Shown: positions 1 through 60,000 of the stretch, in pieces
Numbering within the stretch: the first letter of the stretch is position 1
Layout: each line of letters opens with the position of its first letter
Program-made: the position numbers and the translations under genes
Notes under the pieces: generated by a model
Told to the model about the DNA's origin: nothing
The model's database searches: none
Seen by the model: the letters and a program-made list of their open reading frames with translations, nothing else
Assembly (NCBI RefSeq): GCF_037042905.1
Contig: NC_087250.1
Span: 6,016,001 to 6,076,000, forward strand
Source of the DNA: Lytechinus pictus
Taxonomy: Eukaryota
Direction of reading: 5' to 3'
DNA: 60,000 bases

Positions 1-203
1 CAAATTATCGGGGCAGAAAATATATTTTTTCAGTTCGCGCGTCGAGCTGGCATTAGTGATCAGTGAGATTATGTTTTTAATGACATTCATTCTATTCACA
101 GCAATATATTATTAAACATAGCCGCATGAATTATAGATAGGTCTATAGTTATCAGGTGAATAATTTACCGCTACACACTGATCATGTGGATACTGTTTTG
201 TAA

Positions 204-686
204 AGGGGAATTTCACCTTGATAAAAAGATTGTGAAAATATAGGCCAAATAAAAATAATTTCAAAACATCGGTGAAGGTGTTATTAAAAAAAAATGGAGT
301 TAGTAGAATTTCGAATGCTTGATTTGTGACGTCATAAACGAGCAGTTGCTCAATATTCTATGTAATACAAAATGCAAAAATTTCCCATTTTTAATGGTCC
401 GTAATGACCCACTTTTTTCTTTTTGGAGAGAGTATGAAGTTATCTATTGATATACTGAATGTACAATAAAAGTCATTATCACGTATTTCTTGACATTTCA
501 TTTACTTTTTACCATAATTATATCCGATATAGCTGCTCGCAAAGGCCTACGCCGTCACAAATAATTATTTAAAAAATCTCACCTTTAATTTTTTTTTGGT
601 GGGGGATGGATTTTTCCTGAACGCATACCAATTTTTCAAATTATTTTTTCTGCTATTTTCATAATTAACTTTAAATAAATTCACCT
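204..686. mobile_element. Degenerate palindromic MITE (AGG...CCT, Kolobok-like)
   Basis: Begins aaaggggaatttcacc. Internal arms gatttgtgacgtcataaacgagcagttg and agctgctcgc...cgtcacaaat are inverted. Layout resembles the better-preserved copies at 27050 and 34833; ends are decayed. Confidence 0.4.
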
Positions 687-736
687 ATGCACTACTTAAT
701 TTTTTCAAAGACAAAATAACAAAATTACATCTAGTC

Positions 737-796
737 TTCATCATCACCATCATCACCAACTTCATTCTCATCATCATCACCACTACCACCATCATT

Positions 797-830
<34 letters not shown>

Positions 831-884
831 CCGCCACCATCACCAACCCATCATCATCACCAAGATAATTTTCATCATCATCAT
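737..884. repeat. (CAT)n/(CAC)n microsatellite
   Basis: Run of catcatcat with cac variants read directly. Confidence 0.95.
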
Positions 885-2065
885 CTTTCTTTTTTTTTCT
901 TTTTTTTTCCCCTTCCCTTCTTCTTTTTTTCCTTCCTATTTTCCTCCCTTTTTAGAGGGGCACACCACCAAATAAATATGTTTGTTGTTGTTGTATATAA
1001 GTTGGCGGATGCCTCATGAAATGAAATAAAAGAGAAAATAAGGAAATGGAAAAAGTAAGAAGAAGGATAAGAAGAAAAAAAGAAAGCCAAACAAACAAGA
1101 CAAAATAATATCAAAATTTTGTAATAAAGTCAGTCAGTTTAATAATTATGTTTTCAATGAAATGAGACATAAAAGAATTGAAACAAGTAAAAAGGGCTAC
1201 ATCATAGTTAAAAGAAATAGAGGGAAGCTCCGAGACAATAAAAAGTGTAAAAAAAATCAGAAAAGACTTTGAAACACTCTGAACACGAGTATAATATAAA
1301 AAAAATTGGGAATAAGCGAGGACAAGTAGGTGAGGGACCCCCCCCCCCCCCTCTCTAGTTATTTACTCAAACTCGCATATACAAGAGAAGAAATTCTTAC
1401 TAATCAAAATATTGCGAGCAAAAAGCATGAGCTGACATTTTTTTTAATATTCAAAACTGATAGAGAGACACATTTTGAACAATTCATGAAACATAATAAT
1501 CATTCATTATAGTTACCAATCGGATTGTGACAAGATCTGAGAATTAGAAATTCATTAAAAGCATAAAATTGTATAACATTAAAATAAGACGGGCGCAACG
1601 CATGAGCTAAAGCTTTATATACCAATTAAAAATTTGGACATTTTTAGCGCTTTCGGTAGTCATGAAAAAGATTCATATTTCATGAAAGCTCAAATCCCGA
1701 GGAGGAATATTTTTTATTAATTGACTTAAAAAAGGCTGTTCTAATTAAGCCCCATTTAATATTTGATTACAAGTCTCGTTAAACAGTAAAAGAGGAAAAA
1801 ATAAAGCATATTGTGTTCCTCAATTCTCTTTCTCTTTAACCCTATTTTTTTTTTATTTTTTATTTTTTTTTTTTTGGGGGGGGGAGGTATTTTGGTTTAA
1901 AAAAAAGAGAAAAAACGATAATTGCTGGCTAGTGGGTGTATAGTGGTAGGGACACCCCGCCCCCCCCCCCCCCCGTAGTTACGCAAACATGGGACCAAAT
2001 GATCCTACTTGTTCCAAGGCGAAACTTGTGCAATCAATTAAATGTTATTTTTGAGAAAATTAAAG

Positions 2066-2895
2066 CTTGCGCTGTTTAAATTCAATCTCTTTTACCTAAA
2101 TTTGCGATGAATGCTAGCATTATGAAATATATAATTATCAACGTCTGGCGAAAAGAATAACCAACCGATCAGCTGACGAGAACGCGTATCACGTGATCTG
2201 CATATCAGCTTCGATCGCGAGTCAGACGTGAAGAGCAACTGGCAATAAAATCTGGAAAAAGTCGTCAAAATGTAAGTTCCCCTTCATTTCTTTCAATTTT
2301 TTTTATTGCTAACAATGCTTTAACTTTCTTAAACAAAAATTTAATGAATAGACAGTACGATAGCTCGTACTTGTGTTATAATACACAAATAATCATCTTC
2401 ACAAAGATTTCTGACACAAAATACTACAGATGTCGCCTATGAGGTCCATACATGTAATGTTTGGACCTCATTGGTACCACTCCTAGTACCAATGAGGTCC
2501 AACATTACATGTATGGACCTCATAGGCGACATCAGTAGTATTTTTGGTTAGAAATCTCTGAGAACAGGATATTTAGGCAATTATATCACAAGTACAAGCT
2601 ATATTCCTTTCTCTTATTTAAATTATAATTTTATAGTGTAAATGCATCGTTAGCAACAACAAAAAATGAAAGAAATGAAGGGGAACTTACATTTTCACGG
2701 CTTTTTCCTGATTTTCTGGGCAGCTGCTCTTCTCTTCTGACTCGCGATCGAAGCTGATATGAAGATCACGTGATTCGCGTTCTCGTCAGCTGATCGGTTG
2801 GTTATTCTTTTCGTCAGACGTTAATAATATATATTTTATAATGCTAGCATTCATCGCTAATTTAGGTGAAAGAGATTGAAGTTAAACAGCGCCAG
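2066..2895. repeat. ~830-bp palindrome (two ~410-bp inverted arms, 8-nt spacer)
   Basis: gcgctgtttaaattcaatctc... at 2069 is mirrored by ...gagattgaagttaaacagcgc at 2892. Centre reads ttggacctcattggtac-cactccta-gtaccaatgaggtccaa (2461-2502). Confidence 0.92.
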
Positions 2896-4551
2896 GTCGG
2901 AATCATAATTATTTTGGAAGAGTGTATTTATACACTCGATCTCATACCTGACGTAGACGGCGCTATTCAACAAATGCACAATCTTCAATATAAAAAATAA
3001 AACAGAAAGAACGCCTTGAACACAGGCCAAAATGCCTAACGATTTATCCGCGGCATTAACAACTATCGTAAAGGGCGCTCCATTTATCAATAAAGATGGA
3101 CGCTAAGCTGTCTATGGCGACAAAATTTGCCGCAAATATTTACGAAGAATTGTGAGAAATGGTCTGAAAATGCAACAAAAGAACCGGTGAGTACCGATTA
3201 AACATTATTAAAGTTATAAATAGATTATACATACCTTGTAGATTTAGTTTTTAAGGTGATATTAGTGCTTAGTTCTAAGCTAGGGAGGCCCAAACGCGCG
3301 TGAGTGGAGTCCCAGTTTATTAGCACGGGTAAGTATTGGGGTGTCGCCTAGAGTGATTGGTACTAGGAGTGCCTACAAATACAATCATTTCCCCCCATTC
3401 CAGGCCAAATATTGCTAATCTTATTTCCCCACAGTACACAGGGAGTAGTAACACATAAACATCATTAAATGAATGGTCATGATGAGCATGAGCGTACAAG
3501 TACGACAATACTCTAAAAGAGGGATGTACTTTAAAGGTAAATTGTGACATTGGTTTATTTCAAAACTTTCTTTTAGATTTCACTCTTCGCTTTTCAAAAT
3601 ACTCATAAACAAGTTCTGAGTCCATAAAATGTATTGCATTGGCCAAAAGAACTGTTTTTATTCTCAAAAAAATATATAAAGAAGAGAAATTTTGCCAAGT
3701 GAGCTTTCTTTTGATGCAGATTTTGAAATTGATATAAAAAATGAAGAGCGCCACCTTGAGACCAAATGACATCAATACCTGCTCATGAATATTCATATCC
3801 ATCGCCTCTGCGCTTGTCTCACGTGCCGATCTGTATACCGGCTATACAGTACAGTATCGGATTGAACGGCGGAGTCTGTTTGCGACTTTTTCATTCATAT
3901 CCTGTAGGAGCGTGTGCATTCGCGCAGTCCCTCGACGGCAAATTAAATAACTTGGAAACAACCAAGGAACTTTTTTAAATGACCATCATAATAATTGTGA
4001 TGTTATACACGTTGTTTTTCAAATCGCGGAGAATAGGTCCTACGTACATCTTGATATCTGGGCAGAGTACCAGGTACCGAGAGACGGCTTCCTTCCCTTT
4101 CCTTGCTTTTCATCTTTGCTTCGTTTCTCTAGCTGTATTTTTTTTTCTTTACTTGTCCAGGGTATGAAGGGAGGGAGAATTATGGTTGCTTGTGAAAGGG
4201 CTATTCTTATTTTTTTTCCCGTTTTTTATTTCTATTTTATAATTATATTTACATACGCATTTTTGTTTCGATTCCGATTCACTGAATTGTTATCAATTTC
4301 TTCAGGTTCTGTATTTTGATTTGTTCATTATTATAACGTGTTGTAACATTTTTTTTAAAGGAAAAGGAAATCATTTTGTATTGAACTAGCTTTGCCGCCA
4401 TTCTTCATTATTTTGCTTTGTGCGTTATATAGGCCTATAAGATGCTCTTTCTCTTCCAGTGATTATTTGTCAATATACTGCCTCAATGTATTTATCACTA
4501 AAAAATGACAAATACCGCGTGGCCTATGCCTTTTTTTTTAAACAATATATT

Positions 4552-5282
4552 CTGGGGCGGATCCAGCTTTCACTAATAACGGGGCCGGGGTGAACAATAT
4601 TTTCATCCACATTTTTCCCGATCGATCGGCAGCTCAAAGCTAGTTTTTGTTGGAATCTATAGTCGTAACAGTACTAAACCCTATAAAAAATGCGAGCGTG
4701 AGGTATTATTTTCGGACTGTGTATTGTGTCCTGAAAATTGATCTGAGCAATATGATCATTAAACAAGATGCACACTGACGGATAAGGTGCTCAAAAATTT
4801 GAATAAGTAAAGGCCTATTTAGTTCCCTTGTTCGTTTTACTATAAGCCCTTCAACAATGTTTCCGTGTTTTGTATTACATTGATCAGTTAATATTTCTTT
4901 ATGTCTCATACTATTTCGATATGAATTATACCTTGTCATTGTACTTGTTACTATGATTTTATATACTAATAACTCTGAACTTGTGAACCTGTTTAACCAT
5001 GACTGAATGAATAAATCAATAAATGAATTGGTATAGATGAATAGATGTTCCATCGAACAGGCAATGCGAACACAAAGCGCGGGCTAAATTGTTTTTATAC
5101 ATGTGTAGTGACATGATTGGCTCCCACCCCTCCCCAAGTCTGAATTCCCCTCACCTTTTTTTATTCATTCTTCCTCTTATATTTTGCCCCCCCCCCCTCT
5201 GCTTTCGTTCATATTACTTTGCGCCGCCAATATCGGGGGGGGGGGGGGGGGGCGTAACGTCGGCCTCCTGGATCCGCCTATG
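4552..5282. mobile_element. hAT-like non-autonomous element
   Basis: Short inverted ends ctggggcggatccag and cctggatccgcctatg. No clean TSD seen. Confidence 0.5.
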
Positions 5283-5877
5283 ATACCGGTGCGTAGGTCT
5301 GTATGTTATAACCATGTAACATCGATCCCCCTCCAAGTTTCTCTTTGCATTTTTCGTTTCAACTTGTCATGGTAGTATACTGAACAAGTATGACGTCTCC
5401 TAGGTGCCTCTCCCTCCACCCACTCCTCCTCGGTCCGCTGCATGTGCTCGGATAATAAAATTACGTACTTATCATGGTGATATATATATAATAAAATTGC
5501 AAATTTTATTGCAAAAACTGCATTACTCGTGAATTTGTGTTTCGCATTTCTGATGTCTTATTAAATATTTATATATATATTCGAGGACATACAGCTAGGC
5601 GGAACTATTTGGGGGAAGGGGTCTTCCATCTCTGTGTGATTCCGAAGTTCCGATGATGGTTCAGAGAATGTACTTCATGCAAAATCACGTTTTGGCATGA
5701 CCTCTCAGCGCTGGGCATATCGACGGACAAAAAAATGCAAAAATGTGATGGATCGAAATGGTAAAAAATATACATTTTAAAGAAAACCATCGTTATAAAA
5801 TGCAGTCATACCAACATATTTTTGTTAATACCAGTTTGAACTTAGATAAAAATTATAACCCGAGGCTATATTAGCAG

Positions 5878-6863
5878 CAGGGGCGGCGGAACCGGGGGGC
5901 GGCAGGGGCACTTAACCCCCTACATAAAAAAATCCCAGTAGGAAAAAATGCCTTTTTTAAATGGAGAGTGCACTTATTTCAAAATGATGTACATGAATGT
6001 CCCTTTTCAAAATAAAATGCCCTTTTTGAAGTCAAACGATACATTTTAGGTTGGAAATCACAAAATTTTTGGCTCGCGCTTCGCGCCCACATCATTTATT
6101 TTTTAGGAAGGCACTCACTTTGTTTTGGTTACAACTTGTGCTTATAATGTTCAATTTTCAGGTTTAAATGTCACAAATCTTCAGCTCGCGCTTTCCGCTC
6201 GCATCAAAGGTACACATTATGCTCTTGGTTTCAAACTGCTTAGAATATCCAGTTTTCAGGTTGAAATATTACAAATTTTCGGCTCGCCGCGCTTCGCATC
6301 AATTATTATTTATTAAGACACACAATTAAGTTCTTGGGTTAAAAAAGTGCTTAGAATGTCCAGTTTTCTGGTTGGAATATCGCGCTCGCGTCCATTCTTC
6401 AATTAGATGCACATCTTTTTCATAACAAAATTGCTCGGAATGTTTGATTTTCATGTCTTATTAGTCATGTTAGTACAAGCAATGTCTAGAATTTATAGCT
6501 CGCGATTTGCGCTCTTAACACCTCGCAAGAATGCTCTTTTAACAATAATTTGCGCGATTTGACCAAAAAGCGGCGAGTTTCACAACTTCAGATTTGAAAA
6601 TGTTCAAACTGCTTGCTTGCTACGCTCGCTCCCGGAAAAATAAAGCCTAAATAGATATTTTATCAATCAGAAAAGACTTTAAAAAGGTTTTGCTCAATTA
6701 ATTACTACACAACGCACAACTACTTAACACAGATGATAATCTCATGGTGACAATATAAGTTTGCATAAAAAATGCAATTTTTTGCATATAAGTGCCTTTT
6801 TCGCTTTGTCCCCCCCCCCCCCAAAAAAAAAAAAAAAAATGAAAATACGTTCCGTCGCCTATG
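5878..6863. mobile_element. hAT-like non-autonomous element with internal GCTCGCGCTTCGCGCTCGCA subrepeats
   Basis: Inverted ends caggggcggcggaac and gttccgtcgcctatg, with periodic internal motif. TSD not preserved. Confidence 0.55.
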
Positions 6864-7224
6864 ATTCCGTCACCTATGGCACTCGCTGGTATTTGAATAT
6901 ATCATCATTTACACCCTCTCAAAGAAAGCAGACTTACTTTTGCCCTTTATTTTGCCCACAATGGAACTTACAGGAAAGCATATCAAACAGGATGCAAATG
7001 GAGGTCTATTCAGCCGGACGTTATTATACGCTTTGGAGTTTGGATTCTTGTTTGCCTAGAAAACGTAAAGTATTTCAAGAGTTTTTATATTTTCATTACA
7101 TCTTTGTCCTTATTTCTCTATATCCGTAGCTCTACCATGCGCGTATTCGGGGGCGCCAAAATAGGGAGAAAAGGGAAGGAAAGAAAAGGGGTTGAGGAAT
7201 TGCTGTTTGACATGGGGGGGGGGT

Positions 7225-7625
7225 GGATGCGCCGAATTGATGTTCAACCTAGAGTATGTATATAGCGGGTGCCGAATTTATGTTTTGCTTAGGGGCGCCG
7301 AATTGATGTTCGACCTAGGATGTGCCAAATTGATCTTCATCCTAGGGGGGGGGGGCGAATTAATGTTTTACCTCGGGGCGCCGTATAGATGTTCGACATA
7401 GGGGCACCGAAATGATGTTTAACCTTGGGGATGGGGCGCCGAATAATTATTTTTCCTATATACGGTTGTCGAGTTGCTGTTTGACATATAGGGGCGCCGA
7501 ATTGATGTTCAACCTAGGGGGTGCCGAATGGATATTCACCACACGCCAATTTGATATTTGTCTCGGTGCATCAAATTCAGGTTCAATTTACCTAGGGAGG
7601 GGAGGGGGTGCCAAACTCATGTTTG
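7225..7625. repeat. ~29-30-bp minisatellite (ggggcgccgaattgatgttcgacctagg)
   Basis: More than ten degenerate tandem copies. Confidence 0.85.
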
Positions 7626-7629
7626 CTCC

Positions 7630-8470
7630 CATCAATTACCAATCATGTTCATGATTACCAAAAGTGCCTATATAGAAAGTCCTAATTTTAGATCAGAATA
7701 TATAAACAAATTCATCCTACTCTTCGCATTAATTGTTTAGTAAGGTGGCGATCCTGTTCATGGTAAGATAAGTGCTTAGAATGTCTGACTTTGTATCAAA
7801 ATATATAGATTTTTATTCAGCTCGCGCTTCGCGCTCGCATAAACTGTTTTGTTACTGATCATCCTTTTCATGATAACCGAAAATGCTTACTCAAATGTCC
7901 AAATTTTAGGTAAGAATATGAAAAAAATTTCATCTCGCTCTTTGCGGACGCATCAATGTTTAGTTAGATGACAATCCTGTTCATGATTACCAAAAGTGCT
8001 TAGAATGTCCACATTTTAGGTAAAAATATCAATCACTTTTTAAGCTCGCGCTTCGCACTCGCACAAATTTACGAGGTCAGAATATCAAAAAATTTGAACT
8101 CGCGCTTAGCGCTCGCATTAATTATTTAGCTATATACCCATCCTGTTCATGGTTATAAAAAGTGCTTATGATGTCCAGTGTTGGATTGGGAATTCAAAAA
8201 TTGTCAGTTCGCACTTCGTGATCGCATAAAATGTTGATAGATACTCATCCTGTTCTTGATTGCCAAAAGTGCTCATAGATTTTTTCCCCTCAAATTTTAG
8301 GTCAGAATATAAAAAAAATTCAGCTCACGTTTCGCGCTCGTATCAATAATAATTGTTTAAATAATTCATATACATATCATGTTCACGGTTGCAAAAAGCG
8401 TAGAATGTTTGATCGGAAAACAGATGAAAATATCCCCCTCCCCTATTGGCGAAAGCTGGATCTAGCCCCG
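7630..8470. mobile_element. Right part of a hAT-like element with ~80-bp subrepeats
   Basis: Repeated cagctcgcgcttcgcgctcgcat...catcctgttcatgattaccaaaagtgcttagaatgtcc units, ending in gctggatctagccccg, similar to the ctggatccgccc TIR. Confidence 0.55.
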
Positions 8471-8895
8471 GTTAAGAAATTACAGCTCCCGCACATAATT
8501 TTAGTATGGTCTACCACTCTGATGAAAAGTTGAACTAAATTGAAACCCCAAAACGCTTAAAAATTCTATGCTTTCTGGTCGCATTTATTCTTTTCAAGAA
8601 GTGGATACAACTTTGATCTTTTTTTACATGGACACACTATGGACACATTAAAAAAAATGGTCTTCGATTGCCTTTTTCACGTGGTTGTGGAATAAGACAA
8701 TTCAAAATGCATTTAGGCACTTTGATTGCCTGAGTGGTCGAGTCGGGGTGCAATTTTCCGAAAAGTTCACAGGGTCGCAAAAATAGTGACCCCCTCGTGG
8801 TGCAAAATCCTGGATATGCGCATGTCCGTCGGGCATCGTTTCCACTTTTGTACCTCTTTATCTATACCGGTGTGATACTATATAAGTCCATGGAT

Positions 8896-9207
8896 CAGTT
8901 TACTTCCATTTCGTCTGATGCCAAATCGTCAAATTGCCAACTCGCCTACTATCATTAAAGTCTACCATAATTATGTTCATCCACTATCGTCTAGTAACCA
9001 GTTGGTCCAATAGCCATTCAGTCCATATACCATTTGGTCTAATTGGACAACGTGCTATTGTGCAAAATGAATGAAAATGAATTGGATACTGGACCAAATA
9101 GTTGTTCGACGAAATATTGATGGACGGAATGGATATGGACTAAATTAAATCAGACCATGTGGTGAGCGCAAGTTGGCACTTGGCAGTCGACGACTTGGCA
9201 ATTTACC
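8896..9207. mobile_element. Small palindromic MITE built of ~15-bp subrepeats
   Basis: Left ccatttcgtctgatgccaaatcgtcaaattgccaactcg is mirrored by gttggcagtcgacgacttggcaatttacc. Confidence 0.55.
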
Positions 9208-10302
9208 AATGGACCTACTAGGCCACTAAATTGAACTTGTCCGAGTGTGCCATAACACCTAAACTGCAGGCTTTCTCATATCCGATACCCCCCCCCCATC
9301 CCCGCCGCCCCAAGAAAGGGAAGGGGGGCATGGAGGAGAGAGAAGAAATAAAGAAAGAAGTAGATTGTTGAAAGGGAATCAAAATAATATGAATCAAAGG
9401 GAATGTAAACGCAATATCATACTCTGTTTGAATCGCTTCTCTTTCATGGAATTTATATTTTGAATAGATCAGTTTCATTTCAGTCTTTCTCATTATTTTA
9501 CTTTCAACCCTGTATTTCATCAGCTTTACTATCAAAAGCCTGCGTAGCGAATTACAAAACGTCCCATCCTTGTTTCACCACCCATGACATTACGTAATTA
9601 TCATTTTATTATTATCATGTAATGAAATTCATACTGTGTTTACACGCTGCATCTGCTGTCAGTTTGACTACCTTGTAAATATTTATTTACAAGGTAAAGC
9701 TTATTTCCAAGGTAATATTTATTTACAAGGTAAAGCCTATTTCCCCACTGGAAAATAGCTTTAGAGCTTTCGTGGGTCATCCTGTGTAAGCCTGTTGTTT
9801 TTAATGCTACTGTATATATATTATGGTGACTTGCGAAATAAAATCAATCAATCAATATTTTTTGACGATATCCAGTTGAAATCAGTGGCGTTCAAAATAA
9901 TGGGGAAGGATTGGGGCTATATGGATTCCCAAATTTGTCACGGCCAATACAAAAAGAAAGCGAGAAGGGGAACTAATATCTGAATATTATGTCAAAATCT
10001 ATCACCGATAAAAAATGATTTGTGCCCGACACATATATCTGGCCCCTTAATTCATATATTTTACGTTTATTATTTACGCCAATAGTTCAAGCAAGGTTCC
10101 TAACATCTTTCTGTATTTTTCGATGTTTACACAATTCCTAGCCTTGGGTTGGGGGTTGTGTGTATTCCTTATGTTCGCATTTTTTAATGTTATTTTTCTA
10201 TTTATTTCAATATTATCCTCTCCAACTTTATTATGGTATGACTATTCAAGGAATTATAATTACTCGTTTGCTTGCATGCTCCATGACCGCTTTGCCTTCA
10301 CT

Positions 10303-10853
10303 CCGGGGGGGGGGGGGGGGGGCACTTACATTGACGAGTGGATACCATGCGCGACCCCAAAAACACGTAAAAAGGATGTCTTTTTGTCAAAAACACAAAA
10401 ATATTTAAAAAAGGGTATCTATGTTGCTAGGAAAGCTACGTGTTTAGGGTAATATTTTCGGGGATGATGAAACAAAATTAAAATGTTTTATAAAGGATGT
10501 CCTTTTTGCCCCAACACTACGTGTTTAGAGTCCGACTTGCGCGAGTTGTGGAAGGTGCATGGGGCCGTACTAAACCAAAATAATGATGTGTAAAGGTAAA
10601 ACCAACGACCGACGGACCCGACATAACAATAAAATATCGCTGTACTTGTTTAGGGGTTCATTTCGGGAATACTTGCCAAGAGTATCGTTTTGTTTCCAAT
10701 ACTTGTTAAGGGTCGGTTTGAGACGCCAATACTTGTTAAGGGGTGCAGTTTGAGAATATGGAAAATACGTGTTTGGGTGCTTTTCGAGACCCCATGGTCG
10801 CGCATGGTATCCACTCGTAAATGGAAGTGCCCCCCCCCCCCCCCCCCCCCCGG
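10303..10853. mobile_element. MITE with CCGG(G)nCACTT TIRs and 8-bp TSD
   Basis: TIRs ccggggg...gcacttacattgacgagtggataccatgcgcgacc and ggtcgcgcatggtatccactcgtaaatggaagtgccc...cgg. TSD ccttcact at 10295-10302 and 10854-10861. Second family member at 30214. Confidence 0.93.
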
Positions 10854-12229
10854 CCTTCACTTCTCTCAGTGCGTATTCAGAACTATTACTGTATTCTCAT
10901 TGATCCCCCTGGAGTTGTAAAAAACCCATAAAGGCAAAATATTATATTTTCATCGGCAGCACATGTGCATTACATCATCATAAATTAAGTACATCAGGGT
11001 CCATGATCAGAAAAAGCGTATACCCATTAAACCTCGCCAGATGGGGCTTGCCCCAAAATAACAATTTTATTTTTGTCTCGTTTCGAAATTTCATTTTTAT
11101 TTTGGCTGCTATATGCTTCAAGCACATATTTGCTTACTGTATATAGTTTGCCTATGCATTTTACTCATTATATATATATTTTTTTATATATTGTATTTCT
11201 CCAGTCACTACATATACGATTGTCACTTGTATTATGATCATGTCTCAAGCATTGTAAATTTGTTTTGTATATTATTCCAATAAATGCAAAAAAATCCTGC
11301 AAAAAAAGCCACATCACCACATAGTTGAACCATTCCAACTATTTATACGATCAATACGATCGCCTCGACTGATCTGATACGATTAATTATTCCGCGATTA
11401 TAATTAAGGCCCTTGGAACCGGGGGTGCAAAGCACCCCCAAGATTTTACAATGGGGTGCGGCGTGCATTATTTTCCATGTAGGCAGCTCCCCCTGGAATT
11501 CTGGTATAGGTGTCGAATTGGATAAATGTAGGAAAATTACCAACATTTTGTATTGGAACCTTTTTTAATGTTTTTCTTTTGCTTTGTCAAATTTTCCTCA
11601 GCACCGCCACCAAAAAAAAAATCGTGACAGTGTGAACTTGGCACTTTTTTTTCAATCATAAAAAATGATTATATTATTTTCCCGCATGAGTCTTGAAATA
11701 TTGACACCTACGCCAGAATCTCTTTGGTCCTAATATGAAGCATAAATTTCCACGTCTATAAAACAACAGTTATCATTCGTTTTTCCTATAGTTATAGCAG
11801 GGAAATGGGAGTTACAATTCCATTGATAAATAAGTCTAAAATGTTATGCCAATCAAGATGCAAGTCCCGGATGCAAGTAATGTCTTTGTCCTGCTCATGT
11901 CGCAGTCATTCACATTTTTTCAACGGTTGAACTGCTCGTGCACACTCTGTATGCGTATAGGCCTTTCCCGGAGGCCTTTCTTCCTCTCATTTGTTGCTAT
12001 AAAATTTCATCTTTTTATCAATTCTTTCTACTTGTTTACTGTCTATGAAGGGGTAGCAAGTTGATCTCCCATGGGGTGCCCCTATCTATTGCTGCATCAT
12101 TTGTATCCATTTCTCTTTGACCATCCATTTCTTGGGAAAATACATCAATTGGATGATCCATTTATATATGCCTATCCATCCATTCTTTCAGTCATCCATC
12201 CACCGGTCGTGCTGATGGTTTGATTATAG

Positions 12230-12250
12230 CATGGACCTAATAGGTCCATG
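12230..12250. mobile_element. 21-bp CATGG...CCATG micro-palindrome (P-element-like ends)
   Basis: Sequence catggaccta-a-taggtccatg. Flanks attatag and attgtat match 5/7 as a possible TSD. Confidence 0.45.
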
Positions 12251-12922
12251 ATTGTATAAAGTATAAAGCGCCCTACTATATCATTATAGGCTACCCCCAC
12301 CCCCTCCCCATACTACATAAAAACTCGGCGACCCATGTATACACATTTCAAAGCAGACGTAATGTACATGCACAATTCCCTTGTACATGTTGCACCTTGC
12401 TGCTTCTCCAGGTTTGCTTAGTCTTCTTTCACATACGTTGTTGCACTTTGCCCCACGGCGTGCCTTGTAAAGTTCTGTTGTAAGACTCTACATGCTGGTC
12501 GTCCCTGGAAATCACAACTCTGAAGCACCGCGCAATACTCAACTTCTCATTTTTCCATATCTCGATGCAAGCTTTCTTGTGTGGATGCAAAAATAAGAGT
12601 TTTCCCAGAAATCTTGTCCCTGACGTCATGTCTGCCCCCCTCATTTTTTGACTCATGACGCCTTTACTCTGCTTGTTCGACCTTGAGCCGTTGGTCCCCT
12701 GGTTGCTTGCTCACAGGCATTCGTGCTTTCTTAGCAGTCAGGTAAAAACCTCGGCAACAGAAATAACAGAAATTAGCAACTTGATGCGTACGTTGGTCAC
12801 ATTCATGCTATCACGGTCTACACAATGTAGACTACACGTACGTACTTCGCATCAACAGGTTTCTCAGCTCACCTTTTGACCTCGCGAGTTCAATCTAAAC
12901 AAACGAAGAGTAGTCAAGTGTT

Positions 12923-13115
12923 GCATTGGGATTGTATCTTCGTTATCATACTATAGGCCTATATTTAACCCCGCATTGGGGTTGCATCTTCGTTATGTTT
13001 TACTATAGGCCTATATTTAACCCCGCATTGGGGTTGCATATTCGTTATGTTTTACTATAGGCCTATATGATTGCATCTTCGTTATGTTTTACTATAGGCC
13101 TATATTTAACCCCGT
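12923..13115. repeat. ~52-bp tandem repeat, ~3.7 copies
   Basis: Unit gcattggggttgcatcttcgttatgttttactataggcctatatttaacccc starts at 12923, 12973 and 13025, plus a partial copy. Confidence 0.92.
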
Positions 13116-14940
13116 ATTAAACAAACCCTGTTTTATATCGTAGAACCTGCTCTGAAAGTAATCGTTTTTCTCTTCGCCCTTTCCCTTCATGCTTGGCTGT
13201 AGACAGAATGGTGGTGGCCGTCTGTTTAGAGTTTTAAATATTTTTGGTCTAACTTTTTTTTCCAATTTCTCCTCTGTACTTTGCGAGTGGATCTAAATAA
13301 TCTGAAACTGACTGAAACATTCAGGAAAGATAAAAAAACACCAAAATATCAAATTAGGGTATGTTGTATCCATATCCCTTTATGATGGCTCTCCTGATTC
13401 TCTTTCACCAATCCACTTCTTTCTTTCTTCTCTCTCCTCCCTCCCCCTTTCCTTTGGGGAGGGCCAAGGAGTCAGTATACAGAGTATACATACAGTGAGC
13501 TGCGCTATAGCGCCTCGCTGTAGTTCCCGTATATGTATCACGCCAAGCTATACATGAAGGGAAAGGTGCATAAAAGAGCTACAATCCACATGAATAAAGA
13601 TCAAACTCGGAACTCGGCCCTTGCCCATCTCTGGGATTCTCGTATCTCTTTTAGTCTTGGAGTACTTTCAGATTCATGACATAAGAGTCCGAAAGTAAGC
13701 CGTGTTGGGCAATCCTTTGCTTCGTCATTCACGTCAGATAATCAACGTGTCTGAATCCTTTTTCACGCGTACGATACATTTATGGATATAGCTCAATATA
13801 GTATTCTTATCCTGTGTGTGCTATCGCAAATAGTGGATTATATCTGAAACTAATGCAGAGCGCAAGCATGTCGCTAGCCGCCTAGCATCGGCTCATTGAG
13901 CTTGCACGCACCGTTCGATGTTTGCTTTCTACTCAGCTACACACACAGAGTACTGCACTTTGTTGATACGGGGATTTCTTGATACTGCGCATGCGCCATG
14001 ACGTATTTCATCAATATGCATGAGTCGTAATGAATATGCATGATTCGAACGGTGTTCTAATATCAATTTATTTTTTAACCCGAGAGGGCGTCAACAAGAA
14101 AGTTCCAAGGCATATCGATTAACCGATAATTGTTATAATATATGTTTCACCCCTCAATATTGAATATCATGAGAATATAAAAGTTATGCAAGTTTCTTTT
14201 CCGTGATAAAATAGAGCAATAATATAGGTATTTAATGAATGTAATAATTTCAAAATTGATTCATTGCCCTTGTCTGAGATCAACCAATCATACACTATAC
14301 CTTTAATGGAAGAGGAAGAAGAGAGTGAGACCCACACTACACAGCCACACACTGTCATTGAAAACACCCACAAAATCAAATACGTGGGACAAAAGGGCGA
14401 CCGCACTCATAAAGTCATAATTGAACATGCTAATTTCTAACCTGAACAGCTTTTATAGGTGCAGACAGTTCCTCCTTGTCAATCTCCATTTTTTCCTCCG
14501 TGTCTTCCTCACTACTTTCATCTTTAATCACCCTTTCTCTCGATTTTGATCGGGAAGACATCACTCGTCGTATATTAACAGCAGCCTGCAGTCCCACGCA
14601 CGTGTTTGTGTGTTCTGCTACTATAGCTAGCCTTGCCTTGAAACTTAAATTAAGTTTAATTGAATAAATCTGATGTTGAGAAATGAGAAACGACTGTATG
14701 AACAAATATATAGATTTAAAATAAATTTCAGTAGGAAAATTGCCTCCCCGAGCTATAAAGTTTTTATTTCTTTGAATCTCCATTTCTTTCAGTTCCCCTT
14801 TGCTATATACGGTAAATAATATTTTTATTCATCTATTTTTTTTATTTGGTAAAAACCATAGTATACTAATAACGCTAGAGGGCGTACTTCGTCAAATCTC
14901 TGTGATTACGCGGAGACCGGCCGCGAAATTATTTTTCCCA

Positions 14941-16370
14941 CCCAGGACCAAAATCCAATTGAAACCAGTTGGATTTCCAACTGGTTTCAATTGGTTTCAA
15001 TTGGTTTCAACTGGTTTCAATTGGTTTTAACTGGAATATAACAATTTCCAGTTGAAACCAATTGAAACCAGTTGGGCAACTGGAAATCCTAACTGGAACC
15101 AGTTGGGTAACTGGAAATCCTAACTGGAACCAGTTGGGTAACTGGAAATCCTAACTGGAACCAGTTGGGTAACTGGAAATGACTTCCAACTGGAAATGAT
15201 TTCTAACTGGAACCAGTTGGGTAACTGGAAATCCTAACTGGAACCAGTTTGGTAACTGGAAATGACTTCCAACTGAAAATGATTTCTAACTGGAACCAGT
15301 TGGGTAACTGGAAATCCTAACTGGAACCAGTTGGGTAACTGGAAATCCTAACTGGAACCAGTTGGGTAACTGGAAATGACTTCCAACTGGAAATGATTTC
15401 TAACTGGAACCAGTTGGGTAACTGGAAATCCTAACTGGAACCAGTTGGGTAACTGGAAATCCTAACTGGAACCAGTTGGGTAACTGGAAATCCTAACTGG
15501 ATCCAGTTGGGTAACTGGAAATGACTTCCAATTGGTTTCCAATTGGAAATTTTCCAGTTACCCAACTGGTTCCAATTGAAACCAGTTAATTTGCATATTA
15601 TCTGCCAATGTGCACAGATTAATGTTTTATGTGATTCATCATCATTTAAAATGTATCTATTTAATTATTTTCTATTTCAAGTACCATACTTGTTTCAGAT
15701 AAGTGTTTAGAATGCTTAGCAGTGAAAACCATGTTCATAAATGTCATAGATTATAATTAAAACAGATTATAAGATAATAATTATAAGTACACCACTAACT
15801 GTTACCAAATTACATCAAATACAAATACATATATTTGAAGATCTTTCATGTAATATATATATACATTATGAAAGTCTATTTATCAATGCCCTTTACATTG
15901 GTATTATAGACATATAGCACTGCTTCTTTGTTGGCATGAGCAATAGTTAGTGCAAAATCTAATCAATTTGTAACTAATTAAGTCATTCCAACTGGAAGTT
16001 CCAATTGGATCCAGTTGGAAACCAATTAGATTCAACTGGTTCCAGTTGAAACCAGTTGCCTCCAATTGGTTTCAACTGGAACCAATCGAAACCAGTTAAA
16101 TCCAATTGGATTCAACTGGTTTTAATAGGGAAATTGGAACAACTGGAACCAATTGAAACCAGTTGCCAACTGGTTGCTTAATTGTTTTCAACTGGAACCA
16201 ATTGAAACCAATTGCCAACTGGTTCCAGTTGCCCAATTGGTTTTAACTGGAACCAGTTGGCAACTGGTTTCAATTGGTTCCAGTTGTTCCAATTTCCCTA
16301 TTGAAACCAGTTGGCCAACTGGTTTCAATTGGTTTTGCTCTACTTGTTTCAACTGGATTTTGGTCCTGGG
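14941..16370. mobile_element. Non-autonomous CCC...GGG element with 2-bp TSD (CACTA/EnSpm-like) and subterminal satellite
   Basis: TIRs cccaggaccaaaatccaattgaaac and gtttcaactggattttggtcctggg. Flanked by ca on both sides. Both arms are filled with aactgg/ccagtt repeats around an AT-rich core. Confidence 0.88.
15079..15530. repeat. 31-bp minisatellite aactggaaatcctaactggaaccagttgggt within the element
   Basis: Near-perfect tandem copies interleaved with aactggaaatgacttcc and aactggaaatgatttct variants. Confidence 0.95.
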
Positions 16371-17265
16371 CACCGAGTTCTGGACCAACATATGAATATT
16401 CATGATTGCGTCTTCGGATTAAGAGTACGCATGCGCGCGGACTTGGCCTCGACGTCGTAAGCATTCACGTTCAGTTGCTCAAAATGAATTAGCATCGTCA
16501 AATTACCGGTACCCTTACATATAGTTACATAGGCCTTACAGGCTTAGATCTATAGATATATATCCAATTCTTAAACACTTCTTAAACACAATTAAACACA
16601 ATTCTTAAACACAAACTAGCTGCCATTAATGGCAAGACATGTGCTAGGCTAGGGCTCGCTTAGGCTAGCGCATTAACTTTACCTCAAATCTGGACCTGCA
16701 TAATGCCTAGTACTATAGCCGACTATAATGCAACTTCGAACTGGTTAATTCCGAACTTTACGTTTAATTAGGTTTAGACAAATGTTAGCTTATTTGCCAT
16801 GGTTTGTCTAGTCCGTATACAAAACCAGTCCTAGATCTATACAAAATTATCTTAGTTCGAGTCTAGTCTCTAGATCTAGACTCTGATCTATGCTGTATCA
16901 GCATGGAACCACTAGTGTACCAAGGGGGGGGGGGGCAGACTGTCCCTCTGACGAGTCACAACTGATTCAGGGGACGTGCCCCCCCCCCCCCCCCTTTGAG
17001 AAGCCAAATTAATAATTTGTAATGTAAAAATGAAAAAGACAGTGCTTATCTGAATTATTGGTCAAACGGCGCGCCATAGAAGCTTTTATTTTGGTCTATA
17101 AGCTCAGCTGCATTTGCACGTATGTTCTGCGGGTATCTTCGGTGCGGACTTTTGGATCGCGCGCCCAGCTGATTATGTAAACAAACGTAGACGTAGACTC
17201 TTCACTAGTCGCTTTGTGGCTATTTTTCCGGAAAATGCCTTCGCCAGGGTGTAAAACGGAAACGC

Positions 17266-19473
17266 GCCGGTGTACCGGCGGATCCTGCGCCTGGCAGATA
17301 CCGTTCTAGGCACCAAATCCGCCGGCGGATATGGTTCTCCTCCGGCGGATTCAGTACCAAAAAAGGCCACTCCCTTCGGAAGATTCGGAAGATATCGTTC
17401 TTGCGCTATCGCGATATCCTTCATTCATCACGTTCACACGTCATGCATGCACGCGCACCGCGCGTGAATAACGTTGCGAAATTAAGTTCGAAGAAGAGGT
17501 AGGTTAGCCTTAGTCTAATTGAGAGCCAGCTACCTTTCGGATTCTAGTTACATTAGGCCTTGAAGAGGAAAGCCTCAACATTTTGCCTTTATTCTGATGA
17601 TTAGGGACAGACTCAGACTGACGTTAATCAGAGATTAAGTTTGCATTAGGTTGGAACTAAGTTCTAGTGGAGACGCCAGCTTATCACAACGTTGGCCCCG
17701 TAAGGTGGTCTTCAGGGACGTCACGTGGTATGAGACCGCGCGATATAATTACGTTATCATGAAGTTCGAAGAAGAGGTAGCTCTCATTGAGAGCTACCTT
17801 TTGGACTCTAATTACATAATTTCCAAGGCATTGAAGAGGAAGGCAGCCTACCCTTTTCTTTGTTTTCCAAAAATTAGCTTTTGACTAATTGCATTTTACC
17901 TTCGTTTCGCGCTATTGTTTGCCATTTTGTCATCTTTTAATTTATTTCCCACCGTGCTATTACATTACATATGCCTGTTTTGGAATGATTTGTTCTTTCT
18001 CAAATGTTCTTCTTTCGTTCATTTTCCCGATTTCCTTCCTTTTCCATTAAAAAGGAGTTTTTTCTTCGTTTTCTTTTCACTTTTTCCTTTCCTTTTCCCC
18101 TCATTCCCCTTTCCCTTTCTTTCTCCCTCCTTTTTTTTTCCTTTCCCGTTTTTCTTTTATTCCTGGTTAAATCCGCCAGGGGGCAACTCCCCCCCCCCGC
18201 CTGTTACGTCATGAATATCCATTAGGTGGACTGATGATGTCACATCTCCACTTGTTCTTTTGTAATTTATTATATGAAATTAGGTTTATTCAAAATTTTT
18301 CCTCCAAGAACTAGAAAATTTGGATTGACAACTGATTTAGTGCATTAGATATTTATTGCTGCAACTTATTTCATTATAAGGGAGACATATTATTCACACA
18401 AGTATGAAATAAATGAAAAAAAATATGGTTTTGTGTGATAACATAAGAAAACGGAAAATGGGGATGTGACATCATCAGCCCAACTAATGAATATTCATTA
18501 TGACTGTTTTCACAAAATATTGCTTAACTTTAAACTTCAATAACTTTATTATTTGTTATCCGATTTTGATGAAATTTTCTGCATTTTGCTCAGTGAATTC
18601 TACTCTATGTATTAAGATATAAATATTTTCAGCCCGGACCATCCCTTTAATTCAGATTCCTTAAGAAAAATATTGAAAAAAAAGGAATTAAAAAAAAAAA
18701 AAAAAATACATGACAAATTAAAAATAGGCCTACAATAAACTACATAAGATATTAATCATGTTTTGAAATTCTTTCTTTAAATGTTTGTTTGAAAAATGTT
18801 TTCACAAAAAATTAGCACTCTTCAAGCAATAATATGAGTTAACAGCAATATATATTCATAAACTAATTTGCCTCATTTATTTTGAAATTATGAAGTTTTA
18901 ACTCGTTGAAAATCTGTAGTTTTATAAAAACCATAGGCCTATATGGGGGTACAAATTTTCGCCAGTCTGGCAAACTTACACTAATCATGGTGTGAAAAAG
19001 CACAGTTAAAGATATCGATGCATACTGCGGACTGAAAATTTCATCAAAATCTGATAATAATAAATAGCAAAGTTTTGGCGCATGTGCCAGGTCTATGTAT
19101 ACATGATATATCGAGTCATTGTTTCTCCTATTCCCTCACCCCCATCGAGCCCTTCGTCAAAAGCTGTATGGATCCGCCCCTGAATAAAAATTCACTAAAA
19201 GTCTAAAGGCGGACGAAAATCCCCTCCCCCCATTGGTAACGACATTGCCAGAGCCGCGCATGCGCGCGCTGCCGAGGTTGGACGTCTGTCCAAATAAATA
19301 TTACACGTATCGTCAATAGAACCAAATCCGCCGAGGAACCAAATCTGCAAACATCAAGCCGCGTCAAACCCGGCGGATATGGTTCCGATTAAAAACGATA
19401 TCGGCCATTAAGAACGATATCTGCCGGCGGATACGGTATCCGCCGGTGGAACCGAATCCGCCGCTACACCGGC
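17266..19473. mobile_element. 2.2-kb non-autonomous TIR element with GGCGGA/TCCGCC subterminal repeats
   Basis: Ends gccggtgtaccggcgga and tccgccgctacaccggc, with possible cgc TSD. Clusters of aaccaaatccgcc and ggcggata motifs at both ends; nested fragments inside. Confidence 0.75.
18211..18650. mobile_element. Left-truncated Kolobok-like MITE nested in the 17266-19473 element
   Basis: Internal palindrome atgaatatccattaggtggactgatgatgtcacatc and gatgtgacatcatcagcccaactaatgaatattcat. Right end ccatccct followed by ttaa. Confidence 0.7.
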
Positions 19474-22379
19474 CGCCATTACTCGATAGGTCTTCGCAGC
19501 CTGCCATGCGCGTACATTACCTATATGGGGCATGTACAGTGATAGCACAGAAACGGAACAAAATGATGACATATAAGCTTGAAAGAAAATGGAAAAGCAA
19601 AATATTGTAAATCGCACTGGATTAAAGTTCAAATTAAAAAAGAATCTATCAAAACTGAGGACAAAACTGCCTATATAGACCTATCTATATAGGGCATATA
19701 TAATATATCCTATATACAAATAATACAGTCCAAAGATACATCCCCAATCGTTATTGCTTTGGTCATAATATTTCGATGTATCATAAATTATATATGACTT
19801 CTATTTTCTGATGATTTGGAAGGGATGAATATTAAAAATAACATGCAGCTAGGCCTAGGCATATCGTTCTAGGTCCTGCAAATTTAACATGATCTGATGT
19901 TCAAGTTGACCTCAGAAATTTCATAGGCCCTTTCACAGTGTCTGATGCATCCGAGACACAAGCTATCGCAAAAACACGATTGCATTTTTTTTCAAGTATA
20001 GTTTCCTAATTACTATGATGCTGATTGCTGATAATTTATTTCTTTACTTTTGATAATTGTTATAATTCATTTTCCATTTAGATCTACACATAGAAATCAT
20101 ATAAAGAATATAGAGCCTAACTCCTTTCCCCATGGTTTTAAACGTCGATGTAACCAACATCACGATAACTCGTGAGTCATAAAATGACTTTTATTGATAA
20201 TATTTGAAAATGATTTATGCATTGGTCCAATTAATTGATAAGTTTATGATTTAAATTTCCAATGATGTCAACCATCCGGTCATATTGATTACTTATATAC
20301 GTGCGAGCAATTAAGAAATGTTTGTTGACAGCAAAATTTGCATATCAAATGCGCGCATGCAGTAGTACAATTTTGCAATGTACAGGAGGCCATGGGGTAA
20401 AGTGTAGGATGTTTACCGTGTGTTATTGACTTGCAAACATTTCAATATTTCGGAGAGTAAACAAATTACAATGCGTGTTTAACGCAACATAGAACAATTT
20501 CACTTTGATTTTCTGGAAAGTCTAAACTTGATTCACTCTGGCTGAAATACTATGTAGATCGGCAAACCGGCTGAAATATTCTGTTGATATAATAATTATG
20601 GCCGGCGTTTGTGATCCTATAATGATTGGACCAATATTATGTGAACAAATCAAGGATAGAATAATAAGAAGGAGAGGAATAAGGAGAAGAGAAGAAAAAG
20701 GGCGGGAAGGCTGAGGATATTTGTATTATACTACAAAGATTATTATTACTAAAACTGAGTGTATAAAACCAGTTGATAACAATATCATGAAAGAGATTCA
20801 TAAATGCAAACTTAATAAACTTATATAAAAACGGTTGCAAAATTGTGAGTACTAAAACCAAACATAATATTATTGAATATTGCAAAACTGAAAATACTTG
20901 GAATAAGATGTTATACAAATTGTCAGCTGTTGAGTGATCATCATAATTACCCGTCTTGGAATTGTGTTAATATTTATTAACTGTGTCTGTGTTAAATTTA
21001 TGGCAAAGATTTCCAAACACTGGCACCGGCCTATGTCATAAACCGGTAAACATGCGTTTTGCATATTCAGTTTTGTTTGTCACTTTAAAAGTATAACTAA
21101 TTTGATCTCCTAATTTTATTCTTTTAATTTCATTGGCTAGCCTATGGACCTGAGTTTGATTATTCAGGTTTGTTTTATAATAAGGTTTTCACGGATGAAC
21201 AAAATTATAATATCATTGACATACGGGGCCGCAGAATGATTTTGAAACAGGGGGTGCATAAAATCACAATAATTTATTATGTCATGTTCATTTTCACTTT
21301 AGGGAGGGATCCATGCAGCCTCGCGCCCCTATTTTATTTTGATCATAGTGTGTCAAAGTAATTTTGATTGGGTGCGTATGACACTAGTCTTTAATTACAC
21401 CCACCCCTTAAAAAGCGAATAAAAAACATCGATTCTAGAATGTACACTGGTGTAACGCCAAGAAAAGTAATGAGATACCCTTTATAATTACTACTTGCTA
21501 TTATAATAGCGCATAATCAAAGATCAAAACACTAACTTATACAAATTATTGTTAATGATGCATTTCTTACAAATTAAAGCAAGTTACATATAGTAGGCCT
21601 ATATAGAAATTAAAATATTATATCCAACATAAACAAATTGGTCATAAGAACATCAAGTGACGTGAATGAAGGAATGTGGAAAAGGACGATGCAGTTAAAG
21701 GTAGGGATATCCAGCGGAGAAGATGGGCTAATTCACTGTCTTTTGAATTAATTGTCAATTTTTCCATTAATGTACGTTGTATATTTTTATTTCATCTGAT
21801 AAATAGATATTATTATCTATTATTATCTAAAATAGGCCTATAAACAGAGAGGTAAATGCAAAAATTATATAAGAGAATTTCATCCCGAGAAGTCAGGTAT
21901 AAATGCCAAATTCACAGCATAATCCCCATGTAATCACACTAATAATCAATCGAAATGCAATTTGTCATTAATATTTTCGATTGTAATGAGGTTGGATTCT
22001 TTTCTTCAAGAAAAAAGGCCGGAGACGGCATCCCTTTTTCCCTTTTTCACAGCGTTATGTACGCACGAGCTATGTGTACATCCGGGTACTTTTGCAAATC
22101 AAGACCTATCTGCGCAATCACAGACGTTAAGTACGCGCGCCTATGGCGACTCCGCACTCTAGCGTTATTAGTATACATCTCTATGGTAAAAACCCATCAC
22201 CATTAACAATCATTTCATAACGTAATAATGTTTCCCTGAAACTTTTATGACGGGTTGATTTTCTAAATATTCTTTTATTAAAATTTCCGTTCAAAATTTT
22301 TGTCTGTTTACAATATCTTTGAGTTTGTAGGCCAATTTCATATGGAATTCAATCTGATCATTATTAGTAACATTTTTAT

Positions 22380-22478
22380 TAATATTATCATTAATATTAT
22401 TATTATTATTATTGTTGTTAATATTATTATCAGTATTATTATTAATATTATTATTATTATCATTATTATTATTATTAG
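22380..22478. repeat. (ATT)n microsatellite
   Basis: Read directly. Confidence 0.9.
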
Positions 22479-22521
22479 GGGTCCATCAGTAATATTCTAT
22501 CATTATTGTTATCATCATCAT

Positions 22522-23947
22522 CAGTGGCGTAACTACGGGGGGGGGGGGCATGGGGGGGGCACGTGCCCCCCCAATTGGCTGGCAAAAAAAAAAAAAGGGA
22601 AAAGGAGAAAAAGAGGGAGAAAGGGAAAGAAACGTAGTGGGAAATAAGAAATTATTGTTCATTATAATGTTATATTATGATTATGTTATGTTATATTACT
22701 TTAAAAAAATCATAACTTTATGAAACATAATTTGCTCAGGGCCTATGTCTACATTGTTCCTGGCGCTCGCATCGTCTGTTTAACGAGATATATAATCCCG
22801 TTGTACTAAAACCTCCCGTTTTCAAGTCAATATACACCAAATATATTTCCTCGCACTTCGAATTATTATTGTTTTATGTAGTTACATATGCTTCTTTTTC
22901 ATGACTACTTAAAGTGGTTGCCCCATTTTAAGGTCTTAATAGGAAACACTTCCTGTCCGTGCTTACGATCGCATTACTGGATAGCTGAGATATGTCTGCT
23001 CTTCATGAATTCCTAAAATCAGTCCTTAAAATGTAACTTTTTTTTATCTGAAAAATTTTCAGCTTGCGCTTCGCGCTCGCATCATTTGGTTAGCGAAATA
23101 CGCATGGTCTTCGTGAATTCCTACAAACAAGCCTTAGAATTCCCCTCTTCAGTTCTGAATTAAGTAAATTTCCAGCTCGCGCTTCGCGCTCGCAATATTT
23201 GATTAGTGAGATGCGTATAATAATCATGATGACTACAAAAAGTGCTTCATGTGTTTAGATGTAATTCTAGTAACATCAGCATGCACTTGGCACTCGCATT
23301 AGATGACTATGGTGAGATATGTGTACTCTTAATGGATTCCTTAAAAAAATAGCCCTTAAAATAGCCCTGTTCAGGGTCAAAATATACAAAAATTTCAGCT
23401 CGCGCTTCGCGCTCGCATATTTTGGTTTGTGAAATATGTATGGTCTTCGTGAATTCCAACAAACAAATCTTAGAATGCTTCTCTTAAGGTCTGAATTTCC
23501 TAAATTTTCAGCTCGCGCTCGCAATATTTGATTAGTGAGATGCGTGTGATAATCATGATTACAACGACTACAAAAAGTGCCGCATGTGTTTAGATGTAAT
23601 TCTAACAAAATCAGCATACGCAAGCTTGGCACTCGCATTAGATGATTATGGTGAGACATGTATATACTGTTTGTTTAGCAAGACAGGTATGTATCATGAT
23701 TACAAAAATTTGCTTATAATATCCCTTTTTAGTTCTGAATATAAAAAAATTTCAGCTCGCGCTTCGCGCTCGCATTATATGATCAGTGAGATACATATCC
23801 GCTTTAATGGCACTGTCCTTAAAATGTCACTATTACTTATAGGTCAGTATACCTGGCAACTAAGCGCGCTTCGCGTGCTCATTAAGTGACTCAATTTTTT
23901 TGTTGGTGCCCCCCCCCCCCAATGCCGTGACCCACGGTAAGCCACTG
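22522..23947. mobile_element. Full-length hAT-like non-autonomous element with 8-bp TSD
   Basis: TIRs cagtggcgtaac and ggtaagccactg. TSD atcatcat at 22514-22521 and 23948-23955. Internal ~80-bp GCTCGCGCTTCGCGCTCGCA subrepeats. Confidence 0.9.
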
Positions 23948-24742
23948 ATCATCATCATCATCATCATCAATATTGTATAAAATGAGGATTGATTTTATAC
24001 AGAAGGCAGGCCGCGCGTAGAAGAAGAATTAGGGAAAAGGGGAGGAAAAAGCTAAAAGCGAAGGCAGAAAAGGGAGAAAGATACGTACAACTTCGTTGTT
24101 TTTTCTTTCTTTTTTGTCAAAAGAATAAAAACCTAACCGACTTATAAAATGTTGTTTTCTCTTCATACAAAATTTTGCTTCCGCGCTCTGTGCGGGAACT
24201 TCGGAATTGCTTTTTCCCTTTAATTTTTCCCCACACTGGCCATTTTTCTCCTTGCCCGCCATGGAAATCGAATTCTTGCCAGAAATAATTAAATATATAC
24301 AAAGGGTTAAAGAGTATAACAAGTTTTTTTTATTGCACTGAAACAAAATTCGGTTCTTCTGTTCAGAGCTAGTTAACTATTATCCCGTCAGCAAGCAATT
24401 TTTTGCAAAGTATCTACTCAAAGGGGGAATTAAGCATTAAATTTGTGCCGCATGCAAATGTATAGATACGATGAAACTTTATTAATTCTACATCGTTCCA
24501 CATCCATCTCCTGTCTTGTTTGCGCCACTGATTTGAAATTTTGAATATCACAAGTTCTTTTTTAAATAATACTAAAGGAAGCGCTTAATTTTATGAGCAA
24601 AATTACAAAATGTGTTTTCTTTCAAAATAAAGTCACAGAAGTTTCAGTGCTTCGCGTGCATGGGAAAGCTAGAAAAATTCACTCTTCGTGCTTGCATCAT
24701 CCCTTTTACATTTTGTGTTATATTTTTCTTCGTATTATCGTA

Positions 24743-25132
24743 AGGCGACCGCACACCTTACGATCGGTCTGCGAACCGATTTCAGAATAAAATTGATGCC
24801 AATATTGAGACTTGGAATATCTCAATGTTCTAAATTGTCGTACGAATACCTGCATGTTCAAATCTGTGACTGTGCTATCATCCTTCTTAGAATAAAAGCG
24901 AATTTACTATCTAGTCGTAATGACGTCATAGCAGTCGTACGATTGCCTACAATTTGAAACTAATTGGCCTTTATTCTAAAATAAAACATTGGAATCTTTC
25001 AAAATGTTTATTTTTTCAATTAATTTTAACCTCAAAGAAAATGATATGTTCCATTCACTTTTTCAGAAAATGAGCAAAATGCGATTTGTTCCAAAATCGG
25101 ATCGCGAACAGTAGTAAGTTGTACAGTGGCCT
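24743..25132. mobile_element. Harbinger/PIF-like MITE
   Basis: TIRs aggcgaccgcacaccttacgatcggtctgcgaaccgattt and aaatcggatcgcgaacagtagtaagttgtacagtggcct. TA/TWA-type flanks. Confidence 0.65.
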
Positions 25133-26838
25133 TAAGAAATATCAAAATTAGAGCAGGTTAAAGTTTCAGAGAAATTTCTAAAATTCATTCGCGGGAAGAA
25201 ATATTTCCTTTTTTGCATATACCCGCTTTCTACTCTGTTTTGCGACTTAGAGAAATTTAATGTGGCAAAAGTTTTTACAATCAAATCTGATGTGACTAAG
25301 ATAGGCATTTTACACTACTTCTGATCTCATTTTTTAAATAAAATGTCTTAGCTTTCGCACTTCGCGGGGTAAGAGGAATTATTTTGAATTCCGCAGTCTT
25401 TTCCTATTTTAGGCGAGCTCATCTTTTCTTTTTAAAACAGTTTTTGTTTCCAATCGCAGCAAGTCAATTGAATTCGAGTTGATAAGGGTAATAGAGACGA
25501 CTTCTTTTGATTTAAATTTGATGAGATATCAAAACCTTCGCGATCCGCGGGGGAGGGGAAACTGATCCCCCCTGCCAGGCGCGGATCCAGGGGTGGTATT
25601 CTGGAACACTGTCATAACTTTTGTCATAAATTTTGTCATTTTTCTCTGAGATGTGACACCGCTATGATTGTCACAAATCGGTATTCTGAACATTGTCTTT
25701 TCCCTGTCATATCTCTCAAAGTTCCCGCCCATCTTTTCGGAAACAAACGAATCAAAATCATCGTTTGTTCCCAGTGGGAGCCCTTCTAGCCAATAGGATT
25801 TCGTAGATAGGGAGGGGCCCCAATTTGACGTGATATTGGCGCTTCTGTGTACTTTTTGAAAAATTGCACCCCTCCCTCCCCGCCAGGCAAACATAACTGC
25901 CTCAAATGCATGTTGCATTATCTTATTACATAATCATGTATGCAAAAAAAGGCAAGTGAAGACCACTTTTTTATGTGTTCATGAAGAAAAAGAAAATGTA
26001 GAACACTGGCGTAAATCCGGCCCGAGCGGGGGGGCGAGAACGATAGCAATATTATTGCTCTGGAAGTTCAAAATTTGGGGGATACCCCCACACCAAGGGC
26101 TATGCATTGCCAAGGGCTATGCAAATTCAGTTGTTGGAAGACAAAATGATGTCCAAAAACCTCTTTTAAGTGGTGGGTAATTATCACATCACGGGCAATC
26201 TATACATATGTGTATATACTGTAAATGTGTTTATTATATATTTCAGTTAAATGCCTATCCTGAAAATGATGGCTATATTGAAATGGATTTGTTAAGATAG
26301 AAAGAAATGAATTACAGTAAATATCAATATGCGAGCAAGCAAATTTTCAATGTTGAAAAAGAAAAAGATGACAAAAATCGTATTTTACAAGGGGTGTGCA
26401 ATATTGGGAGAAATACAGCGAGTGAGCGAAGTGGGCAAGCCTTGAAAAGTTGTTTCAGTCGTTATTTGAAAAAGATTTGCATATAATTACAAAAGATGAT
26501 AAAGGTAGATTATCAATAAATAAAACTACAGAAGAAAAGGAAAAAGAAATATAAAGAGCAAGCAAATAAGTATAGAACAGTCCATATTTTGTTCAATGAA
26601 AACTCATTTGCTCACTGGTTGAAAATTGGATGAGGATCATTATTATCGGGAATAAGGGTGCCTATGAAATGATTATAGGTGATCACAGCCTTCACAGGGC
26701 ACAGTATAACTTCCAAAATGGTGGAAATAGCACAATAATGCAAATCGAAAGAAAAATACTGCAGAAAGGAAAGGTTATGAATAATCTTTAAGATTAAATT
26801 GGGAGGTGATGCAACATTTATTTATTTATTCTATTTAA

Positions 26839-26842
<4 letters not shown>

Positions 26843-26897
<55 letters not shown>

Positions 26898-26915
26898 TTT
26901 TTTTTGGGGGGGGGG
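26843..26915. repeat. (TA)n followed by poly-T and poly-G
   Basis: Read directly. Confidence 0.95.
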
Positions 26916-27049
26916 ACATATTTGAAATATTCATTAGATTGTTATGGGATTAATGTGATTTAAAGTCTCCTATGAACGGATGAAATTGTAAAGTGTTTGG
27001 GAAATACTGCTTTCCTAATTTTGCCTCTGTGTTTCATTAAACATGTTAA

Positions 27050-27652
27050 AGGACAAGTCCACCCCAACAAAAAGTTGATTTGAACAAATAGAGAAAAATC
27101 CAAACAGCATAACACTGAAAATTTGATCAAAAACGGATGTAAAATAGGAAAGTTATTACATTTTAAAGTTTTGCTAAATTTCACAAAACAGTTACTGTTA
27201 TATGCACATCCTAGTCGGTATGCAAATGAGGGGACTGATGACGTCACTCACTCACTATTTCTTTTGTATTCTATTATATGAAATATCTTAATATTCTCTT
27301 CATTGGAAGGTGATATAAGTTTTCTTCCTCCATGAACATGGGGAATTACAATTGTTCTCACATTTTATGGCTCAGTAGAACTGGTCCTTAATTGTCAAAT
27401 CTGTAAAAATGGAAATATTGTATTATTCAAACAATAAAAAACAAAAGAAATAGTGAGTGGAGGACATCACTGACTCTATCATTTGCGTGTTGCCGAGTTG
27501 TGCATATAACTGTTTTGTGAAAAATAAGCGAAACTTTAAAATGTCATAACTTTCTTATTTTACATTCGATTTTGATGAAATTTTCAGCGTTATTCTTGTT
27601 TGATTTTTCTCTATTGATTCAAATCAACATTTTTCTTGGGTGGACTTGACCT
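27050..27652. mobile_element. Kolobok-like palindromic MITE (TTAA target, AGG...CCT ends)
   Basis: Reads ttaa|aggacaagtccaccccaac ... ttgggtggacttgacct|ttta. Long imperfect inverted arms of ~200 bp. Confidence 0.88.
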
Positions 27653-28436
27653 TTTACGGCAATGATTTGTCACTGTCATCAGTTACTCATCGCAGGCCTA
27701 GATCTACTCTTAATTTTCAATATTAAATACACCTATGTTTTTTTTACAAATTATCCCCCGCTTTCCCCAAAATGCTATGATAGTATAACCAGTGCTTCTC
27801 AACCTTTCTTTACTCGAGGACCACTTTGACTCTCAGATTTTTTTCGAGACCCACCTACCAAACTTTTTTTTAAGGATATGACTACTTTTCTCGACTCAAA
27901 GATCTTGCATATTATTATTAAATTGGAAATATTATCTTCTGTATCAAGTGTATATTTTTTATATTTGGTTTATTTGAATATTGATGTCATTTATATTGTC
28001 TGATGTTATGTTGTATATATTGTTATTATTGCATTGTAACATTTGTTGGAAAAATGAATAAATAAATGAATGAATGAATGAATGAAATGAAAGATTGTCT
28101 CGACAATTATAAAGAGCACATTAGTGTGTAACTTTATGATCTTCTGCTGCAGTGGCGTAATGAGCCAAAACATTGAAGGGGCTTGATATGGCGTATTGCG
28201 TACAATTAATAAAATGTTGAGAACGAGCATGGCGAGCATGCACAAATTTCGAAATTTTTATTACAAAAATTTAGGTTTGTGATAGATTTTGACACCATAT
28301 CAAAAGAATACATCGTATTTCACCCTTATCCCTTTTCTTTTCTTTTCTTTTTTTTTCCTTGGTCATGAAATATCTGTACCCAAGTGTTCTGCAGTGAATT
28401 AAATCCAGCCCATTTCTCTCGAAACTCTCTTGTGGC

Positions 28437-30190
28437 TTGAAATGGCTGCCAAATAAAAAATGTAGCACTTTGGGGAAAAAGACTTACATATATGGAAAGC
28501 CAATAAAGTCAACTTTCAAATGACACCAAAAAGTTGGAAAACTATTCATGCTTGAGCGAGCACTGCCCACTGAAACAAAGGGTATGAAAATTAGGGTGGG
28601 CTGGAATTAGCCTTCCGATTTATGTAAGTTTTTGAGAGGCAAATCCTTTCGAACTTGCAAAGTTAAGGGCGATGTGATAAATTAATGATCAACCATGACC
28701 AGTTTTGGTTGCTTAAGCAAATTTTATAAATTATTAAATTAAACTTTAATGCATGAGTGAACACAAGTTACACTTTTTGGGGAGCATTTAAACTTTATCA
28801 TTTGGATCTCTTTTTGGGCAGCATTTCAAATTTATCATGTGGATCTCAGCAATGTGTTCATGGGCGTCGGGAGAATAGGGGGTGAGATAGGACTTAAGTC
28901 AGAGAAGTAGGTTGATGGAATAAGGGTCAACAGAACATTCAGCCCCCGCCCCCTCCCTCTCTCCCGCCCTCCCTCCTGTTGAGAGACTGATGGCTATTGT
29001 CATGTACGCGTGAAGTCCAGAGCAGAATGTTGATTTAATGATTAATTCTGAATTGGGACATCAACTTTTTCCTATCAATCATTTAATCAACAATTTATCA
29101 GTAAATCAACTTATTCAATGTGCAATGTGATCAATCAAACATTCAGTTTTTTTTTCAATTAATTATTTCATTAATCATCATAATCATTAAATTTCTTGGT
29201 AATCATTGAAAAAAAAACTGACCATCAGCCACCGGTCACTTGGCAGTTAAGTTTTGAATAGGCTACAAATGATGCAGGAAGTGAGACAGAGAGAGGGGGG
29301 GCTGGGAAATGGAGGTGGAGAGGGGAGGGTACATATGACTTTTAAATTGTAAAAGGAAAAAAAAGAAGAGGAATGCCCTTTTAACCAAGTCTTTGCATAT
29401 CTCGCCCTCTTGCTTGTAACGGGTACCATCACATTACTCTGACCCTCACGAACACACTTCTGAGGTTCACAAGATGAATATGCAACAATAAAATTACAAT
29501 TCCTGTTCACTCATGCATTAAATTTCAATTTAGTAACTCATGAAATTTGCCTAAGAAACCAAAACTTATCTCACTCATTAATTTAGCTTAACAAGTTCCA
29601 AAGGACTAACCACTCAAAAAAACTGTAAGGCTAATTCCTGCCCATCCTACTTTAGCTGAGCTTAGTCTCTCAGGAGGAGATAAGCGGGGGGGTGAGATTG
29701 AGAGAGGGGTTGCTAAATGTTCTGTTGACCTTTATCCCATCAACGTACTTCACCTACCTAAGTCATATTACCCCCTCTTCTCCTGACTGTCGTGAACACA
29801 TTGTTGAGACCCACATGATAAGACAAAATGCTGCACCCAATTCATGATCACTCATGCATTAAATTTCAATTTAATAACGCATTAAATTTTCACAAACAAC
29901 AAACTGATCACAACTGATCATTAATTCACCAAATAACCATCAACTTTGCAAGTACCAAACAAAAAAAACTGAAAGAAATTGGAAGGCTAATTCCAGCCCA
30001 CCCTAATTTTCATACCCTTTGTTTCAGTGGGCAGTGCTCGCTCAAGCATGAATAGTTTTCCAACTTTTTGGTGTCATTTGAAAGTTGACTTTATAGGCTT
30101 TCCATATCTATAAGTCTTTTCCCCCAAAGTGGTACATTTTTTTATTTGGCAGCCATTTCAAAAGTGTATAGTTTTTTTTGGGACGCACTG
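28437..30190. mobile_element. Tc1/mariner-like non-autonomous element with ~500-bp inverted arms; left tip lost
   Basis: 28437-28620 is near-identical to the reverse complement of 29977-30161, with further inverted similarity between 28835-28945 and 29710-29820. Right end gggacgcactg followed by ta. Confidence 0.82.
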
Positions 30191-30213
30191 TACTTCAGCA
30201 CATTCGACACACA

Positions 30214-30874
30214 CCCGGGGGGGGGGGGCACTTACATTGACGAGTGGATACCATGCGCGACCAAAAAACACGTAAAAAGGATGTCTTTTTCAAGATAGGG
30301 CACGTTACGTACGTAACGTGAAAATGGCGTCAAAAACACACACACAAAAAGGGTATCTATTTCGCTCGGAAAAATATACGTGTTTAGGGTCAAATATGCG
30401 GGGATGATAAAACCAAATCAAAATGTTTTATAAAGGATGTCATTTTTGCCGTCTTTTTGCCCCAATACTACGTGTTTAGAGTCCGATTTGCGCGAGGTGT
30501 GGAAGGTGGGGCCGTACTAAACCAAAATAATGGTGTCTAAAGGTAAAACCGACGACTGACGGACGCGTGACATAACAATAAAATATCTCTGTACTTGTTA
30601 AGGGGTTCATTTCAGGGAATACTTGCTAAGAGGATCGTTTTGTTTCCAATACTTGTTAAGGGGCGGGTTAAGGGGTCCATTTTCAGAATATGGAAAATAC
30701 ACCGCTGTACTTGTTTAGGGGCTCACTTCTGGGAATACTTGCCTATAGTATTTGTTTACAATACTTGTTAAGGGGTGTATTTTCAACATATGGAAAATAC
30801 GTGTTTAGTGTGCTTTTCAAGACCCCTTGGTCGCGCATGGTATCCACTCGTCAATGGAAGTGCCCCCCCCCGGG
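30214..30874. mobile_element. MITE, same family as 10303-10853, 8-bp TSD
   Basis: Same TIRs and body. TSD gacacaca at 30206-30213 and 30875-30882. Confidence 0.93.
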
Positions 30875-30977
30875 GACACACATTGCTTTTGGTTTTACAT
30901 CACTGCGCAGTAATAATAAATCGAAATTTAATGTATTCATGGTCATATTTTTCTTTCAGTTACCTTCTGAGACTTTT

Positions 30978-31877
30978 CACGTGCCCCCCCAATCGGCTGA
31001 CCAAAAAAAAAAAAAAAAAAAAAAAAACGGGGAAAAGGAGAAAAAGAGGGAGAAAGGAAGAGGAACGTAGTGGGAAAGAAGAAATTATTATTCATTATAA
31101 TTGTATATTGTATTATAATCATGTTATGTTATGTTATTCTACATAGGAAACATTTTCATCATAACTTTATGAAACATAATTTGCTCAGGGTCCATGTCTT
31201 CATTGTTCCTGGTGCTCGCATTGTCTGTTTAAAGAGATATATAAACCTGTTGTACGAAAACCTCCCGTTTTCAAGTCAATATACACCAAATATATTATTG
31301 TTTTAAGTAGTGACATAGTTCTTTTTCATGACTACTTAAAGTGATTGCCCCATGTTCAGGTCTTAATATAAAACATTTCCTGTGCGTGATTACGTTCGCT
31401 TCAATGGATTGGTGAGATATGTCTGCTCTCCATGAATTCCTAAAATCAGTCCTTGAAATGTCCCTTTTTCTGATCTAAATATCAAAAATTTTCAGCTCGC
31501 GCTTCGCGCTCGCATCATTTGGTTAGTGAAATACGTATGGTCTTATTGAATTCCTACAGACTGCCCCGCTTCAGGTCTGAATTATCTAAATTTTCAGCTC
31601 GCGCTTCGCGCTCGCAATATTTGATTAGTGAGATGCGTATGATAGTCATGATTACATTGACTACAACAAGTGCTTCATGACATTGTGTTCAGATTTAATT
31701 CTAACAAAATCATGCAGCAAGCGCTTGGCATTCGCATTACATGACTATTATAGTGATATATGTATACTCTTTAAAATGTATATTCCTTTAAAAAAATCCT
31801 GTTTTGGGTCAATATATACACAAATTTCAGCACGTGCTTCGCGCTCGCATCATTTGGTTATTGAAATACGTATGGTT
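30978..31877. mobile_element. Truncated copy of the 22522-23947 hAT-like element
   Basis: Collinear with 22560-23450 (cacgtgccccccaat...aaggagaaaaagagggag...). Both TIRs are missing; it abuts the tandem array. Confidence 0.85.
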
Positions 31878-34407
31878 TCTGAAAAGGTATACATGTAGTT
31901 TGTAGTGACTCATGAAGAGAAGATTCTGAGCGCGAGATGAAAATTTTAAATACTGATTTAAAAGGTGACCTGTTAACATGGTTAATGACGGTTTCCAGTG
32001 ACTCATGAACATTATATACGTGTCACCAATCATATAATGCGGGCGCGAAAAAAGTTTTTAAAAGTTCAAACATTTTGATTTTTCGACTTGTAAACTGGAA
32101 ATATCTGGAACTTTTAACCATGTACAAAATAGTAAAATAGGTATCTAACTAAACAACTGATGCGAAAAACGAGCTGAAAATTTTCATTTTCCGACTAGAA
32201 AAGTTGATGTTCTATGAGGAGGCCTACTTAATTTGTAACCATGAAGACAATAGGTATCTTATCAAACGATTGAAATGAAGCGTGATTTTTTTTTTTTTTT
32301 TTACGACCTGACAAGTAAATATTCTGAGCACTTTTGACAGGATTGACACCCAAATAACAACTTGCCAATATCGGGACTAATAAGTGCACTTTAATCAGTG
32401 TTTACATTTTCAGCAAATAGCTGTGACTAAAAACTATTTAACGTCTAATCATTCTTCCGAGCGTTTCTACGTCAATACAAACTAAATAAATAGAGCTTAA
32501 ACTCTTCGCGAAACGGATTCAACACGATTTTTTTTTCTCGGAAAGGTATGATTGTCTTGTCACTGGTTTCTATGGAAACTGGCCAAATATCCGTTTTGCT
32601 AAACCTTGATTTAGATTGGCCACTGGGCCATATTACCATAGACATTTCTTTAATGGCAAAGTTGTCTTAATCATACAGTTTTGATAATGAAAAATGCTTG
32701 AGCTCTATAAACCAATATTTGTAGGATCAACTGAAAATAAATTAATCAGAAGCAGTCGAAAATAAACCCCTGGGCTTACTTAATGCCCCAGTTACACCAA
32801 TAAAACAGACGCGAAACATAAGAAAGCTCTTGCGATATGTTTATGACATACTTTGGTCAATTTGAGGGTCCGCCAATAGTGTGACTACAGCATAAATCAA
32901 TAAATCAAAGTATGAAGTCTATCGCTTATCTTGAAAGTCTGAGAGTCGAACGCGTTGATAAGAAATTCGATAGACAAATACTTATGTCGAAAATAACCGT
33001 CCAAAGTCAGTTCTTAACTGTTAAGAACATGATCTTGCCGACAAACTTTACGTATAGGTCTATTGTGTTATCTTCATTGCCTTCATTGCCGACTTACCAT
33101 AGCTCATCACATGTTGTGCTTCTCATTCACATACATGTAAGCCTATTTGGTAAAAAGACCCTATAAATATACCTGAACCATGAAGTATAGATCAATATAT
33201 CGATATCGCACAACATAACTACCCTTAGGTTACCCGAAATCGTAACCCTCAGGATATGTCTTTACTAAAATGATAGAAATAGAAAATTTGTACTAAAATA
33301 AAGAAGAAAAAAGGCACGTCAATTCCTACAGCAGAGTCTCGAGAACACCTGTAATCTTATTGCACTTTGTAATCTTACATGTAGATGTTTTTTATGTAAA
33401 ATTACAGAAAATCGGTATTCCGTGTATGTTTATTGTAATACAACTGTTTTCGCCCCTTTTTTAAAATTTTAGAAAATTGTATACAAAACTTTATTGTTAT
33501 AACAATTTACAGAATGATTTGGTTATTTCTTTCTGTAAAATCTTCTGTTCTTTTTAATAGTTTATGAATTCGCTGCCCTCGATGTCGAAGACAAAAATAT
33601 TGATGAAGTATTTTAATTTTAAGCCTAAACCACCCCTCATTTAAGGCAAACTTCGACGAAACAGACCTCCACTAACACTTTTTCTTTCTCAGGGCAGCGT
33701 TTCATCAACATTTTTGTCTGACAAGTAGTCCGATCTGACAACACTCCTTGATTGTGATTGGCCGAGATACATTGTTACTATGGTTACTGTCGGATGAAAT
33801 GAGACTTCTTGTACAAATCGTCCGACAAGCATGACAATTATATCCTTCCCTGAGATGCTTCCCTCGAATGAGAGGGCAGGGGGGGGGAGAAAATAATGTG
33901 GGGCCGGGGCAAAATGAGATAAATCCTCAATGCCGTTTTTCCCCTTCATTAACAAAATAATATTGGGGGCAATGGTTACAAGAACGGGGGTCGGGATGCC
34001 CTTGCCCCTATACCCCTGTGCCACAACTAATCGAGTCGTTGGCTTAAAATATAGAAATAAACCCTCTCCGGTCTATACGGATAATAATATGAGGTCTGTA
34101 GCTTGGAGCTGCATGCAGTGGATTCAATACACTGATCTGAAAAGGTATAGTTTGTAGTGACTCATGAAGAAGAGAAGATTCTGAGCGCGAGCTGAAAATT
34201 TTAAAATATACTGATTTAAAAAGTGACCTGTTAACAAGGTTAATGACGGTTTCCAGTGACTCATGAAAATTATGTACGTGTCACCAATCATAATAATGCG
34301 GGCGCGAAAAAGTTTTTAAAAGTTCAAAAATTTTGATTTTTCGACTTGTAAACTGGAAATATATGGCAATTTTAACCATGTACAAAATAGTAAAATAGGT
34401 ATCTAAC

Positions 34408-34471
34408 CATAGAGCTATTAACCATAAACCTATAGCTCTAAGAAAAACCATAGAGCTATAATATCTCCATG
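34408..34471. mobile_element. 64-bp P-element-like micro-insertion (also 37390-37453, 40375-40438, 43330-43393)
   Basis: catagagcta...ctccatg flanked by atctaac and atcttac. Unit 1 has an empty site with a single atctaac at 32143-32149. Confidence 0.85.
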
Positions 34472-34832
34472 ATCTTACTAAACAACTGATGCGAAGAACG
34501 AGCTGAAAATTTTAATTTTCCGACTAGAAAAATTGATGTTCTATGTGGAGGCTTACTTAATTTGTAACCATGAAGACAATAGCTATCTGATCAAATGATT
34601 GAACTGAAGCGTGAAATTATTATTTTTTTTATTTTACGACCTGACAAGTAGATATTCTGAGCACTTTTGACAGAATTGATACCCAATTTACAACTTGCCA
34701 ATATGGGGACTAATACGGGCACTTAATCAGTGTTTTCTTTTTCAGCAAATAGCTGTGACTAAAAACTATTAAACGTCTAATCATTCTTCCGAGCGTTTCT
34801 ACGTCAATACAAACTAAATAGATAGCGCTTAA

Positions 34833-35423
34833 AGGGGAATGAAACCTTTGGAATAAGTAGACTTGTGTCGAAACAGAAAAATCAAAGAAACAGATCAACG
34901 AAGGTTTGAGAAAAATTGGACAAACAATGAGAAAGTTATGAGCATTTGAATATTGTAATCACTATTGCTATGGAGATCCTCCTATCGGCAACGCGACAAG
35001 GATGTGTGATGTCACATGTTACCAACTTTCCCTTTGAATGACTATATAGATTACCCCCAAAATGTCTCTTTTTGCTTTTTCTTATGGTGGTACAAACTCT
35101 TTATCCATGATGTATTCTTTAAAAAATCTCTATCACATGCCTTCCTACAGAAAGAACACATGATCTAGTACTGATAGATGTGATAAAAGAGGCAATTTAA
35201 ATGAAATATATACTAAAGTAATGGGGAGAGTTGTTCACAAGTGACATCACACATCTTTGTCGCATTGCCAATGTGAGGATCTCCATAGCATTAGTGATCG
35301 CAATATTCAAATGCTCATAACCTTCTCATTATTTGTCCGATTTTTCTAAAACTTTCGTTAATCTGTTTGCTTGATTTTTCTGTTTTCACACAAGCTATTT
35401 TGTTCCAAAGGTTTTATTCTCCT
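34833..35423. mobile_element. Kolobok-like palindromic MITE (also 37816-38405, 40800-41389, 43756-44346)
   Basis: Reads ttaa|aggggaatgaaacctttggaa ... ttccaaaggttttattctcct|ttta. Unit 1 has an empty single ttaa at 32497-32500. Confidence 0.92.
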
Positions 35424-38400
35424 TTTAGCTCTTCGTGAAACGGATTCAAGACGATTTTCTTTTCGCAGGAAAGGTATGATTGTCTTGTTACTGGTTTCTT
35501 AAGAAACTGGCCAAACATCCGTTTTGCTAAACCTTGATTTAGATTGGCCACTGGGCCATGTTACCATAATTATTTCTTTAATGGGAAAGTTGTCTTAATC
35601 GTAAAATTTTGATTATGAAAAAGGCTTAAGATCTATGAACCAATATTTGTAGGATCAACTGAAAATAAATTAATCAGAAACAGTCGAAAATAAACCCTAG
35701 GGCTTACTTAATGCCCCGATTACACCAATAAAACAGACGCGACACATAAGAAAGCTCTTGCGATATGTTTATGACATACTTTGGTCAATTTGAGGGTCCG
35801 CCAATAGTGTGACTACAGCAAAAATCAATAAATCAAAGTATGAAGTTTATCGCTTATCTTGAAAGTCTGAGAGTCGAACGCGTTGATAAGAAATTCGATA
35901 GACAAATACTTATGTCGAAAATAACCGTCCAAAGTCAGTTCTTAACTGTTAAGAACATGATCTTGCCGACAAACTTTACGTATAGGCCTATTGTGTTATC
36001 TTTATTGCCTTCATTTCCGACTTACCATAGCTAATCACATGTTGTGCTTCTCATTCACATACTGTACATGTAGGCCTATTTGGTAAAAAAGACACTATAA
36101 TTATACCTGAACCATCAAGTATAGGTCAACGCCTGAACAAATATAATTTACAGCGATATCGCACAACATAACTCCCCTTAGGTTACCCGAAATCGTAACT
36201 CTCAGGACATGTCTTTACTAAAATGATAGAAAGAGAAAAAATTGTACTAAAATAAAGAAGAAAAAAAGGCACGTCAATTCCTACAGCAGAGTCTCGAGAA
36301 CACCTGTAATCTTATTGCACTTTGTAATCTTACATGTAGATGTTTTTTTTATGTAAAATTACAGAAAATGGGTATTCCGTTTATGTTTTTTGTATTAAAC
36401 TGTTTTCGCCCCTCTTTTTTTAAATTTTAGAAAATTGTATCAACAAACTTATTGTTAAAACAATTTACAGAATGATTTGGTTATTTCTTTCTGTAAAATC
36501 TGTTGTTGTTTTTGTAAAATCTTCTGTTCTTTCTAACAGTTTATGAATTCGCTGCCCTCGATGTCGAAGACAAAAATATTGATGAAGTATTTTCATTTTA
36601 AGCCGAAACCACCCCTCATTTAAGGCAAACTTCGACGAAACAGACCTCCACTAACACTTTTTCTTTCTCAGGACAGCGTTTCATCAACATTTTTGTCTGA
36701 CAAGTAGTCCGATCTGACAACACTCCTTGATTGTGATTGGCCGAGATACATTGTTACTATGGTAAATGTCGGATGAAATGAGACTTCTTGTACAAATCGT
36801 CCGACAAGCATGACAATTAAGTCCTTCCCTGAGATGCTTCCCTCGAATGAGAGGGCAGGGGGGGGGGGAAGAAAATAATGTGGGGCCGGGGCAAAATGAG
36901 ATAAATCCTGAATGCCGTTTTTCCCCTTCATTAACAAAATAATATTGGGGGCAATGGTTACAAGAACGGGGGCCGGGATGCCCTTGCCCCTATACCCCTG
37001 TGCCACAACTAATCGAGTCGTTGGCTTAAAATAGAGAAATAAACCCTCTCCGGTCTATACGGATAATAATATGAGGTCTGTAGCTTGGAGCTGCATGCAG
37101 TGGATTCAATACACTGATCTGAAAAGGTATAGTTTGTAGTGACTCATGAAGAAGAGAAGATTCTGAGCGCGAGCTGAAAATTTTAAAATATACTGATTTA
37201 AAAAGTGACCTGTTAACAAGGTTAATGACGGTTTCCAGTGACTCATGAAAATTATGTACGTGTCACCAATCATAATAATGCGGGTGCGAAAAAGTTTTTA
37301 AAAGTTCAAAAATTTTGATTTTTCGACTTGTAGACTTGAAATATCTGGCAACTTTAACCATGTACAAAATAGTAAAATAGGTATCTAACCATAGAGCTAT
37401 TAACCATAAACCTATAGCTCTTAGAAAAACCATAGAGCTATAATAGCTCCATGATCTTACTAAACAACTGATGCGAAGAACGAGCTGAAAATTTTAATTT
37501 TCCGACTAGAAAAGTTTATGTTCTATGTGGAGGCTTACTTAATTTGTAACCATGACGACAATAGCTATCTGATCAAACGATTGAACTGAAGCGTGAAATT
37601 ATTATTATTTTTTTTTTTACGACCTGACAAGTAGATATTCTGAGCACTTTTGACAAGATTGATACCCAATTTACAACTTGCCAATATGGGGACTAATACG
37701 GGCACTTAATCAGTGTTTTCTTTTTCAGCAAATAGCTGTGACTAAAAACTATTAAACGTCTAATCATTCTTCCGAGCGTTTCTACGTCAATACAAACTAA
37801 ATAGATAGCGCTTAAAGGGGAATGAAACCTTTGGAATAAGTAGACTTGTGTCGAAACATAAAAATCAAAGAAACAGATCAACGAAAGTTTGAGAAAAATT
37901 GGACAAACAATGAGAAAGTTATGAGCATTTGAATATTGTAATCACTATTGCTATGGAGATCCTCCTATCGGCAATGCGACAAGGATGTGTGATGTCACAT
38001 GTGACCAACTTTCCCTTTGAATGACTATAGATTACTTCCAAAATGTCTCTTTTTGCTTTTTCTTATGGTGGTACAAACTCTTTATCCATGATGTATTCTT
38101 TAAAAAATCTCTATCACATGCCCTCCTAAAGAAAGAACACATGATCTAGTACTGATAGATGTGATAAAAGAGGCAATTTTAAATAAAATATATACTAAAG
38201 TAATGGGGAGAGTTGTTCACAAGTGACATCACACATCTTTGTCGCATTGCCAATGTGAGGATCTCCATAGCATTAGTGATCGCAATATTCAAATGCTCAT
38301 AACCTTCTCATTATTTGTCCGATTTTTCTAAAACTTTCGTTAATCTGTTTCCTTGATTTTTCTGTTTTCACACAAGCTATTTTGTTCCAAAGGTTTTATT

Positions 38401-41400
38401 CTCCTTTTAGCTCTTCGTGAAACGGATTCAAGACGATTTTCTTTTCGCGGGAAAGGTATGATTGTCTTGTCACTGGTTTCTAAAGAAACTGGCCAAACAT
38501 CCGTTTTGCTAAACCTTGATTTAGATTGGCCACTGGGCCATGTTACCATAATTATTTTTTTAAAGGGAAAGTTGTCTTAATCGTAAAATTTTGATTATGA
38601 AAAAGGCTTAAGATCTATAAACCAATATTTGTAGGATCAACTGAAAATAAATTAATCAGAAACAGTCGAAAATAAACCCTTGGGCTTACTTAATGCCCCG
38701 ATTACACCAATAAAACAGACGCGACACATAAGAAAGCTCTTGCGATATGTTTATGACATACTTTGGTCAATTTGAGGGACCGCCAATAGTGTGACTACAG
38801 CAAAAATCAATAAATCAAAGTATGAAGTTTATCGCTTATCTTGAAAGTCTGAGAGTCGAACGCGTTGATAAGAAATTCGATAGACAAATACTTATGTCGA
38901 AAATAACCGTCCAAAGTCAGTTCTTAACTGTTAAGAACATGATCTTGCCGACAAACTTTACGTATAGGCCTATTGTGTTATCTTCATTGCCTTCATTGCC
39001 GACTTACCATAGCTAATCACATGTTGTGCTTCTCATTCACACACTGTACATGTAGGCCCATTTGGTAAATCAGACCCTATAATTATACCTGAACCATCAA
39101 GTACAGGTCAACGCCTGAACTAATATAATTTACAGCGATATCGCACAACATAACTCCCCTTAGGTTACCCGAAATCGTAACTCTCAGGACATGTCTTTAC
39201 TAAAATGATAGAAAGAGAAAAAAATTGTACTAAAATAAAGAAGAAAAAAAGGCACGTCAATTCCTACAGCAGAGTCTCGAGAACACCTGTAATCTTATTG
39301 CACTTTGTAATCTTACATGTAGATGTTTTTTTTTATGTAAAATTACAGAAAATCGGTATTCCGTTTATGTTTATTGTATTAAACTGTTTTCGCCCCTCTT
39401 TTTTTAAATTTTAGAAAATTGTATCAACAAACTTATTGTTAAAACAATTTACAGAATGATTTGGTTATTTCTTTCTGTAAAATCTGTTGTTGTTTTTGTA
39501 AAATCTTCTGTTCTTTCTAACAGTTTATGAATTCGCTGCCCTCGATGTCGAAGACAAAAATATTGATGAAGTATTTTCATTTTAAGCCGAAACCACCCCT
39601 CATTTAAGGCAAACTTCGACGAAACAGACCTCCACTAACACTTTTTCTTTCTCAGGGCAGCGTTTCATCAACATTTTTGTCTGACAAGTAGTCCGATCTG
39701 ACAACACTCCTTGATTGTGATTGGCCGAGATACATTGTTACTATGGTAAATGTCGGATGAAATGAGACTTCTTGTACAAATCGTCCGACAAGCATGACAA
39801 TTAAGTCCTTCCCTGAGATGCTTCCCTCGAATGAGAGGGCAGGGGGGGGGGAAAGAAAATAATGTGGGGCCGGGGCAAAATGAGATAAATCCTGAATGCC
39901 GTTTTCCCCTTCATTAACAAAATAATATTGGGGGCAATGGTTACAAGAACGGGGGCCGGGATGCCCTTGCCCCTATACCCCTGTGCCACAACTAATCGAG
40001 TCGTTGGCTTAAAATAGAGAAATAAACCCTCTCCGGTCTATACGGATAATAATATGAGGTCTGTAGCTTGGAGCTGCATGCAGTGGATTCCATACACTGA
40101 TCTGAAAAGGTATAGTTTGTAGTGACTCATGAAGAAGAGAAGATTCTGAGCGCGAGCTGAAAATTTTAAAATATACTGATTTAAAAAGTGACCTGTTAAC
40201 AAGGTTAATGACGGTTTCCAGTGACTCATGAAAATTATGTACGTGTCACCAATCATAATAATGCGGGCGCGAAAAAAGTTTTTTAAAAGTTCAAAAATTT
40301 TGATTTTTCGACTTGTAGACTGGAAATATCTGGCAACTTTAACCATGTACAAAATAGTAAAATAGGTATCTAACCATAGAGCTATTAACCATAAACCTAT
40401 AGCTCTTAGAAAAACCATAGAGCTATAATAGCTCCATGATCTTACTAAACAACTGATGCGAAGAACGAGCTGAAAATTTTAATTTTCCGACTAGAAAAGT
40501 TTATGTTCTATGTGGAGGCTTACTTAATTTGTAACCATGAAGACAATAGCTATCTGATCAAACGATTGAACTGAAGCGTGAAATTATTATTATTTTTTTT
40601 TAAAGACCTGACAAGTAGATATTCTGAGCACTTTTGACAAGATTGATACCCAATTTACAACTTGCCAATATGGGGACTAATACGGGCACTTAATCAGTGT
40701 TTTCTTTTTCAGCAAATAGCTGTGACTAAAAACTATTAAACGTCTAATCATTCTTCCGAGCGTTTCTACGTCAATACAAACTAAATAGATAGCGCTTAAA
40801 GGGGAATGAAACCTTTGGAATAAGTAGACTTGTGTCGAAACATAAAAATCAAAGAAACAGATCAACGAAAGTTTGAGAAAAATTGGACAAACAATGAGAA
40901 AGTTATGAGCATTTGAATATTGTAATCACTATTGCTATGGAGATCCTCCTATCGGCAATGCGACAAGGATGTGTGATGTCACATGTGACCAACTTTCCCT
41001 TTGAATGACTATAGATTACTTCCAAAATGTCTCTTTTTGCTTTTTCTTATGGTGGTACAAACTCTTTATCCATGATGTATTCTTTAAAAAATCTCTATCA
41101 CATGCCCTCCTAAAGAAAGAACACATGATCTAGTACTGATAGATGTGATAAAAGAGGCAATTTTAAATAAAATATATACTAAAGTAATGGGGAGAGTTGT
41201 TCACAAGTGACATCACACATCTTTGTCGCATTGCCAATGTGAGGATCTCCATAGCATTAGTGATCGCAATATTCAAATGCTCATAACCTTCTCATTATTT
41301 GTCCGATTTTTCTAAAACTTTCGTTAATCTGTTTCCTTGATTTTTTTGTTTTCACACAAGCTATTTTGTTCCAAAGGTTTTATTCTCCTTTTAGCTCTTC

Positions 41401-44400
41401 GTGAAACGGATTCAAGACGATTTTCTTTTCGCGGGAAAGGTATGATTGTCTTGTCACTGGTTTCTAAAGAAACTGGCCAAACATCCGTTTTGCTAAACCT
41501 TGATTTAGATTGGCCACTGGGCCATGTTACCATAATTATTTCTTTGATGGGAAAGTTGTCTTAATCGTAAAATTTTGATTATGAAAAAGGCTTAAGATCT
41601 ATAAACCAATATTTGTAGGATCAACTGAAAATAAATTAATCAGAAACAGTCGAAAATAAACCCTTGGGCTTACTTAATGCCCCAGTTACACCAATAAAAC
41701 AGACGCGACACATAAGAAAGCTCTTGCGATATGTTTATGACATACTTTGGTCAATTTGAGGGTCCGCCAATAGTGTGACTACAGCAAAATACAATAAATC
41801 AAAGTAGGAAGTTTATCGCTTATCTTGAAAGTCTGAGAGTCGAACGCGTTGATAAGAAATTCGATAGACAAATACTTATGTCGAAAATAACCGTCCAAAG
41901 TCAGTTCTTAACTGTTAAGAACATGATCTTGCCGACAAACTTTACGTATAGGCCTATTGTGTTATCTTCATTGCCTTCATTGCCGACTTACCATAGCTCA
42001 TCACATGTTGTGCTTCTCATTCACACACTGTACATGTAGGCCCATTTGGTAAAAAGACCCTATAATTATACCTGAACCATTAAGTATAGGTCAACGCCTG
42101 AACTAATATAATTTACAGCGATATCGCACAACATATCTCCCCTTAGGTTACCCGAAATCGTAACTCTCAGGACATGTCTTTACTAAAATGATAGAAAGAG
42201 AAAAAATTGTACTAAAATAAAGAAGAAAAAAGGCACGTCAATTCCTACAGCAGAGTCTCGAGAACACCTGTAATCTTATTGCACTTTTTAATCTTACATG
42301 TAGATGTTTTTTATGTAAAATTACAGAAAATCGGTATTCCGTGTATGTTTATTGTAATACAACTGTTTTCGCCCCTTTTTTAAAATTTTAGAAAATTGTA
42401 TACAAAACTTTATTGTTATAACAATTTACAGAATGATTTGGTTATTTCTTTCTGTAAAATCTTCTGTTCTTTTTAATAGTTTATGAATTCGCTGCCCTCG
42501 ATGTCGAAGACAAAAATATTGATGAAGTATTTTCATTTTAAGCCTAAACCACCCCTCATTTAAGGCAAACTTCGACGAAACAGACCTCCACTAACACTTT
42601 TTCTTTCTCAGGGCAGCGTTTCATCAACATTTTTGTCTGACAAGTAGTCCGATCTGACAACAATCCTTGATTGTGATTGGCCGAGATACATTGTTACTAT
42701 GGTTACTGTCGGATGAAATGAGACTTCTTGTACAAATCGTCCGACAAGCATGACATTTATATCCTTCCCTGAGATGCTTCCCTCGAATGAGAGGGCAGGG
42801 GGGGGGGGGAGAAAATAATGTGGGGCCGGGGCAAAATGAGATAAATCCTCAATGCCGTTTGTCCCCTTCATTAACAAAATAATATTGGGGGCAATGGTTA
42901 CAAGAACGGGGGCCGGGATGCCCTTGCCCCTATACCCCTGTGCCACAACTAATCGAGTCGTTGGCTTAAAATAGAGAAATAAACCCTCTCCGGTCTATAC
43001 GGATAATAATATGAGGTCTGTAGCTTGGAGCTGCATGCAGTGGATTCAATACACTGATCTGAAAAGGTATAGTTTGTAGTGACTCATGAAGAAGAGAAGA
43101 TTCTGAGCGCGAGCTGAAAATTTTAAAATATACTGATTTAAAAAGTGACCTGTTAACAAGGTTAATGACGGTTTCCAGTGACTCATGAAAATTATGTACG
43201 TGTCACCAATCATAATAATGCGGGCGCGAAAAAGTTTTTAAAAGTTCAAAAATTTTGATTTTTCGACTTGTAAACTGGAAATATATGGCAATTTTAACCA
43301 TGTACAAAATAGTAAAATAGGTATCTAACCATAGAGCTATTAACCATAAACCTATAGCTCTAAGAAAAACCATAGAGCTATAATATCTCCATGATCTTAC
43401 TAAACAACTGATGCGAAGAACGAGCTGAAAATTTTAATTTTCCGACTAGAAAAATTGATGTTCTATGTGGAGGCTTACTTAATGTGTAACCATGAAGACA
43501 ATAGCTATCTGATCAAACGATTGAACTGAAGCGTGAAATTATTATTTTTTTTTATTTTACGACCTGACAAGTAGATATTCTGAGCACTTTTGACAGAATT
43601 GATACCCAATTTACAACTTGCCAATATGGGGACTAATACGGGCACTTAATCAGTGTTTTCTTTTTCAGCAAATAGCTGTGACTAAAAACTATTAAACGTC
43701 TAATCATTCTTCCGAGCGTTTCTACGTCAATACAAACTAAATAGATAGCGCTTAAAGGAATGTGAAACCTTTGGAATAAGTAGACTTGTGTCGAAACATA
43801 AAAATCAAAGAAACAGATCAACGAAGGTTTGAGAAAAATTGGACAAACAATGAGAAAGTTATGAGCATTTGAATATTGTAATCACTATTGCTATGGAGAT
43901 CCTCCTATCGGCAACGCGACAAGGATGTGTGATGTCACATGTTACCAACTTTCCCTTTGAATGACTATATAGATTACCCCCAAAATGTCTCTTTTTGCTT
44001 TTTCTTATGGTGGTACAAACTCTTTATCCATGATGTATTCTTTAAAAAATCTCTATCACATGCCCTCCTACAGAAAGAACACATGATCTAGTACTGATAG
44101 ATGTGATAAAAGAGGCAATTTAAATGAAATATATACTAAAGTAATGGGGAGAGTTGTTCACAAGTGACATCACACATCTTTGTCGCATTGCCAATATGAG
44201 GATCTCCATAGCATTAGTGATCGCAATATTCAAATGCTCATAACCTTCTCATTATTTGTCCGATTTTTCTAAAACTTTCGTTGATCTGTTTCTTTGATTT
44301 TTCTGTTTTCACACAAGCTATTTTGTTCCAAAGGTTTTATTCTCCTTTTAGCTCTTCGTGAAACGGATTCAAGACGATTTTCTTTTCGCGGGAAAGGTAT

Positions 44401-45406
44401 GATTGTCTTGTTACTGGTTTCTTAAGAAACTGGCCAAACATCCGTTTTGCTAAACCTTGATTTAGATTGGCCACTGGGCCATGTTACCATAATTATTTCT
44501 TTGATGGGAAAGTTGTCTTAATCGTAAAATTTTGATTATGAAAAAGGCTTAAGATCTATAAACCAATATTTGTAGGATCAACTGAAAATAAATTAATCAG
44601 AAACAGTCGAAAATAAACCCTTGGGCTTACTTAATGCCCCAGTTACACCAATAAAACAGACGCGACACATAAGAAAGCTCTTGCGATATGTTTATGATAT
44701 ACTTTGGTCAATTTGAGGGTCCGCCAATAGTGTGACTACAGCAAAAATCAATAAATCAAAGTATGAAGTTTATCGCTTATCTTGAAAGTCTGAGAGTCGA
44801 ACGCGTTGATAAGAAATTCGATAAACAAATACTTATGTCGAAAATAACCGTCCAAAGTCAGTTCTTAACTGTTAAGAACATGATCTTGCCGACAAACTTT
44901 ACGTATAGGTCTATTGTGTTATCTTCATTGCCGACTTACCATAGCTCATCACATGTTGTGCTTCTCATTCACATACATGTAGGTCTATTTGGTAAAAAAG
45001 ACCCTATAATTATACCTGAACCATGAGGTATAGGTCAATGCCTGAACTGATATAATTTACAGCGATATCGCACAACATAACTCCCCTTAGGTTACTCGAA
45101 ATCGTAACTCTCAGGATATGTCTTTACTAAAATGAAAGAAAATTTGTACTAAAAAAGGAGAAAAGGGCACGTCAATTCCTACAGCAGAGTCTAGAGAACA
45201 ACTGTAATCTTACTGCACTTTGTAATCTTACATGTAGATCTTTTTTATGTAAAATTACAGAAAATCGGTATTCCGTGAATGTTTATTGTAAAACAACCGT
45301 TTTCGCCCTTTTGTAAAATGGTAGAAAATTGTATAAAACTTTATTGTTTTAACAATTTACAGAATGATTTGGTAATTTCTTTCTGTAAAATCTGGTTTTT
45401 TTTTTT

Positions 45407-45634
45407 CAATTCTTCTTTAGTAAAATCTTCTGTTCTCTCTAACAGTGTGCGAAATCACTGCCCTCGATGTCGAAGACAGAAATATTGATTAAGCATTTTC
45501 ATTTTAAGCCGAAACTACCCCAATTCTTCTGTAGTAAAATCTTCTGTTCTTTCTAACAGTGTGCGAAATCACTGCCCTCGATGTCGAAGACAGAGATATT
45601 GATACAGTATTTTCATTTTAAGCCGAAACCACCC
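45407..45634. repeat. 114-bp direct tandem duplication specific to unit 5
   Basis: caattcttct...aagccgaaac(t/c)accc starts at 45407 and again at 45521. Confidence 0.9.
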
Positions 45635-45707
45635 CTCATTTAAGGAAAACTTCGACGAAACAGACCTCCACTGACACATGTTTTCCTGTTGGACGCGCAT
45701 TCATAGT

Positions 45708-45887
45708 GTGTGTGTGTGTATTTGAGTTTTGTCAGACGTGTATCAATCAGATATGATTATTTACGTCTGGGACCGACCTTTAACGTCGCCATCCGAAAGA
45801 CGTGACCAGGGCTCGAACCTCGAACCTCTGCATCAATGTGTAACTTCCCCACAGCTTGGATTACAGGCGCACGCCACAACGCCCAGT
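45708..45887 (-). mobile_element. SINE with 7SL-like 5' head, tRNA-type B box, Deu/Nin-like core and (CA)n tail
   Basis: The - strand reads ACTGGGCGTTGTGGCGTGCGCCTGTAATCCAAGCT...GGTTCGAGCCC...GTCTTTCGGATGGCGACGTTAAAGGTCGGTCCC...(CA)n. TSD ttcatagt at 45700-45707 and 45887-45894. Confidence 0.8.
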
Positions 45888-48037
45888 TCATAGTACAATA
45901 TCTAGCGAGTGGCCTTAAGGGGGCGTTTCATCAACATTTTTGTCTGACAAGTAGTCCGATCTGACAACACTCCTTGGTTGTGATTGGCTGAGAACATTGT
46001 TACTATGGTAACTGTCGGAGGAAATGAGACTTGTGGGATACATCGTCCGACCAGTCCTTTCATGAGATGCTTCCCTAGGATGAGGGGGCGGGGGTGGGGC
46101 AAACAAATAATGTTGGGCCCGGGCAAAATGAGATTAATCCTCTCCGTATTTTTCTTCATTAACAAAATAATATGGTTAATATAGTATGGGGCAAAGGTTG
46201 AAACAGTCAATGGGGGTCGGGATGCCCTTGCCTCGATACCCCCTGTGCCACCGCTGATCGAGTCGTTGGCTTGAAATACAGTTAAAAAACCCGCTCCGGC
46301 CGTCACGGATATCCCATACCCAGTTGCCAGTAAAAAACAAAACAATAACAAATAATATGAGGTCCGTAGCGAGGGGATGCAGTGGATTCAAATTTGAAAT
46401 TCAGTGACGAGTAGTACCCCGCCCCCTCCCCTCATCCGTGAAGAATATCGGACTAAATTTCTCCTAATGTGCTTACAAACGTAACATTATTATTATGATT
46501 ATGAGTCATTGGTCCCCAGAAAGTAATTTGATGAAAATGACACAATGTAAGAAGTAGTATTAAACATGGTATGCGATGGAAAATGATCAACGAACTAGAA
46601 ATAATAGGAAATATGATCGCACGTGATCACCTGAAATTGAGATAGACCAACATTTTCCTGAATCATCGAGTTTTTTTTTAAACCCAGTTCTTAAGCAATT
46701 CAACGGAGCTAAAATAATTAATTAACAAGGAGATATTTTTTTCTGTCAAAAATATGTAAAAATGATCCAGCCAGTATCATAGGCGTTTGTTTCTTTGCGT
46801 TCAAAGCAAACTAAAGATATATGATAAGTTTTTAGGTTAATCATTTTGTTTACATAGAATTATGGATCTAAAGTTCACTAATCACTAATCATAAACAGTA
46901 ATGATAACTATCACATGACTTAGAACGCGCCTCGTTTTGTAGTGTCCCCGATTGTACCCGTGAAAGTAGGCCTATACGTTTTAGTGTGGTAAAAAGGAAC
47001 AACAGATTCAAGAAATTCATTCTGATCAACCTCAACAACCTGTGTCTTTGGGAACGGTGCAATGAACTAAAATACTTCTGCTCCGAAACTAACTTTTTTG
47101 AAGTTTTCGTTAGACCTACGGATGTCTGACTGTGTTGTAGAGTATGAGGCAAAGTCGATTCGATGCGTGATACCATACTAATTCCGGTAGGCCTATAACT
47201 CAGCAGAATCAAGGTATTCAGAGTGCAGTATTATTGCAAGGTGATCATCAAGCAGCTGAAACTCCTGAAAGTCCGTTAAAGCAAGGATAAAATATCAATC
47301 AACCCGCCGCTGATGGAAACACATTTCGACTACCAAGAAATTTTTTTGAAGTTCAAATTAGACCTTACTTCGACTAGTATGATTTGAAGAACTGTTAGAA
47401 AATTTATCCTTAAAATAAAAGAAGTTCCTGGAGCAGAGTCTCGAGAACACCTGTAATCTTACCAGATTGCGTAATCTTACAGGAAATTAGTATTTGGTGT
47501 ATGGAATCTTCAAAATTTCCTTAAATAAAACACACTTTTCCCCTTTTCAAACAGACTTGTTCTGTTAAATTGCAGAAAAAATCCTGTATTCTAAATTAAC
47601 AGAATGATTTTGTTATTGCTTTCTGTAAAACCAGAGTTTTTTAACAGTGTAGGTGAAGTCTCATGAGTGGTCCCATACGACGTTTTTTGTATACAGGTGT
47701 GGATCTACCGAATCACGGAATCAAGTTAAGAGGTGATCTCCAAGCAGTTGGCAGTCTACAACACATTTTAAGCGTAGAACCATTATTCAATAGAAACACA
47801 TTTCTGCAATCAAAATAACTTATTTTCGGTTTACAGTAGACCCACGGTCGTCGGGCTCTGTTAGATTACTAGCTGGAGTCTGATGCATGCTGTCATTCAT
47901 TGGCCTGTATTAATCAACAAAATCATGACCTTGTAATGCATTTTATTGAGGTGATCAACAAGCAATTGTAACTTGATGCCAGGCAATTGGGCTGTGTTCA
48001 AGAGCGCATGATGAAATATAGTGAGTGACGTCATGCA

Positions 48038-51000
48038 ATGGCCAGTATGGATCGTCAAAATCAAGACCTTCAGAGAGCACTGTCGCGAGATGATCTTCCG
48101 GCGGTCATAGGCCTATTACAACAAGGTACTGACGTTAACCAACCAGATCAAAATGGAAATACTCCATTACACATGGCCGCACAACGTGGCAAGAAAGATA
48201 TCATGGAGTTTCTCATTAAACATGGTGGTGATGTAGAGAAAGAGAATGAAAATGGACAGACACCCTTACATCTTGTCACATCGCATGGAAACCTTGAAGC
48301 AATGAAAGTAATACTCAGCCACGGTGGAAATGTGTACAAAGAGGACAACATAGGCAACAGTGCATTACTCATCGGCGTAAAGAATGATCACAAGGATGTA
48401 GTGCGATACTTCCTCAGTCAAGGCACCAGTGTGAATAAGGTCAATAGTAAAGGATGGACACCCTTGTACATCGCTGCCGGTCGGGGCAAGATTGACATGT
48501 TGAAATACTTGATCAGTAAAGGAGCCGATGTACATTGTACACATGAAAACAATTTGTTGCCATTGGCAAACGCTTCATCAATTGGTCATGTAGAGGTAGT
48601 GAAGTATCTTCTAAGTCAAGGAGCTGAGGTGAATAAGGGAGATAATATTGGCTCGACTCCTTTACGCGTTGCTGCTCAAGAAGGTCATCTGGATACATGT
48701 GAATATCTGATCAGTCAAGGAGCTGAGGTGAATAAAGGGAGGAATGATGGTGGGACTGCATTACACAGTGCTGCTCAGAAAGGTCACCTCGATGTAACCA
48801 GATATCTGATCAATCAAGGAGCCGAGGTAAATAGGGTTGATGATGATGGTTACAGTGCATTGCGTGGTTCTGCTATAAATGGCCATATTGAGGTTACCAA
48901 ATATCTGATTAGTCAAGGAGCTGAGGGGAATAAGGGAGATAATATTGGCTCGACTCCTTTACGCGTTGCTGCTCAAGAAGGTCATCTGGATACATGTGAA
49001 TATCTGATCAGTCATGGAGCTGAGGTGGATAAAGGGAGGAATGATGGTGGGACTGCATTACACAGTGCTGCTCAGAGGGGTCATCTTAATATCACCAGAT
49101 ATCTGATCAGTAAAGGAGCTGAGGTGAATAGGGTAGATGATAACGGTTACAGTGCTTTGCGTGAATCTGCTTTCAGCGGTCATACAGAGGTCATCAAATA
49201 TCTCATTAGTCAAGGAGCTGAGGTGAATAAGGGAGATAATGAGGGCTGGACTTCATTACATCTTGCTGCTCAAGAAGGTCATCTGGATACATGTGAATAT
49301 CTGATCAGTCATGGAGCTGAGGTGGATAAAGGGAGGAATGATGGTGGGACTGCATTACACAATGCTGCTCAGAATGGTCACCTTGATATAACTAGATATC
49401 TGATCAATCAAGGAGCCGAGGTGAATAGGGTAGATGATGACGGTTACAGTGCTTTGCGTGAATCTGCTTTCAGCGGTCATACAGAGGTCATCAAATATCT
49501 CATTAGTCAAGGAGCTGAGGTGAATAAGGGAGATAATATTGGCTCGACTCCTTTACGCGTTGCTGCTCAAGAAGGTCATCTGGATACATGTGAATATCTG
49601 ATCAGTCATGGAGCTGAGGTGGATAAAGGGAGGAATGATGGTGGGACTGCATTACACAGTGCTGCTCAGAGGGGTCATCTTAATATCACCAGATATCTGA
49701 TCAGTAAAGGAGCTGAGGTGAATAGGGTAACTGATAACGGTTACAGTGCTTTGCGTGAATCTGCTTTCAGTGGTCATACAGAGGTCATCAAATATCTCAT
49801 TAGTCAAGGAGCTGAGGTGAATAAGGGAGATAATGAGGGCTGGACTTCATTACATCTTGCTGCTCAAGAAGGTCATCTGGATACATGTAGATGTCTGGTC
49901 GGTCATGGAGCTGAGGTGGATAAAGGGAGGAATGATGGTGGGACTGCATTACACAGTGCTGCTCAGAGGGGTCATCTTAATATCACCAGATATCTGATCA
50001 GTAAAGGAGCTGAGGTGAATAGGGTTGATGATGATGGTTACAGTCCATTGCGTGGTTCTGCTATAAATGGCCATATTGAGGTTACCAAATATCTGATTAG
50101 TCAAGGAGCTGAGGTGAATAAGGGAGATAATATTGGCTCGACTCCTTTACGCGTTGCTGCTCAAGAAGGTCATCTGGATACATGTAGATGTCTGGTCGGT
50201 CATGGAGCTGAGGTGGATAAAGGAAAGAATGGTGGTTGGACTGCATTACACAGTGCTGCTCAGAGTGGTCATCTTAATATCACCAGATATCTGATCAGTA
50301 AAGGAGCTGAGGTGAATAGGGTAGATGATAACGGTTACAGTGCTTTGCGTGAATCTGCTTTCAGCGGTCATACAGAGGTCATCAAATATCTCATTAGTCA
50401 AGGAGCTGAGGTGAATAAGGGAGATAATGAGGGCTGGACTTCATTACATCTTGCTGCTCAAGAAGGTCATCTGGATACATGTGAATATCTGATCAGTCAT
50501 GGAGCTGAGGTGGATAAAGGGAGGAATGATGGTGGGACTGCATTACACAATGCTGCTCAGAATGGTCACCTTGATATAACTAGATATCTGATCAATCAAG
50601 GAGCCGAGGTGAATAGGGTTGATGATGATGGTTACAGTCCATTTTGTGGTTCTGCTATAAATGGCCATATTGAGGTTACCAAATATCTGATTAGTCAAGG
50701 AGCTGAGGTGAATAAGGGAGATAATATTGGCTCGACTCCTTTACGCGTTGCTGCTCAAGAAGGTCATCTGGATACATGTGAATATCTGATCAGTCATGGA
50801 GCTGAGGTGGATAAAGGGAGGAATGATGGTGGGACTGCATTACACAGTGCTGCTCAGAGGGGTCATCTTAATATCACCAGATATCTGATCAGTAAAGGAG
50901 CTGAGGTGAATAGGGTAGATGATAACGGTTACAGTGCTTTGCGTGAATCTGCTTTCAGCGGTCATACAGAGGTCATCAAATATCTCATTAGTCAAGGAGC

Positions 51001-53083
51001 TGAGGTGAATAAGGGAGATAATGAGGGCTGGACTTCATTACATCTTGCTGCTCAAGAAGGTCATCTGGATACATGTGAATATCTGATCAGTCATGGAGCT
51101 GAGGTGGATAAAGGGAGGAATGATGGTGGGACTGCATTACACAATGCTGCTCAGAATGGTCACCTTGATATAACTAGATATCTGATCAATCAAGGAGCCG
51201 AGGTGAATAGGGTAGATGATGACGGTTACAGTGCTTTGCGTGAATCTGCTTTCAGCGGTCATACAGAGGTCATCAAATATCTCATTAGTCAAGGAGCTGA
51301 GGTGAATAAGGGAGATAATATTGGCTCGACTCCTTTACGCGTTGCTGCTCAAGAAGGTCATCTGGATACATGTGAATATCTGATCAGTCATGGAGCTGAG
51401 GTGGATAAAGGGAGGAATGATGGTGGGACTGCATTACACAGTGCTGCTCAGAGGGGTCATCTTAATATCACCAGATATCTGATCAGTAAAGGAGCTGAGG
51501 TGAATAGGGTAACTGATAACGGTTACAGTGCTTTGCGTGAATCTGCTTTCAGTGGTCATACAGAGGTCATCAAATATCTCATTAGTCAAGGAGCTGAGGT
51601 GAATAAGGGAGATAATGAGGGCTGGACTTCATTACATCTTGCTGCTCAAGAAGGTCATCTGGATACATGTAGATGTCTGGTCGGTCATGGAGCTGAGGTG
51701 GATAAAGGGAGGAATGATGGTGGGACTGCATTACACAGTGCTGCTCAGAGGGGTCATCTTAATATCACCAGATATCTGATCAGTAAAGGAGCTGAGGTGA
51801 ATAGGGTTGATGATGATGGTTACAGTCCATTGCGTGGTTCTGCTATAAATGGCCATATTGAGGTTACCAAATATCTGATTAGTCAAGGAGCTGAGGTGAA
51901 TAAGGGAGATAATATTGGCTCGACTCCTTTACGCGTTGCTGCTCAAGAAGGTCATCTGGATACATGTGAATATCTGATCAGTCATGGAGCTGAGGTGGAT
52001 AAAGGGAGGAATGATGGTGGGACTGCATTACACAGTGCTGCTCAGAGGGGTCATCTTAATATCACCAGATATCTGATCAGTAAAGGAGCTGAGGTGAATA
52101 GGGTAGATGATAACGGTTACAGTGCTTTGCGTGAATCTGCTTTCAGCGGTCATACAGAGGTCATCAAATATCTCATTAGTCAAGGAGCTGAGGTGAATAA
52201 GGGAGATAATGAGGGCTGGACTTCATTACATCTTGCTGCTCAAGAAGGTCATCTGGATACATGTGAATATCTGATCAGTCATGGAGCTGAGGTGGATAAA
52301 GGGAGGAATGATGGTTGGACTGCATTACACAGTGCTGCTAAGAAAGGTCACCTCGGTGTCACCAAATATCTGATTAGTGAAGGATCTGAGGTCAATAAGG
52401 GAAATAATATTGGCTCGACTCCTTTACACGTTGCTGCTCAAGAAGGTTATCTTGATACATGTGAATATCTAGTCAGCCAAGGAGCAGAGGTTGAAAAGGT
52501 AGATGGAGATGGTTGGACACTCTGTGGTGCTGCTCGAAACGGTCACCAATTTATCACTAAATATTTGATCGAACAAGGTGCTAAGGTGAATGATAGATAT
52601 AGCAATGGTCGAACTGCGTTACATATTGCTGCTCAGAATGACCATCTTGAAGTCACCAAATGTCTCATAAGGCATGAGACAGATGTTAATACGACCGATA
52701 TTCAGGGATGGACCCCCTTACATGTTGCTGCTGAAGGCGGCCATTTTGATATATGCAAGTATCTAATCGGTCAAGGAGCTGAGGTTAATTATGCTGATAA
52801 CAAGGGCTGCACAACTTTACACTTTGCTGTTGAAAGTGGCAATCTCGATATCACTAAGCATTTGCTTCGTCAAGGAGCTAAGATTAACAAAGAAAATTAC
52901 CAGGGTGATACACCATTACATATTGCCGTTAAGCAAGGTTTCATCGAGCTTGTTCAAGTTCTACTTTTAGGAGGAGCATATTGTTTTTCTGATGACAAGG
53001 ACGACCAGACAGCATTACATCAAACGTTGACTCTTGGGTTCAAAGATATCACCGATCTACTCATTGCTGATTGGAATTCAAAG
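48038..53083 (+). CDS. Ankyrin-repeat/ZU5/UPA-like protein, first coding exon (~50 ankyrin repeats, 1682 codons)
   Basis: 5-kb ORF of 33-aa GxTxLHxAAxxGHLxxxxYLISxGAEVN repeats. Donor AAG|gtatta at 53084, phase 0. Confidence 0.95.
48610..52400 (+). repeat. Coding tandem array: 297-nt (3-ankyrin) unit, ~12.7 copies
   Basis: Near-identical nucleotide triads. The unique variant gtaactgataac recurs at 49727 and 51509 (offset 1782 = 6x297). Confidence 0.97.
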
Positions 53084-53573
53084 GTATTAATATTATCGTT
53101 ATTACCATCATCATCATTTATAATATAATTATTATTTTCCAGTAGTTGCAGAGTAGTAATATAGTAGCGTTCAATATTCAATTCAACTCTAGTTGACAAC
53201 AAAGACTACACAGGCTACAGAATAGTATAACGAATACAATAATAATGAAAGAGAAAAATAAGATACAATAATGAATTATTTGAATTATGGGAATGTGTTT
53301 GAACGCAATAGAAATCTTTAAGGCTTGTCGAGTAAACTGTTTTCGAGGAAATATAAAGTAAATTACATTACAATGTAGAATATATTTTTGAAATTATATT
53401 CCTATTCATATTGATACAATGTAATACTTGTGTATGGCATATCAACAGAAAAGAAAAAAAAAACGTCTAATTTTATCTATGGTCTTGGGTAGGATTACAC
53501 GTACTAAGATAATTCGGTCATTTTGGCTCACGTGTCAATTGATAAAATGCGTTCCATATTTCAATCCATTCAG

Positions 53574-53756
53574 AACAATCTACCGGTTCTCCACATTGCT
53601 GTCCTCCGCGGTGATGCGTCCCTGGTAGAGAAATTAATCTCTTACGGGTGTGATATTAACACTCAATCAATTTATGGTCAGACGTGTCTACATAAAGCCA
53701 TTAAGTTATGCTACATGACTGAGAGGACTGTGAAGGAAACTGAAATTTTGCAAAAG
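53574..53756 (+). CDS. Exon: ankyrin repeats (NNLPVLHIAV...GQTCLHKAI...ILQK)
   Basis: Acceptor ttcag|, donor AAG|gtgaca. 183 nt, phase 0/0, ankyrin motifs. Confidence 0.88.
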
Positions 53757-53821
53757 GTGACATGGGCATGCATGTAGATGTACATGTAGAAATAGAGTTT
53801 ACAAGAGTTCGACCAAAAAAG

Positions 53822-54560
53822 TGGTGGGGGTGTGCCGCGGGCGAGACAAAAAACGGGGGCCTTGGAGCGGGCTTATTGTAAAAAGGAGGGTCCTCGGAAC
53901 GGGCTTCGGAACTACAAATGTTTGTGAAAAACGGGGGTCCTTGGAACGGGTCGCCTGCGTGCGAGTGCGTATGCATCCCTATGGAACGTGCATGCAGCTG
54001 GGCTGCGGCAAGACTGTCGGACGCGCTAGCGCAGAGGTGATGGTTAGACAGCGAGCTGTGGCCGCTTTTCACCAAAATTGCGACCGGAACGGCGTAACAG
54101 AAAATATGCGAAGCCCTGGAGCGTATTTTTTTTTCTTTTTTCTCGAGAAGAAGAAAATGCTATGCTTTGGAGCGGCTTTTTTTGTTCTTTTTCTCAATAA
54201 GACAAAAACGCTATGCCTCGGAACGGAAATTTGAGTGTAAAAATGGGGGTCCCCTCCGCGGCACATACCCTCTATTTAGATTTAGATTTTTAGATTTATT
54301 GATTTATTTCATTTCTTTTCTTTCCATTTTTCACATACAAGTCAAAAATACATAAATACAAACACATAAATACAATTACAAAAATGAACAAAAGTAACGA
54401 CCTTACATTTGCAAAGATTGGGTAATTATACGAACAAAATACGATACTTATATCCTCATTTTATAAAACTTAACATTCTTAAAAGCATGAGTATTCGTGT
54501 GTATGTTAAAAAAGAAAGGGGTGAAATGAATGCATTATATACTGAGTGCCCCCCCCCCCG
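53822..54560. mobile_element. Intronic MITE remnant whose right end appears interrupted by a ~255-bp insertion
   Basis: gggtgtgccgcgg (53828) is inverted relative to ccgcggcacataccc (54256-54270). A putative terminus tgcattatatactgagtgccccccccccg resumes at ~54531. Confidence 0.55.
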
Positions 54561-54641
54561 AGTTTTTGATAATCTTCGTTCTTGTTTCTCCCCCCCTCTT
54601 TTTTCTACAATTGAAAACTAATGCGGCAGGGTTGTTCACGT

Positions 54642-56905
54642 GGCTTGTTATAATCACTCGGGTCGCGTTCGCGTTCGAAATCACTCGGGTCGCGTTCGAA
54701 ATCACTCGGGTTTTGGATTTTTGGCGATTTTTTTTATTTCGATGCGATTTTTTTTTCTAACGGTGTCTTCAAAGGGACAAACACGCTGGGAAAATAAAAT
54801 GAAATTCAAATTCTAGTTTCGTTTTAAGCCGGCAAGTGCCTTAAATAAAAGGCACTCGCCCACTGCTTAACATAACAAACAAGCAACTCAGCCATGTGGC
54901 TCAACTATCCTAGAATACATCCAGACTTCTACTGTTTTTATACGAGGACTCCGAGTCGGAACTTGCCATATCTGCCACATCGATATTTCATCGTCATTCA
55001 CATGTACGGACATGTATGCCTGCATGCAATGGCCCCAAGGCGGGACCCGGCCACGGTCGGACACGGCGTGCATCGGTAGCATGGAGCAAGGTAACGTGAG
55101 TCCAGCCGAGTTAGATCCCACGTTACAGTGCCAGTCAGTCTGCAGCTCGTCCGAAAGTATTTTATTCAGCGGTATGCATAGCCATCCATCCTTGGTTTAA
55201 TGCATATATACGTAATTAGACCAAAAGCTTCGGTCTCCAGTCTGTAATGTTCGTTGTTCCGCTGAACTCCATTAGCTCCACTCACCAATACAGAGACCGA
55301 AGTTCTAGCTCGATCTGTACAGGGACTCAATGGCCATATGTTTATGCATTAAGTTCCAATAAAACGGGGAAGTGAAGTTGCGCGACAGCCGAAGCAATTA
55401 GTTACTGTTTTTCCCCTTTTAAGTTTATTTTCTCTTTTTTTTGTGCATTTTAGGACAAAACGGAATAATAATATTTATTTGATACAGTTCTTTCCATATA
55501 TTTTTATGAAATAAAGACAAAAATCGATGAGCGCCGTCTGGGGGATTTTGCATTGTTAACCCCGTAATGATGGTTGCACCATAGCGAGCCGTCTGTGTAC
55601 GAGGAGAAATAAAAATGTTAAAAAACTCGAAACAGACGGCTGCCAGCTGTCTAATAGGTAATGAGCTTTGAGGACGATCTTTCCGATAGGCGTTTTAAAA
55701 TTTTGCTCTTAACTATTGTCCATTTCTCATAAAATTTGTCTTATTTTATAGATAAAATGGCCATATCATGTTTTAAGTAACTGGAGACCTAAAAAATTCC
55801 ATACCTAAATTCTCGAAACATTGCATTAGGTGATGTGCTTAATTGATCTTCTTTGTGCTCGCGTGCCAAACGTATACGTTGAGCTGAACGGGGATCAGTC
55901 TCTCTCTCTGTCTCTCCTACCTTTCCGAAATTAAAACGGTCCTTCGATCGGACATAGTTATTTAGACGCAGGACAAATAATGCTCTGACAACCAAACTAA
56001 CTTTTCGTCAGCATCAGTAAAAATGTGAATGGGCTTTTAAAAACTAATACTAAAACTGATCTAAAATTGATCTTAGATAGATTTTAAAATTGATTTGGAA
56101 ATCGATTTTAGATTAATTTTAAAATCGTAGTTGTACCTGTTCTAATTAACCGATTTTAAAATCGGCTCCCGATTTTACCACAATCGGCGCGATTGCCTGC
56201 TAATCTTCGATCATGCCCCTTGAAGGAAAAATCGGATATAAAATATCGGCGTAGATCTAGTTACAGTGCGTGATCGTTCAGAACATATTTCAAGATTTTT
56301 TTGAGGTGCTAGCTATTTAGAGGTCGCATTAATCAGGGAGAAAGACGCAGTATTATCTCTGACGATGTTTACGAGGATAGATATCTTCTCTTCAACCTCG
56401 TGGTGATAGCGGACACCGCCGTGAACTTTTAAAGGTCGTATTACCGACGGACATCACTGCACTACTCTCTTACCTCCTTTATGATGATAGACACTTCTCT
56501 TCAACCTCGTGGTGATAGCGGACCCCGCTTCTTTTATATTTGTTCTTGGTTATCAAAAGTTAATTTCTGAAGATAGTAATAAATTGATTTGAAAACGTTA
56601 CCTCCCCACAGCATTTTAATAACGTGTTCCGAATCATCACGCGTGCTTGCGACTTCTATTACATATTAATTGCACTTGCGCCTTTAAGATGATGCATTTT
56701 ATTTAAGGCATTTGCTGGCTGAAAACGAAACTAGAATTTCAATTTCATTTTATTTGCCCAGCGTGTTTGTCCCATTGAAGACACCGTTAGAAAAAAAATC
56801 GCATCGAAATAAAAAAAAATCGCCAAAAATCCAAAACCCGAGTGATTTCGAACGCGACCCGAGTGATTTCGAACGCGAACGCGACCCGAGTGATTATAAT
56901 AAGCC
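54642..56905. mobile_element. 2.26-kb intronic non-autonomous DNA transposon, ~210-bp TIRs, GG...CC ends, 8-bp TSD (Merlin- or MULE-like)
   Basis: Ends ggcttgttataatcactcggg and cccgagtgattataataagcc. TSD gttcacgt at 54634-54641 and 56906-56913. Confidence 0.92.
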
Positions 56906-57350
56906 GTTCACGTCAACCTAGCTGTAACACACCCTTTCACTTTAATATTATTAATGTATTCACCAATGAATTCCCTATTGTACCACTACACAGTGGGTTG
57001 AAATCAACGTAAGAGAAGCATATGCATACCTCAACAAAAGTTTAAAACAAAATATGATATTTTGGGGGATATCTAATCAACATTATGACAGTATTTTAAC
57101 ATTTCCTTACATACTATTGGAAATTATTCTTAACAATTTCATGGTTCAAGATGGACTAATTACATTATGCGCTTTGTTGACGTAGCAATTAATGCTAAAT
57201 AAAGCTGGACATATTTTCCAAGGTCACTTGCAAATCTCTAAATCAAGACCTGAGGAAGAAAGTTCACACTAACAACCTTTGGAATTTGACTTAGTTTGAA
57301 CGCAGCCCAGACAAGAAATTGAGTTTCATGTTTTTTTTTTTCTGTTACAG

Positions 57351-57508
57351 ATATCCAATGAATACTACTATGGTGCATTACCTCCTGAGAAGGGACTTGT
57401 GTTCTATCTTCTTGATAGTGGAGCCAGATTAGATATAAAGGACGATGCAGGCAATCTACCAATCGACTATGCTAAGGATCATGTGATCAATCAGATGATC
57501 TTGTTAAG
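57351..57508 (+). CDS. Exon: last ankyrin-like repeat (ISNEYY...LVFYLLDSGARLDIKDDAGNLPIDYA...)
   Basis: Polypyrimidine tract plus ttacag| acceptor, donor AG|gttgta. Phase 0/2, open frame. Confidence 0.85.
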
Positions 57509-57891
57509 GTTGTATTCTTTGATAGACACTACCTTGTTTTTATTCTATTAAACTGCAAGCTAAATGTTTTAATATAATTTATGAGATGTATTATGAAGGT
57601 CAATGAACATGTATTTTATGCTTTCTATTTATTTAATTTTTTTTTCTGAAAACATTAATACGCACTTCCATCAGCTTCCAAAATTCCAGCACTTCTATTT
57701 TGACATTTAAACCTCTATATACATAAGTTAAACAAATCCCAGCAAATTGTAGGTGTTCTTCTCAGAAATTGACGCATTATCATTTTAGAGAATTGGAAAT
57801 TGCATAATTTAATGAAATGCATGAACCTATTGAAATAGATGAAGTTAGTTAGATATTAAAGTATGCATGAATGTTGTCTATCTTATTTCAG

Positions 57892-57923
57892 GTCTCCTAT
57901 AGACGATATTGTATATTCAAAGG
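57892..57923 (+). CDS. 32-nt linker exon (RSPIDDIVYSK)
   Basis: tttcag| acceptor, G|gtaaga donor. Converts phase 2 to phase 1 as the flanking exons require. Confidence 0.75.
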
Positions 57924-58034
57924 GTAAGATTTGACATTTTAGACAATAATTATTGCTCCTCATTAAATCTTTCACCCCTCTAAATTTTGTACTGAGATTT
58001 GTTATTTCTCACCATGATTTTTTTCCATCTCCAG

Positions 58035-58094
58035 ATATTAAACATTCAGTTGATAAATTTCTTCTTAAGATTACGGTCTATTTTGATATTTCAA
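58035..58094 (+). CDS. Candidate 60-nt symmetric (phase 1/1) cassette exon
   Basis: ttttccatctccag| acceptor and |gtaagt donor. Stop-free (DIKHSVDKFLLKITVYFDIS) but AT-rich and not required for frame. Confidence 0.3.
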
Positions 58095-58332
58095 GTAAGT
58101 AAAAGTGTTTGATACCAGTTACAAATCTGAGCACGAAAGGGAAAATGTAATGTTCATTATAAAACACTTGTAACTAAAATTGGTCAAACAATTCGTAATG
58201 ATAATTGAGGATTCTGTAATTTACCGTATTTCGTAGGGATAATTAGTTTTTTACGTAAATTTATATTACACTTTAACATCTATTTTGATATTGTATTGCT
58301 GTTTTACTATCTTAAAAAAAAATTAACAACAG

Positions 58333-58665
58333 ATGCACCACCAAGCACTAGTAATCTTTCCATAGGAGCCAAGACAACTAACAACCAAGAAGTTGACTTA
58401 GGAGACCATGACGTGTCAATCTTAATTCCTCCTGGCGCTGTTCTCCATGATGACAAGGGAGAGATCACCCTTACATTCTTACGGGAGCTACCCGGTATCG
58501 ACCTCCACGAAGATGAATCGGTGGCTTGTTACGGGATCAGATGTGATCCTCCAAACACGATGTTCGTCAAATCTGTTAAGATCAGGATACCACACTCTTC
58601 AGTGGTCATCAATCCAGATCAAGTGAAGCCAGACATCGTTTCTCGTGTATGGGACTCGGTCAAGG
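58333..58665 (+). CDS. Exon: ZU5 domain (VSILIPPGAV...IRCDPPNTMFVKSVKIRIPHS)
   Basis: ZU5-type motifs IPPGA and F.K.V.I.IPH. Acceptor acag|, donor G|gtaagt, phase 1/1. Confidence 0.88.
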
Positions 58666-58745
58666 GTAAGTTATTCTAGTTTGATTATATATATTCCATG
58701 CAAAATGTCAGCATATTGAACATTATTTGTCTCAATCAAGCTTGG

Positions 58746-58897
58746 TTGTCATTTTTTTACAACCGTCAATTCATTTCCATAAAATCACGACGAGAATCTC
58801 CCGCCATTTTAACTTACATCTTTGTCATTTTTTACAATCGTCAATTCATTTCCATAAAATCACGACGTGAATCTCCAACCATTTTAACATACATCTT
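58746..58897. repeat. ~75-bp intronic tandem duplication
   Basis: ttgtcattttttacaa(c/t)cgtcaattcatttccataaaatcacgacg...tacatcttt occurs twice. Confidence 0.9.
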
Positions 58898-58926
58898 TAA
58901 CGATTTTTTCCCCTTCTTTAATCCAG

Positions 58927-59174
58927 ACTTACCAGTAACTTTGCGAAAAAGAACATCCAACTCATCGGACGAGCCACCATACTGCAAAGTCTACAAGAGA
59001 CACCTTGAGCTGTACGTTTCCCACTGTGCTGATTGGTGGGTACTTATTCCACTAGAACAACAGGTGATCCGACAGAAACTTCTATGCACTCCATACATCC
59101 AAGAGAGCATAAAGAGAGGACAAGATGTTGACATTCATCTTCATGTTCATGCCAACCTACCAGGGATGGAAGAG
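58927..59174 (+). CDS. Exon: end of ZU5 and start of UPA-like region (...LELYVSHCADWWVLIP...NLPGMEE)
   Basis: atccag| acceptor, GAG|gtaagg donor. Phase 1/0. Confidence 0.85.
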
Positions 59175-59951
59175 GTAAGGAACATCAGTTGCATAGGAGA
59201 GATGGTTTTGAAGTGTATTGTCGGTGTGTGTGAGGGTGAATGGGCATTTACAAGTAAGGATGATGGTGTGCGAGTGTGTGAAAGATGTGTGTGTTTATGT
59301 AAGTGTGGCAGAAGGAATAATGGTCCTCGGATGAAATAAGTTTGCCCTCGGATTTCGAAAACAAAAATCTGTGCTTTATTTCTCGACTTTTCGAGATCGA
59401 GGAACAACACTTATCAGAAATAAACCAGTGGTTGTGTTCGAGTGTTTGCTCCTGTATCGCCAACTCATGGTGATAGGCTAAGTAAGACATATCATATTTC
59501 TCACAATTTTCATTAACTGGTCCCATGTAATGTTATTTCCAATTGCAATTAGCAAGTTCTGGAGATATAGGAATGTGTAGTCCCACTCCCTATTTTGTCC
59601 AAAATGCCATTATATTTTTAGTCTTCTTCTAAATATGAGACAAATTTCCTCTTTGTGTCAAATTATTAATTTTTTTTCAAGGAAATCAGAAAATGACGTG
59701 GAACATGGAATGGTGAAATGATTATGCAATTTCCTAGACCAACGGCGTATATAGAAGATTGACAACAGTTCAGATTGTTTATCAGAGGCCGGCATTATAT
59801 TTAAGTGTATTGTGTAACTTTACTGGCCAATCACTTATTGTCTTCTTAATATCCCAATTTCTTATATCAAATGGTATTTTGAGTCCGATGTCTCTAGACT
59901 TACCGCATAATACACAAGTATTCAGTGAGTCTACAACTCTTTATTTCACAG

Positions 59952-60000
59952 GAGATTCAAAGACAGGAGGAAAAGAGGTTGTACAGGAAAGCTCATCCTT
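59952..60000 (+). CDS. Next exon, truncated by window end (EIQRQEEKRLYRKAHP)
   Basis: tttcacag| acceptor, phase 0, open to window end. Confidence 0.75.

Follow-up and report, generated by a model that had tools for sequence, protein, structure and literature searches.

The stretch of DNA analysed here (60,000 nucleotides, hereafter the window) holds the 5' part of a gene with at least 15 coding segments and the domain order ANK(~51), ZU5, UPA-like, Death, ZU5, Death; the features inside the window are collected in Table 1. Its most conspicuous element is an open frame at 48038–53128 (1,696 aa) that contains 50 ankyrin repeats, is preceded by an in-frame stop three codons before the ATG at 48038, and leaves the first exon at a GT donor at 53084. 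Pfam scores for the exon 1 product reached 1265 bits for Ank_2 and 1181 bits for Ank, and its best matches among solved structures were the repeats of ankyrin-1/2 (4rlv, 7tw3; E about 1e-114). An AF2 model of eight repeats (pLDDT 83) placed paired helices at repeat positions 10–17 and 20–28. Exon 2 is bounded by an AG acceptor (53572–53573) and a GT donor (53757), and its junction with exon 1 is of the GT-AG type in phase 0. The preliminary description had called the array single-exon, which is correct for the array itself but not for the gene, given its number of coding segments.

Table 1. Features of the ankyrin-repeat gene located in the window
Feature	Position	Strand	Basis
First coding exon, 5,046 nt, 1,682 codons, phase 0, ankyrin repeats throughout	48038..53083	+	ORF list; Pfam Ank/Ank_2 E=0; 50 repeat-HMM domains
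N-terminal cap, six diverged ankyrin repeats	48038..48631	+	colinear one-to-one with paralog 84 kb downstream
Homogenised array, 39 repeats of 99 nt, 13 A-B-C triads	48632..52492	+	TRF, register reading, lag identities
1,258-bp block, first copy	48928..50185	+	zero mismatches at lag 1782 (18 repeats)
1,258-bp block, second identical copy	50710..51967	+	1,782 bp downstream of first copy
C-terminal cap, diverged ankyrin repeats	52493..53083	+	colinear one-to-one with paralog
Second coding exon, 183 nt, phase 0, one more ankyrin repeat	53574..53756	+	tblastn of P0002/P0004; Pfam Ank
Linker exon	57342..57512	+	55–63% identical to P0004 and P0002
Exon region with first ZU5 domain (acceptor position approximate)	58218..58667	+	Pfam ZU5 2.9e-9; tblastn
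UPA-like exon after ZU5	58929..59171	+	65% identical to P0002
Start of next exon-like match	59943..60000	+	tblastn colinearity with relatives

Downstream of exon 1, tblastn identified 14 further segments colinear with the predicted proteins P0002 and P0004, with no stop within the aligned pieces. The UPA-like exon, which has no Pfam match of its own and owes its name to its position after ZU5, is the most conserved piece of the family. The gene extends about 14.9 kb beyond the end of the window, where the downstream segments gave Pfam matches to Death (6.2e-6), ZU5 (6e-12) and again Death (1.3e-3; loci L009/L010). The last of these stays below the Pfam cut-off (19.2 against 22.6 bits) and shows a gap of nine residues, and the second ZU5 is missing the 'PH' found at the equivalent place in relatives; because of these features, the C-terminal half of the gene may be decaying. 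HFS or SFS is the cleavage motif at the ZU5/UPA border in autoproteolytic ZU5 domains of the PIDD1/FIIND type; it is absent from the ZU5 exon frames of this gene, in which the local sequence reads IPHSSV. No Pfam match to NACHT or NB-ARC was obtained in the exon 1 product or in the eight downstream segments scanned, and none is listed for P0002 and P0004. By eye, a signal peptide is not evident at the N-terminus (MASMDRQNQDL...). The encoded protein is predicted to be cytosolic; behind its ankyrin solenoid come a ZU5 domain, a UPA-like segment and Death folds, and it ends with another ZU5 and a Death-like fold. In two RNA-seq runs (roughly a quarter of each; tissues and stages unspecified) almost no reads fell on exon 1, and depth was 0 in most bins between 47972 and 53795.

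The triad array and its cassettes

Between the two caps, 38–39 of the 50 repeats are arranged in A-B-C triads that are 89–100% identical at periods of 3, 6 and 18 repeats. TRF called the array at 48614–52397 with a period of 297 (12.7 copies, 89% matches, score 6105), and a second call gave a period of 99 (39.2 copies, 68%). Read in the 33-codon register that starts at 48038, 38 repeats (rows 48632–52393) follow a strict A-B-C order, and a 39th repeat at 52394 is A-like and more diverged. Identity in register rises from 66% at lag 1 to 89.1%, 93.3% and 95.9% for lags 3, 6 and 18, meaning that an internal identity of at least 85% over at least 100 aa is reached at the triad period and is absent between neighbouring repeats. 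The 38 near-identical repeats in A-B-C triads, and the term 'highly homogenised' applied to them in the preliminary description, are therefore borne out by the register, the TRF period and the identities at the three longer lags. The longest exact in-register self-match within the array is the pair of 1,258-bp blocks (419 aa) of Table 1.

All amino-acid variants previously quoted for the array were found again (NIGSTPLRV/NEGWTSLHL; SAAQK, SAAQR, NAAQN, SAAQS and SAAKK; DDD/DDN/TDN; ESAFS/GSAIN), while the YLISxGAEV scaffold, said to be largely fixed, is so only in part: three of the 13 A repeats carry RCLVGH instead, and YLINQ occurs in four of the 13 B repeats. Rather than site-by-site hypervariability, the variation among copies is a mosaic of five to six discrete cassettes per class (unique haplotypes: A 5/13, B 5/13, C 6/12), and the majority of copies have no mutation of their own. 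Among the A repeats, IGSTPLRV or EGWTSLHL is joined to EYLISH or RCLVGH in all four possible combinations, and the B types b1 and b2 are likewise paired with the C types c1 and c2 in all four ways. Since all combinations of these linked blocks occur, the cassettes have been shuffled by intragenic recombination, as had been proposed. Ectopic conversion was considered as a source of the RCLVGH patch and rejected: this 33-nt patch is present only three times in the 812-Mb assembly (up to two mismatches allowed), always in this gene, and a paralog that could have donated it was not found. A-to-G substitutions account for four of the five changes in the patch.

Age of the repeats and the sea-urchin family

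The paralog 84 kb downstream provides a time scale for the array. The N-terminal cap is 84–94% identical in DNA to the paralog's repeats 1–5 and at most 66% identical to any repeat of its own gene (dS 0.209, dN/dS 0.40 against the paralog). Similarly, the C-terminal cap is 86–93% identical to paralog repeats 49–53, and the last 176 codons, which start slightly upstream of this cap, gave a dS of 0.238 and a dN/dS of 0.27. Over the 374 codons of both caps, dS is 0.21–0.24 and dN/dS 0.27–0.40. The diverged terminal repeats have kept their one-to-one correspondence with those of the paralog and are under purifying selection. The central repeats are 95–100% identical within the gene versus 85–94% to the paralog, whose own centre is built otherwise, from C-A-B-B units.

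Differences between cassettes reach a pS of up to 0.42, with pN/pS of about 0.25–0.9. For c1 versus c2, pS is 0.415 and pN 0.103; for b1 versus b2, the values are 0.178 and 0.078; A1 and A2 differ with a pS of 0.097, and the duplicated blocks with a pS of 0. The main C and B variants thus differ more at synonymous than at non-synonymous sites. With a pS between c1 and c2 above the dS of the caps, the divergence of these two types is older than the gene split. The closest paralog counterpart of the c2 type is repeat 6 and that of the c1 type repeat 10, and several cassettes predate the split from the neighbouring paralog. For ESAFS and GSAIN, the closest repeats of the paralog are two different ones, so these are old repeat types that were co-amplified and do not represent new diversity.

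Relatives of the gene are numerous. The UPA-like exon has 26 matches with E below 1e-20 in its own genome, the window's own exon included; they cluster on contigs C6, C8, C9 and C21, with one on C14. The array DNA matches at least ~18 loci (18 of 46 candidates scored), and nothing outside this locus was more than 83% identical to it among the candidates scored. In the database, all 32 matches of the UPA-like exon were sea-urchin or unnamed proteins, 61–71% identical, in a word-based search that may miss distant relatives. The family forms tandem multigene clusters and, judging from the named relatives, all of which are from sea urchins, is restricted to these animals. Among 15 paralog ORFs examined, five further ones hold exact in-register self-matches of 312–580 bp, offset by 4 to 21 repeats, and four of the 18 database relatives examined contain exact internal repeats (155, 77, 71 and 47 aa); in three of three canonical ankyrins, these reach only 8 aa. 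A full-length annotated orthologue was not found: the N-terminal 200 aa, used as query, gave a best identity of 52% (P0076) and no close long relative. Our literature search returned no publication on a sea-urchin ANK/ZU5/Death family; two candidate sources were discarded, an amphioxus domain-shuffling paper in which ankyrin and ZU5 are not mentioned (PMC2575513) and a lophotrochozoan apoptosis paper that concerns ankyrin-caspases (PMC11463336).

We consider it likely (probability of roughly 0.7) that the array is the central part of a giant first exon belonging to a member of an ANK/ZU5/Death family, in which the A, B and C types were amplified very recently in blocks, with recombinant cassettes and constrained caps. 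The sequence comparisons show types that were present before the split from the neighbour 84 kb away and were amplified by blocks of 3 and of 6 repeats and lastly of 18. This 18-repeat step is so recent that the 1,258 bp are still identical. As the pattern suggests, the 99-nt units may have been amplified in frame by unequal crossing-over, by slippage during replication or by gene conversion, and the intron-free exon would permit such in-frame exchange. In the population, the array probably varies in length.

Binding-face variation and competing readings

According to the preliminary description, the variable positions belong to the concave face that binds ligands. Of the 34 variable cells in this gene, 9 fall on the face versus 6.2 expected (p=0.15), and 20 in the beta-turn and helix 1 (p=0.25), so that neither enrichment is significant. 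At the DARPin-equivalent face positions, a raised ratio was seen across the paralog arrays but not in this gene. In 13 paralog arrays (396 tree edges), six pre-chosen positions gave a pN/pS of 1.35 (bootstrap over arrays 1.14–1.68) versus 0.56 at the other positions, and the single positions 4, 5, 6, 8, 13, 16 and 17 had ratios of 1.09–1.90, although the counting (minimum spanning tree and Nei-Gojobori) is crude and recombination violates its assumptions. Face positions are not raised in the conserved caps (pN 0.073 vs 0.069), for which reason mutation bias alone is an unlikely cause. In this gene alone, the face positions gave 0.79 (15.3 N, 5.7 S; 14 edges), which does not differ from the rest. 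The young changes in the array comprise 17 non-synonymous and 2 synonymous ones (p=0.16), and nine of these changes lie in two tight patches, each of which may be a single event.

These counts bear on the reading that the gene encodes a diversifying innate-recognition receptor, in which positive selection acts on the concave face and repeat shuffling generates repertoires of alleles, or even of somatic variants, in the manner of fungal NLRs with highly conserved internal repeats. The recombinant cassettes, the excess at face positions in the 13 paralog arrays that spares the caps, and the Death and ZU5 modules, which are signalling domains, all speak for it, as do the fungal precedent (PMC4986451) and a proposal of repeat arrays with death-like adaptors as invader sensors in expanded families of marine invertebrates (PMC8195603). 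Nevertheless, we regard it as unlikely, given the ordinary ratio in this gene, the non-significant enrichments, the clustering of the young changes, the limits of the counting method, the absence of a nucleotide-binding domain among the segments scanned and the near-zero reads in two RNA runs. Extended to the family, the idea would make the central arrays a germline repeat-shuffling system, where frequent in-frame unequal recombination in intron-free arrays and diversifying selection on the concave face provide every individual with its own cytosolic binders, linked to signalling by death folds. Such a system would parallel, in an animal, the fungal NLRs with highly conserved repeats, but lack the nucleotide-binding domain; this we find decidedly doubtful.

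It is also quite improbable that the homogeneity is an artefact of assembly or polishing, with a true array that is shorter or more varied and an 18-repeat duplication made by the assembler. Such an origin would account for 1,258 bp without a difference and for the copies devoid of private mutations, and no alternative haplotig was seen among the 18 of 46 candidates scored. Furthermore, contigs assembled from short DNA reads of other samples (X1, X5) reach across the unique caps, where they differ by about 4–7%, and break inside the array, none of them spanning it; contig joints in the array, for instance from 48645 to 49195, may reflect the route of the assembly graph through the repeats. Since no sequenced piece spans the array, its exact copy number and the perfect duplication could partly be products of assembly or polishing. 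Yet the 18-repeat halves are not simple copies, as triads 6–7 differ from 12–13 (mismatches from 50186 on), the frame is open throughout, the window contains no N, and block duplications with other periods recur in the paralog ORFs and in relatives from other data sets. The last alternative, a young functionless duplicate whose array expanded neutrally and whose frame is open only because its copies are too recent to decay, draws on the scarcity of RNA reads, the degraded look of the second ZU5 and last Death-like segment, and the fact that fresh copies of an open frame stay open by default. We give it a similarly low chance, because the caps, which are not fresh copies, are constrained relative to the paralog, and because the splice sites are intact and the 14 downstream segments colinear. 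The recent block amplification of old repeat types in a constrained gene thus remains the reading that we prefer, and it makes the product a reasonable candidate for a fast-changing binding protein. The solenoid would act as a binding platform whose central length and surface turn over quickly, and the ZU5/UPA/Death part would couple binding to death-fold signalling; from the architecture alone, we hypothesize that this signalling serves immunity.

Sea urchins possess very large innate-immune gene families. Near-identical internal repeats are rare in animals (0.8% of metazoan ANK/TPR/WD proteins), and in fungi such arrays are a mark of self/non-self receptors whose diversity arises from the shuffling of repeats (PMC4986451). 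If the family behaved like the fungal arrays, it would represent a new class of variable intracellular sensors in sea urchins, and array length and order would be simple population markers. If not, the locus is still a clean example of a solenoid that has lengthened as blocks were duplicated within one exon, and it cautions that arrays of this kind should be validated with long reads.

Comparison with known systems

The succession of ankyrin solenoid, ZU5, UPA-like segment and Death recalls canonical ankyrins (ANK1-3) and the supramodule ZU5-UPA-Death known from UNC5/PIDD1. The membrane-binding domain of canonical ankyrins has 24 repeats, whereas here ~51 are encoded, all but one (in exon 2) in one exon. 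Canonical ankyrins carry a spectrin-binding ZU5-ZU5-UPA tandem; in this gene, one ZU5 was detected between the ankyrin repeats and the UPA-like exon (introns partly modelled). The module occurs twice here, additional Death folds are present, and the array contains long exact internal repeats, which canonical ankyrins do not have. In contrast to PIDD1, the ZU5 exons lack the autoproteolysis motif. DARPins (e.g. 5lec, 6mol) align position by position with the repeats, and repeat positions 3, 5, 6, 8, 16 and 17 here are those that differ among DARPin internal repeats; unlike a DARPin library, these are natural repeats in which only positions 6, 8, 16 and 17 of that set vary, together with many non-face positions.

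The SpTransformer (Sp185/333) genes of the purple sea urchin (PMC5491942, PMC9623053) likewise belong to this group of animals and form a clustered multigene family; their mosaic internal repeats lie within one coding exon, and local instability of the genome is suspected. The encoded proteins are unrelated, small, secreted proteins without ankyrin or death fold, and an immune role has been shown for them. Fungal NLRs with highly conserved ANK/TPR/WD repeats (Podospora het-e/nwd and relatives; Dyrka et al. 2014, PMC4986451) have in common with this gene the high internal identity, signs of repeat reshuffling, variable sites on the concave solenoid face and an attached cell-death signalling part. 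The present gene differs in being an animal gene, in that no NACHT/NB-ARC was found among the segments scanned, and in that the identity lies between triads, neighbouring repeats reaching only 66%. The closest likeness is to predicted sea-urchin ANK/ZU5/Death proteins ('ankyrin-3-like', 'ankyrin-1-like' or 'uncharacterized'; S. purpuratus, L. pictus, L. variegatus; e.g. P0002, P0004, P0167, P0175), which have the same domain order, colinear downstream exons (38–77% identity) and, in some cases, exact multi-repeat duplications. Among those examined, this gene has the longest exact duplication (1,258 bp/419 aa, versus up to 580 bp in paralogs and up to 155 aa in database relatives), and it also differs from them by its strict three-type triad order.

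Layout and growth of the ankyrin array

The ankyrin array at the centre of this gene is real and striking, and it is the product of recent block amplification and cassette exchange. Pfam matched ankyrin repeats across the whole 1,696-aa frame (Ank_2, 1265 bits; Ank, 1181 bits), and a repeat HMM made from the gene's own rows found 50 domains in it. Laid out in a 33-residue register, the protein fell into three parts (see table), the central one built from three 99-nt repeat classes that form A-B-C triads. At 48614–52397, TRF reported a period of 297 (12.7 copies, 89% matches, score 6105). The homogenised array noted in the preliminary description was therefore confirmed, far beyond chance, and all the variant strings quoted there were found in it. 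Its label of 'single-exon' held for the array, which lies within one exon, but not for the gene itself, which has more.

Features of the window gene, in window coordinates
Feature	Position	Strand	Basis
Open frame, ATG three codons past a stop	48038–53128	+	
Six diverged repeats	48038–48631	+	33-residue register
38 near-identical repeats, strict A-B-C order	48632–52393	+	33-residue register
RCLVGH patches	49889–49903, 50186–50200, 51671–51685		
Extra, more diverged A-like repeat; diverged repeats thereafter to frame end	from 52394	+	33-residue register
GT donor, after codon 1,682	53084	+	splice site
Second exon, one more ankyrin repeat, AG acceptor before 53574	53574–53756	+	splice sites
First ZU5	58218–58667		Pfam 2.9e-9
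UPA-like exon, next after first ZU5	58929–59171		position only

In-register DNA identity within 48632–52492 was 65.7% at a lag of one repeat, 89.1% at three, 93.3% at both six and twelve, and 95.9% at 18. Moreover, 48928–50185 and 50710–51967 were identical over 1,258 bp with zero mismatches, meaning that triads 2–5 equal triads 8–11; triads 6–7 do not equal triads 12–13. The array grew in steps of 3, then 6, then 18 repeats.

Repeat copies were not individually variable (5 unique sequences among 13 copies in class A, 5 among 13 in B and 6 among 12 in C), and their differences fell in linked blocks. Between the main types of each class, Nei-Gojobori counts gave pN 0.089 and pS 0.097 for A1 vs A2, 0.078 and 0.178 for b1 vs b2, and 0.103 and 0.415 for c1 (ESAFS) vs c2 (GSAIN), so that synonymous change exceeds amino-acid change for B and C. 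Minor young variants totalled 17 non-synonymous vs 2 synonymous changes, which was not significant (p=0.16), and 9 of these 17 lay in two tight patches, RCLVGH (5) and KNGGW (4). The RCLVGH patch comprises five nucleotide changes that turn EYLIS into RCLVG (four A-to-G, one G-to-A; 5/5 non-synonymous), clustered and strand-biased. As no second locus in the assembly matched it with up to 2 mismatches, this patch, present in the window gene only, was not copied from any paralog in the assembly. In the A repeats, IGSTPLRV or EGWTSLHL is joined to EYLISH or RCLVGH in all four combinations, and the b1/b2 and c1/c2 families likewise occur in 4/4 pairings, also after collapsing the 18-repeat duplicate. 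By the four-gamete argument, cassettes were thus exchanged between repeats, which bears out the intragenic recombination proposed earlier.

The central repeats were 95–100% identical to each other and only 85–94% to the nearest paralog (L011, 84 kb downstream; frame 1,853 aa), whose centre consists of C-A-B-B units followed by looser repeats. Since c2 and c1 have separate best counterparts there (paralog repeats 6 and 10, respectively), both types are older than the gene split; the A1 vs A2 divergence (pS ~0.10) is younger. For the caps, the diverged repeats at either array end, comparison with this paralog gave dS 0.209 and dN/dS 0.40 (N cap) and dS 0.238 and dN/dS 0.27 (C cap), ratios which indicate that the caps, which are not fresh copies, are under purifying selection. 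The repeat types are thus old and the copy number new, which, together with the conserved edges, is the pattern typical of tandem arrays shaped by unequal crossing-over.

Gene structure, family and neighbourhood

Exons 1 and 2 are both phase 0, and tblastn with P0002 and P0004, two predicted sea-urchin ANK/ZU5/Death relatives, placed 14 more colinear segments reaching window coordinate ~74,909, 14.9 kb beyond the window end. Further Pfam domains were a Death (6.2e-6) and a second ZU5 (6e-12); the terminal Death was weak (1.3e-3, under cut-off), and the UPA-like exon had no Pfam match. Neither HFS nor SFS, which we take to be the self-cleavage motif of the PIDD/FIIND kind, was found in the ZU5 exons. 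Because no signal peptide was obvious at the N-terminus when the sequence was read directly, the protein is probably cytosolic. The second ZU5 (68570–68911; 8570–8911 of fetched locus L009) reads VVVRTC vs VVLPHC in relatives, and the last Death-like segment is 9 residues short vs P0002 and P0004, possibly because the C-terminal module is beginning to decay, or just because of an exon border.

The gene belongs to a sea-urchin family already known, though unstudied. In the 812-Mb assembly (window, C6:6016001-6076000), the UPA-like exon had 26 matches at E <1e-20, the window's own included, clustered on C6, C8, C9 and C21 with a single one on C14, and array DNA matched at least ~18 loci at 66–83% identity (18 of 46 candidates scored). 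All 32 protein-database matches to this exon (61–71% identity) came from S. purpuratus, L. pictus, L. variegatus or unnamed sources, under the names 'ankyrin-3-like', 'ZU5 domain-containing' or 'uncharacterized', and our literature search found no published work on this ANK/ZU5/Death family.

Among 15 long ANK frames at 14 loci (400–2,520 aa, each one open frame), the window gene had the longest exact in-register self-match (1,258 bp), followed by five frames with 580, 535, 437, 388 and 312 bp and the remaining nine with 46–172 bp. Four of 18 database family proteins had exact self-matches of 155, 77, 71 and 47 aa, the other 14 of 3–22 aa, and three canonical ankyrins of up to 8 aa. Recurring as they do across paralogs and relatives, long self-matches make block duplication a family habit, of which the window gene is the most extreme case among the frames and proteins compared. 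This habit speaks against the alternative that the array's homogeneity is a one-off assembly error, without proving the exact copy number. Short-read contigs from two DNA runs covered both caps with differences of a few per cent and fragmented inside the array, with no piece spanning it whole. In one paralog (L018, G000:C6:17934001-17944000, minus strand), one uninterrupted frame of 2,520 aa holds 75 ankyrin repeats and extends past the fetched stretch; the 437-bp self-match of this paralog lies at a lag of 21 repeats.

In about a quarter of each of two RNA-seq runs with the same species label, depth was 0 in most bins of 47972–53795 and peaked at 1.6 in a single bin. Flanking the exon, 47300–47750 and 53796–54000 are very high-copy dispersed repeats with many loose ends, probably transposable elements (summed contig depth ~360,000–500,000 in the DNA runs), which accounts for their RNA depth of 80–140 in both runs. 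At 32528–46400, a tandem repeat of ~5 copies (unit ~2.98 kb, 89–100% identical) stops ~1.6 kb upstream of the ATG, and in each unit lies a minus-strand ORF (~128 aa; at 33689, 36668 and 42608, a diverged one at 45902) with no Pfam match. The neighbourhood is itself prone to tandem duplication. Between the window gene and its nearest paralog, L012 5568–8003 (G000:C6:6139568-6142003) holds two open frames (586 and 225 aa) that, by eye, look like a retrotransposon reverse-transcriptase region.

Variation at the putative binding face

Repeat positions 5, 6, 8, 16, 17 and 3 (face positions) align to positions differing among DARPin internal repeats (5lec alignment), which we take to be the randomised positions 2, 3, 5, 13, 14 and 33. 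An AF2 model of eight repeats (pLDDT 83.1, pTM 0.81) placed helix 1 at positions 10–17 and helix 2 at 20–28. In the window gene, 9 of the 34 variable class-position cells lay on face positions vs 6.2 expected (p=0.15), and 20 within repeat positions 1–17 (p=0.25). Changes counted along minimum spanning trees, a crude method whose assumptions are violated by recombination, gave pN/pS 0.79 at face positions vs 0.56 for the rest, on 14 edges only. The proposal that variation in this gene concentrates on the binding face thus fails for lack of signal.

Across 13 paralog arrays (396 edges), the same ratio was 1.35 at face positions with global pS (bootstrap over arrays 1.14–1.68) and 1.19 with local pS, vs 0.56 for the rest, and it stayed high under tighter distance cut-offs (1.50 and 1.44). 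Positions 4, 5, 6, 8, 13, 16 and 17 individually exceeded 1 in these arrays, and in the conserved caps face positions were not raised (pN 0.073 vs 0.069). Within the limits of this crude counting, the ratios hint that recently copied repeats throughout the family are under diversifying or relaxed selection. Receptor diversification, as envisaged in the preliminary description, has family-level support and is for the window gene a possible, candidate reading only.

Relation to known repeat-array systems

According to PMC4986451, the ANK/TPR/WD arrays of fungal NLRs are at least 85% identical internally, are polymorphic in repeat number and show positive selection at their concave face, and just 0.8% of metazoan repeat proteins have arrays of such high identity. 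The window gene is alike in evolutionary mechanics, but we do not count it as a fungal-type NLR, since a nucleotide-binding domain was looked for and not found in the exon 1 product or the eight downstream segments scanned. With ankyrins, UNC5 and PIDD it has the ZU5/UPA/Death logic in common; its repeat count, its duplicated module and its exon layout set it apart from them. In marine invertebrates, expanded families combining repeat arrays with death-like adaptors have been hypothesised to act as invader sensors (PMC8195603).
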